Assembly: GCA_963662545.2 (NCBI GenBank)
Contig: CAXXLL010000003.1
Location: 1,376,001 to 1,440,000 of the forward strand
From: Gammaproteobacteria bacterium
Lineage (GTDB): Bacteria; Pseudomonadota; Gammaproteobacteria; Ga0077536
Reading direction: 5' to 3'
DNA length: 64,000 bases
A program made the translations under genes and the position numbers. Below the pieces are notes generated by a model that was not told the origin of the DNA, made no database searches, and saw only the letters and a program-made list of their open reading frames with translations. Positions 1 to 64,000 of the stretch are shown here, piece after piece (position 1 is the first letter of the stretch; every line of letters starts with the position of its first letter).

Positions 1-1
1 C

Positions 2-667
2 GTCTACCGCTTGCGTAACGCCTTCGATCTCGATGCCGACCCCCTGTTGATCAACCAGCATCTCGCGACGGACCGCGTATTACGGGATGCCATCGCCGCA
101 CGGCCCGGTCTGCGGGTCGTCGGGAATTGGGATCCGTTCGAACAGGCCGTGCGCGCCGTTCTCGGTCAGCAAATAAGCGTGACCGCCGCGCGGAACCTCG
201 CGGGACGCCTGGTTGCGCGATGGGGCGAGCCGGTGGCGATCGACGGTGAAGACGAACTTCGTTTCGCGTTCCCGACACCCGCACGCCTGGCCGACGCGGA
301 CATCGCATCACTCGGCATGCCGAGGCGTCGCGGCGCGGCCGTCTCGGCCCTGGCAAAAGCGGTCCTGGCGAATACTGATTTTCTCAATCGCGGGGCGTCC
401 CTGAATGAAGACCTGCGGCGGCTCGAAGGACTGCCCGGGTTTGGAAAATGGACGGCGAATTACATCGCCATGCGCGCCATGCGCGAGCCGGACGCATTTC
501 CCGCGAGCGATATCGGATTATTGAGGGCCTTGGCGCAGAAAGACGGCCGGCGTCCGACGCCGGACGAAGCGCTCGTGCGGGCAGAACGTTGGCGGCCGTG
601 GCGGGCGTATGCGGCGCAACATCTGTGGGCAAAGGACGCGATTTCAGGTGGTGAGGTAAAGGCTTAG
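2..667 (+). CDS. alkA: DNA-3-methyladenine glycosylase II (AlkA family, likely the C-terminus of an Ada-AlkA protein); 5' end lies outside the window
   Basis: Motifs DPFEQAVRAVLGQQIS, HhH LPGFGKWTANY, DAFPASDIG and WRPWRAYAAQHLW; the frame is open back to the window edge. Confidence 0.9.
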   Translation, partial: VYRLRNAFDLDADPLLINQHLATDRVLRDAIAARPGLRVVGNWDPFEQAVRAVLGQQISVTAARNLAGRLVARWGEPVAIDGEDELRFAFPTPARLADADIASLGMPRRRGAAVSALAKAVLANTDFLNRGASLNEDLRRLEGLPGFGKWTANYIAMRAMREPDAFPASDIGLLRALAQKDGRRPTPDEALVRAERWRPWRAYAAQHLWAKDAISGGEVKA

Positions 668-685
668 TTCGCCGAGCAGGAGGAC

Positions 686-1243
686 GTGACGATGACGACG
701 AAAACCATGCGATTCAGGGTCGATCGCCTGACGTCCCCAGTGGGCAAGATGTTGATCGTACAGGACGACCGCGAGCGCTTGCGCGCGCTCGACTGGGAGA
801 ATTACGAGGACCGTATGATCCGCCTCTTCGACCGCTACTACGGCAAGGCCAATGTCGAATTGATCGATGGAGACGGTAGCGGTCGTGTGGTCGAAGCGTT
901 GACTCGCTATATCGCCGGTGATCTGGACGCGATCGACAAGCTCCAAGTCGAGACGCAAGGCACCGTGTTCCAGCGCCGGGTGTGGCGCGAGCTACGCCGG
1001 ATCCCCTGTGGAGAAACCTGGACTTACGGCGAACTCGCCCGTCGTATCGGCAAACCCCGGGCGTCCCGCGCCGTGGGCCTCGCGAACGGCGCTAATCCAA
1101 TCGGCATCGTCGTGCCCTGCCACCGGGTGATCGGCGCCGATCACAGCCTGACCGGCTACGGCAGCGGTCTCGAGCGCAAACGCTGGCTGCTCGAGCACGA
1201 GGGCGTGAGCCTCGATGGGTCGCGACAAATGTCGCTGGTTTAA
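686..1243 (+). CDS. ogt: Methylated-DNA--protein-cysteine methyltransferase
   Basis: Active-site PCHRV, GTVFQRRVW and RAVGLAN motifs; AGGAGG RBS; follows alkA. Confidence 0.95.
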   Translation: MTMTTKTMRFRVDRLTSPVGKMLIVQDDRERLRALDWENYEDRMIRLFDRYYGKANVELIDGDGSGRVVEALTRYIAGDLDAIDKLQVETQGTVFQRRVWRELRRIPCGETWTYGELARRIGKPRASRAVGLANGANPIGIVVPCHRVIGADHSLTGYGSGLERKRWLLEHEGVSLDGSRQMSLV

Positions 1244-1263
1244 AGGGAAGACACCGCGGCTGA

Positions 1264-1677
1264 TCAGATAGGGACGTCCCAATCGACCGCGGCGCCGAGC
1301 ATCGCTTTCACCTCGTCGGGAGTCGTCATTTTTTCGAGCGTGACCGGCTTCACGCTTACGCAGACCAAGCGCGCTTTGAAAATCGTGCGGTCGTCGACTT
1401 TTCCGATGAAACCAAAGTCAAATGAGGTCGTGCCGTAGCGGACGACCGCCGTATCGACCTTAAGTATGTCCGCGTCGCGCGCTGAACTTTTCCACTCGAC
1501 GGCGGAACGCACGATCATCCACTCCCAGCCGAGTTCGCGGTAATTACCTTTGGGAGACACGCTGCGAACCCAGATCTCGGTCGCCTCGTCAATATAGATC
1601 ATGTAGTTCGCAAAATAGACCACGCCCTGCTGATCGCATTCGCCGTATCGGACGCGTAACTGATGTTGGTAAGGCAT
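1264..1677 (-). CDS. Acyl-CoA thioesterase (YbgC/4HBT hotdog family)
   Basis: RVRYGECDQQGVVYFANY motif; start set at MPYQHQ. Confidence 0.85.
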   Translation of the reverse strand: MPYQHQLRVRYGECDQQGVVYFANYMIYIDEATEIWVRSVSPKGNYRELGWEWMIVRSAVEWKSSARDADILKVDTAVVRYGTTSFDFGFIGKVDDRTIFKARLVCVSVKPVTLEKMTTPDEVKAMLGAAVDWDVPI

Positions 1678-1741
1678 CGATATTTTTCCTGTCCAATCCC
1701 GACGGCTTGACGACACGACAGAGAATCGTGACCCTTGTCCT

Positions 1742-2350
1742 ATGCTCACCATCGACGAAATTCGAACTGCAATTCAGAGCCGCCCGCATGAACCGGCGGC
1801 ATTCCGAGCGGACCCCAGTCACGCCTGCGTCGCCATGATTCTTGCAGGTGATGATAACAAGCTCGATGCGTGTTTCATTCGACGAGCCGAGCACGAACAC
1901 GACCCGTGGTCGGGCCAGGTCGCATTTCCGGGTGGTCGTGCGGAACCGAGCGACAAGGATGCGGCATCGGTGGCGGAACGCGAGACGTTTGAGGAAATCG
2001 GGGTGCGACTCGAACCGCACCATCGCATCGGTCCGCTGCCGATCAGGCCGATACAAAGGCGCGATAGGCGCATCGACATGACCCTGTCGCCCTTTGTCTA
2101 CTACGTCGGCGTCGACGGGCATGCGACGGCAAGCGTACGCCAATCCCGTGAAGTGGCGAGCGTATTCTGGGTGCCGCTAAAGCATTTATTTGACGAGGCT
2201 GCGACGACGGAGCTGGAGTATCCCTTCAACGGTCAACTGACCACTTTTCCGGGTATTCGTTTTGAAGATCACGTCATCTGGGGCCTGACGCTCCGCGTTC
2301 TCGAAAGTTTTGCGGATGTGATGAGACTTTCTTTGCCCGCGCTGGACTGA
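1742..2350 (+). CDS. Nudix hydrolase, CoA pyrophosphatase type
   Basis: WSGQVAFPGG, Nudix box AERETFEEIG, IWGLT. Confidence 0.9.
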   Translation: MLTIDEIRTAIQSRPHEPAAFRADPSHACVAMILAGDDNKLDACFIRRAEHEHDPWSGQVAFPGGRAEPSDKDAASVAERETFEEIGVRLEPHHRIGPLPIRPIQRRDRRIDMTLSPFVYYVGVDGHATASVRQSREVASVFWVPLKHLFDEAATTELEYPFNGQLTTFPGIRFEDHVIWGLTLRVLESFADVMRLSLPALD

Positions 2351-2377
2351 CTTTACCGGTGGAGATCCGGGCAGCGT

Positions 2378-3280
2378 TTAATGAAGCGCCGCCTTGACGG
2401 CCTCTACTTCGTTTCGAGACTCTTCGAGTTTCTCCAGCGCCGTTTCACCCGTCAGCTTCAAGCGCTCGAGAGCAGGGATGGTGTCGAGGTCGACAGTATT
2501 CTCGACGCCTTTCCGGTGACGTGCCAGCAGATTGGCCACGGTGATTACATCGGTCAGGTCCGCAGGCCCTACATGTGTGCGGTCGAGGGTCTCATGTTCG
2601 TCGATCGCTTCGACGAGGGCCGGTGGAAAATCCCAATCCTCGAGGATCGCGCGGCCGATGCCGGTATGCCAATCGGCGATAATGTCCTCGATCGCTTCTT
2701 TGTCCTCGAACAATTCGGGGGAATCGCTCATCCGCGAGTAGACATAAAATATTCCGATGTCATGGATGAGTCCGGCCAGCACCGCGTCTTCCGGATTGAC
2801 GCATCTGGCGCTTCGCGCCAATACACAGGCAATGGCGGCGGTTTCAACGCTATGCTCCCACAAGGCCCGTAATTCACTACGCAATACGATGTATTTCTTC
2901 GCGTTCATGATTTGGCGCGTCGCCAGCGCCACCGCCAGGTTTCGCAACATGTCGAAGCCGAGGCGATTGATCACGGACGTCAGATTGGAGAGAGGCTCGC
3001 CGCCGCGCTGTAGCATGACGGAGTTCGCCATTCTGAAAAGCGTGGCGGTGAAAACCGGCTCGCTCTGCACAACTTGAGCGACGAGTTTCGTGGTCGCCTT
3101 GGGATCGTTTAAGACCTGCTGGATCTGGATGACCGCGTCAGGGAAAGACGGGAGGTGCAGGGTGCCCGTCATGAGTTCATTGGCCAATCGTTCCACGAAC
3201 CGAAAAACGACGTCGGCCTCGCCTATATCGGACGTGTCTCGGGAAATCGCGGTTGCATGACTCATGGTGGAGGCATTCAT
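2378..3280 (-). CDS. HDOD domain protein
   Basis: LPSFPD, ANS, LWEHS, GLIHDIG and H-x-x-IG...W-x-FP motifs; start codon uncertain. Confidence 0.85.
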   Translation of the reverse strand: MNASTMSHATAISRDTSDIGEADVVFRFVERLANELMTGTLHLPSFPDAVIQIQQVLNDPKATTKLVAQVVQSEPVFTATLFRMANSVMLQRGGEPLSNLTSVINRLGFDMLRNLAVALATRQIMNAKKYIVLRSELRALWEHSVETAAIACVLARSARCVNPEDAVLAGLIHDIGIFYVYSRMSDSPELFEDKEAIEDIIADWHTGIGRAILEDWDFPPALVEAIDEHETLDRTHVGPADLTDVITVANLLARHRKGVENTVDLDTIPALERLKLTGETALEKLEESRNEVEAVKAALH

Positions 3281-3459
3281 TGAGGTGCGGTCTCCTGGAC
3301 CTGCATGGACGGTCCCATTCAGACGGATCACGGCTCTTCGTACACGCTAGAATTTATCGGCCTCAGGCGCGGGATCTTGAGGCTGCCGAGACTTCGACAG
3401 TGGGATATTCGTTGAACACCAACGTACGTGCGGGCCCGGCCGACCTCAAATCCGGCAGG

Positions 3460-3954
3460 TCAGAATCGTCCCTTGACGTTCGGCTTTAGCTGGATGTGAA
3501 AGGTCAGCGCCTCGATCATCGCTCTTGCCCTGGGGGTGGATTCTCCGAATCGCACGACCAGATCGAGATTCGTCTTGAGCGGCAGTTCGCGATCGGTATT
3601 GATGCGGAACAGGGTGGCGGCTCGTTGGTTCGGCGTCACGGCGTGATCGAAGGCTCGAGTGAACAATAATTCGCCGCGCCGAAAAACATCGATTGAATAG
3701 CTGACGCTCACTGTTTCGAGTGACCCGCCTCGATCATGCGGCGCGCGTTCGAAATAGACCTCCGCAAAATATTGTCCCCGGCGGGTCAGGTAAAGCGGCA
3801 AGGTGACCTCGGGTTCGGCCGCGAACGCAACGGTGTGATTGAATACGATCGAATTCGGCCGCGTCGGCCCCTCGGTCGCACCGACGGGCAAACCGAAGGT
3901 CACGAGTAAGGCGGTCAGAATGACCCCAGGAATGATTAATCGTAAAACCGACAT
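3460..3954 (-). CDS. Hypothetical exported protein
   Basis: 164-aa ORF with a hydrophobic signal-like N-terminus. Confidence 0.5.
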   Translation of the reverse strand: MSVLRLIIPGVILTALLVTFGLPVGATEGPTRPNSIVFNHTVAFAAEPEVTLPLYLTRRGQYFAEVYFERAPHDRGGSLETVSVSYSIDVFRRGELLFTRAFDHAVTPNQRAATLFRINTDRELPLKTNLDLVVRFGESTPRARAMIEALTFHIQLKPNVKGRF

Positions 3955-4010
3955 GGAAATAATCCTGACTGAACGTGCTGGTTTAGAGTCCGGTCATCGC
4001 GTGAAGTTCT

Positions 4011-4074
4011 TTCGCTCGCAAGCGGGCTCCTACGGAGGCGCCGTTCATGTAGTAGGAGCCCGCTTGCGGGCGAA
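4011..4074. repeat. GTAG-type REP doublet (REPIN-like)
   Basis: TTCGCTCGCAAGCGGGCTCCTAC (4011-4033) and inverted GTAGGAGCCCGCTTGCGGGCGAA (4052-4074). Confidence 0.8.
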
Positions 4075-4150
4075 CCATTCACGGTCCACCCGGCACCTTT
4101 CGTCGTCGCTGCTGTCGAACAGCTAGTGCCCTCGACATGGAGGTAAACCC

Positions 4151-4624
4151 ATGCGGCACCTGATCGTCAGCTTCGTCTTGATCGGTCTACCGCCTTTGGG
4201 AGAGGAGGCCCTGCCCGCCGCTCCGCTCGACGTTGAGGTCGGCCGCCAGGCGGTCGAACTGCGCAAACCGCTGGTGGTTCGAATGGAGGGCGCGCGGCTG
4301 ATCCTGTTCGTCCGCGACCTGTCCGGTCTCGATATCGCCGATCATGGCGCGCGCGACGCGCTCGAATGGGCCGTGCCTACGGGTTCGGTCAGCGCCTATT
4401 TGACGGGCGCGGACGGTCGGCAGCTCAAGCTTGAACACACGGGATATTCCTACTACCGCGGCGTTAGAGGATTGCTGCTCACTCATTCAAACGGAGCCGT
4501 CGACAAGACGCCGGAACTCTACCGCCAGCTTGAACTCGATGCCAAATTTGCCCTAAAAGGCGTGCGTTTGGTGTGGTTGGACCGCGGCGCCCGCCAGGTC
4601 TGGGACATCAATCCCGGCCTTTGA
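4151..4624 (+). CDS. Hypothetical exported protein
   Basis: GGAGG RBS; signal-like N-terminus. Confidence 0.55.
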   Translation: MRHLIVSFVLIGLPPLGEEALPAAPLDVEVGRQAVELRKPLVVRMEGARLILFVRDLSGLDIADHGARDALEWAVPTGSVSAYLTGADGRQLKLEHTGYSYYRGVRGLLLTHSNGAVDKTPELYRQLELDAKFALKGVRLVWLDRGARQVWDINPGL

Positions 4625-4653
4625 GCACGGACTTAAACGATCGACTCAGGCTG

Positions 4654-4818
4654 CTAGTGTGCCGTCCCGTAAATATATTCCACAATTCGCTGGTTCTTTT
4701 TGCCCCTGGCGGCGTTGCTCGTCGGAGTGTAGAGCCCGCTACACGGCGTCCTCGCGCCTTGCCAGGAACAAAAATTCCTGCGCGACTTATGAAATATATT
4801 TACGGGACGGCACACTAG
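4654..4818. mobile_element. MITE-like non-autonomous element, 165 bp
   Basis: 26-bp perfect terminal inverted repeat CTAGTGTGCCGTCCCGTAAATATATT (30/32 when extended); no credible ORF; sits between convergent genes. Confidence 0.75.
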
Positions 4819-4838
4819 GGAATCGTAGCTAAACGGGC

Positions 4839-6257
4839 TCACACGCCGATCGAGGGTCGCCGGCGGCCCGCGTCGGAAAGGGTTTCGAATGCGTGGGCCA
4901 ACTGCAGCACGGCGAAATCCTGCCACCTCGGACCGACGATCTGCAAGCCGATGGGTAAACCAGATGCCGTGAATCCGGCCGGCACGGAAATCGCGGGACA
5001 GCCGGTCACGGTGATGGCATAGCACACGCCCATCCAATCCAGATAAGTTTCCATTTCGACGTCGTTAATGCGTGTGACCCACTCCTGCTCGACGGGAAAG
5101 GGCGGCACCTGCGCCGCGGGACAGAGCAGATAGTCGTAACGCTCGAAAAATGCGGCAACCCGTTCGATCAATGCCGCTCTTTCAATCTCGGCCCGCGTGA
5201 TGTCGTCGACGGTGAGGGCCAGGCCTTTTTCGACGTTCCAGGCGACCGTGTCCTTGAGTTCATCGCGGTGCTGCCGGTAATCGTCGCCCAGTTTCACCGT
5301 GAACAACCACGCCCGCAGGGTCTGGAAGATTTCATCCGCACCGGCGAGGTCGGGTTCGGCACGTTCGATGGTGCACCCAAGCACCTCGAATGCCGAAAGT
5401 TGGCGTTCGAGCACGTCCACCACTTCCCGATCGACCTCATAGCGCCCAAGATCAGGTGACCATGCCAGCTGTACGCCTTCCCAATCGGTGGCAAGAGCAC
5501 GGCGGAAAGATGCCCCGGGCTCGGGTAGCGATATCGGCACACGCGGATCGGGGCCGGCCATAACCGAGAGCAACAGGGCGATGTCTTCGGCCGATCGGGC
5601 CATCGGGCCCGCCACGCCCAGCGGATCGCTGGAAAACGATCGCGGCCAGCTCGGGACCCGCCCGGGACTCGGCCGGAATCCAAGGACGTTGCAGAATGAC
5701 GCGGGGTTTCTGAGCGACCCGCCGAGGTCACTGCCGTCGGCGATCGACAGCATCCCACAGGCCAGCGCCACAGCCGCGCCGCCGCTGCTGCCACCGCAGG
5801 TTTTGCTGAGGTCGTAGGGATTGCGGGTGGCTCCGAACACGGTGTTAAAGGTCTGCGAACCCGCGCCGAATTCGGGCACGTTGGTTTTGCCGATGACTAT
5901 TGCACCGGCCTCCTTCAAGCGCTTGACGATCAATTCGTCGACGTCCGGCACGAAATCACGGTAGATGGGCGAGCCGAAGGTGGTCCGGATCCCCTTCGTG
6001 AGGACCAGGTCTTTGATCGCAATCGGCAGACCATAGAGTGGCTTGTCGTCAATGTCTTTACGTTGCTCATCGAAGCTTTTCGCGGTTTCCCTGGCTGCCT
6101 CGGCATCCAGGCTGACGATGGCATTGACCTGCCCGTTGACGGTTTCGATGCGTGCCAGAGATGCATCCATGAGCTCGGTGACGCCAAGCTCGCGCCGCTT
6201 GATCGAAGCCGCGAGCGCCGCGGCGGAACGGTAGTACAAGGGTTCGAAATCGCTCAT
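4839..6257 (-). CDS. Amidase (amidase-signature family)
   Basis: PIAIKD, GKTNVPEF, GGSSGG and GSDLGGSLRNPA catalytic motifs. Confidence 0.95.
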   Translation of the reverse strand: MSDFEPLYYRSAAALAASIKRRELGVTELMDASLARIETVNGQVNAIVSLDAEAARETAKSFDEQRKDIDDKPLYGLPIAIKDLVLTKGIRTTFGSPIYRDFVPDVDELIVKRLKEAGAIVIGKTNVPEFGAGSQTFNTVFGATRNPYDLSKTCGGSSGGAAVALACGMLSIADGSDLGGSLRNPASFCNVLGFRPSPGRVPSWPRSFSSDPLGVAGPMARSAEDIALLLSVMAGPDPRVPISLPEPGASFRRALATDWEGVQLAWSPDLGRYEVDREVVDVLERQLSAFEVLGCTIERAEPDLAGADEIFQTLRAWLFTVKLGDDYRQHRDELKDTVAWNVEKGLALTVDDITRAEIERAALIERVAAFFERYDYLLCPAAQVPPFPVEQEWVTRINDVEMETYLDWMGVCYAITVTGCPAISVPAGFTASGLPIGLQIVGPRWQDFAVLQLAHAFETLSDAGRRRPSIGV

Positions 6258-6310
6258 CTTCCCAGGGTCTTTACCGTGCGCGGTTTTGCTGCAGTCGTCA
6301 AAGTTGTCAA

Positions 6311-6368
6311 TTCGCCCGCAAGCGGGCTCTTACGGATTGGCACGCATAGAAGTCCGCTTGCGCGCGAT
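6311..6368. repeat. Degenerate GTAG-type REP doublet
   Basis: TTCGCCCGCAAGCGGGCTCTTAC with a decayed inverted partner; same family as 4011-4074. Confidence 0.6.
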
Positions 6369-6461
6369 TGACATGTTGGCGGTACATTCCCGAAAAATGC
6401 GCGGTTATACTTCGCGTCTCGTTAAACCATTAGGGACATTCTAATCCGTGGGGGAAACTCG

Positions 6462-7094
6462 GTGATGATGAAGAATATTGCGGGCGCGTTGGTCTTGATC
6501 TTTGCATCGAGCGGCGCCACGACGGCACTGGCGGAAGCGGATCTCGAACGAGGCAAGCAGTTCTTTCAGGTTTGCGTCGCCTGCCACGGCGCCAATGGCG
6601 AGGGCAACCAGTTGCTCAACGCGCCTGCCAACGGTGGACAGAATATCTGGTATGTCATGCGGCAGTTGAGAAACTTCCGCGCCGGCATTCGCGGCTCGGA
6701 TCCCAAGGATCTCTACGGCATCCAGATGCGCCCGATGGCGATGACCCTGTCGGACGATCAAGCAGTCGTCGACGTCGCCGCCTACATCGGCACTCTGGAC
6801 GTGCCGGTACCGCCCAAGACCGTGGAGGGCGACGTCGAGGCGGGTAAGAAAGCGTTTGTCACCTGCATGCCCTGCCACGGCGAGAACGGGGAAGGCGCCA
6901 AATCGCTCAACGCCCCCCGCTTGTCCCGACAGCACGACTGGTACATCGTCAGGCAGCTCAACAACTTCAAATCCGGTGTGCGGGGTGCACATGCCAAGGA
7001 CATCTACGGGCAGCAAATGCGGCCGATGGCGCAGATCCTCGCGACCGATGAGCAGGTCAATGACGTCGCCGCGTATCTCAACACGCTGAAATAA
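6462..7094 (+). CDS. Periplasmic diheme c-type cytochrome (c4-like)
   Basis: Signal peptide; CVACH and CMPCH; two internally repeated halves, each with QMRPMA. Confidence 0.9.
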   Translation: MMMKNIAGALVLIFASSGATTALAEADLERGKQFFQVCVACHGANGEGNQLLNAPANGGQNIWYVMRQLRNFRAGIRGSDPKDLYGIQMRPMAMTLSDDQAVVDVAAYIGTLDVPVPPKTVEGDVEAGKKAFVTCMPCHGENGEGAKSLNAPRLSRQHDWYIVRQLNNFKSGVRGAHAKDIYGQQMRPMAQILATDEQVNDVAAYLNTLK

Positions 7095-7141
7095 TCCGCG
7101 AGTGCGGGTTGTTTTGAATCGTGCGCGGCGGCGCGGGCGCT

Positions 7142-8086
7142 TCAGCCGACGCGTTCGGTGGCTGCGGCCCGGCCGACCTGAAGCGCGGCCTCGCGCCAAC
7201 GCCGGTTGTCGATGTAATCCTGCATCGCGGCCCCCTCGGTCTCGAGTTCGTCCATCCGCGCCTTCACGACGTCACCGATACTAACGATGCCCTTGAGCTT
7301 ACCGGCGTCGACGATCGGTATGTGGCGGATGCGGCGATCGGTCATACACGACATTAATTCCTGCAGCGTGTCGTTAGGATAGCCGACGATGACGTCGTGG
7401 GTCATAACCTTCGTGAGGGGTTCGGTCAAGACGTCTGCGCCAAACTTCGCCACCCCGATGACGACGTCCCGCTCCGAGAACACGCCGATCAGCTCGCCGT
7501 TCGAGTCGAGCACCACCGCGCTCCCAATCCGCCGTTCCGCGAGCAGCTTGTTGCCGTCGTAGACCGTCATATCCGGGCCGACCGAGATGACATCGGCCCC
7601 CTTGCTCTCCAGGATGTTCGCGGCCGTGACGTGAAATTCCCATTCGCCGGTATAGATTTCAGACACCAACTTGTCCATGAACTCTTTCGTGTACGGTTCC
7701 AGCGTCGGGTAGATACGAAAGCGGTCCGCGAGCGATCCGAGCGCACCGTATTTCGTGACCCATTCGAATTTCAACTGAATCGTGATGTTCTTCGGACCTT
7801 CTTCCATGCTCCAGGTCCGCAGCATTTTTTTTACCGGCAGAATGTAGTCCTCCGCTTCGACCTCCATGGTATAGCTCTTTTTTTCGTCCCAGGCGACGCA
7901 CTTTTCCTCCCACACGGCACCGCTTTCATGGTGCATGCGACGGACCAGTCCCAGTTGCTCGCCCGAGATCGTTTCCGCCATGACAATGAGGGGCGAGAAG
8001 GCCGTAAAGACATCGTGATCCGAGATGACCTTCCAGACGACGTCGGCATGGGCTTTGAGCTTTCTTTCGGCAACGTGACTTGGCAT
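7142..8086 (-). CDS. SRPBCC/polyketide-cyclase-like domain fused to a CBS pair
   Basis: N-terminal ADVVWKVISD...WEEKCVAWD; C-terminal GVFSERD, RIRHIPIV and GIVSIGDVVK. Confidence 0.75.
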   Translation of the reverse strand: MPSHVAERKLKAHADVVWKVISDHDVFTAFSPLIVMAETISGEQLGLVRRMHHESGAVWEEKCVAWDEKKSYTMEVEAEDYILPVKKMLRTWSMEEGPKNITIQLKFEWVTKYGALGSLADRFRIYPTLEPYTKEFMDKLVSEIYTGEWEFHVTAANILESKGADVISVGPDMTVYDGNKLLAERRIGSAVVLDSNGELIGVFSERDVVIGVAKFGADVLTEPLTKVMTHDVIVGYPNDTLQELMSCMTDRRIRHIPIVDAGKLKGIVSIGDVVKARMDELETEGAAMQDYIDNRRWREAALQVGRAAATERVG

Positions 8087-8401
8087 TGTTGCACCTTCCC
8101 GCACTTACTTTATGACAGTATTGCTCTCCCCCGGATCCGGGATCGCTCTGGGGCGGCGGCTTTCACCTGATTGCAATCTTGGCCTTATAATCCGGCACAA
8201 ACAAGGTTTATGCGCAAGGGCTCGACTTGAGCGGCGGGCGACCGGGGAGGGGTTTCGCGGGCAACTGGACGGTCGTAGAATGTGGTCAGGGGGGAGGAAA
8301 CCAGCGTCGAAAAACGCGGCTAAGCCATCGCGGCCGCATGGCATCATTCGGCTGCCCGAAATGATATATTCCGTTCCGCCTCCGACCGCTTTTGTAAAAT
8401 C

Positions 8402-10657
8402 GTGAATAACAATATCAACAGAAGAGATTTTCTAAAATTCGTCGGTGCCGGGGGCGTTGGCACCGGAGCGGGAATACTCTACGGGGAGAGCACCAAAAGA
8501 ACGGTCGAGTTGCTGATCCCCCAGGTCGTCCCGCCGGAGGATTACTCGCCCGGCATCGCGACCTGGTACAACACCGTCTGCCACCAGTGCTCCGCCGGCT
8601 GCGGCATCAGCGTCCGCGTTCGTGAAGGTCGGGCCAAGAAAATCGAAGGCAACCCCTTGCACCCCGTCAGCCAGGGACGCCTCTGTTCCCTGGGTCAAGC
8701 CGGCGTCAACGCGCTCTATAACCCGGACCGCATCCGCACGCCCTTGCAGCGATCAGGCGATCGGGGGTCTGGAGAATTCACCGAGATCTCCTGGGACGAC
8801 GCGCTGACCTCGCTCGGTAACACGCTCGGCAGCCTCAAGATCCAGAATCACGCCAACCGGGTTTTCATGTTGAGCGGCGGCGTACGCGGTCACCTCGACC
8901 TGCTGTTCTCGAATTTCATGAAGGAAATGGGTTCGGACCATTACCTGCAATACGATTTTACTTACCCGGTAAACACCTACGAGGCGAATCGCATTGCGTT
9001 CGGGACGAGCGTATTACCCTATTACGACATCAAGAATACCCATTACCTGCTTTCTTTCGGAGCGGATTATCTCGGCACCTGGCTGTCCCCGGTGCACTAC
9101 GGCGTTGCTTACGGCCACCTGCGGCAGGGCGAAGATCGCCAGCGCGGCAAGTGCGTGCAAATCGAACCGCGCATGTCGCTCAGTGGCGCTAACGCCGATG
9201 AATGGATCACCGTCAGCCCGGGAACCGAAGGCTTAGTGGCGCTTGGTATAGCCCACAGCATCCTGGCCGGCGGGCATTACACCGGCGCCGACAGCGCCGA
9301 ATGGACGCAGGCGCTCGCGTCCTATTCACCCGCGACGGTCTCTGAGCGAACGGGCGTTGCGGCACCCCTTATCTCGAGAATCGCCGAGGAATTCATGCGC
9401 GCCGAACCCGGGCTGGCGATCGGCGGCGGCGGCGCGGCGGCGGGAACCAACGGTGTTGCCACCCTCGTTGCGGTCAATGTGTTGAATACCCTGAGCGGAA
9501 ATCTGGGCCAGCCGGGTGGCGTATTGTTCAATCCCGATCCGGTCATCGCCGGCGCACCGAAGCAGCGCCTGGCGAGCCATGCCGACATGCTCAAGCTGAT
9601 CGACGCAATGTCCGGCAAGGAGGTCGAGGTGCTGTTAGTGCACCAGGCGAACCCCGCTTACACGCTTCCGCCGGCAGCCAACTTCGTACAAGCCCTAGGT
9701 AATGTCGGGCAGGTCGTGAGCCTGTCGAGCTTCATGGACGAAACCACCGCCATGGCCGACCTCATCCTGCCGACGCATACCTATCTCGAAGCATGGGCCG
9801 ACGACGTTCCCGAGCCCGGCGTCGGTGTGCCCGTCGCCTCGATTTCACAACCCGTCGTCACGCCGGTTTTCGATACGCGGGCAAGCGGCGACATCATCCT
9901 GGCGCTCGCGCATCAGATCGGCGGTGAACTGCCGGCGAAGCTGCCGTGGAATCAGACCGAGGACTACCTCAAGGACAGCTGGAAGCAGATCTATGCCGAG
10001 CAGTCCGAACAGGACGCTTCGTTCAGCTTCGACGATTTCTGGCGGGCCGCTCTCAAAGCAGGGGTCTGGGCGGAAAAGAACGCGGCCCCGGCGCCGCAAA
10101 TAACTGGCCCGGTGGAAACGCTCAAGCAGAATTTGAAAATGCCCGCGGCTTCGTTCGATGGAGACGCCGGCGAGTTTCCCTACTACCTGCATCCCTATCT
10201 GACACAGGCTTTCCGCGATGGCGGCGGCGCGAACCTGCCGTGGATGCAGGAGTTACCAGACCCGTTGACGAGCGTGGTGTACGCATCGTGGGTGGAACTC
10301 AATCCCCAGACCGCGGCCGACATGGGCATCAACGAGGGAGACATCCTCGAAGTGAGTTCCCCCGCAGGCACCGTCAGAGCCCCGGCGTTCCTGTATCCCG
10401 GCATTCGACCTGACGTCGTTGCGATGCCGTTCGGACAGGGCCATCTGAAATACGGCCGCTATGCGAGCGGCCGGGGTGCAAATCCGATCGAAGTCGTGGG
10501 GCAGCTAACAGACGAAGACAGCGGCGCCCTCGCGTGGGCCGCAACGCGCGTCAAACTGCGCAATACCGGCGAACGGTTCAAGCTGATCAAGACCGATGGC
10601 GTGAGCCGGACACTCGGCAGACAGATCCTGGGCCCGGCGGAATCGGGACATGGTTAA
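8402..10657 (+). CDS. actB1: ACIII molybdopterin-oxidoreductase-like subunit (ActB1/QrcB-like)
   Basis: Tat signal NRRDFLK; CHQCSAGC...LCSLG Fe-S motif; ADLILP; QELPDPLTSVVY; first gene of an act-type operon. Confidence 0.8.
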   Translation: MNNNINRRDFLKFVGAGGVGTGAGILYGESTKRTVELLIPQVVPPEDYSPGIATWYNTVCHQCSAGCGISVRVREGRAKKIEGNPLHPVSQGRLCSLGQAGVNALYNPDRIRTPLQRSGDRGSGEFTEISWDDALTSLGNTLGSLKIQNHANRVFMLSGGVRGHLDLLFSNFMKEMGSDHYLQYDFTYPVNTYEANRIAFGTSVLPYYDIKNTHYLLSFGADYLGTWLSPVHYGVAYGHLRQGEDRQRGKCVQIEPRMSLSGANADEWITVSPGTEGLVALGIAHSILAGGHYTGADSAEWTQALASYSPATVSERTGVAAPLISRIAEEFMRAEPGLAIGGGGAAAGTNGVATLVAVNVLNTLSGNLGQPGGVLFNPDPVIAGAPKQRLASHADMLKLIDAMSGKEVEVLLVHQANPAYTLPPAANFVQALGNVGQVVSLSSFMDETTAMADLILPTHTYLEAWADDVPEPGVGVPVASISQPVVTPVFDTRASGDIILALAHQIGGELPAKLPWNQTEDYLKDSWKQIYAEQSEQDASFSFDDFWRAALKAGVWAEKNAAPAPQITGPVETLKQNLKMPAASFDGDAGEFPYYLHPYLTQAFRDGGGANLPWMQELPDPLTSVVYASWVELNPQTAADMGINEGDILEVSSPAGTVRAPAFLYPGIRPDVVAMPFGQGHLKYGRYASGRGANPIEVVGQLTDEDSGALAWAATRVKLRNTGERFKLIKTDGVSRTLGRQILGPAESGHG

Positions 10658-10669
10658 AGAGGATGAGCA

Positions 10670-11428
10670 ATGGTAGATCTCGTCGAAAAATTCAGGCGAT
10701 ACACCAAACCGGGCTATTACGATACTTTCGATTACCACTGGACGATGAGCATCGATCTGGATCGGTGCACCGGCTGTGGTGCCTGTGTCGTCGCCTGTCA
10801 GGCGGAAAATAATCTGCCGATCGTGGGCGAGGATCATTTTCGCGAACGCCGCGAGATCAAATGGCTTCGCATCGAGCGGTATTGGGAAGGCGAGTACCCG
10901 AATGTGAAACTCAGGTTTCTCCCGATGCTCTGCCAGCAGTGTGACCAGGCACCGTGTGAAACGCCATGCCCGGTGGCGGCGACCTACCACAACCAGGACG
11001 GCCTCAACACCCAGATTTACAACCGGTGCATCGGCACCCGCACCTGTGCCGTCTACTGTCCGTATGAGGTGCGCTATTTCAACTGGTTCACCTACACCTG
11101 GGATGAACCCCTGGAGCAGCAGTTGAACCCCGACGTGACGGTCAGGGAAAAGGGCGTGATGGAGAAATGCACGTTCTGCATTCAACGCATCCGCCTGGCG
11201 AAGGATACGGCCAAGGACGATGATCGCCGACGCGTGCGCGACGGCGAAGTGACGCCCGCCTGCGTACAGACATGCCCGACAGAAGCCATGGTGTTCGGCA
11301 ACCTGAACGACCCGGACAGCCGGATTGCCAAGATGGTGAAGGACGAGCGCAGCTACCATGTCCTGGAGGAGCTCAATACCTCTCCCTCCATCGTGTATTT
11401 GACGAAAGTCGACGCTCAACATGGCTGA
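10670..11428 (+). CDS. actB2: ACIII 4Fe-4S dicluster subunit (ActB2/QrcC-like)
   Basis: CTGCGACVVAC, CQQCDQAPCETPCP, CIGTRTCAVYCP, GVMEKCTFCIQR. Confidence 0.88.
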   Translation: MVDLVEKFRRYTKPGYYDTFDYHWTMSIDLDRCTGCGACVVACQAENNLPIVGEDHFRERREIKWLRIERYWEGEYPNVKLRFLPMLCQQCDQAPCETPCPVAATYHNQDGLNTQIYNRCIGTRTCAVYCPYEVRYFNWFTYTWDEPLEQQLNPDVTVREKGVMEKCTFCIQRIRLAKDTAKDDDRRRVRDGEVTPACVQTCPTEAMVFGNLNDPDSRIAKMVKDERSYHVLEELNTSPSIVYLTKVDAQHG

Positions 11429-12746
11429 ACACCAAGAACCCACTTACGCCGAAGTCAACCAAGATGTTCTCGATACCCTGCTCCACACGGGGCGGGGGTA
11501 TTGGATTCTGCTCGGAGTGAGCATAACAGTCGTTCTCGTTTGTTTCGTCGGGCCGTGGATCTATCAGTTGAACGTCGGCATCGGCGCCTCCGGCATGAAT
11601 CGAAACGCGGTTTGGGGCACTTATCTTTCCAACTTCATTTTCTGGATCGGCCTGTCCCATTCGGGCACCCTGCTGTCGGCAATCCTGCACATCACACACA
11701 GTTCCTGGCGCAACGCCATCTACCGCAGCGCGGAAGCGATGACGTTGTTCTCGCTTATGACGGCGGCCTGTTTCGTGATGGTGCACCTCGGCCGGGTCTG
11801 GTTCATTCACTGGAGCGCGCCTATTCCGAACGAAATGGGCCTGTGGCCGAACTTTCGCTCGCCGCTTATGTTCGACGTCATGGCCATCACGACCTACCTG
11901 ACGGCGAGCTCGATCTTTATCTATATGGGATCAGTACCGGACTACGCCGCCGTGCGCGATGCCAGCACGGGCTTGCGCCGCCGGCTTTACACGATCTTTT
12001 CCTTTGGCTGGCGCGGCACCGCCAAGGAATGGCATACGCTGGCCGCGGCCTACCTGTTCTTCGCGGTGTTCGTGATCCCGCTTGCGGTCTCCGTCCACAG
12101 TATCGTGTCCTGGGACTTCGCCTTGTCGATCGTTCCGGGTTTTCACCACACCATATTTGCACCCTATTTCGTCTGCGGCGCCATCTATTCGGGCACGGCC
12201 GGCATCGTGACCGTGATGTACCTGCTGCGTAGAACCATGCATCTCGAGCGCTACATTCGCGAGATTCACGTCGACAACCTAGGCAAGCTCCTCCTCGCCC
12301 TGTCGCTGGTATGGACCTATATCAATGCGCTGGAGCTTTTCACCGGATGGTACAGCGGCACCTCCTATGAGATTGAGGCGCTCAAGTTCAAGATGTTCGG
12401 CTTTTACGCGCCGCTGTTCTGGGAAATGATACTGTTCTGCGCGGTCGTGCCGATGCTGATCTGGTTCAACAGGATCCGCTTGAACTGGACCGCCATGTTC
12501 TGTATATCCATCCTCATCAATATCGGCATGCTGACCGAGCGGTTCATCATCGTCGCCACCAGTCAGCCGATCAAGTTCCTGCCGAGCGCCTTCGGTTTCT
12601 ACTTTCCGAGCATGATCGAAATCTCGATCACCATCGGTTCCTTCGGCATCTTCACTACCTTGTTTCTACTCTTCATCAAGTGGACACCGTGTATTTCCAT
12701 TTACGAAGTGAAGGAAACCCTGAGACCACTGACTAGGGGGGCGTAG
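11421..12746 (+). CDS. actC: ACIII NrfD-family membrane subunit
   Basis: FIFWIGLSHSGTLLSAIL, RSAEAMT, HLGR, NFRSPL, SVHSIVSWDFA, IFAPYFV. Confidence 0.9.
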   Translation: MAEHQEPTYAEVNQDVLDTLLHTGRGYWILLGVSITVVLVCFVGPWIYQLNVGIGASGMNRNAVWGTYLSNFIFWIGLSHSGTLLSAILHITHSSWRNAIYRSAEAMTLFSLMTAACFVMVHLGRVWFIHWSAPIPNEMGLWPNFRSPLMFDVMAITTYLTASSIFIYMGSVPDYAAVRDASTGLRRRLYTIFSFGWRGTAKEWHTLAAAYLFFAVFVIPLAVSVHSIVSWDFALSIVPGFHHTIFAPYFVCGAIYSGTAGIVTVMYLLRRTMHLERYIREIHVDNLGKLLLALSLVWTYINALELFTGWYSGTSYEIEALKFKMFGFYAPLFWEMILFCAVVPMLIWFNRIRLNWTAMFCISILINIGMLTERFIIVATSQPIKFLPSAFGFYFPSMIEISITIGSFGIFTTLFLLFIKWTPCISIYEVKETLRPLTRGA

Positions 12747-13256
12747 ATGACCAAGAGCGTAATGGGCATGTTCCGCTACCAGGAGGATTCGCTGGCCGCG
12801 GCGAAGAAGCTCAAGTCCTCGGGTTTCGCCAATCCCCATATGATGTCGCCGATCCCGGTGCACGATGCCTACGAAGCGCTGGAATACGGGGTGTCTGCCG
12901 TGCGCCGCTTTTCACTGGCCGGCGCCATCGTCGGCGCGATTTCCGGGTTCAGCCTGGCCGTAGCCTGCGCCCTGGTCTTCATCCTGCCGACGGGCGGTCG
13001 CGCGATCATTGCGGTCCCGCCCTTTCTGATCATCACCTATGAGATGACCATCCTCTTCGGCGTGCTGGCTACCCTGCTCGGATTCCACTTCGTCTCGGGC
13101 CTGCCGGCCTGGCGCGATGCGCCCTATCGTCCCGAAGTGATCGTCGATCGCTTTTCGGTGGTCGTGGACTACGAAGAGGAATCACAACGGGCGGACGCGG
13201 AGCGGCTGCTTCGCGAAGCGGGCGCAGAAGACGTGCACAACATGGAAATCGAATGA
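12747..13256 (+). CDS. actD: ACIII subunit (DUF3341 type)
   Basis: SPIPVH, GGR, ITYEMTILFG; two TM helices; follows actC. Confidence 0.85.
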   Translation: MTKSVMGMFRYQEDSLAAAKKLKSSGFANPHMMSPIPVHDAYEALEYGVSAVRRFSLAGAIVGAISGFSLAVACALVFILPTGGRAIIAVPPFLIITYEMTILFGVLATLLGFHFVSGLPAWRDAPYRPEVIVDRFSVVVDYEEESQRADAERLLREAGAEDVHNMEIE

Positions 13257-13786
13257 TGCTCAGGCGATACGCCGTACTCGCCACCGCCGTTGCCGGCCTG
13301 GTCGTCTCGGGGCCCATCGGCGCGCTGCCGTGGGACAAGGACATGAAGAATCAACCGTCGATCAAACCGCAGGAATCCCAAGTCGAAACGAACCGGACTT
13401 CGGTTCCAAGGGACGGCGGTGACCTCTACGGTCCGCCCGCCGATACGACCGAGCTGGTGAGGATGCGCCTCGAAGCCGGCGCCCTGCCGAATCCGCAGCC
13501 CAAGACGGCGGAATCGCTGAACCGGGGCAAGGACTTGTACGACGTCCACTGCGCCATCTGTCACGGCACGGAAGGTCGCGGAGACGGACCGGTCGGCAAA
13601 AAATACATACCCGACCCGATGGACCTGACGCTCGAATACGTTCAGCTGCAGCCCGACGGCCAACTGTATTACACCATCAGCCACGGCAGTATCGCGATGC
13701 CGTATTACCGCGATTCGATCGCGCGGCACGAGCGCTGGCATGTCATCAACTACATCAAGGAAGTTCTGAGGGGTAAGCCCGAATGA
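13253..13786 (+). CDS. actE: ACIII monoheme cytochrome c
   Basis: DMKNQPSIKPQE, CAICH, MP, RWHVINYI. Confidence 0.85.
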   Translation: MMLRRYAVLATAVAGLVVSGPIGALPWDKDMKNQPSIKPQESQVETNRTSVPRDGGDLYGPPADTTELVRMRLEAGALPNPQPKTAESLNRGKDLYDVHCAICHGTEGRGDGPVGKKYIPDPMDLTLEYVQLQPDGQLYYTISHGSIAMPYYRDSIARHERWHVINYIKEVLRGKPE

Positions 13787-15051
13787 ACGGCACGGGTCAA
13801 TTGGCGCTCGGCGTCCCCGACGAGGCACCGGGCTATGCGTTCACCTTGACGACAGCCGTTCTGCTGTTCCTGGCTGCAACGAGCTGGTTCGTCTATGCGC
13901 TGCTGACCGAGCCGTCCGCCCAGGCCTGGGGTTATCTGGTCGTCAATTTCCTCTACGTTCTCGGGGTCAGTCAGTTCGGCATCGCTTTTTGCGCGCTCAT
14001 GCGTTTGTGCGGTGCCAAGTGGGCCCGGACCTTCTATCCCATCGCCGCGATGATCACGCTGGCTTTCTGTCCCTTCGCGATCATTGGGTTTCTGTTCATC
14101 TACGCCTTTGGAAGCGAACATATCCTGTATTGGCTCGCGGCGCCCGAAAGCGCGCACTTGAGCCCGTGGCTGGATTCGAAGCTGTTGCTATATCGCAATC
14201 TCGGGGCACAAGTGCTGTTCTACGGTATCGCTGTCTACTATGCCGCGCTCGGTCTGTCTCCTGAAATTCCGCAAGACGAACTGAACAAGGGGCCCGGGTG
14301 GCGGCAGGTGCTGCTCCATTGGGTATCGTCATTCCGAAAGGGTCGCGACGACGCGTTGATCGAGGACCGGCTGTATCGTTGGTCTCCGATCGTCCTGATC
14401 GCCGCGATATTGGCAAATACGTTCATCGCGTGGGATTTTTCCATGATGCTGGTCGCCCACTATCACAGCACGGTGTTCCCGATGTATTTCATCCTGGGGA
14501 ACATGTACGGCGGAGCCGGCCTGATCCTGATCATCTCGATCATCATGTTGCGCTTCATACCGGTCAGCGAACACTTCAAGACGACACATTTGCGCAGCAT
14601 GGCCATCCTTATGACCGGTTTTCTACTGTTGTGGCTCTACATGTTCTGGGCCCAGTTCTTCGTCAGCTGGTTCGGCAACCTACCGCACGAATATGGCGTA
14701 TTGTCGGTGCAGATGTACGGGCATTACGCGCCGGTTTTCTGGGCGATGATGACCTGCAACACCCTGATTCCACTCGCCGCGCTGCTCTTCGTCAAGGTGA
14801 AGACGACGTGGTGGATGATGATAGTGGTCGCTTGCGTCATCAACAGCGGCATCTGGTTGAACCGCTACCTGCTGGTCATGCCGGGCCTGAGCGAGGATCA
14901 CCGGTTCTTCGGGTCGATCACTGAGATTACGATGACCGTGGGTTTATTTGCCGGGTTTCTCACACTCTTGCTATTATTTTTCAACGCCATTCCGGTGGTG
15001 TCGACATGGGAGAAGAGCGACCCTGCCGATCACGGCCGCATCTGGAAATAG
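13783..15051 (+). CDS. actF: ACIII second NrfD-like membrane subunit
   Basis: Polytopic; AWDFSMML, STVFP and YMFWAQFFVSWFGNLPHE motifs. Confidence 0.85.
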   Translation: MNGTGQLALGVPDEAPGYAFTLTTAVLLFLAATSWFVYALLTEPSAQAWGYLVVNFLYVLGVSQFGIAFCALMRLCGAKWARTFYPIAAMITLAFCPFAIIGFLFIYAFGSEHILYWLAAPESAHLSPWLDSKLLLYRNLGAQVLFYGIAVYYAALGLSPEIPQDELNKGPGWRQVLLHWVSSFRKGRDDALIEDRLYRWSPIVLIAAILANTFIAWDFSMMLVAHYHSTVFPMYFILGNMYGGAGLILIISIIMLRFIPVSEHFKTTHLRSMAILMTGFLLLWLYMFWAQFFVSWFGNLPHEYGVLSVQMYGHYAPVFWAMMTCNTLIPLAALLFVKVKTTWWMMIVVACVINSGIWLNRYLLVMPGLSEDHRFFGSITEITMTVGLFAGFLTLLLLFFNAIPVVSTWEKSDPADHGRIWK

Positions 15052-15079
15052 ATTCGGCATCGATTAAGAGCAAATCTTT

Positions 15080-15595
15080 ATGCGAACACCATCCGAAACG
15101 CTAATTTTCAAGGCTGCCTACGGTCTCGTCGGCCTGCTTGTGCTAATCGCGTCGTTGCTCGCCGGATGCGAGCGCCCGAAGGAGACCCCCGTTGGGACGG
15201 ACCGGGTCGCCCTGGAGGCCAACGAGCATCTGAAGACTTTCGGCGACTACACGCTGCACGTCAATGCGCTGACGACCGATCAGCTTCCCTCGGAGGTCGC
15301 AAAAGAGTACCGGATCTCCAGAAGTACCAGCCGCGCAATGCTCAATGTCGTCGTTACCACTAAATCCGACGGCGCCGACAAACCGGTAACGGCGTCGGTC
15401 ATCGCCAACGCGAGGAACCTCGCAGGGCAGTTCAAGGATTTGGAGATGCGTGAAATTCTCGAAAAGAACGCCATCTACTACATTGCCGATATAGCGGTGG
15501 ACGACCAGGAAACACTGATCTTCGACATTGACGTCATCCCAGTTAACGAAACCGACGTGTTGAAGCTGAGCTACAAGCACGAATTCTTCCACTAG
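15080..15595 (+). CDS. DUF4426-like lipoprotein
   Basis: Lipobox LAGC; FGDYTLHVNA, ARNLAGQ, AIYYIA. Confidence 0.7.
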   Translation: MRTPSETLIFKAAYGLVGLLVLIASLLAGCERPKETPVGTDRVALEANEHLKTFGDYTLHVNALTTDQLPSEVAKEYRISRSTSRAMLNVVVTTKSDGADKPVTASVIANARNLAGQFKDLEMREILEKNAIYYIADIAVDDQETLIFDIDVIPVNETDVLKLSYKHEFFH

Positions 15596-15618
15596 CCCGC
15601 CTTCGTGCAATTGGCCGG

Positions 15619-17157
15619 CTAATCTGGGTCCTGATCGCGCTCAGCCTGCCGGGTTCTGACCCGCGCGACGGCCGCTTCTATCTCATCTTTCATGGTCTCG
15701 GCGTCCGGCGATTCATCGACGAGCTCGCTGCCGTCGGTCTCGCTCCCGTCTTTCATCCGTTTGAGCCGTGCTTGGCGGGATTCGTAATGCAGCCGCGCCT
15801 CGTCACTTTCCAGGCGGGCCCGCTCCAGGTTTTGTATTTCTGATTTCGCTTTGCGGTAATAGTCCACGAGCGGGATGTTGCTCGGACAGACGTAGGCACA
15901 ACAGCCACATTCGATGCAGGCGTTCAAATCGTATTCAGCCGCCCGTTCATAATCCCTGTCGCGCGCATAAGTGTATAGCTGCTGCGGAAGCAGCGCTGCC
16001 GGACAGACTTTTACACAGTCTCCGCAGCGGATGCACTCTTGCGCAGGGAGCGGCGGCAGCATCTCACCGCGACCCGCTGCAATGATGCAGTTGGTCGTCT
16101 TGAGCACAGGAAGCTCAGTCGACTGGAGTATGAATCCCATCATGGGTCCGCCGATGATGTGCTGCTCGGGTTCCTCGACATAGCCGCCGCATTGCTCGAT
16201 CAATCGTTCGATGGGCGAACCGATCATCACGTCGAGATTCCGCGGCTGCTTCACCGCGCTTCCGGTAATCGTCACGATGCGCGAAATAAGCGGCACGCCC
16301 CAGGCCATGGCCCGATATACCGCAACTGCGGTTCCGACGTTGTAGCAAGCAATGCCCAGATCCAGCGGCAGCCCCTGGGCGGGCACCTCGAGCCCCGTGA
16401 GCGACTTTATCAGCTGGCTCTCGCCACCGGCGGGATAGACGGCCGGCAGGGTTGCGATCGTAATACTGGTTTCGCCGATGTCGTCCAGCGCCTTGCGCAG
16501 CGCTTCGATGGCTTCCGGCATATTGTCCTCGATGCCGATGACGCACTCGACAGCGCCGACCGCGCGGCGGACGAGTTCCAGTCCGGCGACCACGTCCGGG
16601 GCGTACTCGCGCATCAGCGCTTCATCACAGGAGATATAAGGTTCGCACTCCGCCGCATTCAGGATCATCAAATGGACGCCATGGTGAATGCCGGGAAGCA
16701 TTTTTGCAGCGGAGGGAAAACCCGCCCCGCCCAGCCCGACAATTCCCGCTTCGAGCATCTTGTCGTGTATCTGGGTCGGTGACAGTGTGTAGGGATCGTC
16801 GCCGATACCTGCGTGCGGAACCCACTCGTCCAAGCCGTCGGTCTCGATCAGGATGCACGGCGCGTCCGCACCGGACGGGCTGGGAACGGGATGATTGCCG
16901 ATTTCGACGATGGTACCGGAACTGCTCGCATGGATGGACGCGCTGATGATGCCGTTGTCATTCGCGATCAGCTGGCCCTTGAGAACCCGCTCGCCCACGG
17001 CGACGACAGGTACCGCCGGCGCGCCCACGTGCTGGCGCAGCGGCAAGGTCAATAGCGGCGGGACCAGTACCTTCTCAATGGGCAACTTGAGTGATTGGGT
17101 TTTGTTCGGCGCGGATTTGATCCCACCACCGAAATGAATGGGGCTATCGAGCAGCAT
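15619..17157 (-). CDS. rnfC: Rnf/Rsx electron transport subunit C (orphan)
   Basis: LRQHVGAPA, GIVGLGGAGFP, NAAECEPYISCD, GGPMMG, CIRCGDCVKVCP and CIECGCCAYVCP. Confidence 0.92.
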   Translation of the reverse strand: MLLDSPIHFGGGIKSAPNKTQSLKLPIEKVLVPPLLTLPLRQHVGAPAVPVVAVGERVLKGQLIANDNGIISASIHASSSGTIVEIGNHPVPSPSGADAPCILIETDGLDEWVPHAGIGDDPYTLSPTQIHDKMLEAGIVGLGGAGFPSAAKMLPGIHHGVHLMILNAAECEPYISCDEALMREYAPDVVAGLELVRRAVGAVECVIGIEDNMPEAIEALRKALDDIGETSITIATLPAVYPAGGESQLIKSLTGLEVPAQGLPLDLGIACYNVGTAVAVYRAMAWGVPLISRIVTITGSAVKQPRNLDVMIGSPIERLIEQCGGYVEEPEQHIIGGPMMGFILQSTELPVLKTTNCIIAAGRGEMLPPLPAQECIRCGDCVKVCPAALLPQQLYTYARDRDYERAAEYDLNACIECGCCAYVCPSNIPLVDYYRKAKSEIQNLERARLESDEARLHYESRQARLKRMKDGSETDGSELVDESPDAETMKDEIEAAVARVRTRQAERDQDPD

Positions 17158-17205
17158 GGATGCCCTAAATGAAATTCACCGGTAAGTTGGCGGTCAGCCC
17201 TGCTG

Positions 17206-17745
17206 TCACTTGTGGCAGGTCCAGCAGTCCCGCCCATGCTCCACTTCCCTCTCTGTGTGACAATCCACACACCAGGGCATCCTAAGCGTCGAAACCCGCG
17301 TCACGCGGTCCATGGTTTCGATCGGGCCATGACACTCCTGGCATGCGATACCCGCCTTGATGTGGCGCTTATGGGTGAAATGGACGAAGTCGGGCACGTC
17401 GTGGACCTTGATCCACGGGATCGGTTCACGATTCTCCCAATACTCAAAAACTTTCAGGATCTCGGGCTTGTCCGTCGCGATGACCTTATGACAGCCGATG
17501 CACTTGTTGACGCTCGGGACGCCCGCCGACGGTGTCTTGTCCGCGTACACATGACAGTGGAGACATTCGATCCCGTTCTCACTGACGTGAATGCGATGGC
17601 TGAAATTGATGGGTTGTATCGGGGCTCTGTCGGAGTAATACGTGGCGTTGACCCACCAGCCGACGAAGAATCCGATAATACCGACGATTCCGATCAGCGT
17701 CGGTTTTAAGAACGGTGCTAAAGCGTCCCGAACTGAAATAGACAT
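17206..17745 (-). CDS. actA: Membrane-anchored pentaheme cytochrome c (ActA/QrcA type)
   Basis: N-terminal TM; PIQPINFSHRIH; five CxxCH (CLHCH, CIGCH, CQECH, CVDCH, CWTCH); PDFVHFTHKRH. Confidence 0.9.
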   Translation of the reverse strand: MSISVRDALAPFLKPTLIGIVGIIGFFVGWWVNATYYSDRAPIQPINFSHRIHVSENGIECLHCHVYADKTPSAGVPSVNKCIGCHKVIATDKPEILKVFEYWENREPIPWIKVHDVPDFVHFTHKRHIKAGIACQECHGPIETMDRVTRVSTLRMPWCVDCHTEREVEHGRDCWTCHK

Positions 17746-17800
17746 GGGAATTTTCTTCTCTGGAGTATTTGAATAGTTGCGATTTTTTTGTGGCTATTGA

Positions 17801-18187
17801 TCAACTCATGAGGTACAGCGAAGGTCCCTCGATCGTCTCGTCCTTTATTTGCACCATGGCCGGATACGTTCCGGCTCGTTGAAAAATCAGGTTTTGAAGC
17901 GGCAGGATAAGATGGGTTTTGGACGGCGGCCGCGTTGCGGGACGCGCTTCCACCTCGGAATGCCCGTCGATCGTGAATATCTCGGCGCCGTCGGGGTCCA
18001 GCAGGTCGATCTTGAACGGCTGCTTGCCGTGATCCTCGTGATCCCATTCGACGATGCCGGCGAGCATCAGGTGATCCTGGCGGGCCGGAAACGAGGGTGC
18101 GTAGAGTTCATTGTAGATACCGCGCAGATCGAGTTTGCCGTTGGCGACGGTTTCTGCGGACTCACAAAAAAATAAGGCGACGTTCAT
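17801..18187 (-). CDS. Hypothetical protein (DUF6941-like)
   Basis: ALFFCESA...GKLDLRGIY pattern; start uncertain (18187 or 18226). Confidence 0.5.
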   Translation of the reverse strand: MNVALFFCESAETVANGKLDLRGIYNELYAPSFPARQDHLMLAGIVEWDHEDHGKQPFKIDLLDPDGAEIFTIDGHSEVEARPATRPPSKTHLILPLQNLIFQRAGTYPAMVQIKDETIEGPSLYLMS

Positions 18188-18429
18188 GATCTTGTGGCGG
18201 CGTGCCGCGCCAGGATGATACCGCACTCATAATTATTAGAAGCTATCTAGGTGAAAGCGTCCGTTGCATCCCCCGGCAACAGCGCATCTGAGGCCAATTG
18301 TACCGGAATAGCGCCGGAACTGGGACGTTCCACGGTTCCTCCAAACCGGCGCCGGCGGACCGCACCGCTCGCCGCTTGCCGCCAGTTAACAGCGCCTCGC
18401 GCCCATCTTCGGTCTGGATCGCAACCGCT

Positions 18430-19248
18430 TCAGTCCTCGTGCGCGATGCGCTTGATGATATAGCCGCCGGACCGTTCGTCGAGTTCCAGATCGAGCCGGC
18501 CTCTGGCCTGTGCTTCTTCCAGTAACTTGTTGAAGGAGCGAACGCCGTAGGCACTTTCAGTGAATTCCGGACGACGCCTTTTCAAAGCCTGTTTGATCAT
18601 CGAACCCCATAGGGTTTCCTTGCCGCCGCGTTCATTTTGCAGGGCATCGGCGGTTTCGATTACAAGATCGATGACCGCCTCCAGCGGATCGTCCTTTTTC
18701 GGGGTGGCCTTACCGGGCGTCGATTTCTTCCTGACCGGGGCTCGTCGATGGGCCTTTCTCGCCATTTCTTCCTGGCGAACGAGATCGTCGTAGAAAATGA
18801 ACTCGTCGCAATTACTAATCAGTAGATCCGAGGTGGAACTTTTCACCCCCACGCCGATAACTGTTTTCGCATTTTCGCGAAGTTTGCTCACCAGCGGTGA
18901 AAAATCCGAATCGCCGCTGATGATCACAAATGTATCGACGTGCGATTTTGTATAACAAAGATCCAGCGCATCGACCACCATCCGGATGTCGGCGGAATTC
19001 TTGCCGGACTGCCGCACGTGCGGAATCTCGATCAGTTCAAACGCCGCTTCGTGCATCTGGGCGCGAAAAGTCTTGTACCGATCCCAGTCGCAATAGGCCT
19101 TCTTGACGACGATGCTGCCTTTCACCAGGAGGCGTTCCAGCACCGGCTTGATATCGAATTTCGCGTATTCCGCGTCGCGCACACCGAGCGCGATATTCTC
19201 GAAATCACAGAATAAGGCGAGATTCTGATTGTCGCTTTCACCTGCCAT
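18430..19248 (-). CDS. NYN/LabA-DUF88 PIN-like domain protein with C-terminal OST-HTH
   Basis: DFENI, GKNSADIRMVVDA, SGDSDFSPL; FTESAYGVRSFNKLL. Confidence 0.9.
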   Translation of the reverse strand: MAGESDNQNLALFCDFENIALGVRDAEYAKFDIKPVLERLLVKGSIVVKKAYCDWDRYKTFRAQMHEAAFELIEIPHVRQSGKNSADIRMVVDALDLCYTKSHVDTFVIISGDSDFSPLVSKLRENAKTVIGVGVKSSTSDLLISNCDEFIFYDDLVRQEEMARKAHRRAPVRKKSTPGKATPKKDDPLEAVIDLVIETADALQNERGGKETLWGSMIKQALKRRRPEFTESAYGVRSFNKLLEEAQARGRLDLELDERSGGYIIKRIAHED

Positions 19249-19535
19249 CGGTAGTGCTCCTCGTTCTTGCACCGGCGCACGAAGTGCCGGACGCAGCATC
19301 GTTCACCCCGCGTGTTTTCACTTCGCAATCAACACGGGATGTCGTCGAGAGTATAAAGGTTCGGGCTGACTATGCGGCCAGTTTCGATCGCGTCGACGTC
19401 GCCTGGCGGACCACGGCGTCGAATTTTGGGGAAAGTTTCAATGCCAATACCCACCAGGATTTGATATAAGCTGGTGCGAGTCCGGGCCGCCGCTGGGGGG
19501 CAGCAGCCACTAGCAGCACCGAAGGTTGACCGTCG

Positions 19536-19895
19536 ATGGAGCACCACAGGATAGTACTGCCCGAGTACCTCAACGATCAGGGAAATCTGTTCGGCGGCTA
19601 CCTGTTGAAGTGGATCGACGAATTCGCCTACATCACGGTGAACATCGAGTTTCCGAATCACCAGTTCGTAACCATTGCGATGGACAACGTCGAATTCAAG
19701 CACCCGATCAAATGTGGACAGATACTGCGTTTCTTAGTCGAGCAGTCCCGATTGGGAACCAGCTCCGTCGAATACGACGTAGGCGTCTATGGCGAGCGAC
19801 GTATCGCTGAGCACGACAAGCTTTTATTCGCGACGCGAATCTCGTTCGTGAACATTGCCGAATCCGGAGAGAACGCACCCATTCGGGCGGATTGA
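19536..19895 (+). CDS. Acyl-CoA thioesterase (YciA-like)
   Basis: LNDQGNLFGGYLLKWIDE motif. Confidence 0.85.
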   Translation: MEHHRIVLPEYLNDQGNLFGGYLLKWIDEFAYITVNIEFPNHQFVTIAMDNVEFKHPIKCGQILRFLVEQSRLGTSSVEYDVGVYGERRIAEHDKLLFATRISFVNIAESGENAPIRAD

Positions 19896-20058
19896 ACGGC
19901 CAGCCCGCTTAGAAACACGGTTAACCGAGTCAGCATATCGGCGCGACGAGGTCGAACCAAGCCCTCGTTGCTACTCATCATGCGGCTCAAGTGAATCGAT
20001 TTTCGGGCCGACATCCTCGCATGTTCTGCGCACCCGCCGATCCATCGTTTGTCCGGCA

Positions 20059-21432
20059 ATGAACAGCTCGGCCGCGGCGGATCAAATACCGGTTCCAACC
20101 GGGGCGATTCAAACCGCCGTACCCGTCCTCGGTCATACCGTCGAACGTCTGGAAAATCTCAGATACCGGCCGTCGACTTCGATGGCGCACCTAATCCAAC
20201 TTGCCGAATCGGATCCCTCGCTGACGCTCAACCTATTTCTCACCGCCAACGAGCATCTCCAACCGGCGAATCGCCCACCGGCCGCACTGATCCAGCATGC
20301 CATCCTGGTACTTGGCGTCGCGGCGTTCAACAAGCGTTTCACAGCGCTGCCGCGACTCGAAGCGTTCAGCGAGGGCGATGAAACCCAAGTCTTGGTCGAG
20401 ATTCTTGCACGCGGCCACCACGCCGCCCGTCAGGCGCGGGCGCTGGCGGAACTTGCACCGTCAATCAGCAACGGTGAAGTCATGGCGGCCACTCTGGCCG
20501 AGCACGCGACCGAATATCTGAACGTCCTCGGGGAGCGGTCCATTCGGGGTTTCGCGCGTCCCGATCATGATCGCGTATTGGCATTGCTACCGCCGCTGGT
20601 GCGGGTCGACGGTGCCGAATCGACGGCCCGTAAATGCATGGCTTACGGCGCCCGCGTGGCGCATGCGGTTTCCGAGTGCTGGGACGAGGAGCGTTTGGCG
20701 CCGCTCTACGAGGACATCGCGGCCTGGTTTGCACGCGAACCCGCTACGATCGAACGGATCATCAAGCGGACGGCCGTCATCACCGCGCGTGAAGCGATGC
20801 ATTTTCACCGCCGTCCCGCCGCCATACACCTGATGTCATCGGGACCCCCACCGCACGCGGCCAAGCCCTCGATCAAGCTGGCGCATCCGGTAAAAAAACC
20901 ACGTGCCCACGGTGCCCGCGTCGAAGAGGTCTTAAATAAGCTTGCCGTCGCAATCAAATGCAGCCGCTCGAGCAGGGAGGTGCTAAGCCTCGCGTTGCAG
21001 TCGATCTGCCGTTGTACGGGTTACCGGCTGGGAGCCCTGTTGGTCCGCGACAAACGCACGGGCGCCCTCGTGTTGCCTATCAACGAAGGCGCCGGGCTCC
21101 CCGCAGCCTATGTCGATATGCGGCTCTCGCCGGCCGACAATCCCCTGCTCGCTAAGCTACTGCGTAAAGAGGCTGCGCTCGAATTGGATGGCGCCGCGGA
21201 TCCGCGGTTTGCCGGTATGCTCGAAGCAAAGCTCACACGACTGATCGGAAGCCACAAGGCTTGCCTGTACTCGGTATTTGTCGGCAACAAGGCGCTCGGT
21301 ATCGTGATGGCCTGCCGGCGTTCCGAGAAGATTCAGTCGTACGACACGAGCTTTGCAACATTCAAACAGATCTGCCGTATGACGGGACGAGTGCTGGAGG
21401 ACCTTCGCCAGTCGTCGCGGGCGTCGGCTTAG
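20059..21432 (+). CDS. Degenerate HDOD-like plus GAF-like signalling protein
   Basis: ESDPSLTLNL...AN and HAILVLG; C-terminal GAF-like segment (SVFVGNKALGIVMA); start uncertain. Confidence 0.5.
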   Translation: MNSSAAADQIPVPTGAIQTAVPVLGHTVERLENLRYRPSTSMAHLIQLAESDPSLTLNLFLTANEHLQPANRPPAALIQHAILVLGVAAFNKRFTALPRLEAFSEGDETQVLVEILARGHHAARQARALAELAPSISNGEVMAATLAEHATEYLNVLGERSIRGFARPDHDRVLALLPPLVRVDGAESTARKCMAYGARVAHAVSECWDEERLAPLYEDIAAWFAREPATIERIIKRTAVITAREAMHFHRRPAAIHLMSSGPPPHAAKPSIKLAHPVKKPRAHGARVEEVLNKLAVAIKCSRSSREVLSLALQSICRCTGYRLGALLVRDKRTGALVLPINEGAGLPAAYVDMRLSPADNPLLAKLLRKEAALELDGAADPRFAGMLEAKLTRLIGSHKACLYSVFVGNKALGIVMACRRSEKIQSYDTSFATFKQICRMTGRVLEDLRQSSRASA

Positions 21433-21571
21433 TGCCGTCGGGCAAGGTCGGATCGCTAGAGGTGTCCCGCTCCACGAGCCGCGGGCTCCGAATCGATTCT
21501 CACTATGTGGATCCGTGCGCCGGGCGTTCGTTGTAGACTAATCCGCTGCCGCCATTGCATGGGGGGGTGCA

Positions 21572-22444
21572 ATGTATCCGGAGCCGATCGAGAATTTCTA
21601 CGCGCCAACGGCCTTGTCGGAAGCACTCGACCTGCTCGCTAAACACTCGAACGAAGCGAGACTCATTGCCGGCGGCCAGAGCCTGGTACCGCAGATGAGA
21701 GCGCGCGAGGTAAAGCCCCGGACCTTGATCGACCTCAACCGGATCACGGATTTCACCGCGATCGAAATCAACGGGGACCGGCTGCGCATCGGCGCTCTCG
21801 TGAGACATCGCGCAGTGGCGTCGGATGCTTCCCTTCACGCAAACTGCGCGGCCTTCGCGGAAGCCGCCCGTGCGATCGGCGATCGGCAGATTCGAAACCG
21901 GGGCACCCTCGTCGGCAATATCGTCAATGCCGATCACACAGCCGACATGCTGGGCCCTGCCATCGCTTTCGATGCCCGGCTCGGGATCGTGGGCGGCGCC
22001 AGCGGAATGCGCTCGGCAGCGGTAGAGTCCTTTGTGACCGGGCCGCGCGCATGCGGATTGGCCGCCGATGAAATCGTTTCGTTCATTGATATTCCCCTGT
22101 CCCGACACCGCACCGGCAGCTGCTATTTGAAACACGGGCGGGTGGCCCAGGACCGTGCAACACTCGGCGTGGCGGCGCGCATCATAATCGACGCCAACGG
22201 CGGGTGCATAGACGCCCGCGTGGTCGTGACCGGAGTCCTGCCCAAACCCGTTCGCCTCGGTGAATTGGAGGCTGCGCTTCTCGGCAAGACCGCCGGCCGG
22301 ATGGACCTCATCAACCCCAGCGACCTTACTGCTAGTCACGTGGCAACGCAAAGCGACGAGCTCGCGTCGTCCGCCTATCGCACGCAGTTGCTCCGGGTCA
22401 TGACGCCGGACGCCATCGCGTACGCCTTTCGGCGAGCGGGGTAA
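21572..22444 (+). CDS. Molybdenum hydroxylase FAD-binding (medium) subunit
   Basis: IAGGQSLVP; IGDRQIRNRGTLVGN. Confidence 0.9.
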   Translation: MYPEPIENFYAPTALSEALDLLAKHSNEARLIAGGQSLVPQMRAREVKPRTLIDLNRITDFTAIEINGDRLRIGALVRHRAVASDASLHANCAAFAEAARAIGDRQIRNRGTLVGNIVNADHTADMLGPAIAFDARLGIVGGASGMRSAAVESFVTGPRACGLAADEIVSFIDIPLSRHRTGSCYLKHGRVAQDRATLGVAARIIIDANGGCIDARVVVTGVLPKPVRLGELEAALLGKTAGRMDLINPSDLTASHVATQSDELASSAYRTQLLRVMTPDAIAYAFRRAG

Positions 22445-22448
22445 GGGC

Positions 22449-22961
22449 GTGAAACGCGAGATCGGCATCACCATCAACGGAGAAAGAATCGAGGCATTCG
22501 TCGAGCACCGCCTGTTACTCGTCGATTTCATACGAGAGGTCGCCGGCGCCACCGGTACGCATGTCGGCTGCGGATTCGAGGGTCGCTGCGGAGCGTGCAC
22601 CGTGCTCGTCGACGGCGCGGCGTGCAAGTCCTGCCTCATGTTCGCCGTACAGGCCGAGGGCACCGACATCACGACGATAGAAGGCCTCGCACGGGGCGAT
22701 ACCCTGCATCCCCTGCAGCAGGCTTTCACGGACCGCCATGGTTTGCAGTGCGGGTATTGCACGCCAGGTTTTCTTATAACGCTATACGACTATCTAAAGG
22801 ATCCCGAATGTGATGCATCGGCGGAGGGTATCCGCGAAGCGATCGGCGGCGTGCTGTGCCGCTGCACCGGATACGTTCACATCATCGAGGCGGCGCAGCA
22901 GGCGATCGAGGTGCTCGCGCAAATGGACGGCGCCGAACGGGCAAAGTGGTTTCCTAAATAG
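22449..22961 (+). CDS. Molybdenum hydroxylase 2Fe-2S (small) subunit
   Basis: GCGFEGRCGACTV, QCGYCTPG, LCRCTGY. Confidence 0.93.
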   Translation: MKREIGITINGERIEAFVEHRLLLVDFIREVAGATGTHVGCGFEGRCGACTVLVDGAACKSCLMFAVQAEGTDITTIEGLARGDTLHPLQQAFTDRHGLQCGYCTPGFLITLYDYLKDPECDASAEGIREAIGGVLCRCTGYVHIIEAAQQAIEVLAQMDGAERAKWFPK

Positions 22962-22964
22962 GCA

Positions 22965-25328
22965 ATGAATACGCAAGAACAGACTTGGGTCGGCCGCTCG
23001 ATCAGGCGCAAGGAAGATCATCGGCTGCTGATCGGCGACGGCCGTTACGTCGCCGACATGACGCTCCCGCGTATGCTCATCGCTGCATTCGTGCGCAGCC
23101 CACACGCGAATGCCCGGATCATCCACATCGATGCATCCCGGGCGCTGACCATGGCGGGGATCACCGAGGTCAAAACCGGTAAAGACCTCGAGCACCTAGG
23201 ACCTGTACTGAGCGATCTTTCGATTCCGCGTCTTCCGGGGGAGACCAAGCGTCCCGTTTTCTGGCCACTCCCGGTGAATGAGGTGACCTACGTGGGCGAT
23301 TTGGTGGCGGTCGTTATCGGTCGGGACAAGTATGTCGTCGAAGACGCCGTCCATGCCGTTGCGGTGGAATACGACGTTCGTGAGGCGGTCCTCGATCCGG
23401 AAATCGCGCTGCTGCCCGATTCACCGCGCGTATATTCAGATTGGGACGATAACGTCGTTTATCACCAACATTTTTCGGGCGGCGACATCGAGCAGGCCTT
23501 CGCTAGCGCCGACCTCGTCGTGTCCCAGAGATTCCGCAGCGCACGCAGCGGGGCTTCGCCGATGGAGCCGCGCGCATCCATTGCCGAGTACAGCGCCGCC
23601 GAAGGTTTGACGGTGTGGCTCACGACGCAGCGCTCCCACATCAAACGTCACCTGCTGGCCGAATACTTCAAGATTCCCGACAGCAAGATCCGGGTGATTG
23701 CGCCCAAGGACGTCGGCGGGGGCTTCGGCGTAAAGGCGCCACTCTACCGCGAAGACATTGTGCTGTGTCATCTATCGATGTGCCTCAAGCGACCCGTAAA
23801 GTGGGTCGAGAACCGCCAGGAAAATCTGGTCAACATCGGCCAGGAACGCGATCAGATCCACGACATCGAGCTGGCGCTGAGGAAGGACGGCAAGATCCTC
23901 GGCATCCGTGATCGCATGGTGGCCGATTGCGGTTCGGCCCAGGTACCGATCTACGTCTCCTTTTCCATGCCGTGGCTGGGCGCGATGTACCTGACCAATG
24001 GTTACGACATCCCCAACATCGACATCGATCTCTACTGCGTGGTCACCCACAAGCCCGGGCTTACCCCGAGCCGATCCTTCGGATCGTTCACCTGCCGCTT
24101 CGCGATCGATCGCATCGTCGATATCGCCGCGCGACGCTTGAAGATCGATCCGGTGGAGATCCGTCGGAAGAACGCGATTAAGAAATACCCGCATACCCTT
24201 GCCACCGGCGTCCATTGCGATTCCGGTGATTTCCCCGGAGCCCTGGACAAAGCCTGCCACGCGATCGACTACGAACGCTTTCGCAAAGAACAACAGGCCG
24301 CGCGCGGCGAGGGCCGCTATCTAGGCATCGGGTTCAGTCTCGGCATCGAGTTCTCCGGCTTATCGTCGCAGATCCTGGTGCCGATGGAGCGGCAGCCCGG
24401 ATTCGGTGTCGCCACGGTGCGATTCGACGCCAACGGCAACGTGCAGGTCGCTCACGGCGACCAGCCGCAAGGCCAGGGTCATGACACAACCATCGCACAG
24501 GTCGTCGCCGATGAGCTCGGACTGACGCCGGACGACATCTACGTCATTTCCGGTGATACGCAGTCCGCTCCATTTGCAGCCGGAACCCTGGCGTCACGAA
24601 TGGGCGGCTATACCTTGAGCGCGGCGGTGCTGGCGGCACGCGGCCTCAGGCCCAAGCTGGCCGCGATAGCAGCGCATCATCTAGGTATTTCGGCCGGTGA
24701 GGACGAATTCGTTTTCCGTGATGGTGAGGTGATGCTGGCGGCTGATCCAACGCAGCGTGTCGCCGTCGCCCGCATCGCGGAAACGGCGATGCTTGCGCCG
24801 ACGGAGCTACCGCCCGGCATGGACGGCGGACTCGAGAACACCGCGCACTTCGAGGCCGACACGACCGGTATGCACAGCACCAACGTCCACGTCGTCACCG
24901 TCGAGGTATTTCCGAACACGGGGGACTGCCAAATCCTGCGCTACATCGCCGTCGATGACTGCGGCCGTCCCGTCAATCCAACCATGGTACGCGGCCAGAT
25001 CCATGGCGGGGTCGCACTCGGCATCGGCAACGCCTGTCAGGAGGAGTTCGTCTACGACGAAGCGGGAAACCCACTGGTGACCACCTTGACCGATTACCTG
25101 ATGGTGTCCGCACGCGACCTGCCGCATATCGAGGTGATCAATCACGACAACCCGTCGCCGCATACGCCACTGGGAACGAAAGGCAAGGGCGAAGGTCCGA
25201 CGGGCATGGTGCCCGGCGCTCTCGGCAACGCCATTGAGGATGCGCTCAGTCCTTTCGGCGTCACGATTGCGGAACTTCCCATGACTAAAGAACGGATCTG
25301 GACGCTCATCGATGAAGCGTCGCGCTGA
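22965..25328 (+). CDS. Xanthine dehydrogenase-family molybdopterin (large) subunit
   Basis: RKEDHRLL, VGGGFGVK, QGQGH, GQIHGG, GTKGKGEG; the active-site loop PSRSFG is not CODH-type. Confidence 0.92.
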   Translation: MNTQEQTWVGRSIRRKEDHRLLIGDGRYVADMTLPRMLIAAFVRSPHANARIIHIDASRALTMAGITEVKTGKDLEHLGPVLSDLSIPRLPGETKRPVFWPLPVNEVTYVGDLVAVVIGRDKYVVEDAVHAVAVEYDVREAVLDPEIALLPDSPRVYSDWDDNVVYHQHFSGGDIEQAFASADLVVSQRFRSARSGASPMEPRASIAEYSAAEGLTVWLTTQRSHIKRHLLAEYFKIPDSKIRVIAPKDVGGGFGVKAPLYREDIVLCHLSMCLKRPVKWVENRQENLVNIGQERDQIHDIELALRKDGKILGIRDRMVADCGSAQVPIYVSFSMPWLGAMYLTNGYDIPNIDIDLYCVVTHKPGLTPSRSFGSFTCRFAIDRIVDIAARRLKIDPVEIRRKNAIKKYPHTLATGVHCDSGDFPGALDKACHAIDYERFRKEQQAARGEGRYLGIGFSLGIEFSGLSSQILVPMERQPGFGVATVRFDANGNVQVAHGDQPQGQGHDTTIAQVVADELGLTPDDIYVISGDTQSAPFAAGTLASRMGGYTLSAAVLAARGLRPKLAAIAAHHLGISAGEDEFVFRDGEVMLAADPTQRVAVARIAETAMLAPTELPPGMDGGLENTAHFEADTTGMHSTNVHVVTVEVFPNTGDCQILRYIAVDDCGRPVNPTMVRGQIHGGVALGIGNACQEEFVYDEAGNPLVTTLTDYLMVSARDLPHIEVINHDNPSPHTPLGTKGKGEGPTGMVPGALGNAIEDALSPFGVTIAELPMTKERIWTLIDEASR

Positions 25329-25361
25329 TTCGTTGAATTAAACGTAGAAACGGAGGGCACT

Positions 25362-26354
25362 ATGCCGAGAATCGTACGCTTTCATCAGACCGGCGCGGCC
25401 GAGGTCCTGCAACTGGATGACCTGCCGATGCCGGACGCTGCCGAGGGTGAGGTGGTGTTGAACGTCGAGGCATTCGGTTTGAATCGCGCGGAAATCATGT
25501 TTCGTCGCGGCGAATATCCGCAGTATGCGCCCGAGTTACCCTCGACCATTGGATACGAAGCGGCGGGGACGGTGGCCGCCGTGGGTGCCGGCGTAACGGC
25601 GTTCAAAGTCGGTGACCGTATCAGCACCATTCCATCGTTCAAAATGGGCCGCTACTGGAGCTACGGCGAGGTTGCTCGCGTGCCGGTGCACGCCGCGGCC
25701 TCTTATCCGAAATGCCTGTCAGTGATCGAAGCGAGCGCGATCTGGATGCCTTACATGACAACCTACGGCGCACTGATCGAATACGGCAGGCTTGCCGCGG
25801 GCGAACATATCGTTATCACGGCCGCGAGCAGCAGTGTCGGCATTGCCGCCATACAGATGGCCAGAAGCTTGGGCGCCGTTCCCATTGCGGTCACGCGCGG
25901 CTCAGACAAGCGCGATTTCATCGTTGCCCAGCGACCCGCGCACGTCATCGTTAGCTCCGAGGAAGACGTCGCAGATCGGATCCTGGAGATCACGCACGGC
26001 AGGGGTGCGGAAATGATTTTCGATCCGGTGTCGGGGCCGCAGGTGGCGGAACTTTGCCGCGCGATTGCTTACCAGGGACGTATATTCGTCTACGGCCGTC
26101 TCGATGCGGAGACGACGCCTTTCCCCGTCGGGCTCGGTCTCGCCAAAGGATTGACGATGCGCGGATATTCGTTGTTCGAGGTAGTCAATTTTCCACCGGT
26201 CTTCGAGCGTGCGAAACGACACGTCTTCGACGGCCTCGAACGCGGTGATTATCACCCCGTAATCGACTCCACGTTTTCCCTCGAAGAGGTCGTCGAAGCC
26301 CATCGCCACATGGCGTCCAATACCCAAAAGGGCAAGATCGTCGTCACCGTGTAA
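25362..26354 (+). CDS. MDR-family (quinone) oxidoreductase
   Basis: GLNRAE, GYEAAG, ITAASSSVG, GKIVV. Confidence 0.9.
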   Translation: MPRIVRFHQTGAAEVLQLDDLPMPDAAEGEVVLNVEAFGLNRAEIMFRRGEYPQYAPELPSTIGYEAAGTVAAVGAGVTAFKVGDRISTIPSFKMGRYWSYGEVARVPVHAAASYPKCLSVIEASAIWMPYMTTYGALIEYGRLAAGEHIVITAASSSVGIAAIQMARSLGAVPIAVTRGSDKRDFIVAQRPAHVIVSSEEDVADRILEITHGRGAEMIFDPVSGPQVAELCRAIAYQGRIFVYGRLDAETTPFPVGLGLAKGLTMRGYSLFEVVNFPPVFERAKRHVFDGLERGDYHPVIDSTFSLEEVVEAHRHMASNTQKGKIVVTV

Positions 26355-26512
26355 GCCCCGGCGATCCGTTCACCGGTGTGATCGACCACACCGGCGTGAC
26401 GTATGGCAGGCGCGCGTCAAGACTGTCGTCACCTGCACGCGCGAGGAGCAACAACAATGAGAGCGGCAGAGTTCGTCTAGCGCGGCCGGATCGCCGCCTC
26501 CGTTAAGAGGCG

Positions 26513-28831
26513 CTACGCCGTCGAGCCTTTCACGCGCCAGGTATAACTGTCCTTCATCGCCGGCGCCGGTTCTTTCGAGATGGGGAATGGCGTCGGATCG
26601 GCGAAACGATCGAGGACGTTCTTGGTAATCCGCGAGACGTTGTTGTCGTGATTGTTCCACGGCAAGCTGCCTACCCAGGCCATTGATGAGACGGAGAACA
26701 CCGCGCCGCCGTTCGGCGTCTCGTAGAAACACAGATCGCCGCGGACGAATTCATTTTCCTGGCCGCCGCTGCCGGGTGTGTTGAACAGCAGATCCTCAAC
26801 CACGACGAGATAGGTATCCGTGTGGTTCTCCGAGGAGGCCAGGCACAGCGCGTGGGGCGGCGTGCCGAACTCGCGTTCGACCCGATCCACTTCCAGACCG
26901 GCGGCGCCGCCGCCGATCAGACCAAAATCGCCGATCAACTCGTCCTTTTCGATGCCCTCGAAAACGAACTCGGCGCGCGTATTGAAGCTATCGGGGTTGC
27001 GCCGGTAATAAGTCGATATGTCGAAGCCTTCCGCCGAGAAGCCGACGCCGGCCATAACGTTCGGGCCGGAGCGTCCCTGGCGCCGCCACAGACCACTGTA
27101 TTCGCCCGTGAATCCCGTGTAGTACTCACCGCTCTTCGGCGCCCAGGCGCGGCTGCCGCCTTCCGCCCTGCGGATCTCGATGACGCCCGGCTTGCTGTTG
27201 TGATAGGAAACGCGCCAGTAGAACCCGTTGCCGCCCATGTACATGAGACGTCCGCCCTGGTGGGTGTAGTCGAACACGGCCTCGAACATGTTCTTCGAAT
27301 AGTATTCGGGATGCGACCCGGTGAGGATGACGTGATAAGGCTTGAGCACATCCGTGCCGCCGTAATGCACGTCTTCGTCGGTGATGACGTCGAAATCGTA
27401 AGCCATGGCCTCGAGCCACACCGTCAAGTGGGTGTCGGCGTTGAACTGCCACAGCTGCGAGCCGTCACCGCCCAGCATGGTCTGGATCTTCGGCCGCATG
27501 TTGAGTACGGGCCGCAGGCGCGAGGAAATGTGAACCCCCGTGCCGTCCGCATGGCGGTCGTATAAGGAATGGCCGTATTCGCGGTGTTCGTTTAAGAAGA
27601 TATGGTGCTTGTCGAGCTCGACGTTGCGGTGCGTCATGATCTCGGCCACCCAGGGATCGGTCGCGAAGTGCTCGTTGGCGTATGCCTTGTAGCTCGTGAT
27701 CGGGAAAATAAAGCAGATCTTCTTTTCCTTGCCGGGCTTCGGCCTGACGACGAAGGGCATGTATTCCTCGTCGTTGCCCGCACGAACGCGCGCCGCGTAA
27801 AGACCGCTCTTCATGGAGGCAGGGATCTTGAGCTTGAAATCGATGTCCCATCCGGCGTCGTAGACATCGTCCTCGTGAAACTTGATGGCCCCGTACTGCT
27901 CGCGCGCGTGAATCCAGCGCTGTTCTTCTCCCGTCCAGTTGTAGCCCGTCACGCCGCGGGTTGGCAAATGGACGACCTGGCCATTGAGACGGTGGCTCGA
28001 GATATCTGTGATCGTATCCTCAGAGATGTCGATCGAGAAATCCCAGGCGGCGATCATGCGGTTTTTCAGCGTCGTCGGCGCCTTGCGTGACAGGATCATT
28101 TCCATTTCGACGCGGCTCAACACGCCCTCGACGATCGCTGGGCTGTCGAGTTTGCCGTTGAAGTAGGCGCTGCCGATCGCGACGTCACCGCGCGGGGTTG
28201 GGGCCTCGTAGAAGGCCGCCATCATGAGCGGCGCCTTGTTCTTGGCCGGCTTGAACGCGACCTTGCCCTGCGCGACGCCCTGGTCGTCGATGGTGGGGTA
28301 CTCCACCATCGGTTCCTGGTAGACAGTGACCTTCTTCGAACGGGCGTTGAAACTCGCGGCGGCGAAATACCATTCGTACTCGACCATCGGTTTACCGACC
28401 GCGACTGTGTCGACCTTGCCCTTGCCGTCGCCTACGACGAAAGCAATGCCGCCGGACTCGTCAATGACCAGGGCCCAGCCACGCTTGTCCGCGTTCGAGA
28501 ATTTTGACACCAGCGCCTGCATGCCCTTGCGCGGCGTCGAAGGCCACACCATCACCTGCACCGTGAAATTACCCAGAGATTCAAGCGGTCCGGAGCTTGG
28601 GACCATGGCGTAGGAGCCGGCGTGGATCGTCTGTTTGCGACCGCGGTAGGTACCGCTGGCCGGCGTGTCGATGACCTCTTCGATGATGCCGGGACCTTGC
28701 GGGTTCAGGTCACCGGAAATGACGCGGATGATGTCCGCCTGGTATTCAAAATGCTCGCAATTGACCATGAAACTGATCGTATCGCCAGGTTTGACACTGA
28801 TCTCATCGCTGTATCCGGTTATTTTTAGCAT
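26513..28831 (-). CDS. dmfA2: N,N-dimethylformamidase large (beta) subunit-like protein
   Basis: YKAYAN, SLYDRHADG, SRLRP, GSHPEYYS, MGGNGFYW, GEYSGLWR, GGAAGLEVDR. Confidence 0.88.
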   Translation of the reverse strand: MLKITGYSDEISVKPGDTISFMVNCEHFEYQADIIRVISGDLNPQGPGIIEEVIDTPASGTYRGRKQTIHAGSYAMVPSSGPLESLGNFTVQVMVWPSTPRKGMQALVSKFSNADKRGWALVIDESGGIAFVVGDGKGKVDTVAVGKPMVEYEWYFAAASFNARSKKVTVYQEPMVEYPTIDDQGVAQGKVAFKPAKNKAPLMMAAFYEAPTPRGDVAIGSAYFNGKLDSPAIVEGVLSRVEMEMILSRKAPTTLKNRMIAAWDFSIDISEDTITDISSHRLNGQVVHLPTRGVTGYNWTGEEQRWIHAREQYGAIKFHEDDVYDAGWDIDFKLKIPASMKSGLYAARVRAGNDEEYMPFVVRPKPGKEKKICFIFPITSYKAYANEHFATDPWVAEIMTHRNVELDKHHIFLNEHREYGHSLYDRHADGTGVHISSRLRPVLNMRPKIQTMLGGDGSQLWQFNADTHLTVWLEAMAYDFDVITDEDVHYGGTDVLKPYHVILTGSHPEYYSKNMFEAVFDYTHQGGRLMYMGGNGFYWRVSYHNSKPGVIEIRRAEGGSRAWAPKSGEYYTGFTGEYSGLWRRQGRSGPNVMAGVGFSAEGFDISTYYRRNPDSFNTRAEFVFEGIEKDELIGDFGLIGGGAAGLEVDRVEREFGTPPHALCLASSENHTDTYLVVVEDLLFNTPGSGGQENEFVRGDLCFYETPNGGAVFSVSSMAWVGSLPWNNHDNNVSRITKNVLDRFADPTPFPISKEPAPAMKDSYTWRVKGSTA

Positions 28832-28923
28832 TGTCCCCTCTCCCCATGTTCCTCCAGTGCCTTACGATTTGCTTGCGCGTTGCGCCCCGCTGAGCGTTCA
28901 TGCCATGCCGCATCCGCCGTTTA

Positions 28924-29229
28924 TTACAGCGCGTTGCCCGTGTGCCGCTGCCAGCGGAGCTTGAAGATCTCCCACTCGCCGTCTTTGCGGTTTTTGACGC
29001 GGATGTTCAAAAGCTTGGGCGGCAGTCCCCGACCCTGCATCTCGGCGACCACCCACTGCTCGTGCGGCTTGTCGATGATGAGGCAGTATTTACCGTCAAT
29101 CGGCTCGCCGCGCATGCGGTTCAGGAGTCGAATCAGTTCGGGCGGGTGGATGCCGACGGGCTTTTCCTTGAACGTTTCTATCCACTTTCGATCGTCGTCG
29201 GTAATCTGGTATCGCGTCATCGTCGTCAT
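28924..29229 (-). CDS. N,N-dimethylformamidase small subunit-like protein
   Basis: FKEKPVGIHPPELIRLLNRMR and EWEIFKLRW; directly upstream of the large subunit on the same strand. Confidence 0.7.
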   Translation of the reverse strand: MTTMTRYQITDDDRKWIETFKEKPVGIHPPELIRLLNRMRGEPIDGKYCLIIDKPHEQWVVAEMQGRGLPPKLLNIRVKNRKDGEWEIFKLRWQRHTGNAL

Positions 29230-29428
29230 GACGGAGTTCCTCTTGTCCGCTCTGTGGATCCGTTCATGCTACATGGCCCCCTGCGTGGAGGTAAACTTCC
29301 AGATATGCGATGGTTCGATCCTCGAATCGAGATGTGCCGATAATAGCGATTCGCGGCTTGGGTGGGACGAATCACCGTCTACAGGCGGCCACCCGGCCAC
29401 CGCTTCAACCAGCCTGAAGGAACCCGCC

Positions 29429-30886
29429 ATGCTGAAATCGGGACAGGAGCATCTGGAAAAGCTTCGCGACGGCCGCGTCGTCTATATCGGCCGCGAGAAG
29501 GTCGACGATGTCACGACCCACCCCGTGTTCGCCAACGCCGCGCGCACCATCGCCGCCGTCTACGATTTCAAGGCCGATCCCTCGAACCGTGACCTCATGA
29601 GCTTCGAGGAGGCCGGCGAGCCTTATTCAAAGTACTTCCTGCAGGCGCGCACCCGCGACGACCTGCGCCAGCGCTACCGTGCGCACGCGGCCATCGCCGA
29701 CCTGACATACGGGCTGCTAGGGCGCAGCCAGGATCACGTCGCCTCGTTCGTCACGGGCATGGCGATCATGCCTGCGGAGTTCGACGTCGGCGAGCGAAAG
29801 TTCGGCGCGAATATTTCGAGCTACTACCGTTATATGCGGGAGAACGACATCTACGCTGCCTACGCGGTGCTGCCACCACAGGCTGCGCGCAATCCCGAGT
29901 TCTACGTCAAGAACAACCTGCCGATCCCGAGTTTGCAGGTGGTCGAGGAAAACGACGACGGCATCGTCATCGACGGCATGAAAATGCTCGCCACCGGCGG
30001 CATCTTCGCCGATGAAATCTGGATCGGAAATCTCCTGCCGCTGGCGCCCGACCAGGTTAAACAAGCAGTCACCTGCGCGATCCCCGTCAACGCCCCCGGG
30101 GTCACCCTGTGGTCACGCCAATCGCTGTCGACCCATACGAGTAACGAGTTCGATGGGCCGCTCGCCTGGCGATACGACGAAACCGATGCCATGGTGATGT
30201 GTCGTCGCGTCAAGGTGCCGTGGGAACGGGTATTCGTACTCGACGACGCGATCAAGGCGCGCGGCATCTATATCGAGACGCCCGGCCATTGTTACGGCAA
30301 TCATCAGGCCAACGTCCGCTTTCTGTCGAAGCTGCGCCTGATCGTCGGCGTCGCGAGCAAAGTCGCCGCCTCGACCGGCGCGGACCAGATACCCGCTGTG
30401 CGCGAAACCCTGGGCAATCTCGCCGCGCTTTATTCGACGCTCGACGGCATGATCCAGGGTCAGATCGAGGCCGCGGAACGATGGCCCGATGGCTACCTGA
30501 GCTTCAATCGACCGATGATGTATGCCGCGCTCAACTGGTGCACGCAGAATCATTCGGCCATCATCGATTGCCTGCGGGAACTCTGCGGCGGCGGCGTATT
30601 CCAGATGCCGGCGTCGGTGGACGTGATGCACGACGAGGAACTGGCCGAGCAGTTCGAGACCTATTGGCAGACGCCGCAGATGAGCGCGCTGGATCGCATC
30701 AAATTATTCAAACTCGCCTGGGATCTCTTCGGCAGCGAGTTCGCGGGCCGACACCAGAGTTACGAAAAATTCTATGCCGGTGCGTCGTTTATCATCCGCA
30801 ACCACAGCTATCGCGAAGCGGACTGGGACCGCTTCCATGCATACGCCGACCGGCTGCTCGGCAGCTACGGCGTACCTGAACGATGA
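29429..30886 (+). CDS. 4-hydroxyphenylacetate 3-hydroxylase (HpaB) family flavin monooxygenase, oxygenase component
   Basis: LRDGRVVYIG, GRSQDH, GMKMLAT, DETDA, VPWERVF, AWDLFGSEFAGRHQSYEKFY; AAGGA RBS before MLKSG. Confidence 0.88.
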   Translation: MLKSGQEHLEKLRDGRVVYIGREKVDDVTTHPVFANAARTIAAVYDFKADPSNRDLMSFEEAGEPYSKYFLQARTRDDLRQRYRAHAAIADLTYGLLGRSQDHVASFVTGMAIMPAEFDVGERKFGANISSYYRYMRENDIYAAYAVLPPQAARNPEFYVKNNLPIPSLQVVEENDDGIVIDGMKMLATGGIFADEIWIGNLLPLAPDQVKQAVTCAIPVNAPGVTLWSRQSLSTHTSNEFDGPLAWRYDETDAMVMCRRVKVPWERVFVLDDAIKARGIYIETPGHCYGNHQANVRFLSKLRLIVGVASKVAASTGADQIPAVRETLGNLAALYSTLDGMIQGQIEAAERWPDGYLSFNRPMMYAALNWCTQNHSAIIDCLRELCGGGVFQMPASVDVMHDEELAEQFETYWQTPQMSALDRIKLFKLAWDLFGSEFAGRHQSYEKFYAGASFIIRNHSYREADWDRFHAYADRLLGSYGVPER

Positions 30887-30953
30887 AGCACCAGTCCTCG
30901 CTCCGCGATTCGGGCATAATCACAAAAGTATAGCGAGGGGGGGGGCTTACCCA

Positions 30954-31286
30954 ATGGCGGACGATAACAGCGGTCAAGCGAAGATCATCTATATCCTTTA
31001 CCTTGCCGGATTCATCGTCGGCATCACACCGCTGATCGGCATCGTGATGGCCTACATGAACCGCGGCGAAGGCCCGGATTGGGTTCAAAGTCATTACCAG
31101 TGGCAGATCAGAACGTTTTGGATCGGGCTGTTATACGGGTTTGCCGGTATTTTGAGCATTTTCATTCTGATCGGGTTTCTCTTACTGTTACTGATGTCCG
31201 TGTGGTACATCGTCCGTTGTGTGAAGGGCTTGATGGCCCTCGACAAGCAAAAGCCTATCGACAACGTAGAAACATGGCTCTGGTAA
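30954..31286 (+). CDS. DUF4870-like small membrane protein
   Basis: IYILYL...SHYQWQIRTFWIG...RCVKG. Confidence 0.75.
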   Translation: MADDNSGQAKIIYILYLAGFIVGITPLIGIVMAYMNRGEGPDWVQSHYQWQIRTFWIGLLYGFAGILSIFILIGFLLLLLMSVWYIVRCVKGLMALDKQKPIDNVETWLW

Positions 31287-31326
31287 AGATAGCGGCTAGG
31301 AATGCCGTTTGATAATAAGTTGGAAT

Positions 31327-31974
31327 ATGGACGATATCGAAATCTACGCCAAGCAGGGTTTTGGCAACAGCTCGGGGTTCGGCAACAAGCTGGCGCTGTT
31401 GATCGTCGACTTCGTCAACGGGTTCAATGATCCGGATCTATTCGGGGGCGGCAATATCGCGCCCGCCATCGCGAAGACGCAGACCCTGCTCAAAGTGGCG
31501 CGCGAAAAGAAGCTCCCCGTCGCTTTCACGCGCGTGGTCTATGCCGATGATGGCTCGGACTTGGGCGTTTTCGGCATGAAGGCGAACGGCCTGGTAAAGC
31601 TGACGGAGGACTCGCCCGTCAGCCAGATCGTGCCCGAGCTGACGCCGGAGAGCGGCGAATACATCGTACGCAAGACGCAGCCCTCGGCCTTTTTCGGCAC
31701 CGGCCTCGCTGGCTGGTTCGTGAGCAAGGGGATAGACACGGTCATCGTAACGGGCTGCACGACATCGGGATGCGTGCGGGCGTCGGTGGTCGATTCCATG
31801 AGTTACAACTTCCGCACGATCGTTGCCAGTGACGGCGTCGGCGACCGCGCGATAGGCCCGCACGAAGCGAACCTGTTCGATATGGGCCAGAAGTACGCCG
31901 ATCTCATGACCTGCGGTGAAATCCTCGCGCACCTGGAAAAAGAGCGCGCGGGCGGCGCGAAAAAGGTCGCTTAG
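31327..31974 (+). CDS. Isochorismatase-family cysteine amidohydrolase (maleamate amidase/N-carbamoylsarcosine amidase-like)
   Basis: ALLIVDF, KTQPSAFFGT, GCTTSGCVRASVVD, HEANLFD. Confidence 0.88.
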   Translation: MDDIEIYAKQGFGNSSGFGNKLALLIVDFVNGFNDPDLFGGGNIAPAIAKTQTLLKVAREKKLPVAFTRVVYADDGSDLGVFGMKANGLVKLTEDSPVSQIVPELTPESGEYIVRKTQPSAFFGTGLAGWFVSKGIDTVIVTGCTTSGCVRASVVDSMSYNFRTIVASDGVGDRAIGPHEANLFDMGQKYADLMTCGEILAHLEKERAGGAKKVA

Positions 31975-32093
31975 TTCGCTAAGTAAAGCGGCGTTCCGAG
32001 CGCAAGCCGGCTCCTAACAGGATATTGAGAAACGATTTCCTCTCGTTTGCCAAAGCCGTTCCATCCACCCTAATCCCATCGATATTCGACCAT

Positions 32094-33187
32094 TCATGCT
32101 GAAACAACGAGGTTCGAGAACTTTGGCATGATTTCATGGGCGAGCGCGAGCTTCGATTCGCGCCATCCGGTCATGTCATCCAGGTGATCATAAGAGATCG
32201 CCAGGAGGCATCCGAAACCGCCGGATGAGTTGATCATCTCCTCGATCTTTTGCTCAACCGTTTGCGGGCTGCCGATGATCCAGCAATGCTCGGCCAGATA
32301 TTCGACGGTGACGTCGGAGTCCGCAACGTCCGGATGTGGTGCTTGCACGCATCGAGCATGCCAAACTCCTTGAACATCGGTAGGAAATACTCCCGGTAAT
32401 GATCACCGATCATACCGTCGACAGTACGTTTCCAGGCTTCGCGATCGGTATCCGCGACGTAAATGTCACGCGCCACCCGCCAGCGATTGCGATCGGCCTC
32501 AAGTCCACTCTCCGTCGCACCCGCTTCGACCGACGCCCAATGTCCCGCCAGGTAGTCATTACCGAGGCACACGCTGAGCGGAATGAAACCGTTCTTGCCG
32601 GCAATGCGTAGCGTCGGCGAATTGGGACTCAAGCCGGTGACGCCGATCTGCGGATAGGGCTTCGTGTACGGTTTGATGTGGTAGGTAAAATTGCCCTGGA
32701 TCGCATCCTCTGGACGCCTGACGTCCCAGAATTTTCCGTGGTATTCGAATGGCTCTTCGCTCTCCCAAAAGAGCCGCATGATCTCGAGCGACTCCTCGGT
32801 CATCTCGCGGTTCTCCCCCGCCATGCCGTCGATGCCAAACATCGCCCAGTCGGTCGGCACGCCGCTGGCCCCGATGCCAATGTAGCAGCGCCCCTGCGCG
32901 ATATGGTCCAGCCAGGCGATGCGGTGGGCCAGTTCGGCCGGGTGATGAAAGGGGAGCATGTAGGCGCCCGGACACAGGCGAATGTTCTCCGTTCGAAGCA
33001 GCGCCTGCGCAATCATGAGATCGGGCGCCGGACATGGTTCGCGCGGAACGGTGTAGTGGGCGCCGATCCACGCTTCGTGAAATCCCGCCTTATCGAGAAA
33101 CTCGAGGTAATCGAGATCGTGGTAGTGGCCCTCGGCAAAGTCCCGATGGGGCGGATGATTGGGCATCATGAATACACCGAACTCCAT
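32094..33187 (-). pseudogene. Luciferase-like (LLM) flavin monooxygenase, frameshifted near 32335-32341
   Basis: MEFGVFMMP, EAWIGAH, LPFHHPAELA; the C-terminus (HPDVADSDVTVEYL...GGFG) continues in another frame. Confidence 0.8.
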
Positions 33188-33346
33188 GCGAACCTCCCGT
33201 CATTTGAGTCCTCGAATATTCGAGGCGAACCGTGTCACATGCGCTCGATGATATGAGTAGATAGTCCACTTCGCACGCTAAATCGTTCGCATCGATTTGA
33301 TATTGAACCATCTGTTGAGGAAACGACACCTGCTTTCGCAGGGTAT

Positions 33347-34003
33347 TTACTCGCGGCGTTCAAAATACCGCACGAATTCGAGCCAGGGTCCCCGGGCTCT
33401 CTGCTGCAGCCTGACCGTGACCATCAAACGATCCGTCTCTTCCTCGAGCTCGAACCGCTCGATTACTTTGCCGCCCGCGGTCATGTCGCTCTCGATCGTG
33501 ACCGCTTCATCATCCAGATAGGCGAGTGAGCGGCCGATACTATCGGCGGTTAATTCCTTGCCGGACATGGTGTGAGACTTGCCGTCCTTGTTCATGCGTA
33601 GAAGACGCTTGACTTCAGTGCCGTAAAGAACGGCGAGCTTGCGCGCACTGTAGAGCTTGATCGATTTCGCCTCGAGCATGATACGGACCAGGTCAGGCGG
33701 GTCCCAGACCTCGGATCGTGTGTCGTCGCGAATCATTTTTTCAGTGGACCGGGCCTGTGCGTCGAAGCGGCCACCGTGCCGCTTCGGCTCTTCGTCACGC
33801 GCAAATTTCTGGATCTTTTTCTCGCGGCGGGTAATAGCGATCTGCTTGTTCGTTTTCTTACCCGCATCCGCGAGATTTTCTGAGCTTGCCGCGTCGAGCA
33901 TCCAGTTTCCGTTTATCTGCCCGCTCTCCGCCACCGCGCTCGGGATACTGCAGAGCACAACTGCAAAGACAACAAGAACCGGAATGAGTCTTTGGTGATT
34001 CAT
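33347..34003 (-). CDS. Hypothetical exported protein
   Basis: Signal peptide; GNWMLD near the start and FVRYF near the end. Confidence 0.6.
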   Translation of the reverse strand: MNHQRLIPVLVVFAVVLCSIPSAVAESGQINGNWMLDAASSENLADAGKKTNKQIAITRREKKIQKFARDEEPKRHGGRFDAQARSTEKMIRDDTRSEVWDPPDLVRIMLEAKSIKLYSARKLAVLYGTEVKRLLRMNKDGKSHTMSGKELTADSIGRSLAYLDDEAVTIESDMTAGGKVIERFELEEETDRLMVTVRLQQRARGPWLEFVRYFERRE

Positions 34004-34154
34004 GCAATAGATCGGTAAGGTCGATGGGGAGCCGTCCGGGTATTCAATGCGACGAGTCCTATCGGTGATTATATGGGGTCAAGCCAAATTTCGCGGTTTC
34101 TGTCCACCTTCATCCCCACCTCGCAACAAACGCTGGTGGGGATTGCGAGCTCGG

Positions 34155-35489
34155 TTATAACAGCGGTCCGAGTTTGATCGGGCTGCCGTCAGAGAACCGG
34201 GACAGGCGAAACCGCTCCAGATCGTGCGTCGGTTTGCGCCCCAGCACCTTATCGGCCATGACGCGTCCGGCACCGGGGCCGATGCCGAATCCGTGACCAC
34301 TGAATCCGGTGGCGATGAAAAATCCACGCGTGCCCGGCGCTTCGTCCATGTAGGGAACTATGTCAGGCGTCGCGTCGATCATGCCGGCCCAGGTTTCATC
34401 GAAGGGAACATTCGCCAAGGATGGTAAGCGTATCGAAAGCCGGGTGCGCAAGCGTTCGATGGATCGGGGGCACGGATCCGGATTGAGCACGCGCGTTCGC
34501 TCGAACGCGGTGACGGTATCGCCATCCCAGGCGACGGGCCGCGTAAAGCGGCTCACCAGTCCGTCGCCGAATCGCAGCGCCGTTGATCGCCACGAAGCGC
34601 GGAGGCTTGGGAGAAACTTTAAGAAATGGCGAAAACTGTCGGCGCCGACGAAGTGTTGGGAGTAGTCGCCCAAGGCGATCGTATAACCGCCGTCGGCGCG
34701 CCGGCGAAACGCGAAATCGTGTGAAACGGCGTTGCCAGCAAATACGTCCGGCGCCGCCGCCGTGCGGGCCACCGTGGCTTTCACGGCGAGCTGCGGCAGA
34801 TCGATGCCCAGGTTCCGAACGAACATCGACGACCACGCTCCGGCGGCGCAGACGACTGCCTGGGCTTTGACGCGGCCGTGCTCGGTAACGACGCCGCAAA
34901 CGGCGCCCGCCTGACTATCCAGCACCCGAACCGCGCAGTTCTCGCGAATCCTGCAGCCGAGTTTTTGCAGGCCGCGGGCGAGCGCCGGTACCGCCTTGAA
35001 CGGTTCGGCCCGAGCATCGCTTGCCGTGTACAAGGCACCGCGCCACTGGCCCGGCTTATCAGTGATCAATTGGTCGACCTCGGCACCGGTCAACAGCCGT
35101 GTATCGAGTTCGTGCTGTTTCGCGATCTCCAGCCATTGTTCGAACTTGGCGATCTCCGTTTCGGTTTCGCCAAGGTAGATGACGCCCTTGCGGGTAAATC
35201 CAATGTCTTCATCGATTTCCCGCGACAAGGACTCCCAGATAGCAATGCTGTCCATGACGATGGGAAGTTCCGCATGATCACGGCCTTGCTGCCGGATCCA
35301 GCCCCAGTTGCGACTCGATTGTTCTCCCGCGACCCTGCCTTTTTCACACACCAGGACTGATTGGCCGCTTTTCGTCAGAAACCACGCCGTCGCGATCCCG
35401 ATGACGCCCCCTCCGATTATGACGACGTCGACGGCTTCAGGCAGCGCATCCTGAAATGTCACCGGTGAATGTTCATTGAATATCGTCAC
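34155..35489 (-). CDS. FAD-dependent oxidoreductase (DAO/DadA-like family)
   Basis: IIGGGVIG, EQSSRNWGWIRQQGR, WAGMIDATPD, GFSGHGFGIGP. Confidence 0.9.
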   Translation of the reverse strand: MTIFNEHSPVTFQDALPEAVDVVIIGGGVIGIATAWFLTKSGQSVLVCEKGRVAGEQSSRNWGWIRQQGRDHAELPIVMDSIAIWESLSREIDEDIGFTRKGVIYLGETETEIAKFEQWLEIAKQHELDTRLLTGAEVDQLITDKPGQWRGALYTASDARAEPFKAVPALARGLQKLGCRIRENCAVRVLDSQAGAVCGVVTEHGRVKAQAVVCAAGAWSSMFVRNLGIDLPQLAVKATVARTAAAPDVFAGNAVSHDFAFRRRADGGYTIALGDYSQHFVGADSFRHFLKFLPSLRASWRSTALRFGDGLVSRFTRPVAWDGDTVTAFERTRVLNPDPCPRSIERLRTRLSIRLPSLANVPFDETWAGMIDATPDIVPYMDEAPGTRGFFIATGFSGHGFGIGPGAGRVMADKVLGRKPTHDLERFRLSRFSDGSPIKLGPLL

Positions 35490-35749
35490 TGGCTTACCCG
35501 TGGTGCTCTGTAATCGAAACTAAGCTCATCATCGCCTCGCCCTCAATTTCGCTTTACCCGAAAGGATCGCGGGCCGCGACTTCCAATGTTGAACACCGTC
35601 TATTTTATTCGCATGAGACTTTGTAGAGTAGTGCGGTCGAATTTTCTCCAGACAATCCCGTCAACAGCCAGGAGACAAGCACCGGAAAACGGCAGCACGG
35701 GGATCGCGGTCCAGCGGCCGGCTGGCTTCAATGATGATTTACACGGCGA

Positions 35750-37150
35750 ATGAGAGCGCGTCGACTGCGCGCGCTACACATGGATAATCCCGCGTCCGGT
35801 CATCACTGGCGCCTGCGTTGGCCCGGGTTTCTCGAAACCGCAGAAACGCCGCTTCGCAAGCTCCTCGAAGGTCTCGACGATTCGCAATATTGGACGGCGG
35901 ATGCGTTGTTGCTGGGCCAACAACTGCAAGTGACCGAGACCGTATGCTGGGCCGTCGAAAATTCACCCTACTATGCAACACTCCGCGCACCGGCGCACGA
36001 GCTGGCCAAGCTCGCCGGGGATCCGGATGCATTCTGGTGCGCCTGGCGCCGGCTGCCGATTCTTACCAAGCAGGCTCTGCGGGCACACGGAAACGAAATT
36101 AACGCCCGTACCCATGCGCCGGGCCACCGACCGGCAGGAAAGAACGTGACCTCGGGTTCGACCGGGACACCGGTCGAGGTCCACACGACCCGCTTGACTC
36201 AATTGATCTGGAATTCACTCACGGTCCGCGAACACCTGTGGCAGCACCGGAATTTCTCGAAGCGTCTCGGCGCCATCCGTTTTCTCCCGGAAACGGGGCG
36301 TGATCCACGCGGCTACAAAGCACAATCCTGGGGATCGCCCGTCGCCAAACTGTATCCGTCGGGGCCCGCCTCGGCCATTCACATCGGTCTCCCGACCGAC
36401 GCGCTGGCAGATTGGCTGATCGAATTCGATCCGCACTACCTGCTGACCAGCCCGAGTATCGCCGCTGCGCTGATGGATATTCTCGACACCAGACCGCCTT
36501 CGCTCGAGGAGATACGATGCATGTTCGAGCCGGTCGATCCGGATCTCGAACGACGCCTTGCCGATGAATGGCAAGTCCGCTGTGCGGACACCTATTCGGC
36601 GAACGAGGTCGGCTACATCGCTTTTCGCTGCCCCGAAGCCCGTAATTTACACCTGCAAGCCGAGGGGGTCGTCGTCGAGATCCTGGATGAATCCGGCGCG
36701 CCGTGCGCTGTCGGTGAAAGCGGACGGGTGGTCGTCTCATCGTTGCACAACCTGGCTACGCCCCTGCTGCGCTACGACCTTGGCGACTACGCGACCGTGG
36801 GTGCCAAATGTTCGTGCGGCCGTGAATCGTCGGTGATCGAACGGGTACTCGGCCGTGTGCGTAATCTCGCACGCTCGCCGGAGGGCAAGCGATTTTGGCC
36901 GGTGTCTCTGAGCCGGATCCGCCACGTCAAATCGATCCGGCAGGCGCAGTACGTGCAAACCGCCCTCGATGCGATCGAATTGCGCATCGTGTTGAACCGA
37001 CCGCTCCGAAGCGACGAGCATGACGAGGTCGTGAAAAGCGTACAAAGCGCACTCGGATACCCATACCTTGTGACTGTCGTGCCGGTCGCCGCGCTCGATC
37101 GCGGGCCGACCGGAAAGTTCGAAGAATTTCTGTCGCTCATCGACCCTTGA
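35750..37150 (+). CDS. Phenylacetate-CoA ligase-like (PaaK/CapK family) adenylating protein
   Basis: LPILTK, TSGSTG, YSANEVG, PLLRYDLGD, GPTGKF. Confidence 0.8.
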   Translation: MRARRLRALHMDNPASGHHWRLRWPGFLETAETPLRKLLEGLDDSQYWTADALLLGQQLQVTETVCWAVENSPYYATLRAPAHELAKLAGDPDAFWCAWRRLPILTKQALRAHGNEINARTHAPGHRPAGKNVTSGSTGTPVEVHTTRLTQLIWNSLTVREHLWQHRNFSKRLGAIRFLPETGRDPRGYKAQSWGSPVAKLYPSGPASAIHIGLPTDALADWLIEFDPHYLLTSPSIAAALMDILDTRPPSLEEIRCMFEPVDPDLERRLADEWQVRCADTYSANEVGYIAFRCPEARNLHLQAEGVVVEILDESGAPCAVGESGRVVVSSLHNLATPLLRYDLGDYATVGAKCSCGRESSVIERVLGRVRNLARSPEGKRFWPVSLSRIRHVKSIRQAQYVQTALDAIELRIVLNRPLRSDEHDEVVKSVQSALGYPYLVTVVPVAALDRGPTGKFEEFLSLIDP

Positions 37151-37187
37151 CGCGAAACAGGATCTGCCAGGATCCCAAAACGGTCGT

Positions 37188-38078
37188 TCAAGTACCGTCC
37201 TCGCGCCGAGCGGCGAAATAATCGCGGACCTTTTCGTGCAGTAAGGGTTTATCGGAACCCCACTCCCACGCACCCTCCGGATTGAGCTCGAGGTCCAGCC
37301 CTGGGTCAAAGTCGTGCTGCGACAAAATGAGATGCCGATCACGGGGTCGCCGATCTTCGATGCTGCCATGCCACAGATGCGCGAGCGCACCGTCTACATT
37401 CCCGACCCGGCCTTGCACGGCATCATGGAACGATCGCGCCCAATCGCGATAGCGGGCTTCCTGGCCCACCGTCATGCGATGTAATGCGACGGCCGTGTCC
37501 TCTACACCCCAGGCGGCGCAGGCAATCGCCGTATCGCCGCCGCCGACGATACAGGAGTCGAATAGCCCCCTCTTACAAAGGATTTCCCGACGATAAAGCC
37601 ACGCATGACCCGGTGCTATCGAACCTGCACTGCGGCGCGTCGCTTCGACGAGATGGCTCGCCGGGTCACTGGCCGCCGCGAGCGCCGGCTGTTTGAAGTC
37701 GATGCAATCTTCCGGCGCACTGCCCGGGGACCAGTCACGATCGAGGTGCAGCACGGAGGAATATGGCTGGACGACCGGATAGCGATCGAGCAGGCCGACG
37801 GCATCCGAACACCACTCAGGAAAAAGAAAAAATACATCGCAATCGATGCACAGTACAGCGTCGCAGTTATCCGGTAATCGATCGAGTGCGATGTTCACCA
37901 ATCGCTCTTTCTGCCACAGGACGGCGCCCGCTTCGATCCGGAGCACGAGGTTCGCATCGTCGGTATCGAGTTCGACGGCAATCAAAGGTGCTTCAAGCCG
38001 GGCGCGAAATTCCCTGTAGTTGGCGAGCCGCCGCTGGTAGCGCTCGGGATTGAAATACGTCGTTACCGCCCACAGCAT
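37188..38078 (-). CDS. Putative GT-A fold glycosyltransferase-like protein
   Basis: WQKERLVNIA, DCD (DxD), GGGD, HLWHG. Confidence 0.55.
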   Translation of the reverse strand: MLWAVTTYFNPERYQRRLANYREFRARLEAPLIAVELDTDDANLVLRIEAGAVLWQKERLVNIALDRLPDNCDAVLCIDCDVFFLFPEWCSDAVGLLDRYPVVQPYSSVLHLDRDWSPGSAPEDCIDFKQPALAAASDPASHLVEATRRSAGSIAPGHAWLYRREILCKRGLFDSCIVGGGDTAIACAAWGVEDTAVALHRMTVGQEARYRDWARSFHDAVQGRVGNVDGALAHLWHGSIEDRRPRDRHLILSQHDFDPGLDLELNPEGAWEWGSDKPLLHEKVRDYFAARREDGT

Positions 38079-38376
38079 GGAAGATTCATCCCGAATAGAG
38101 CCCGTCGACGAAACACTTGTTGCCTCGTGATTGCTAATCGCTGGAAGGCGCGGGCGGGGACGCCCAACGATCCGCTAGTTCATAAACGCTTGACCCAAAT
38201 GAATTTGAGGAACTCGAGTTCATGAGTGTCCCGTATTTCAATTTGTCAATCATAGGCAATCTTGGTTGCGGACCCGGTAAGCTAAGCTTACAGCAGAGCG
38301 AAACGAGTCGGATGCAGGTTTTCCCCGAGCATCGCGACGCGGCCCCTTTTCTGCCGCGAACACAGGAGCCACGACC

Positions 38377-39147
38377 ATGCGTACCTCCCTGATCTTTTCC
38401 CTGGTGATGGCCTTACTCACCGCAATGTCGGTCACGGGGGTTGGTGCGGAACCGACCGATATCACCGTTCGGGTTATCGCGCGGGACGCGAAGTTCATCG
38501 GCACCAGCATGGGTGGCGCGCGCGTTACGCTGCGCGACGCACACACTGGCGAGATTCTCGCGACCGGAGTCACGCAGGGCGGCACCGGCAACACCGAGCT
38601 GATCATGCACAAGGATGCGGACCGCCGAGACGTTATCGCCGACGACAGCGCCGCAGCGTTCACTGTTACGCTCGACCTCGACGAACCGCGCATGATCGAA
38701 GTCGAGGCCTATGGACCACAGGCGCAACCGCAAGCGGCTCACCGCGTCGTCTCCAGCCAATGGATCGTGCCGGGGCGCCACCTCTCGGGAGGCAACGGCT
38801 GGATGCTGGAAATGCCGGGATTCGTCGTCGACGTATTGTCGCCGCCAGCCCACGCACGCGTGGATAGCACAGCCCAGACAGAGCTTCGCGCGAACGTGAT
38901 CATGATGTGCGGCTGCCCGATCGAGCCGGACGGCCTGTGGGACGCAAACCGCTACGAGGTCGCGGCCATCGTCCGGGTCAACGGCCAACCCGCCGGGCGC
39001 TTCGATCTCGCCTATGCCGGCGAGACCAGCCAGTTTGCCGGCCTTATCCCGATCTCGACACCCGGAGTCTACGACGTCACCGTGTACGCCTACGATGCCG
39101 CGAACGGCAATACCGGTCTTGACCGGACGACGTTCTTTGTTCGATGA
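38377..39147 (+). CDS. Hypothetical exported protein
   Basis: Signal peptide; DAKFIGTSMGG and MMCGCP motifs. Confidence 0.65.
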   Translation: MRTSLIFSLVMALLTAMSVTGVGAEPTDITVRVIARDAKFIGTSMGGARVTLRDAHTGEILATGVTQGGTGNTELIMHKDADRRDVIADDSAAAFTVTLDLDEPRMIEVEAYGPQAQPQAAHRVVSSQWIVPGRHLSGGNGWMLEMPGFVVDVLSPPAHARVDSTAQTELRANVIMMCGCPIEPDGLWDANRYEVAAIVRVNGQPAGRFDLAYAGETSQFAGLIPISTPGVYDVTVYAYDAANGNTGLDRTTFFVR

Positions 39148-39294
39148 TCCTTGCTGCGCCGCCCTTGTCGCGCAACAACCGCGCTGCCCGCCGACACGGC
39201 GACCTAATCGATTGGGCCAAACAGTCCACGCTCGCCACAGGCACGACTGAAGTAAGCTTGTAGCGGGCGTGAACTGACCGCCAGGAACCGAAAG

Positions 39295-40032
39295 ATGTAC
39301 AACCTACCCGAATATGGCATCCAACCGAGCCCGCGCTGGATGCGCACGTATTTCAACGGGCAGCTGGTGGCCGACAGTCGCGAGATGGTGCTGTTTTTCG
39401 AGCGGCCCTATCCGAATTATCTCTTTCCGAAACGCCACGTGCGCATGGACTATCTGCACAAAAGCGATTACACCGAAAATCGTGAGGGTCGCGGCGAAAC
39501 GGAGTTCTGGCACCTGGAGGTCGACGGCAAGCGTGCCGAAAACGCCGCATTCTCGCATCGCGATCACGGCGTAGACGACTACCTGACGTTCAAATGGGGC
39601 GCGATGGACCGTTGGCTGGAGGAAGAAGAAGAAATCTTTGTACACGCACGCAATCCTTACCACCGCGTCGATGCGGTCCCCAGTTCGCGGCGGATCGAGG
39701 TGCACGTTGACGGCATGCAGCTCGCCAGCAGCCACGATCCCGTGCTGTTATTCGAATCCGGATTACCGACACGCTACTACTTGCCGCGTGAAGATGTGCG
39801 CATGGAGCAGCTGGAAATAACTGAAACGGTAACGCGCTGCCCCTACAAAGGCGTTGCACAAACATTCGGCGTGCGCGTGGCGGATAAGTTTTATCCCGAC
39901 TACGCCTGGTCGTATCCGGCACCAATAGCGGCCTGCGCAAACATCGAAAACCGGATCTGTTTCTACAACGAAGTCGTCGACACCAGCGAAGACGGTGACC
40001 AGTTACCGCGGCCGGATACACACTTCAAATAG
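39295..40032 (+). CDS. Tandem DUF427 domain protein
   Basis: VHARNPYHRVD, ESGLPTRYYLP, CPYKG, AWSYP. Confidence 0.85.
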   Translation: MYNLPEYGIQPSPRWMRTYFNGQLVADSREMVLFFERPYPNYLFPKRHVRMDYLHKSDYTENREGRGETEFWHLEVDGKRAENAAFSHRDHGVDDYLTFKWGAMDRWLEEEEEIFVHARNPYHRVDAVPSSRRIEVHVDGMQLASSHDPVLLFESGLPTRYYLPREDVRMEQLEITETVTRCPYKGVAQTFGVRVADKFYPDYAWSYPAPIAACANIENRICFYNEVVDTSEDGDQLPRPDTHFK

Positions 40033-40192
40033 GCGCGGGTGACGCGATAATTCCTGGGCGACGCGAACTACCTTTGTGACCGATACGTGGCTCGGATTAG
40101 GATCTGATTTTTGCCGGGCAGAGAGTTGTCGGTAAACACGGCGTCCATGAAATGATGCCACGTCTCTTTTCCCAATGGCATTTTTCGCCGTT

Positions 40193-40954
40193 CTATTCTG
40201 GTTTTCTCGCGCGAACCAGGATGCGATCGGTGTGATAGCGTAGTTCGTCAGCATAAATCGATTGACTCAGATCATCGTCCGGATTCGCGAGCAAATCTGA
40301 GGTTGCTTCGATCAAATAGCCGGCCTTCTCGATCATTTCCATGATAATTTTCGGTTCGAGGCGGTGAAGTTCAGCGTTATCGTTTCCTGCTTTCCCTACG
40401 TGATCACTGACCGCGAGGATTCCACCTGGTTTGAGCGCTTGTTTGATACTACCTAGGACCTCAAGTGTTTCGATTTCGCCCCCGGAGTTATAAACGTCAT
40501 GCATGTTGAATCCCCAAAATGCTATGTCGACGGCATTTTCGAAGGGCATATCCTCCGAATCCATAACCATGTATTTCACGTTAGCCAGCCGATCATTCCC
40601 CAACCTTGCCAGCATCGCTTTATGATGAGCGCCGTCGATGAGGCGTACGACGAAATGTGAGTTTTGCGCGTAGACGGTCCCGTTCGGACCCACTGCTGCG
40701 GATAGAATCTCGGTGTTATAGCCAGCGCCGGCTATCACATCAAGAACGGTCATGTCGGCCTTGACGCCGAAAAACAGCATCGTTGCAACGGGCTTCCTGC
40801 CGGGATCCTTTACCGCATCGTATTGATCGCGCCCGGCGGTTGCCAGCTGCTGATGGATTCGCGTTGCCATGGTCGCATCGCCTTCAGCGGCAATGCTATT
40901 ACCCGCTGTAAAAGAGATGGCGATCATCATTGCTGTGATGAACCGGTTTTTCAT
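40193..40954 (-). CDS. Exported class I SAM-dependent methyltransferase-like protein
   Basis: Signal peptide; RKP...FFGV, VLDVIAGAGY, LKPGG, LHR, NPDDD. Confidence 0.8.
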   Translation of the reverse strand: MKNRFITAMMIAISFTAGNSIAAEGDATMATRIHQQLATAGRDQYDAVKDPGRKPVATMLFFGVKADMTVLDVIAGAGYNTEILSAAVGPNGTVYAQNSHFVVRLIDGAHHKAMLARLGNDRLANVKYMVMDSEDMPFENAVDIAFWGFNMHDVYNSGGEIETLEVLGSIKQALKPGGILAVSDHVGKAGNDNAELHRLEPKIIMEMIEKAGYLIEATSDLLANPDDDLSQSIYADELRYHTDRILVRARKPE

Positions 40955-41007
40955 ATGACCTTACTCCGAGTAGTGCAGTGAATAATCGTGCCAGGCTTAT
41001 TTATTCT

Positions 41008-42392
41008 GGGTCTACGCGGAAACGTGTGGGTTGATATTGGCATTTCTGGGTAGTGGCGGAAGAAATGCCGCAATGATTTTCAGTTTGAGGAATTCCTCAT
41101 CACGATAGCCATAGGCGCGTCGTTGCAGGACCCGGATTTTGTTGTTGACCCCTTCGACCAATCCAAGACTGACTTTATTCTTAGCATCACAATAGGAAGC
41201 AATGCCATCCCAATGGGATTCAATCAGCTCAGCAAACTTGCGATACGGCGCCAATCGCTGCCATTTCAGACTGTCCTTCCAGCGCTCGAAAAAGGCACGC
41301 GCGCCGCGCTCGGTACGGTAGTCCCAGAGTTGGCCGAAGGTTTCCTTGAGGACGTAGGCGGTGTTCAGACGCCGGTTGGCCTGGAGCAGTTTTTTCAGGG
41401 CTCGTCTGCCATCCAGATTCAGGTTCTCGCGTCGCGAGAGCAAGGTATATCGCTGGCCTTTGATGTAACTCCTGTCCTTGCCGCGGAGACGTTTGTATTC
41501 ACGGCGCCGGACTTCATCGAGAGCCTTTGAGAGGTGGCGCATGATATGGAACTTGTCATAGATGATCCGCGCCTGCGGTGCGTTGTTCATGACCGAGTTA
41601 CGGAACGGCTTCCACATGTCCATCGCCGCCAGTTCGATGCGAGCGCTCTTGTTCTCGCCCAATGCCTGGAAAAACAGGTCGATGTCAGCCTCTTTGCGAC
41701 CTTCACCACCGACCCAGATAGGACGCCCCCGATCCAGGTCACTGACGATGACCCGGTAGTTATGTCCTTTGCGGATGGAGATCTCATCAATACCGATGGC
41801 CCGGGGTGCTGGCATGCCCGCCAGCTCAACCTGCTTTTGCATGTACAGCTTATCGAGGTCTTTCACCGTGCTGTGGTGCAGGCGTTCCCTCTCGGCGACA
41901 GCCTGGTTCGGCATGTCCCGGCACAGCTTGCCCACCTGCATGGCAAAGCGCTGCGTATAGCGAGGGTTCTTTGCCAGCCAGTCAAGATGTTCTACCTGCA
42001 CGCCGCCGCACCTCCGGCAACTGACACGCCAGCGTTCGAACTCCAGGTAGATTCGCCATCCGGCAACTGACAGGTCTCGTACTCGCAGCACCTTCTTGTC
42101 GTAACGCCCGCGGCACCGGTGAGCACAGTGAGAACAGATCGCTGTTTTTTTCGCCTCTTGAGTTGGATCACACGGGCATACCGATCACCAAACATGCCCA
42201 CCAATTTCGATGCGGCGGTAAAACCAGGGAACGCAAACAGCGCTCGGATCGACTTGGGATTCTTCATGGCCTTAGCCTACCCACAAAATGAAACCACTTT
42301 CACCCCATACGAAATCTCTGAATGTCTACATGATTTCAATGGTTTACACTTGGTCTAATTCAGAATTTACCCACATGAATCCGCGTAGACCC
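41008..42392 (-). mobile_element. ISL3-family insertion sequence
   Basis: Terminal IR GGGTCTACGCGGA; flanks TTTATTCT and TTTATTCA (7/8 match). Confidence 0.9.
41012..42267 (-). CDS. ISL3 transposase, split by a -1 shift at an A7 tract (42145-42151)
   Basis: IGIDE, MDMW, YDKFH, EGVNNKI...RRAYG; the N-terminal ORF MKNPKS joins via CGAAAAAAACAG. Confidence 0.85.
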
Positions 42393-42483
42393 TTTATTCA
42401 GAATCCAATAAAATGAACCAGATACTTTTTCTTTTTCCGTCTCTTGAATTTGATAAATCTATTTGCAACAAAGGCGAAACGCA

Positions 42484-42807
42484 ATGGCCGTCTATGAAAA
42501 ACGTACCTATTCCGTCACGGTAGGACGAATGCAGGACCTTATTCGACTATATACCGACGAAGGATGGCCGGTGATCGAGGCTGCGGGTTTCGGAGAGAAG
42601 CTCGTCGGATATTTTATCAGTGACACAGGTCCGCTTCATCAGCTCATCCACATCTGGCGTTTCGACGACGACAGCGACCGCCGCGATTTCTGGAAACGCT
42701 TGTTCGCGAATGACGAATTCATGGCCTTCGCCGCTCAAGTTCGACCGCTTATCCAAGCCCAGGAAGTACAGCTGATGATGCCGGCTCCGTGGGGTCCAAA
42801 ACCCTAG
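42484..42807 (+). CDS. NIPSNAP family protein
   Basis: YEKRTY, LVGYFISDTGPLHQLIHIW. Confidence 0.85.
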   Translation: MAVYEKRTYSVTVGRMQDLIRLYTDEGWPVIEAAGFGEKLVGYFISDTGPLHQLIHIWRFDDDSDRRDFWKRLFANDEFMAFAAQVRPLIQAQEVQLMMPAPWGPKP

Positions 42808-43087
42808 TTCAATTTGATAGCGGGTTGCGCGCGTTGGCGCAGGAGGCTGGCACCATTTGCAAACCAATCATTATCGCCTGTGGACTGCTTTCATTTCATT
42901 TCGATCGACGGCATACTTGGCCCCGGTATTGGCTGCATAAAGGGAGGTGATCATATGTCTAGTGAGATCGTTTGGAGTTTCGCTCAGTCATCGGATCTCG
43001 TCCAGCCGCAGGAGGCAACTTCGCGGCCTGTATGAGCATCCCGGGTCAATGAGCAGATCCCGAGATTGGGCGTACTCAGTCTCACGG

Positions 43088-43114
43088 AAGGGCCCGAAAG
43101 GGCCCTTTCTTTTT
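43088..43114 (+). terminator. Intrinsic terminator
   Basis: AAGGGCCC-GAAA-GGGCCCTT hairpin followed by a U-rich tract. Confidence 0.85.
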
Positions 43115-43912
43115 GCCTCAACGGGAAAGAGTGCTAATGCAGGGAGAATCACATGACCACGACATTGCAATTACAGTCCACCGTTCGAGCCAACGGCAAC
43201 CTCGAAGTATCGATCGTGAACGTCGAGGTGCCCACGCCTGGAGCGGACGAGGTCATCGTTCGTATCGAAGCGGCACCGATCAATCCATCGGACCTGGGAT
43301 TGCTGTTCGGGCCTGCTGACATCAGCGCTGCGAGCACCGCCGAACGCGATGGGATGCCACTGCTTACCGCACCGATCCCAGCCGAACTGCAGGCCAGCGT
43401 AACCGCACGAGTAGAGAAGGCGCTACCCGTTGGCAACGAGGGCGCGGGAGTCGTGGTAGAAGCAGGTACGTCGGATGCGGCCCAAGCGCTGCTTGGCAAA
43501 ACCGTAGCCCTTTGGGGCGGGGCAATGTATGCCCAATATCGTTCTACCTCCGCGCTTAGCTGCTTACCGCTACCAGAAGGGATTTCGCCTCGCGACGGCG
43601 CGTCCTGCTTCGTCAATCCGCTGACCGCTTTGGGTATGGTTGCAACGATGAAGCTGGAGCATCACAGCGCGCTGGTACACACCGCCGCAGCCTCGAACCT
43701 CGGTCAAATGCTGAACAAATTGTGTCTCGCCGACGACGTACCCTTAGTCAATGTTGTGCGTAACCCTGCGCAGGCAGAAATACTGCATGGCATCGGCGCG
43801 AAATATGTGTGTAATTCATGAGACGACAACTTTATGGACGAGTTAACAGACGCCCTGGCGGAAACAAACGCCACATTAGCGTTTGACGCCATCGCAGGGG
43901 GATCATTAGCTA

Positions 43913-45609
43913 GTGTCCGTCCATAAACAGGCATTTTCTTCGATGGGCACGGAGAAATCGAGGTGTTGAAAGTAGGTTGTTGGAGCGGTAGCGGCGGTTC
44001 GGTGGGGGTCGAAGGGCTCTTCGAGCGTAATTGTGAGTACGTTCGCCGGCCGCAGAGCGCTGCAACCCAAAGTCGCCCGTTCGACGATATCGAGGAGGTC
44101 AGTTAGTGCGAGTGAACGTCGCTATTCGAGTTGATAGCGCGCGAGCAGGCTGAGGTTGTAGGCGACCACAGAAGACCACACGTAGGCTTCGAAGTGCGGC
44201 AGGCTCTTCCAGGTGCAACGTGCCAATCCGTATGCACGCTTCAGGCAGGAGATACCGGCCTCGATGCCGGCGCGGAAGTTGCGCAAGCGTCGATAGACCC
44301 ACTGACTCTTGACCATGTCGGCGATCGCGAGCCCGCGCTTCTTGTGGAAGGCAACGTCTTCGATGCCTTCTGCTTTCGCCGCCCGGAGATTGTCGAGGCT
44401 CGCATAGCCGCCATCGGCGGCGACCTGTCGTGGCATCGTCCCGTAGTGTGTTCGATGCCGTTCGAGCATCGGCATGAAGCGCTGACTATCGACCGGATTG
44501 CCTCGCTCGATGACCACGTCGAGGATGAGGCCACTGCGCCCCGAAGCCAGATTGATTTTGTGTCCGTACTGAACGTCGCGCGCACCCTTTATGATGATGT
44601 CGGTATGCGGCTCGAACAAGCTCACGCACTTCTCGCTCGCGGGGACCTTCTCACCGCCGAACACCCGCCGCTCAGTTTGCGAAATCACCTGCAGAACAAG
44701 TGTTTCGTAGTGCGCTACCTGCGCTAGCCAGTCCGGCAGTTCAACGCCGGTGACGCCCGGGCTCAGCAGCTGCTCACGTACCCTCGCTACCGCTTCCAAG
44801 GTTGAACGCGTCGCCCCAATCAAATCGCGATACAGACGTTGGCGTTGCTTCGCACCACGCGCATACCACAGCGCCCGCGCACGCTTCTTCGCCAATCGAG
44901 TGTGGTTCACGAAGCACAACTCCGGCGCGCCAGGCAACTCGCGCGCCTGTGCGAGCAGACGAACCACAACACGCACGCCATCCCACAGCAGATGACTGTC
45001 GCTCGGCGCGTGGATGGCACTGTCCGTTACCGTGCTATCAATCCGTACACGCTGTGCCGGCTCAATGCGCGTCTCTTTCGCCGTCGCCAGCAGGGCGCGA
45101 TGAATAGACTCCCACGTCGATACCTGGATCGCCGAGACCACCCGCTGTAAGGCAGACTTCTTCGGACGTTCATTACCCGGCAACCGGGCGAAGGCCTGAA
45201 AGCTCGCCGAGTCCTGCAGGTGAAAGGCCAGCTCCTCGTAACTCAATTGCCGGTGCTGCTTGAGCACCGCGCAGCGCAGCACCGACTCCGCCGACAGTCC
45301 GCGTCGACCGGTGGGCTTCAAACCCCGCCGACACAGATCGTTCATGACCGGCGTGAGGACCTTGGGGTGAGCATCGAGCCACTCGGACATGCCCTGCAGC
45401 TCTCGCCCCAGGTCATGGTCAGCAAACAGCTCGTATATACTCGCTTGGGCCGTGCGTTTCTGACGCATTCCCCCTCCTGTGGTGTCGATGATTGTGTGGA
45501 AAATCAGAGGTTTGAAGTTCCATTAGATCACGACCCACCGGAGGTTTCGATCCCTTAAGCGACAAATTTTCCTTTTTATTTCAACCGCATCGCGTTTAGG
45601 GATGCACAC
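43913..45609 (-). mobile_element. ISNCY-type (ISDol1/ISRm17-like) IS, copy 1
   Basis: Ends GTGTCCGTCCATAAA...TTTAGGGATGCACAC; flanked by TAGCTA; subgroup assignment from memory. Confidence 0.85.
44122..45468 (-). CDS. DDE transposase, copy 1
   Basis: RIDST, AADGGY, FRAGIEAGISCLKR. Confidence 0.9.
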   Translation of the reverse strand: MRQKRTAQASIYELFADHDLGRELQGMSEWLDAHPKVLTPVMNDLCRRGLKPTGRRGLSAESVLRCAVLKQHRQLSYEELAFHLQDSASFQAFARLPGNERPKKSALQRVVSAIQVSTWESIHRALLATAKETRIEPAQRVRIDSTVTDSAIHAPSDSHLLWDGVRVVVRLLAQARELPGAPELCFVNHTRLAKKRARALWYARGAKQRQRLYRDLIGATRSTLEAVARVREQLLSPGVTGVELPDWLAQVAHYETLVLQVISQTERRVFGGEKVPASEKCVSLFEPHTDIIIKGARDVQYGHKINLASGRSGLILDVVIERGNPVDSQRFMPMLERHRTHYGTMPRQVAADGGYASLDNLRAAKAEGIEDVAFHKKRGLAIADMVKSQWVYRRLRNFRAGIEAGISCLKRAYGLARCTWKSLPHFEAYVWSSVVAYNLSLLARYQLE

Positions 45610-45615
45610 TAGCTA

Positions 45616-47305
45616 GTGATAAACAGGCATTTTCTTCGATGGGCACGGAGAAATCGAGGTGTTGAAAGTAGGTTGTTGGAGCGGTAGCGGCGGTTCGGTG
45701 GGGGTCGAAGGGCTCTTCGAGCGTAATTGTGAGTACGTTCGCCGGCCGCAGAGCGCTGCAACCCAAAGTCGCCCGTTCGACGATATCGAGGAGGTCAGTT
45801 AGTGCGAGTGAACGTCGCTATTCGAGTTGATAGCGCGCGAGCAGGCTGAGGTTGTAGGCGACCACAGAAGACCACACGTAGGCTTCGAAGTGCGGCAGGC
45901 TCTTCCAGGTGCAACGTGCCAATCCGTATGCACGCTTCAGGCAGGAGATACCGGCCTCGATGCCGGCGCGGAAGTTGCGCAAGCGTCGATAGACCCACTG
46001 ACTCTTGACCATGTCGGCGATCGCGAGCCCGCGCTTCTTGTGGAAGGCAACGTCTTCGATGCCTTCTGCTTTCGCCGCCCGGAGATTGTCGAGGCTCGCA
46101 TAGCCGCCATCGGCGGCGACCTGTCGTGGCATCGTCCCGTAGTGTGTTCGATGCCGTTCGAGCATCGGCATGAAGCGCTGACTATCGACCGGATTGCCTC
46201 GCTCGATGACCACGTCGAGGATGAGGCCACTGCGCCCCGAAGCCAGATTGATTTTGTGTCCGTACTGAACGTCGCGCGCACCCTTTATGATGATGTCGGT
46301 ATGCGGCTCGAACAAGCTCACGCACTTCTCGCTCGCGGGGACCTTCTCACCGCCGAACACCCGCCGCTCAGTTTGCGAAATCACCTGCAGAACAAGTGTT
46401 TCGTAGTGCGCTACCTGCGCTAGCCAGTCCGGCAGTTCAACGCCGGTGACGCCCGGGCTCAGCAGCTGCTCACGTACCCTCGCTACCGCTTCCAAGGTTG
46501 AACGCGTCGCCCCAATCAAATCGCGATACAGACGTTGGCGTTGCTTCGCACCACGCGCATACCACAGCGCCCGCGCACGCTTCTTCGCCAATCGAGTGTG
46601 GTTCACGAAGCACAACTCCGGCGCGCCAGGCAACTCGCGCGCCTGTGCGAGCAGACGAACCACAACACGCACGCCATCCCACAGCAGATGACTGTCGCTC
46701 GGCGCGTGGATGGCACTGTCCGTTACCGTGCTATCAATCCGTACACGCTGTGCCGGCTCAATGCGCGTCTCTTTCGCCGTCGCCAGCAGGGCGCGATGAA
46801 TAGACTCCCACGTCGATACCTGGATCGCCGAGACCACCCGCTGTAAGGCAGACTTCTTCGGACGTTCATTACCCGGCAACCGGGCGAAGGCCTGAAAGCT
46901 CGCCGAGTCCTGCAGGTGAAAGGCCAGCTCCTCGTAACTCAATTGCCGGTGCTGCTTGAGCACCGCGCAGCGCAGCACCGACTCCGCCGACAGTCCGCGT
47001 CGACCGGTGGGCTTCAAACCCCGCCGACACAGATCGTTCATGACCGGCGTGAGGACCTTGGGGTGAGCATCGAGCCACTCGGACATGCCCTGCAGCTCTC
47101 GCCCCAGGTCATGGTCAGCAAACAGCTCGTATATACTCGCTTGGGCCGTGCGTTTCTGACGCATTCCCCCTCCTGTGGTGTCGATGATTGTGTGGAAAAT
47201 CAGAGGTTTGAAGTTCCATTAGATCACGACCCACCGGAGGTTTCGATCCCTTAAGCGACAAATTTTCCTTTTTATTTCAACCGCATCGCGTTTAGGGATG
47301 CACAC
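45616..47305 (-). mobile_element. ISNCY-type IS, copy 2 (7-bp deletion in one terminal IR)
   Basis: Begins GTG-ATAAACAGG, lacking TCCGTCC; same transposase as copies 1 and 3. Confidence 0.85.
45818..47164 (-). CDS. DDE transposase, copy 2
   Basis: Same 448-aa translation as copy 1. Confidence 0.9.
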   Translation of the reverse strand: MRQKRTAQASIYELFADHDLGRELQGMSEWLDAHPKVLTPVMNDLCRRGLKPTGRRGLSAESVLRCAVLKQHRQLSYEELAFHLQDSASFQAFARLPGNERPKKSALQRVVSAIQVSTWESIHRALLATAKETRIEPAQRVRIDSTVTDSAIHAPSDSHLLWDGVRVVVRLLAQARELPGAPELCFVNHTRLAKKRARALWYARGAKQRQRLYRDLIGATRSTLEAVARVREQLLSPGVTGVELPDWLAQVAHYETLVLQVISQTERRVFGGEKVPASEKCVSLFEPHTDIIIKGARDVQYGHKINLASGRSGLILDVVIERGNPVDSQRFMPMLERHRTHYGTMPRQVAADGGYASLDNLRAAKAEGIEDVAFHKKRGLAIADMVKSQWVYRRLRNFRAGIEAGISCLKRAYGLARCTWKSLPHFEAYVWSSVVAYNLSLLARYQLE

Positions 47306-47311
47306 TAGCTA

Positions 47312-49008
47312 GTGTCCGTCCATAAACAGGCATTTTCTTCGATGGGCACGGAGAAATCGAGGTGTTGAAAGTAGGTTGTTGGAGCGGTAGCGGCGGTTCG
47401 GTGGGGGTCGAAGGGCTCTTCGAGCGTAATTGTGAGTACGTTCGCCGGCCGCAGAGCGCTGCAACCCAAAGTCGCCCGTTCGACGATATCGAGGAGGTCA
47501 GTTAGTGCGAGTGAACGTCGCTATTCGAGTTGATAGCGCGCGAGCAGGCTGAGGTTGTAGGCGACCACAGAAGACCACACGTAGGCTTCGAAGTGCGGCA
47601 GGCTCTTCCAGGTGCAACGTGCCAATCCGTATGCACGCTTCAGGCAGGAGATACCGGCCTCGATGCCGGCGCGGAAGTTGCGCAAGCGTCGATAGACCCA
47701 CTGACTCTTGACCATGTCGGCGATCGCGAGCCCGCGCTTCTTGTGGAAGGCAACGTCTTCGATGCCTTCTGCTTTCGCCGCCCGGAGATTGTCGAGGCTC
47801 GCATAGCCGCCATCGGCGGCGACCTGTCGTGGCATCGTCCCGTAGTGTGTTCGATGCCGTTCGAGCATCGGCATGAAGCGCTGACTATCGACCGGATTGC
47901 CTCGCTCGATGACCACGTCGAGGATGAGGCCACTGCGCCCCGAAGCCAGATTGATTTTGTGTCCGTACTGAACGTCGCGCGCACCCTTTATGATGATGTC
48001 GGTATGCGGCTCGAACAAGCTCACGCACTTCTCGCTCGCGGGGACCTTCTCACCGCCGAACACCCGCCGCTCAGTTTGCGAAATCACCTGCAGAACAAGT
48101 GTTTCGTAGTGCGCTACCTGCGCTAGCCAGTCCGGCAGTTCAACGCCGGTGACGCCCGGGCTCAGCAGCTGCTCACGTACCCTCGCTACCGCTTCCAAGG
48201 TTGAACGCGTCGCCCCAATCAAATCGCGATACAGACGTTGGCGTTGCTTCGCACCACGCGCATACCACAGCGCCCGCGCACGCTTCTTCGCCAATCGAGT
48301 GTGGTTCACGAAGCACAACTCCGGCGCGCCAGGCAACTCGCGCGCCTGTGCGAGCAGACGAACCACAACACGCACGCCATCCCACAGCAGATGACTGTCG
48401 CTCGGCGCGTGGATGGCACTGTCCGTTACCGTGCTATCAATCCGTACACGCTGTGCCGGCTCAATGCGCGTCTCTTTCGCCGTCGCCAGCAGGGCGCGAT
48501 GAATAGACTCCCACGTCGATACCTGGATCGCCGAGACCACCCGCTGTAAGGCAGACTTCTTCGGACGTTCATTACCCGGCAACCGGGCGAAGGCCTGAAA
48601 GCTCGCCGAGTCCTGCAGGTGAAAGGCCAGCTCCTCGTAACTCAATTGCCGGTGCTGCTTGAGCACCGCGCAGCGCAGCACCGACTCCGCCGACAGTCCG
48701 CGTCGACCGGTGGGCTTCAAACCCCGCCGACACAGATCGTTCATGACCGGCGTGAGGACCTTGGGGTGAGCATCGAGCCACTCGGACATGCCCTGCAGCT
48801 CTCGCCCCAGGTCATGGTCAGCAAACAGCTCGTATATACTCGCTTGGGCCGTGCGTTTCTGACGCATTCCCCCTCCTGTGGTGTCGATGATTGTGTGGAA
48901 AATCAGAGGTTTGAAGTTCCATTAGATCACGACCCACCGGAGGTTTCGATCCCTTAAGCGACAAATTTTCCTTTTTATTTCAACCGCATCGCGTTTAGGG
49001 ATGCACAC
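47312..49008 (-). mobile_element. ISNCY-type IS, copy 3
   Basis: Intact ends; followed by TAGCTA at 49009-49014. Confidence 0.85.
47521..48867 (-). CDS. DDE transposase, copy 3
   Basis: Same 448-aa translation as copy 1. Confidence 0.9.
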   Translation of the reverse strand: MRQKRTAQASIYELFADHDLGRELQGMSEWLDAHPKVLTPVMNDLCRRGLKPTGRRGLSAESVLRCAVLKQHRQLSYEELAFHLQDSASFQAFARLPGNERPKKSALQRVVSAIQVSTWESIHRALLATAKETRIEPAQRVRIDSTVTDSAIHAPSDSHLLWDGVRVVVRLLAQARELPGAPELCFVNHTRLAKKRARALWYARGAKQRQRLYRDLIGATRSTLEAVARVREQLLSPGVTGVELPDWLAQVAHYETLVLQVISQTERRVFGGEKVPASEKCVSLFEPHTDIIIKGARDVQYGHKINLASGRSGLILDVVIERGNPVDSQRFMPMLERHRTHYGTMPRQVAADGGYASLDNLRAAKAEGIEDVAFHKKRGLAIADMVKSQWVYRRLRNFRAGIEAGISCLKRAYGLARCTWKSLPHFEAYVWSSVVAYNLSLLARYQLE

Positions 49009-49381
49009 TAGCTAGCCAGATTCTGACTGCGATGGAGCGCGTGGCCGGGCGCGATTCGTCGCCGTCAAACCGTTACGGTTCGACCACGCACAAGCAAGTC
49101 TATCTGTATGGTGTACTCGATAGCTCTCCCACTGTGCTGAATCGAAGTTATGGTATGGCTTGGGGGGTCGGAGGCTGGCTGCTCCCAAATTTCCTCGCTC
49201 GAGTTGGCACCGAAAAGGGCGATGAACTTCGTCAACGCGTCGCAAGTGAGATCACCACCACCTTTGCGAGCCACTACACGCAGGTCATTTCGCTAGCGGA
49301 AGCGCTGCAGGTGCAGACTGCGCAACGTTATCAGCGCAAAGCCACCGGAGAGAAGTATTTGATCAATCCGAATAAGAACCC

Positions 49382-49414
49382 TTGACCAAGTCATCCTGCG
49401 ATGGCCTTGGTCAA
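49382..49414. terminator. Hairpin between convergent genes, possible terminator
   Basis: TTGACCAAGTCATC...GATGGCCTTGGTCAA inverted repeat; no clear U-tract. Confidence 0.4.
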
Positions 49415-49456
49415 AGGCCAAAGGGGACACCCATGATACTTTTTCAGGTCTCCTGC

Positions 49457-50242
49457 TTAATCCTGACGGGATAGAAAACCCAAAATGACGCGATTGAATG
49501 CTTCGGGTTTTTCGGCGTACCCGATGTGACCCACGCCGTCGATCAAATGGTACTCGGAGCCTTCGATGCGCTCGCTGAGCGCCTGACCTTTCTCCGGGGG
49601 AATGACGCGGTCTTCGCTACCCGAGACAACGATGGTGGGGCAACGAATTTGATGCACCCGGTCGGTCAAATCGAATACCGCCAGGGCGCCAGCGAGTACA
49701 TGCACGTATGGTTCAAGTTCGTTATCCGCGATCATTTCGCGCAACCATTCCTCCACGAACGGATCCGCCGGTTGTGCCAGGGCCTGTGATGCAACGAGCC
49801 CCGCGTATTTATCCATCGAGTCCTTTTTAAGCGCTTCCAACCGCTCGGTCATGACGTCCTCCGGAATACCGAGTTCGGATCCCGTATGGCAAAGCATCAC
49901 GCTGCGAACAAGATCCGGTGCTTTGAGCGCGATCGTCTGCGCGATGAAACCACCCATAGACACGCCGAGAAAATGGACCGCCGGGAGATCCAGCTCGCGG
50001 CAGACACCGATCACATCATCGGTCATCAATTCGATTGAATAGTCCTCGGCATTCGGCGGTTTACTGGAGCGACCGAAGCCGCGCAAATCGAGTGCGATCA
50101 CGTGATATCGCTCCGCAAAGGGTCGCACTTGATGGACCCATAAACTCGCATTCGCACCCAACCCGTGAATGAGCACCAGCGGTTCACCCTGCCCCCATTG
50201 CCTAACATTGAGGCCAACGTTTCCAATCTGCATTAAGGCCAT
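49457..50242 (-). CDS. Alpha/beta hydrolase (PcaD-like)
   Basis: IHGLG, DLRGFGRS, GVSMGG nucleophile elbow, GSEDRVIP, GVGH. Confidence 0.9.
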   Translation of the reverse strand: MALMQIGNVGLNVRQWGQGEPLVLIHGLGANASLWVHQVRPFAERYHVIALDLRGFGRSSKPPNAEDYSIELMTDDVIGVCRELDLPAVHFLGVSMGGFIAQTIALKAPDLVRSVMLCHTGSELGIPEDVMTERLEALKKDSMDKYAGLVASQALAQPADPFVEEWLREMIADNELEPYVHVLAGALAVFDLTDRVHQIRCPTIVVSGSEDRVIPPEKGQALSERIEGSEYHLIDGVGHIGYAEKPEAFNRVILGFLSRQD

Positions 50243-50311
50243 CGAAGGGATCTCCGATTAAATTACGGTAAGATTATATGCAGGTTGGATGCGCCAACCG
50301 CAGCTTGATGT

Positions 50312-50650
50312 CGATACACCCAACCACTGATAGCGCGCATACCACCGATAAAACGTCGGCCTCGATACGCCCAGCGTCGCCAGAGTTCGCCCAGCTGACA
50401 GATGCGACCGCTCGACCAAACGGATAATCTCAAGCTTCTCTGATACGGGAAGCCTCATTCTCGGTCGGCCCCATCCCTTAAGCCATGCTTTTTTTGAGCA
50501 GGCGGTTCTCCAGCAGCGTCTCGGCCAACGCCTCCTTCAAATCACCCGTCTCCCGGCGCAGGCTCCTGACCTCATCAGAGGTCGCTTCACGGGCCGTATC
50601 CCCGGACAACCGTTTCTTACCCGCTTCCAAAAACTCCTTCGACCCGCCTG
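50312..50650 (-). pseudogene. IS3-type transposase remnant (orfA tail and orfB start)
   Basis: SKEFLEAGKKRLSGDTAREATSDEV...ENRLLKK, then MRLPVSEKLEIIRLVE; both ends truncated; boundaries approximate. Confidence 0.75.
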
Positions 50651-50657
50651 CAACGAT

Positions 50658-50924
50658 TTAAGCCGTAATCACATAACCAATGACGCCGCTACTCTCTTTC
50701 GAGAAAATCACAGCCAATGCGTCAAACTCCAGATACCAGACGACAAAAAGTGAGACTACGGCGGCGATTGGCTCTTTGAGATCTTTGCCGTCAATCTTCT
50801 TGATTACCGGCTGCCACTCGAACGGAACAGCCAATGCCCTCTCTATAGCGAAAGAAAGAAACACAATGGCGCCGATCGCTTCCGCCGCGACGTCCGAATT
50901 AATTCCAAACATCATGGGATCCAT
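50658..50924 (-). CDS. Small membrane protein, possibly truncated
   Basis: Hydrophobic segments (FAIERAL motif); ends next to the IS remnant. Confidence 0.45.
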   Translation of the reverse strand: MDPMMFGINSDVAAEAIGAIVFLSFAIERALAVPFEWQPVIKKIDGKDLKEPIAAVVSLFVVWYLEFDALAVIFSKESSGVIGYVITA

Positions 50925-51626
50925 AGCTAAATCCTTTTGAGTGCCGTTAGTGAAGTTTGTTGAAACGTTTTCAGAGGCTGTCTGTTTATAATTCTCAGGG
51001 ACGGATGGTTAGAGATCGGAAATTGCTGAAGCATTCCGTAACCCTAGAAGGGCAGCGTTACTCTTTCCAGTTTGTAGCAAACTGGTCTAGAGGAAACTTG
51101 TATTTGAGCCCAATGTAGTATTGCAGCTCATCCTCTACCGAGTTTTCGATGCTGTTGTCGTCGGTCACGGTCCTTCCAAAGCCGACATAAGCGTCAAAGC
51201 TTATTGGCTCTAAGATTAGTCGGCGCGACCAATCTTTCGACTTGAGGGTTCCCCAAGCTGTGTTGGACTTCATGCTTCGGTATTTGTTTATCGCAGCCTG
51301 CCCACCAAACAGGAAATACAGGTCGCGAATGATTGGCTTGCCGAAATACCCGAATTTGACGCTGTAAGCCGTCTCGTCTTCATCAAGCTGTTCGGTGATA
51401 CCAGTGGCGCCCGCAATCTCACTTCCGGTGGTATTGGTCCAACCAAGGTCTCCCTTGAAGGCAGCACTTCCAAGCAGGACGTTCCATCCGAGATTCTCGA
51501 CATACTCCTTATCTCGGAGCTGACGTTTTTCCGAGTAAGTCAGCTTCGCCGGTGCATCGCTGGTTGAGTTTACTGATTGCGCGGCCGCATTGACTGTCGC
51601 TACGAAAGCCAAAGCGACCATAAATA

Positions 51627-53102
51627 GTCGTCCCTGAAAAAGCGCCCATATGATTGAAAAACTGAGGAACTTTGTCTCGAATGGTCGATCCGATCTTGCA
51701 AGGTATTGACAGTGTGGCGGTCAAAAGCTTGCAAAAAAGGAGGGGCGATGAAACCGAGAGAGACAGAGAAAAGCGATGTTGGGGATTTGTTCCGTGAGCG
51801 TCTTGAGAATCTGATCGATTGTCGGCATCCGCTGGCGAAGTTGTCGGAGGTGGTCGACTGGCCGGTGTTCGAGGAGGCGTTCGGTGCGTTGTATGACGCA
51901 GAGCAAGGGCGGCCTGGTGTCCCGATCCGATTGATGGTTGGGCTGCATTATTTGAAACACGCGTTTGACCGGTCAGACGAAGAAGTGGTGTTGGGCTGGG
52001 TCGAGAATCCGTACTGGCAGTATTTTTGTGGTGAGGAATATTTTCAACATCGGCTGCCAATCGATCCTTCACAGATGATGCGTTTTCGCCAGCGGATAGG
52101 TGAAGCGGGCTGCGCGTTGATGTTGAAGCAGACGGTGGCGGTGGGACTCAAGACGAAGACCATAACGCGGCGGTCGTTTGCAAGCGTGACGGTGGACACG
52201 ACGGTGCAGGAGAAAGCGGTGGCGTTTCCGACCGATGCACGCTTGTATCATAAGGCGCGGGTAGGGTTGGTCAGAGAGGCGCAGCGCTCGGGGGTGGCGT
52301 TGCGTCAGAGTTACGTGCGCGTGGGTAAGCGTGCCTTATTTATGCACAACCGCTATCTGGCGGCGCGGCAGAATCGACGGGGTCGTCGTCAATTGAGGAA
52401 GCTGAAGGTGTATTTAGGCCGGGTATTGCGGGATATTGATCGCAAGCTTCAGAGCGTGGCGCCGGCGCAGCGCGCGGCCTTGGAAGCCTTAATGCCGCCG
52501 GTCCGGCGGCTGTTGAAGCAAGGCCGCAAGGATCGCAACAAGCTCTACAGCATTCATGCGCCGGAAGTGGAGTGTCTGGCCAAAGGCAAGAGCCACAAAC
52601 GCTATGAGTTTGGCGTGAAGGTCAGTGTCGCGACCGGCACCAAGAATAATTTTGTATTTGGCATGCAGAGCCTGCCGGGTAATCCTTATGATGGCCATAC
52701 GTTGTGTGATGCGCTTGACCAAGTCGAACACATGACCGGTCGACGACCGGCGCATTGTTTTGTTGATCGCGGATACCGAGGTCACGATGAGACCGCTACG
52801 ACGGTCATCGTGGCGGGGCAGAAGCGTGGCATGACGCCCAGCTTGAAACGACAACTAAAACGTCGCAATGCGATCGAGCCCGTGATTGGCCATCTGAAAT
52901 CTGACGGTCGATTGGATCGAAATTACCTCAAGGGAACCCTCGGCGACAGCATGAATGCGCTGCTGGTCGGTGCCGGACACAACATCCGCCTGTTACTGCG
53001 CACGCTGAGGTTATATTTTGTGCCGTTCTTAGGCGCCTTTGACCCGCCCGACACGCCACGACCTTGCCGCGCTGCATGAAAACCGGGTTTTTCAGGGACG
53101 AC
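51627..53102 (+). mobile_element. IS5-family insertion sequence
   Basis: IR GTCGTCCCTGAAAAA / TTTTTCAGGGACGAC; 6-bp TAAATA duplication. Confidence 0.92.
51748..53079 (+). CDS. IS5 transposase
   Basis: ENPYWQYFCG, VDTTVQEK, KRYEFGVK, VDRGYRG, IEPVIGHLK. Confidence 0.93.
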   Translation: MKPRETEKSDVGDLFRERLENLIDCRHPLAKLSEVVDWPVFEEAFGALYDAEQGRPGVPIRLMVGLHYLKHAFDRSDEEVVLGWVENPYWQYFCGEEYFQHRLPIDPSQMMRFRQRIGEAGCALMLKQTVAVGLKTKTITRRSFASVTVDTTVQEKAVAFPTDARLYHKARVGLVREAQRSGVALRQSYVRVGKRALFMHNRYLAARQNRRGRRQLRKLKVYLGRVLRDIDRKLQSVAPAQRAALEALMPPVRRLLKQGRKDRNKLYSIHAPEVECLAKGKSHKRYEFGVKVSVATGTKNNFVFGMQSLPGNPYDGHTLCDALDQVEHMTGRRPAHCFVDRGYRGHDETATTVIVAGQKRGMTPSLKRQLKRRNAIEPVIGHLKSDGRLDRNYLKGTLGDSMNALLVGAGHNIRLLLRTLRLYFVPFLGAFDPPDTPRPCRAA

Positions 53103-53766
53103 TAAATAGTTGTTTGGGCATTTTGGTGTCTCCATGATTCTTCTTTCTCTATTCTTAGGGGGAAGACAGCCGAGCAGAAACAGGTCGCACCTAAAAGTGT
53201 GCTTAACTGGTGTCGGTTCTATTTGCGGTCCCAAAAGCAATTTTGGGCCAGAGCATCGCATGCTCCAAACTCGCCGTTATGCGAATCCCAAACCTGCGAT
53301 TCACTCCTCCCCTCCGTAAGTCCAGCAGAACTAGACCAGTGAGACTCAAAGCTACCTTTCTTAAACTCGGTATGTAAACCAAGATACATTACGACTCAAT
53401 TAAACGTACCCAAGATAGGTTAGAGCACGTCGTTAATGTAAAAGGCACACTCCTCATCACTGACGATGTACATAGCATGGCCGCAAATTTGGGGGAAAAG
53501 TCGGAGACTCCTGCTGGTACCGCCTAGAAAGTCCAATATTGGAAGGTCGTAGCAATTTAATTCCAAAATCCAATTTTAGAAATCGCAATCCACCCTATTT
53601 GGGGCAGATTGGTAAAACATCGCACGTACTACAAGTTGATTGGGACAACAGGACACAGCAGTGTTCGTGGTCGGTACAACGTAACCGGTCAATCCAGGCC
53701 GTTATTCACGGTCTCGGGCAGATGGTTTAGTTTGCCAGGTTTCCCAGTCAATCGGGAGCTTGGTAA

Positions 53767-54057
53767 ATGAATGATCACGGAAAACCTCGGAACAAACGAC
53801 GTAGTGCGGATGAGTGGCGTGGCCTATTAGCGGAGCAGGCACAAAGCGGTTCATCGATCCGCGCATTCTGTGCTGAGCGAGGAATTGGATATTCGACGTT
53901 CAGTAAAAGGAAGTCGAGGTCAGCGAGGGACGCTCAGATAGGGAAGGCGGAAACACGTTTCGTCGAGTTGGCCCCGTTACAACCATTAACCAATGCACAA
54001 TGGGATATCGAGTTAGCGCTCGGTGATGACATCGTGCTACGTGTGTCACGGCACTGA
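53767..54057 (+). CDS. tnpA: IS66 accessory protein TnpA
   Basis: SGSSIRAFC HTH; FVEL. Confidence 0.8.
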   Translation: MNDHGKPRNKRRSADEWRGLLAEQAQSGSSIRAFCAERGIGYSTFSKRKSRSARDAQIGKAETRFVELAPLQPLTNAQWDIELALGDDIVLRVSRH

Positions 54058-54425
54058 TGTGGTCGCCCCCATCGGGTTTGCGTATATGGTTATGTCGGGC
54101 ACCGACTGATATGCGTCAATCGTTCCATGGTTTATCGGCGTTGGTGCGGCAGGCGTTACACGAGGAGCCCCTCGATGGGGCACTGTACGTTTTCATCAAT
54201 CGCCGGCGTACGTTATTAAAAGCGCTGTACTTTGAGTCGGACGGATATTGTCTGTGGAGTAAGAAACTCGAACGCGGTCAGTTCCAGGTTCGGTGGAATA
54301 GCGAGGTCAAACAGCGGCTGCAACGCAGCGAATGGCAGTGCATTATTGAAGGGATCGATCTACGCTCAGTGCGTCGATTAAAACGGTTTCGATTACCGGA
54401 AAACGATCGACGGTCAGCAGTGTAA
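54057..54425 (+). CDS. tnpB: IS66 accessory protein TnpB
   Basis: PTDMRQSFHGL, YVFINRR, KKLERG. Confidence 0.9.
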   Translation: MWSPPSGLRIWLCRAPTDMRQSFHGLSALVRQALHEEPLDGALYVFINRRRTLLKALYFESDGYCLWSKKLERGQFQVRWNSEVKQRLQRSEWQCIIEGIDLRSVRRLKRFRLPENDRRSAV

Positions 54426-54443
54426 ACGGTACAATACGTACCC

Positions 54444-56027
54444 ATGAATGGGGGTTATGCAACGCCGGAAATATCACTTGATGCGGCGGTGTTACAAGCG
54501 GAAAACACAGCCCTCAAAACGCAGGTCGCCACACTCACCCAACAACTCGACTGGTTCAAACGCCAACTGTTCGGTCGCAAGTCTGAACGGCGGCTGATTG
54601 ATCCCAATCCCGATCAACGGTTACTCAATGGCTTCGAGGATGAGTCGTCATCGACGGCGGCGGTTGAGAAAGAAACGATCACTTATCAGCGGCGCAAAGG
54701 AAAGCGCCGTGGCGATGATTGTGTGACTGATCAAGGGTTACGTTTCGATGACTCGGTGCCGATTGAATGCATCCAATTGTCGGTACCTGAAGATGTCGCG
54801 GATGCGTTTGAAGCGAGCAGTGAAAAGATCACCTATCGTTTAGCGCAACGGCCGGCGGCCTATGTGGTCTTGAAGTACATCCAACCGGTAGTGAAGCGCA
54901 AAAGCGACGGTCAGATCTTCACGATCCCGGCGCCCGATGGTCTGTGGTCCGGCTCATTGGCGGATGTGAGTGTGGTTGCGGGGATGCTGGTTGATAAGTT
55001 CGCTTATCACCTGCCGCTGTACCGTCAACATCAACGAATGGGGCTGAACGGCATTACCGTGGCGCGGTCGAGTCTGACGCACTGGGTGCAGAAGGCAAGT
55101 GACCTGTTGAAGCCGATTTATCTGGCGCAGTTGCGGCATATCTTGTTATCGAAGACGCTGGCGATGGATGAAACGCCGATTAAGGCGGGTCGCTCGGGCA
55201 AGGGCAAGATGAACGCGGCGTGGTATTGGCCAATTTATGGCGAAGCGGATGAGATTGCGTTCACGTTTGCGCGAACCAAGGCGCGGTCGCACATCGACAA
55301 AACGTTGGTGGACTTTAAAGGCACCTTACTAACCGATGGCGCCGCGGCTTATGCGCGTTTTGCCGCCGATCGCGGCGATGAAGTCGTGCATGCGCAATGC
55401 TGGGCGCACACGCGTCGTCAGTTCGAAAGGGCATTATCCGATAGGCCACAAAGTGCGGCGCAGGCACTTGATTTGATCGCGGCACTGTATGCCGTTGAGG
55501 CCACCATCCGTGACCAGGCAATGGATGAAGCGGCGACCCAGACCTACCGCAGCCGGTACGCCTTGCCTGCGGTTGATGCATTTTTTGCCTGGCTTGACGA
55601 GCAACGCCAGTGCATGGGTTTATTACCGAGTCAGCCGTTTACGAAGGCGCTGGCCTATGCAGCCGAGCGTGAGGGCGCGTTACGTGTTTACTTATCGGAT
55701 GCGAGCGTCGCGATCGACACGAATCATTTAGAGCGCGCTCTGAGACCCATTCCGATGGGCCGAAAGAATTGGATGTTCTGTTGGACTGAGGTGGGCGCTG
55801 AACACGTTGGGATCATACAAAGTTTGATCTGTACTTGCCGAATACACGGCATTAATCCGTACACCTACCTGGTTGATGTACTCCAGAGGATCGCGATCCA
55901 TCCGGATAGCGCAGTGGAACAACTCACGCCTCGGGTGTGGAAGACATTGTTCGCTACCCAACCGCTGCGTTCTAACTTGGCCGTCGTTACCGCAACACGA
56001 GATCAATTACCAGACGCCGCCGTTTGA
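54444..56027 (+). CDS. tnpC: IS66 transposase TnpC
   Basis: HLPLYRQ, MDET, QCWAHTRR, IDTNHLERALR, GRKNW. Confidence 0.93.
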   Translation: MNGGYATPEISLDAAVLQAENTALKTQVATLTQQLDWFKRQLFGRKSERRLIDPNPDQRLLNGFEDESSSTAAVEKETITYQRRKGKRRGDDCVTDQGLRFDDSVPIECIQLSVPEDVADAFEASSEKITYRLAQRPAAYVVLKYIQPVVKRKSDGQIFTIPAPDGLWSGSLADVSVVAGMLVDKFAYHLPLYRQHQRMGLNGITVARSSLTHWVQKASDLLKPIYLAQLRHILLSKTLAMDETPIKAGRSGKGKMNAAWYWPIYGEADEIAFTFARTKARSHIDKTLVDFKGTLLTDGAAAYARFAADRGDEVVHAQCWAHTRRQFERALSDRPQSAAQALDLIAALYAVEATIRDQAMDEAATQTYRSRYALPAVDAFFAWLDEQRQCMGLLPSQPFTKALAYAAEREGALRVYLSDASVAIDTNHLERALRPIPMGRKNWMFCWTEVGAEHVGIIQSLICTCRIHGINPYTYLVDVLQRIAIHPDSAVEQLTPRVWKTLFATQPLRSNLAVVTATRDQLPDAAV

Positions 56028-56073
56028 CCGGTTACGGTACAACAAACCACTAACACTCAAAGGAGAGAACAAC

Positions 56074-57316
56074 TGACCTAGCCCGGATTTCCTGGTCCAG
56101 CTTTAAAGTGATAAATAAGCTGAACACAGGAGAACCGAACCATGCCTTCGAAACGATATAACACTGAGGAAATCATACACAAGCTACGAGAAGCCGATGT
56201 TCTTCTCAGCCAGGGTAGGACCACCGGTGAGGTATGCAAGCAGCTCGGGGTGTCAGAGCAAACGTACTATCGGTGGCGCAAGCTGTATGGCGGCATGAAG
56301 GTGGACCAGGCGAAGCGCCTGAAGACGCTGGAAGTAGAAAATGCGCGGCTGAGGCGAGCGATCGCCGGCCTGACGGTAGACAAGCGGATCCTCAAAGAGG
56401 TGGCTGAGGGAAACTACTGAGCCCGGCGCGGCGGCGGCGGGCGGTGTCACAAGTGCAATCGACTCTGGGTGTCTCGGAGCGCCGGGTGTGCCGAGCATTG
56501 GGCGTATCGCGTTCCTCTGTCCGATATACACGGCAGCCCCGCTCCGACGAGTCGTTGCTGACGCGTTCCATCGTTCGTCTGGCCGGGCAGTATGGCCGCT
56601 ATGGATATCGTCGGGTTCATGCCTTGCTCGAATCGGAAGGATAGCAGCTGAGTCACGGGCGGGTGATGCGGATCTGGCGACGTGAGGGCCTGAAAGTGCC
56701 GGCAAAACAGCCGAAGCGTGGTCGGCTGTGGCTGAACGATGGGTCGTGCATGCGGCTTCGTCCTGAGCATCGCAGCCACGTGTGGTCGTGGGATTTTGTG
56801 TTTATCCGGACCGATGACGGACGGTCGGTGAAACTGATGGTGGTGATTGACGAGTTCACGCGTGAGTGCCTGGCTATCCATGTTGCCCGACGTATTCGGG
56901 CCGGCGACGCGCTTGAGGTCTTTGCCGACCTTATGACCCGGCCCGGGATTCCTGAGCACATCCGCTCCGATAATGGTCCGGAGATGGTGGCTAAAGTCCT
57001 TCGGCGGTGGTTGAAGCGATTGGGCACCGAGACGATTTACATCACGCCAGGGAGCCCGTGGGAGAACAGATACTGTGAGTCGTTTAACGGCAAACTCCGG
57101 GACGAATTACTGAATGGGGAAATCTTCTACACGCTGAAAGAAGCCCAGGTCGTCATCGAATCCTAGCGCCGGTACTACAACACGGTACGACCGCACAGTG
57201 CACTCGGATACCGTCCTCCGGCACCAGAAACCACAACCAGAGACAACAACTTAGCAACGATAGGAAAGGCCGCTTAGACTAACTCTCAAACTGGACCAGT
57301 TTTTACGGGCAGGTCA
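56074..57316 (+). mobile_element. IS3-family element, decayed
   Basis: TG...CA ends with imperfect IR (TGACCTAGCCCG...CTGGTCCAG / CTGGACCAG...CGGGCAGGTCA); no target duplication seen. Confidence 0.88.
56142..57277 (+). pseudogene. IS3 orfAB transposase with GGGAAAC shift site and two in-frame TAG stops
   Basis: orfA 56142-56420; orfB YGYRR, WSWDF, SDNGPE, ESFNGKLRDE; TAG at 56642 and 57164. Confidence 0.85.
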
Positions 57317-57639
57317 GCTTGTGAATTGACTTCCGTACGGCCAGCGACAATGCCTATTTCTACGCACTTTAGCTCTTCCTTTCACGCGTGATTACTCGGA
57401 GAGTGGGCTTTGTTTTTCGTGTATACCACTTAGCCATTTTCTTGAAGAAGTCTTGGCGAACCCAACACACGGAAACCCTCCTATTTTTCGCAGCAATACT
57501 TGGTTTACTTGTCATTCCTTCGCGAAGCCCTGCGACATATTGGCATCAGTCTCAGACCGCAATTTAGCACCCAATATGGAGACCGTTATGATGCGCGGCT
57601 TTCGAGCCCCGACGTTTCCGTAATATTATGGGTACGGAT

Positions 57640-58449
57640 TCAAGATTTGAATAACGTCGGAAATATTTCAGGATCTGCGTAATCAGGCTGTCCATCAACG
57701 GTCCTACGGCACAAGAGATCGTTAATATGGCCACCATCGCCTGAATATTCATATCTATTGTCTGCATCCTGCAGATGTATTGCGTAACCGTATCTACATT
57801 TTTCTGATAAGTTATTGAAACTACCATGAACTAATTTGCAGTGATGAAAACTGACTTGTCCCCGGCGCATTCGCAGCACAATCCGATTCGGAAAGTAGCC
57901 GCAGTTTTTGAAGCTGTCCTCTATCTTGTTCAGATCTTGCTCGTCGAATGTGTGCATATCGAATAAGAATGGCCATTCGTGGCTTCCATCCCAAACTACC
58001 ATGGCGCCATTGCTCTCATCGACATCCCTAAGTGGCACCCACGCCGATAACATCCGCGAAGACGAACAAGTCTTCCAATATGCTTTATCGGTATGCCACC
58101 CGATGACCGATGGCCTGTCTTTTACATATGGATATTTCATGATCAGTTGATCGTGAAACAAGCGAATCGAATTAGTTCTCGCTAATCGAGACGCCATGAT
58201 GGCAATTGGGGCCGAGTGTACAAATGCTTGTACTTCCTCAAGCTGTAACGATAAATAATCACTTTGAACAACGCCGCGAACTTCCTTATTAAGAAATGAA
58301 TCACTAATTGGAAGTTGCCAATCCCTCTCGCCGGCCGCGTACCGCGATATCCCGTTTTCAAGTAATGCTAGACGATCATCATCTATTACATGATCGCTCA
58401 CCCACCAACCGTGTTCTTCGTAGAACTCTACGTCTTTACTCTTGATCAA
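57640..58449 (-). CDS. PhyH-family Fe(II)/2-oxoglutarate dioxygenase
   Basis: RLFHDQL, GWHTD (HxD), AWVPL, GSH, FHH...HGS, distal Arg. Confidence 0.9.
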   Translation of the reverse strand: MIKSKDVEFYEEHGWWVSDHVIDDDRLALLENGISRYAAGERDWQLPISDSFLNKEVRGVVQSDYLSLQLEEVQAFVHSAPIAIMASRLARTNSIRLFHDQLIMKYPYVKDRPSVIGWHTDKAYWKTCSSSRMLSAWVPLRDVDESNGAMVVWDGSHEWPFLFDMHTFDEQDLNKIEDSFKNCGYFPNRIVLRMRRGQVSFHHCKLVHGSFNNLSEKCRYGYAIHLQDADNRYEYSGDGGHINDLLCRRTVDGQPDYADPEIFPTLFKS

Positions 58450-58465
58450 TGTGCTAGCTCACTGA

Positions 58466-59755
58466 TTACGAAAGAGGAAGAGTTACGGGGCTTAATGCAT
58501 CAACAACCGGGGCAGAAGGGGCCATCAATGATCCTGCCCAACACTGGCTGTATTCTAAATAGGTACTCGATTTCCTTTCGTAACGAGCTATTACTTCATC
58601 TTGTAGTTCCGACGCGATATCGCTTATAGATTGTTCCGCAAAAACGGTTAAGGAACCTTCGTCCTTGCTTTCTCGCCAAAAGAAAGAAAGCCGACCACAA
58701 GAGGGCGTGTGCGCTTCCAATGGATCGCGCTGAAGTTGCTTCCTAGTGGATAACAATTTCGTACTAAGGCCAGCTAATTCAAAGTCTTCTAACGGATGGT
58801 GGTCACCAACAACGAAAATTGCTGGGTCAACTTCACCGCTTGCACCAAGCTGGCGACACAACAGTGCTTTTTGCTCATGGTACAGCGCACGCCTTGACAG
58901 CGACGATATAAGTGCGCTCGATATATTTTGTTGAGATCCATCAAAATTTCTTAGCGGAATTAGCGTTCCCCGGAAGTACGCTCCTCCAGCTTTTAATTCC
59001 GTTGCAGACGTTCGTCCAAGCGACGTAGTGCCAATTATTAGGTCATTGAGTCCAAATCTATCGCAGATTACGGAAGCCACTGTGCGTAAGATATTCATGA
59101 ATACAGTTACTCGGTTTCTTTTCGCGTCGCCGCGAATACGTTCCACAGTCCTTCGTGCGAGAACGCGGCGTCGGCTTAATGTGATATTTGGCAACTGAGA
59201 AGTCCTTGCAAACGGATCTACAAAAGCAGGCTTGACTTCGCATAAGGTTTCCTGCAATCGCTCAAGATCAGAAGAAGATGATTCCACGGGCTTAGGACAA
59301 TAGGATTTTTGCGGTTCGTATACTTCGTTACGTTCGCTCGATTCCAAATTTCTTGAGTAAGATTCAGAAATACATTTACTATACAGGGGAATCGACCAGC
59401 CATCAGCTATAGAGTGATGGAACGTTAAAAGTAAGAGCGCTCGGAACCTCCCTAAAAAGACAATCCGATATCGGAAATATTGGCCCCGCGAAACGGCGAG
59501 CGGCGTTAACCTCTCCTCGAGCACTCGCGCCTCTAGTGGACATGCAGTTCTTTCAAGATCACGTTCGTCGAAATGTTCGCATAGCGGCTCGTCAACGGCT
59601 CCTACTCCCTGATAACGACTCGTTAGCTCATTAATTGCTTCGCTGAATGCTTTAACTTCGAAGTGACCGTCTAGTCCAATCGCGTACGAAAGGTTTAGTA
59701 CGGACGGATCACGACAGGCTCGATGATATTGCATTAAAAATTCTTGAGTGCTCAC
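58466..59755 (-). CDS. Stand-alone NRPS condensation-domain protein
   Basis: HHSIADGWS catalytic motif; overlaps the NRPS stop codon. Confidence 0.8.
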   Translation of the reverse strand: MSTQEFLMQYHRACRDPSVLNLSYAIGLDGHFEVKAFSEAINELTSRYQGVGAVDEPLCEHFDERDLERTACPLEARVLEERLTPLAVSRGQYFRYRIVFLGRFRALLLLTFHHSIADGWSIPLYSKCISESYSRNLESSERNEVYEPQKSYCPKPVESSSSDLERLQETLCEVKPAFVDPFARTSQLPNITLSRRRVLARRTVERIRGDAKRNRVTVFMNILRTVASVICDRFGLNDLIIGTTSLGRTSATELKAGGAYFRGTLIPLRNFDGSQQNISSALISSLSRRALYHEQKALLCRQLGASGEVDPAIFVVGDHHPLEDFELAGLSTKLLSTRKQLQRDPLEAHTPSCGRLSFFWRESKDEGSLTVFAEQSISDIASELQDEVIARYERKSSTYLEYSQCWAGSLMAPSAPVVDALSPVTLPLS

Positions 59756-62700
59756 AGACGTACCGCATAGGTGTAGTAGACGCTAGTACCTGTGTGAATA
59801 TTCTCCTGCGTTCTTTGAACGTGATATCCCAAAGTGGATAGGCGCTCTTCGATTTCGCAATTGCGTGAACATCTATGCTCTATTACGAGCTGCCGAATTA
59901 TCGGCCAATGCTCCTGCTGGACGCCGTCAATAATCTGGATTGCGCCTTCGTTAACGTCGATCTTTAATAAGTCTATACACTCAAGGTCAAAGTCTGATAT
60001 CACGTCCGACAATGACGTAACATCACAAAAGATTTTTTCCTTCAGTAGTCTCTCGTCAATTAGCTTATCCATCTGCGATCTTGGTATGTCATCCGTTACT
60101 CCCAGAGCACGAGAAATCACCGCACTAAGCAATTCTCGATCGCTGCTCGTGCTAGACATAAGTGAAGACATTCCGCTTAATCTGGGATAGTAATCGAGCT
60201 CTGCACGACCTGAGAAATCCGAAATCGCGCTCTCTATCATTTTCGCGCGTCCCGCGAATTCATTGAGATTGTGCCTAAATGACTCGGCTAACATTGGACA
60301 TGGTTCGAAGGCGACAACTCGAGACGCTTCGTACGACGAGAGTACGAAATAGGAAAATAGGCCAATATTAGCGCCGACATCTAGGACGGTCGCATTGTTC
60401 GGAAGCGTAATCCCATTTTGGAGATAGACATTTCGGACGAATATCTCATCGTAATAATGTCTAGCTTCTGCTGAATTCATCGCTTCTACTCGAATCCCAT
60501 TAGGCATTTCAAGTACAGAGAGAGATGCTCCAAAATCGTTCTCGTTGGCCGCTGCTCTAACACCAGCACCCCCGTGTATGGAATTTTCTACTTCTTTAAT
60601 GAAGTCGCGTAGAGTCGTTCCTCCGAGAAGGTGTTCTAGCGGCAAACTTATACCGAAACATTCATTTACTTGGGAGAGCACCTGAATAGCCGAAAGTGAA
60701 TGACCACCCATTTCAAGAAAATCGTTGTCAACCGATATATCGTCGGCATGCAAGAATCTTAGCCATATCGTTTTAATCTGAGCCTCAAGATCATCAGAGG
60801 AATTGGAAATTTGTGTTTTTACTTTAGCGCTTAGGAGTCGCTGTCGATCAATTTTCCCGTTCGCGTTTAGCGGTATCTCTTCAACAACTTTGATTGCGCC
60901 AAGCCCGGGAATCATATGAGCTGGTAGATTTTCCGCAAGAAACTCCCGTAGCCGACGTGCATTCAGTTCCGTTTTCTTTCCTTGAACTATTAAAGAAATA
61001 AACGGTCCTCCTGGCCCGCCCTGCTCTATATGTGCCGCAGTTAACTCAACGGAGGCGAACATCGCCGCGTGGGCTTCTATGTCACCAAGCTCTATACGGT
61101 ACCCGCGCAATTTTACTTGTCTATCCCGTCTCCCTATAAACTCAATCTGGCCATCGTGTGCTAACTTGCCCACGTCTCCGGTCCGATAACAAGTCGAATC
61201 CCGATGTTCAACGTAGAGGTTCGTACAGAATCCACCATCGTCGTGATCACCTAAATTTACGTACCTACCGTTAGCTATGGTGCCTCCAATAACTATTTCA
61301 CCGGCTACTCCAATAGGACATCTGCGACCCGCTGCATCGATAATATAGACAACCGCGTTATCGATTGGCTGCCCAATCGAAGGTTTTCGATTCCAACGAA
61401 GTGGCGATCCCTCAAGTTGATGGGAAGTGGCGACATGCGTCTCTGTCGGGCCATATTGGTTGATTAAATTAGCCTTCACATGTCGGAAAAATCGAATAAT
61501 CGCAGGCGATATCACTAACGCTTCACCGGCCACAATTACTTCTTCCAGATTAGTCAACGGCGTGTCACGTTCATCAAATATCTCCGATATTTGAGTAAGC
61601 GTAACAGGTGGCACAAAGATTCGCGTAATGTTCTTAGAATCGATCAATTTTATTAAGTCCGTTACGTTCGACCTTTCTTTTTCCGATGCGACGATAAGAG
61701 TCCCGCCGAAGCATAACGTCGAGAATATTTCTTGAAACCCCACATCGAATGCTAGAGACGAGCGGTATAAACTACGTCGCCCGCAATCGCCGGACATTGA
61801 GTTTTGCCAGTAAACAAGGTTAGTTAACGTCGAATTTCGAATCTCTACAGCTTTTGGAATCCCTGTTGATCCAGAAGTAAATAGTACGTATGCGACACCA
61901 TTTATACCTATAACGTCTGCTGGGAAGGATGGCTCGCCACTAGCCGGTAGCTTGTCCAAGTAAATTGATTGTATCCCTGGAAAATCAACCCCATCCAAAG
62001 AATCATCGCATACCAGTTTGGTAAGATTTATTGCCTTAAAAATAGCTTTCAATCGGAAAACTGGAAAAGTCCAATCGACTGGAACCGGTGTTGCCCCAAC
62101 TCGTAATATGGCGATGAGTATCTCTATTTGTTTGAAACTAGGTCTGACAGAAAGCCCAACACAATCACCTGTACGAATACCTACGGATTTAAGGTTCGAA
62201 GCAATCCGCGTGGCGCTTTCATTGAGTTCGCGATATGTGTAAAGATACCCGCCGTCTTCTATCGCTATATGATTAGGGTTAAAATACGCGAATTCTGAAA
62301 ATAGCGCGTATACTGATCCAATCAAATATTCTGGCTTTACGCGTCCAGACCCTGTGTCGTTTAAGTGTCGCAGCTCAGCATCTCCCAAAAACTCTATCTC
62401 GCCAATCGATGCATGCGGGTTGGTTTTCAGAAGTTTCAGATAGCATTCAACATGGCTTAAAAATGACGTAGCTACACTCTCATCGATTAGGTGCTTGTCA
62501 TAAGCGCACAAAAGCTGCAGCGTATCGGTTGAGTAACATAAGTACACATCATAGAAAATCTCTGGTAGCTTATATTCCTCTGTATCTAATATACCTACGA
62601 GAACCGAAAAATGCCGTTGCGATTGATCCCCATATATGCGATCGCCAACAACTTCGTGCTCACTTGAATTCTGGACCTCATTGAGCACCTGGGCGATCGT

Positions 62701-62985
62701 ATTCGAAAGGCGCACGGAGAATTTTTGGGCTACGATAACGTCGTCAGCCAACTGAACTCCTAAAGTCAAAATATCCTCTAGGGCATAGCCTCTTAGAACA
62801 CATAGAGCGCCTGCGCATAATTCAACTAAGCCCAAGTTATCGAGGCTCTCATTGACTTCGATATTCCTTGCGACCTTTGCGATCTGAGGTGAACGAATCT
62901 TGGAACGCGACGCTCGTAATGGGAGGGACGAAATTTCGTCGAACGAGATCCCATTCATCGCAACACCTTTTTCGATCTTCGACAT
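59752..62985 (-). CDS. NRPS-like protein: C-domain remnant, adenylation, PCP, FkbM-family methyltransferase
   Basis: TSGSTGIPK, FDVG, NQYGPTE, YRTGD, QVKLRGYRIELG, NGKIDR; PCP GGHSL; DEIF...VLDVGANIG...LLKIDV. Confidence 0.9.
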   Translation of the reverse strand: MSKIEKGVAMNGISFDEISSLPLRASRSKIRSPQIAKVARNIEVNESLDNLGLVELCAGALCVLRGYALEDILTLGVQLADDVIVAQKFSVRLSNTIAQVLNEVQNSSEHEVVGDRIYGDQSQRHFSVLVGILDTEEYKLPEIFYDVYLCYSTDTLQLLCAYDKHLIDESVATSFLSHVECYLKLLKTNPHASIGEIEFLGDAELRHLNDTGSGRVKPEYLIGSVYALFSEFAYFNPNHIAIEDGGYLYTYRELNESATRIASNLKSVGIRTGDCVGLSVRPSFKQIEILIAILRVGATPVPVDWTFPVFRLKAIFKAINLTKLVCDDSLDGVDFPGIQSIYLDKLPASGEPSFPADVIGINGVAYVLFTSGSTGIPKAVEIRNSTLTNLVYWQNSMSGDCGRRSLYRSSLAFDVGFQEIFSTLCFGGTLIVASEKERSNVTDLIKLIDSKNITRIFVPPVTLTQISEIFDERDTPLTNLEEVIVAGEALVISPAIIRFFRHVKANLINQYGPTETHVATSHQLEGSPLRWNRKPSIGQPIDNAVVYIIDAAGRRCPIGVAGEIVIGGTIANGRYVNLGDHDDGGFCTNLYVEHRDSTCYRTGDVGKLAHDGQIEFIGRRDRQVKLRGYRIELGDIEAHAAMFASVELTAAHIEQGGPGGPFISLIVQGKKTELNARRLREFLAENLPAHMIPGLGAIKVVEEIPLNANGKIDRQRLLSAKVKTQISNSSDDLEAQIKTIWLRFLHADDISVDNDFLEMGGHSLSAIQVLSQVNECFGISLPLEHLLGGTTLRDFIKEVENSIHGGAGVRAAANENDFGASLSVLEMPNGIRVEAMNSAEARHYYDEIFVRNVYLQNGITLPNNATVLDVGANIGLFSYFVLSSYEASRVVAFEPCPMLAESFRHNLNEFAGRAKMIESAISDFSGRAELDYYPRLSGMSSLMSSTSSDRELLSAVISRALGVTDDIPRSQMDKLIDERLLKEKIFCDVTSLSDVISDFDLECIDLLKIDVNEGAIQIIDGVQQEHWPIIRQLVIEHRCSRNCEIEERLSTLGYHVQRTQENIHTGTSVYYTYAVRL

Positions 62986-62991
62986 ATATTC

Positions 62992-63849
62992 TTATATCGA
63001 GCCAAGTTTGGGCCACAAAACTGGACAAATTTCTGGATCAGAATAATCAGGCGCCCCAGAAGCATCAGGCTTGCACAGGACATCATTCACGTGCGAGTAA
63101 ATCTTCCCGCGCTCGTCTTGAGCGCGCTTATATTTGTTATCGCCATCCTGGACATGCACCGTTAGTGCCACTCTAGTATTTTTTTCGACGTTTTCTCCGC
63201 TTCCGTGAATTAGGGACGCATGATGAAAACTAACTTGCCCAGGATCAATTAGTATCTCGACTACCTCTAGATCCTCGCCATCTGATTTAACCCGCTTAAT
63301 TATTTCGTTGAGATTGCGATGTCCGAACGTTCGCATCCATTCATTGCCGGCCCAACGATGACTTCGAGGAATAACGAGAAGCGGTCCCATTCCACTGGAA
63401 TATCGATTAAGCGGAATCCACGCAGTCATCATTTGCTGTGAGCTACACGTCTGCCAATACGCTTTATCGACGTGCCAACCAACTACTGGTCCACAATTAC
63501 CGTCTTTGCAAATAAGCTGATCATGGAAAAGCCGTATGATCTTCGCTCCCAAGAGGGCTGCAAAGGCGCGGCCTAGGGAGGGGTAGGTAACCAGATCATT
63601 TATCTCTTTACACTGAAGGGAAGCGTAGTCGTTTATCCTTAAGCCCTCAGGGTGTTCGGGGCGCCAGTCCAAGAAACCTGCGGAAACAGGCATCATCCAA
63701 TCCCCTTCGCCAGCGTAGATGCGTTCGGCTCCATACAGAGCCGCTTCAATTAGGGTAGAAGGGAGAAATGGGGGGCTTATTACGTAACCATAATTCTCAA
63801 AGTGCTGGATATCGTCTGCTGACGGAAAGGTAATCGAGTGTTGAAACAT
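62992..63849 (-). CDS. PhyH-family Fe(II)/2-oxoglutarate dioxygenase
   Basis: RLFHDQL, GWHVD (HxD), AWIPL, FHH...HGS; paralog of 57640-58449. Confidence 0.9.
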   Translation of the reverse strand: MFQHSITFPSADDIQHFENYGYVISPPFLPSTLIEAALYGAERIYAGEGDWMMPVSAGFLDWRPEHPEGLRINDYASLQCKEINDLVTYPSLGRAFAALLGAKIIRLFHDQLICKDGNCGPVVGWHVDKAYWQTCSSQQMMTAWIPLNRYSSGMGPLLVIPRSHRWAGNEWMRTFGHRNLNEIIKRVKSDGEDLEVVEILIDPGQVSFHHASLIHGSGENVEKNTRVALTVHVQDGDNKYKRAQDERGKIYSHVNDVLCKPDASGAPDYSDPEICPVLWPKLGSI

Positions 63850-64000
63850 GACCTATTTGGAGTATTAGTGTTTTCGGATGTTAATAGTCGGTATCTGATA
63901 AAGCCATCGTTCACCAGTAGGCGAATGAAGATAACGAATTCGCGATTAAACTATCACTGATTGTGACGAAATGGCAGATGCTTCCTGTGGATGATGTAAT

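Follow-up and report, generated by a model that had tools for sequence, protein, structure and literature searches.

Gene content of the locus

Near the end of the window (the whole stretch of 64,000 nucleotides that was analysed) lie four genes that raise the question of what a single synthetase module could make when it ends in a methyltransferase and is accompanied by two dioxygenases and a free condensation (C) protein. ORF calling on the window places this cassette at 57640-63849, as four neighbouring minus-strand ORFs in one orientation:

57640-58449, minus strand: PhyH-2 ORF, 269 aa, TTG start
58466-59755, minus strand: stand-alone condensation protein ORF, 429 aa
59752-62985, minus strand: synthetase ORF, 1077 aa with the longest-ORF start
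62992-63849, minus strand: PhyH-1 ORF, 285 aa
63850-64000, minus strand: upstream region, 40% G+C, no Rfam match

With longest-ORF starts, the intergenic gaps of 6, -4 and 16 bp given in an earlier sequence-only reading were reproduced, as was the co-oriented, close-set arrangement, the GTG start of the C protein overlapping the synthetase stop codon (4 bp). An alternative synthetase start is the ATG at 62958, preceded 7 nt upstream by AAGGTG, which yields a protein of 1068 aa in agreement with database entry P0001 and would widen the first gap to 33 bp. Family alignments show all four ORFs to be full length, and the catalytic motifs are kept, including the A-domain core motifs, GGHSL, DVGANIG, HHSIADG and, in both PhyH proteins, HxD...H with Arg; the window copy is intact.

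Regarding the surroundings, two readings of the region 63850-64000 are considered: it may serve as the operon promoter, or another gene in the same orientation may end at 63911, with its final 29 codons inside the window. An open frame of 29 codons that runs off the window end is, by our own estimate, no more than chance would give in AT-rich DNA. Around the cassette no gene is in view that would provide an acceptor amine, nor any transporter, regulator or PPTase gene, and the cassette itself has neither a thioesterase nor a reductase.

Domain organization of the synthetase and predicted substrate

Pfam matches confirm the content and domain order proposed earlier, namely PhyH, A-PCP-FkbM, stand-alone C and PhyH. 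The synthetase (59752-62985, minus strand) is a single module made up of a C-lobe remnant, A, PCP and FkbM, as seen from Pfam and family alignment A1 (22 rows):

62296-62985, minus strand: remnant of the C-terminal lobe of a C domain, N-terminal ~230 residues (PF00668 matches of relatives)
60826-62295, minus strand: adenylation domain with FTSGSTGIPK, YRTGD and NGKIDR
60595-60780, minus strand: PCP with GGHSL and attachment serine S763 (Pfam PP-binding)
59875-60381, minus strand: FkbM-type (Methyltransf_21) domain after the PCP, with SAM-binding motif DVGANIG (Pfam PF05050)

The AMP-binding match covers residues 231-569 (E 7.5e-56), the PP-binding match residues 736-797 (E 1.1e-13) and the Methyltransf_21/FkbM match residues 869-1037 (E 3.4e-09, 37.5 bits vs a cut-off of 22.7). 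The attachment serine and the FkbM residues D869, G871 and G875 are kept in all 43 family rows. The N-terminal remnant, which the sequence-only reading did not mention, is evident in the relatives P0022, P0028 and P0042, which match PF00668 at profile positions ~189-456; the match of the window synthetase itself is weak (E 0.062, profile positions 399-455), and the HHxxxDG motif is absent from the remnant.

Regarding substrate specificity, the predicted ten-residue code of the A domain is DVQFIAQVAK, with positions placed by motif according to GrsA-PheA numbering. The same code occurs in 19 of the 43 family rows, the pattern DVQ[F/Y]x[A/S][Q/H]V[A/V/I]K in every row, and Gln at the seventh position in 42. 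Proline codes tabulated in PMC9113097 include DVQFVAQVVK and DVQFVSQVMK, both from telomycin Tem22, and DVQY[V/I]AHVVK; family member P0036 has exactly DVQFVAQVVK. Of the published proline codes, those of the telomycin synthetase come closest to the window code, the nearest with mismatches at two of ten positions. The code is nearly invariant in the family, and the predicted substrate can be narrowed to a proline-type amino acid. The small amino-acid product suggested by the sequence-only reading is thereby made more specific, and its overall interpretation is supported in part.

The two PhyH dioxygenases

Both dioxygenases match PF05721 (PhyH-1, E 1e-22; PhyH-2, E 3e-21). PhyH-1 has H126-x-D128, H215 and R226, residues that do not vary across the 47 rows of a family alignment, and the triad columns are kept in PhyH-2 (H119-x-D121, H208 and R219). 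The two proteins share 37% identity over 272 columns, bearing out their description as paralogues; in the tree PhyH-2 sits on a long branch, its neighbours being second PhyH copies from two other contigs (support 96/87), and by these comparisons it is a divergent paralogue of PhyH-1.

The AF2 model of PhyH-1 (mean pLDDT 92.6) has among its top 50 fold neighbours MysH, SnoN/SnoK, human PhyH, the proline hydroxylase H11, EctD and GriE. The 50 include enzymes whose substrates are free small molecules or a CoA thioester; no carrier-dependent enzyme of the SyrB2 type, SyrB2 and CmaB included, is named among them. By sequence, PhyH-1 is closest in the PDB to human phytanoyl-CoA hydroxylase (E 1e-9), and PhyH-2 also matches H11 (E 4e-4). 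SyrB2 and CmaB are carrier-dependent halogenases of the same Pfam family that act on aminoacyl-S-carrier substrates, and halogenases of this family have Ala or Gly in place of the carboxylate ligand; unlike these, the cassette proteins keep the Asp (WHVD, WHTD), which is not the halogenase form and marks both as the hydroxylase type. A weak partial match of PhyH-2 to the 'chlorinating enzyme' model TIGR01762 was seen (E 0.0037).

The stand-alone condensation protein

The C protein has a Condensation domain (PF00668, E 1.2e-09, 37.8 bits vs a cut-off of 30.6), and the intact HHxxxDG motif reported earlier was located as HHSIADG at residues 113-119 (DNA 59399-59419). Eleven stand-alone relatives, 430-453 aa in length, align with it from end to end, and H113, H114 and D118 are invariant; these 11 full-length relatives come from the best 150 matches among 1.84 billion representatives searched, and the C protein belongs with them to a small clade of its own. 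The AF2 model (mean pLDDT 85.6) shows a complete two-lobed C-domain fold, with TM of about 0.6-0.7 to DhbF, CmnI, Txo2 and SgcC5. Among PDB sequences the best match is Txo1 (E 1.7e-6), and C domains of AmbE and AmbB also turn up among the sequence and fold matches. The protein is very distant from studied C domains, so its chemistry is not readable from kinship.

Database protein P0121 (283 aa, on a contig of 13,011 bases) matches the C protein with 100% identity from residue 81 to residue 360 and then ends, its starting Met standing at the position of Val80 (GTG); the early end suggests that a copy of the cassette in another assembly may be disrupted.

Recurrence of the cassette in other bacteria

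The architecture is not a one-off. A-PCP-FkbM content is found in 42 of the 119 non-self synthetase relatives among the matches listed, and on sequence comparison this is a widespread fusion, accompanied in other phyla by members of these PhyH and C families. PhyH, A-PCP-FkbM and stand-alone C recur jointly in Acidobacteriota, Alphaproteobacteria and other phyla, co-occurrence and gene order being read from equal-sized contigs and accession numbering rather than from the relatives' DNA. Among the matches listed, 16 of the 42 FkbM-bearing relatives have contigs equal in size to that of a PhyH relative, and of ten stand-alone C relatives looked up, six share an equal-sized contig with a synthetase relative and eight with a PhyH relative.

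An Edaphobacter MAG has consecutive accessions for PhyH (MDW5265514), synthetase (MDW5265515) and C (MDW5265516), the order seen in the window. Synthetase and PhyH accessions are adjacent in Mesorhizobium sp. B1-1-1 (TPN63597/TPN63598) and an Acidobacteriota MAG (MDQ3803384/MDQ3803385), and lie eight apart in Spirosoma areae. Similarly, a Solirubrobacteraceae MAG has two PhyH paralogs numbered n and n+3, as with PhyH-1 and PhyH-2, which fall in the tree on the same two sides as the pair in the window.

The best non-self identities are 43% for the synthetase, 59% for PhyH and 33% for C, with generic names throughout; a 99%-identical PhyH-1 is present in another database record (P0271). The sequence-only reading had not recognised the architecture as a characterised cluster, and no characterised counterpart was found in the full-text literature searched; among curated NCBIfam equivalogs, none scored above its cut-off with the cassette proteins. 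The cassette is a sound target for genome mining.

Genomic setting

The following features adjoin the cassette:

41012-42091: ISL3
44122-48867: ISNCY, three copies
51706-53079: IS5
53767-56027: IS66 tnpA/B/C
56142-57166: IS3, broken
57167-57639, no strand: spacer from PhyH-2 to the broken IS3, left edge of the low-G+C island (G+C shift)

The G+C content falls from ~0.59 to ~0.47 across 56900-57300 and is 0.461 at 57167-64000 versus 0.595 at 1-40000, so that the AT-richer DNA beyond a run of IS elements described earlier is borne out. The tail of the IS3 transposase (RPHSALGY motif) continues in another frame to ~57277, and no other gene remnants were seen in the spacer. Because of the G+C content (0.46 vs 0.60) and the IS-flanked position, the cassette is best read as horizontally acquired, within a foreign AT-rich island. 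Elsewhere in the window are genes for Qrc-like, DsrO/P-like and Rnf proteins, which suggest an anaerobic host; Fe/2OG dioxygenases require O2 and may seldom work there.

Proposed pathway and alternatives

We consider it an even bet (probability about 0.5) that the cassette was acquired horizontally and encodes a self-contained pathway, run on a carrier protein, to a small oxidised and methylated proline derivative. The A domain would activate L-proline or a hydroxyproline and load it onto S763 of the PCP, and the two HxD-type PhyH enzymes would oxidise one or two positions of the pyrrolidine ring. Using SAM, the FkbM domain would then methylate the carrier-bound intermediate, most likely at a new hydroxyl, and the stand-alone C protein would offload the acyl group onto an outside nucleophile, an amine or possibly an alcohol. 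One FkbM-family member, EreM, is an N-methyltransferase (PMC9811515), so O-methylation is not assured.

Action of the PhyH enzymes on the carrier-bound substrate rather than before loading is favoured only slightly, and the fold neighbours of free-substrate type, with no SyrB2-type enzyme in the top 50, make hydroxylation before loading about as likely. In a tentative alternative, below even odds, the PhyH enzymes would hydroxylate free L-proline, the A domain would select hydroxyproline, and only methylation and transfer would take place on the carrier. At the seventh code position the A domain has Gln in place of the His of canonical proline codes, a Gln common to the telomycin Tem22 codes, and the PDB entries of the fold neighbours list L-proline/hydroxyproline for H11, L-leucine for GriE and 5-hydroxyectoine for EctD. 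Human phytanoyl-CoA hydroxylase, the best PDB match of PhyH-1, acts by contrast on a pantetheine thioester, and the 6 or 33 bp between the PhyH-1 and synthetase genes, a pairing kept across phyla, fits a protein partnership without proving one. Telomycin contains cis-3- and trans-3-hydroxyproline, and its producer may hydroxylate free L-proline, according to PMC5144071.

The proposed self-contained pathway must also be weighed against two readings of the locus as a whole. It is unlikely that the free C protein passes a tailored prolyl unit to a larger NRPS/PKS pathway beyond 64000 or elsewhere, even though the window stops 151 bp upstream of PhyH-1 with a same-strand frame leaving at its end, the spaced accessions of Spirosoma areae suggest a larger locus there, free C enzymes such as SgcC5 graft carrier-tailored amino acids onto a scaffold, and an FkbM-bearing module stands inside a larger NRPS cluster in Streptomyces plasmid loci. 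PhyH, synthetase and C are compact in distant phyla, in one case on a 10.5-kb contig; that no second synthetase from cassette-bearing contigs appears among the 120 matches listed argues weakly in the same direction, and the Streptomyces loci have another domain order. Still less probable is that the cassette rides silently, or in decay, on an IS-rich island and yields no product in this host. Five kinds of IS element adjoin, some broken, P0121 points to a possibly disrupted copy, the host genes suggest anaerobic respiration versus the O2 need of the dioxygenases, and sigma-70-like sites number four versus 11.1 in shuffles; against this, the four ORFs are full length with all catalytic motifs, the short gaps and the gene overlap are preserved, and P0271 holds a near-identical PhyH-1 elsewhere.

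Comparison with known systems

The general logic of carrier-bound tailoring and release by a free C protein, put forward in the sequence-only reading, was judged supported. In the C-1027 branch (SgcC1, SgcC2, SgcC3, SgcC and SgcC5) a carrier-loaded amino acid undergoes oxidative tailoring by separate enzymes and a free-standing condensation enzyme transfers it to an acceptor without a thioesterase; the pathway proposed for the cassette resembles it in each of these respects. In C-1027 biosynthesis A, PCP and the tailoring enzymes are proteins of their own, the substrate is a beta-tyrosine and the acceptor an enediyne core, whereas here A, PCP and methyltransferase are fused and the oxygenases are of the PhyH type. 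SgcC5 (4znm) ranks 20th among the fold matches of the C protein (TM about 0.65, 13% identity), no nearer than ordinary C domains. VibH (PDB 1l5a), which makes the amide of vibriobactin as a stand-alone enzyme, can take a diffusible amine for its acceptor, and release of this kind was the model of the sequence-only reading; VibH too is a free C-domain protein, but its sequence kinship to the C protein is not significant (E 0.28).

The AMB (methoxyvinylglycine) system of Pseudomonas aeruginosa, ambB-E, likewise joins a small NRPS, two Fe/2OG oxygenases and a methyltransferase inside a synthetase to make a small oxidised, O-methylated amino acid. It uses TauD-type oxygenases, two synthetases, several carriers, a thioesterase and glutamate, in contrast to the cassette, which has oxygenases of the PhyH type, a single module with FkbM placed behind the PCP, and a proline-type code. 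Regarding single amino acid hydroxylases, H11 (PDB 7e00-7e09, 8h7t-8h85), EctD and GriE are PhyH-fold hydroxylases of cyclic or aliphatic amino acids and resemble PhyH-1 in fold (TM about 0.6-0.67), but at 16-20% identity; they act on free substrates and are not known to be tied to an NRPS module.

Streptomyces plasmid loci, ordered TauD, A[FkbM]-PCP and C-PCP, similarly place a module whose methyltransferase acts in cis on a carrier-bound residue beside an Fe/2OG oxygenase and a C protein. In these modules FkbM interrupts the A domain, splitting AMP-binding_C, and precedes the PCP, whereas in the cassette family it is C-terminal after the PCP, the usual place of a TE, R or C domain. The Streptomyces loci, which differ in this domain order and whose A domain lacks the alpha-amino-binding Asp, are analogues and not relatives of the cassette. 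Modules for O-methyl-serine have the order C-A-MT-T, as given in PMC11007384.

Gene Content and Layout of the Cassette

The cassette near the right end of the window consists of four minus-strand genes, in which two genes for Fe(II)/2-oxoglutarate dioxygenases of the PhyH family bracket those of a synthetase and a stand-alone condensation (C) protein. All four genes are intact, and all Pfam domain matches of the four proteins exceed the gathering scores.

62992-63849, minus strand, PhyH-1: ORF of 285 aa, Pfam PhyH
59752-62985, minus strand, synthetase: ORF of 1077 aa, Pfam AMP-binding, PP-binding and Methyltransf_21 (FkbM), in that order
58466-59755, minus strand, C protein: ORF of 429 aa, Pfam Condensation
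57640-58449, minus strand, PhyH-2: ORF of 269 aa, Pfam PhyH

With longest-ORF starts the intergenic gaps are 6, -4 and 16 bp; the G+C content is 0.461 in 57167-64000 compared with 0.595 in 1-40000, and to the left of the cassette lie ISL3, three ISNCY copies, IS5, IS66 (tnpA/B/C) and a frameshifted IS3. The sequence-only reading had described four co-oriented, tightly spaced genes with these gaps and domains, an HHxxxDG motif, AT-rich DNA and a neighboring run of IS elements, and the ORF, Pfam and G+C analyses bear it out on every checkable point. What it had missed is that the synthetase begins with ~230 residues left over from the C-terminal lobe of a condensation domain, in which the catalytic motif is absent; profile-profile comparison gave no link between this remnant and the C protein (probability 0.1). 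The second ATG of the synthetase gene (62958) may be an alternative start: its ribosome-binding site is the better one, and it agrees with the form of 1068 aa in the database.

The genes in view include none for a PPTase, a transporter or a regulator, and the scans gave no match to an Rfam family, a tRNA or a PADLOC model. A Pseudomonas syringae-type hrp-regulated operon was rejected, there being no GGAACC-type box by eye in 63850-64000, and the host genes misfit it too. On the minus strand a frame of 29 codons, open to the window end, occupies 63911-64000 and terminates 61 bp ahead of PhyH-1; a fifth gene in this orientation may end here, and the length of the frame is, by our estimate, within what chance allows.

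Conservation of the Cassette

The cassette is conserved and not a one-off, with a spread over Acidobacteriota, Alphaproteobacteria, Bacteroidota and Actinomycetota. The A, PCP and FkbM content of the synthetase is shared by 42 of the 119 non-self matches listed, the best of them 43% identical, and the protein aligns over its full length with 21 relatives. The gene neighborhood of the relatives was judged by two proxies, equal-sized contigs and consecutive GenBank accessions, the latter with accession order taken to indicate gene order, as is usual practice. By the first, 16 of the 42 listed synthetase relatives are on a contig of identical size to that of a PhyH relative, and among ten relatives of the C protein that were looked up the contig size equals that of a synthetase relative in six and that of a PhyH relative in eight. 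By the second, an Edaphobacter MAG has PhyH (MDW5265514), synthetase (MDW5265515) and C protein (MDW5265516) consecutively in the order found in the window, adjacent synthetase and PhyH accessions occur in Mesorhizobium sp. B1-1-1 (TPN63597 and TPN63598) and in one Acidobacteriota MAG, and in Rhodospirillum sp. A1_3_36 the C and PhyH accessions are two apart. In a FastTree phylogeny of 43 synthetases the protein of the window falls within a clade of 15 rows, which includes every synthetase with a free C protein on the same contig.

Synthetase Domains and Predicted Substrate

The synthetase has the hallmarks of an amino-acid-activating NRPS A domain, namely the AMP-binding fold (PF00501, E 7.5e-56), the core motifs A3, A7, A8 and A10 (FTSGSTGIPK, YRTGD, GRRDRQVKLRGYRIELGDIE and NGKIDR), the alpha-amino-binding Asp and the A10 Lys, the specificity code beginning with D and ending with K; the TIGR01733 match of 306.8 bits is slightly below the cut-off of 317.4. 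The PCP (PF00550, E 1.1e-13) carries GGHSL at residues 760-764, and its carrier serine is kept in all 43 rows of the family alignment. Likewise, the FkbM domain scores 37.5 bits against a cut-off of 22.7, contains the SAM-binding DVGANIG and has D869, G871 and G875 kept in 43 of 43 rows. The classical activity of the FkbM family is O-methylation of a hydroxyl, and the methyl target atom of this domain is inferred. An N-methylating member, EreM, is described in passages of PMC9811515.

Regarding substrate specificity, the ten code residues were placed by motif, following GrsA-PheA numbering with HMMER alignments to LgrA as a cross-check, and read DVQFIAQVAK. This code is exact in 19 of the 43 family rows, all of which fit DVQ[F/Y]x[A/S][Q/H]V[A/V/I]K, the seventh position being Gln in 42 rows and His in one. 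Known proline codes are of the DVQxxAHVxK type. The proline codes in a table of PMC9113097 include DVQY[V/I]AHVVK as well as DVQFVSQVMK and DVQFVAQVVK, the latter two from the telomycin synthetase Tem22; with positions placed by the PheA numbering, the code of the window has eight of ten positions the same as DVQFVAQVVK, which the family member P0036 has exactly. DVQFIAQVAK itself is absent from the literature searched (open PubMed Central and bioRxiv). Piperazate was rejected as substrate, its codes in passages of PMC3943440 and PMC11007384 being of the DVFSVAxYAK type, unlike that of the window. Because the code is near published proline codes, one of which P0036 has exactly, and differs from piperazate codes, a proline-type substrate is the best prediction. 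According to passages of PMC5144071, telomycin contains 3-hydroxyprolines and its producer may hydroxylate free proline, which leaves room for the Gln variant to mark hydroxyproline selection.

The PhyH Pair

Both PhyH proteins belong to the PhyH family of Fe(II)/2-oxoglutarate dioxygenases (PF05721 in each), as judged by the jelly-roll fold, the HxD/E...H iron triad and the 2-oxoglutarate-binding Arg. An alignment of 47 rows shows no variation at the corresponding PhyH-1 residues, H126, D128, H215 and R226; the equivalents in PhyH-2 are H119, D121, H208 and R219. Carrier-dependent halogenases of the SyrB2 type have lost the carboxylate ligand (HxA or HxG), a feature not shared by PhyH-1 and PhyH-2, both of which have HxD. 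The AF2 model of PhyH-1 (mean pLDDT 92.6) has the expected fold, with fold matches at probability 1.00. Its fold neighbors are MysH, SnoN/SnoK, human PhyH, the proline hydroxylase H11, EctD and GriE, whose substrates are free molecules or a CoA thioester, and no carrier-dependent relative is among the top 50.

At E <= 0.001 there are 238 relatives of PhyH-1, of which the closest that is not near-identical shares 59% identity, and none of 120 listed PhyH relatives is nearer to PhyH-2 than to PhyH-1. In an IQ-TREE phylogeny of 47 rows PhyH-2 groups with P0361 and P0382 at one side of a split (support 96/87), a placement that is somewhat risky because the branch is long. These two are second PhyH copies on two contigs, one of which also bears the family synthetase P0028, and the first copies, P0341 and P0370, pair with each other on the opposite side. 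In a Solirubrobacteraceae MAG the PhyH paralogs HEV2999108 and HEV2999111 are numbered n and n+3, just as PhyH-1 and PhyH-2 bracket two genes. Given these paralogs and the sides of the tree, the arrangement of four genes with a PhyH gene at either end probably dates far back, and this speaks for two distinct oxidation steps.

The Stand-Alone C Protein

The C protein was assigned as a condensation domain by the two-lobed chloramphenicol-acetyltransferase-like fold and the HHxxxDG motif: PF00668 matches at 37.8 bits against a cut-off of 30.6, HHSIADG occupies residues 113-119, and the AF2 model (mean pLDDT 85.6) gives whole-length fold alignment with C domains. Eleven stand-alone relatives, 430-453 aa long, align with it over the entire length, and H113, H114 and D118 are invariant in the resulting 12 rows. 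The C protein is the rarest part of the cassette: these 11 full-length stand-alone relatives, at 25-33% identity, are among the best 150 matches from 1.84 billion representatives searched, the remainder of which are megasynthase-internal domains at 22-37% or a fragment, and an Atlas look-up gave generic condensation-domain clusters only. A VibH-like amide synthase by kinship was rejected, as the VibH chain 1l5a matches at E 0.28 and the resemblance is one of logic only. Kinship does not point to the acceptor, given how distant the C protein is from C domains that have been studied.

A 283-aa database protein on a contig of 13,011 bases (P0121) shows 100% identity to residues 81-360 of the C protein, where it ends, and has Met at the Val80 (GTG) of the C protein as its start; it may be a sister copy elsewhere with a premature stop, or a partial gene call.

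Proposed Pathway and Alternatives

The most likely mode of action is a four-step scheme in which the A domain would load proline or hydroxyproline onto the PCP, the two hydroxylase-type PhyH enzymes would oxidize the ring, the FkbM domain, which directly follows the carrier in the fusion, would methylate the tethered intermediate, and the free C protein would transfer the product to a nucleophile for which no gene is in view. The last step is assigned to the free C protein because the synthetase is without a TE or R domain. Weighing against the scheme are the fold neighbors of PhyH-1, the N-methyltransferase among FkbM proteins, the distance of the C protein, the absence of a PPTase, transporter or regulator from the genes in view, the anaerobic-looking host and P0121. 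We consider it unlikely that the trio of PhyH, A-PCP-FkbM and free C protein is instead a complete, acceptor-free line of a new type that releases a proline diketopiperazine. Here, the free C protein would couple the tailored prolyl-S-PCP units of two synthetase molecules, and the prolyl-prolyl thioester would release itself as a hydroxylated/methoxylated proline diketopiperazine, which would account for the missing TE or R domain; if true, the spread over several phyla would point to a widespread, unrecognized family of small proline-derived metabolites, perhaps signals.

Regarding the four-step scheme with transfer to an outside nucleophile, its logic of carrier-bound tailoring followed by free-C transfer resembles that of the C-1027 SgcC proteins and VibH, which use carrier-bound tailoring and/or transfer through a free C enzyme. 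The AMB pathway has two Fe/2OG oxygenases and an in-line methyltransferase, as does the cassette. Other NRPS loci have an FkbM-type domain beside an Fe/2OG oxygenase, interrupting the A domain, whereas in the window it follows the PCP.

The plasmid collection contains no DNA match to 57000-64000 and, in tblastn with the synthetase, no record at 80% coverage; PhyH-1 has five matches there at 31-36% identity, with unrelated surroundings in the two inspected. A scan of the genome collection with the family alignment, which keyed on generic A-domain peptides (NQYGPTET, TSGSTGxPK), returned 74 loci with NRPS genes of the ordinary kind. With a profile of the FkbM region, a strong match came from one of these alone (L036), in which the FkbM domain interrupts the A domain within a megasynthase, and a weak one from another (L073). 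Two Streptomyces plasmids (L075 6681-11939, NZ_CP108308.1; L076 6681-11945, CP109208.1) have, as a unit within a larger NRPS cluster, a TauD-type dioxygenase, an FkbM-interrupted A domain with PCP and a C-PCP protein, in that order; because the alpha-amino-binding Asp is absent, this A domain may activate a non-amino acid. With that Asp absent and the A domain interrupted, the two units were rejected as relatives and offer an analogy only.

The cassette relatives that were looked up carry generic names only, and no characterized counterpart was found in open PubMed Central and bioRxiv. This architecture is not the subject of PMC9811515, PMC7196800 and PMC11832590, which mention both FkbM and adenylation. 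All enzyme families and the overall logic are known already; novelty lies in how the parts are combined in a fixed set, in an FkbM domain placed where a release domain would be, in the proline-type code and in the divergent free-C clade. If the reading holds, the cassette would be a compact three-to-four-gene route to an oxidized, methylated proline unit that is conserved over several phyla, has an unusual domain order and employs free condensation enzymes from a clade that has diverged deeply. It is one orphan cluster among very many, a small, testable genome-mining target and not a surprise. Since the cassette is small, expression and in vitro reconstitution should be easy, and would bear on the role of a C-terminal FkbM domain on a carrier, on the use of carrier-bound amino acids by PhyH-type hydroxylases (as opposed to halogenases) and on product release from a module without TE or R.

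Other Features of the Window

The genes at 8402-17745 encode QrcB/QrcC-like and DsrO/DsrP-like subunits, a QrcA-like multihaem cytochrome and RnfC. These Qrc-like, DsrO/P-like and Rnf genes hint at an anaerobic, possibly sulfate-reducing host, and because the host looks anaerobic O2-dependent dioxygenases would be of limited use here and seem out of place.

The 16 kb at 41012-57277 are mostly mobile elements, among which are scattered short or cut genes, such as those for a 222-aa fragment of an MDR-type oxidoreductase (43153-43821), a NIPSNAP protein (42463-42807) and a PcaD-like hydrolase (49457-50242). Three head-to-tail copies of one ISNCY element are present at 43904-48911 with a spacing of 1696 and 1703 bp; their transposase family-scan scores are identical, 300-nt stretches are 100% alike, and the nearest plasmid-borne relatives are ~76% identical, from Sinorhizobium. 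This unusual tandem triplication suggests very recent activity or an assembly effect.

A 668-aa protein encoded at 28880-30886 matches HpaB-type oxygenase components over its C-terminal 470 residues and has an extra N-terminus of ~185 residues, and near it, at 22965-25328, is the gene for a molybdenum hydroxylase large subunit of the CO-dehydrogenase/4-hydroxybenzoyl-CoA-reductase kind.
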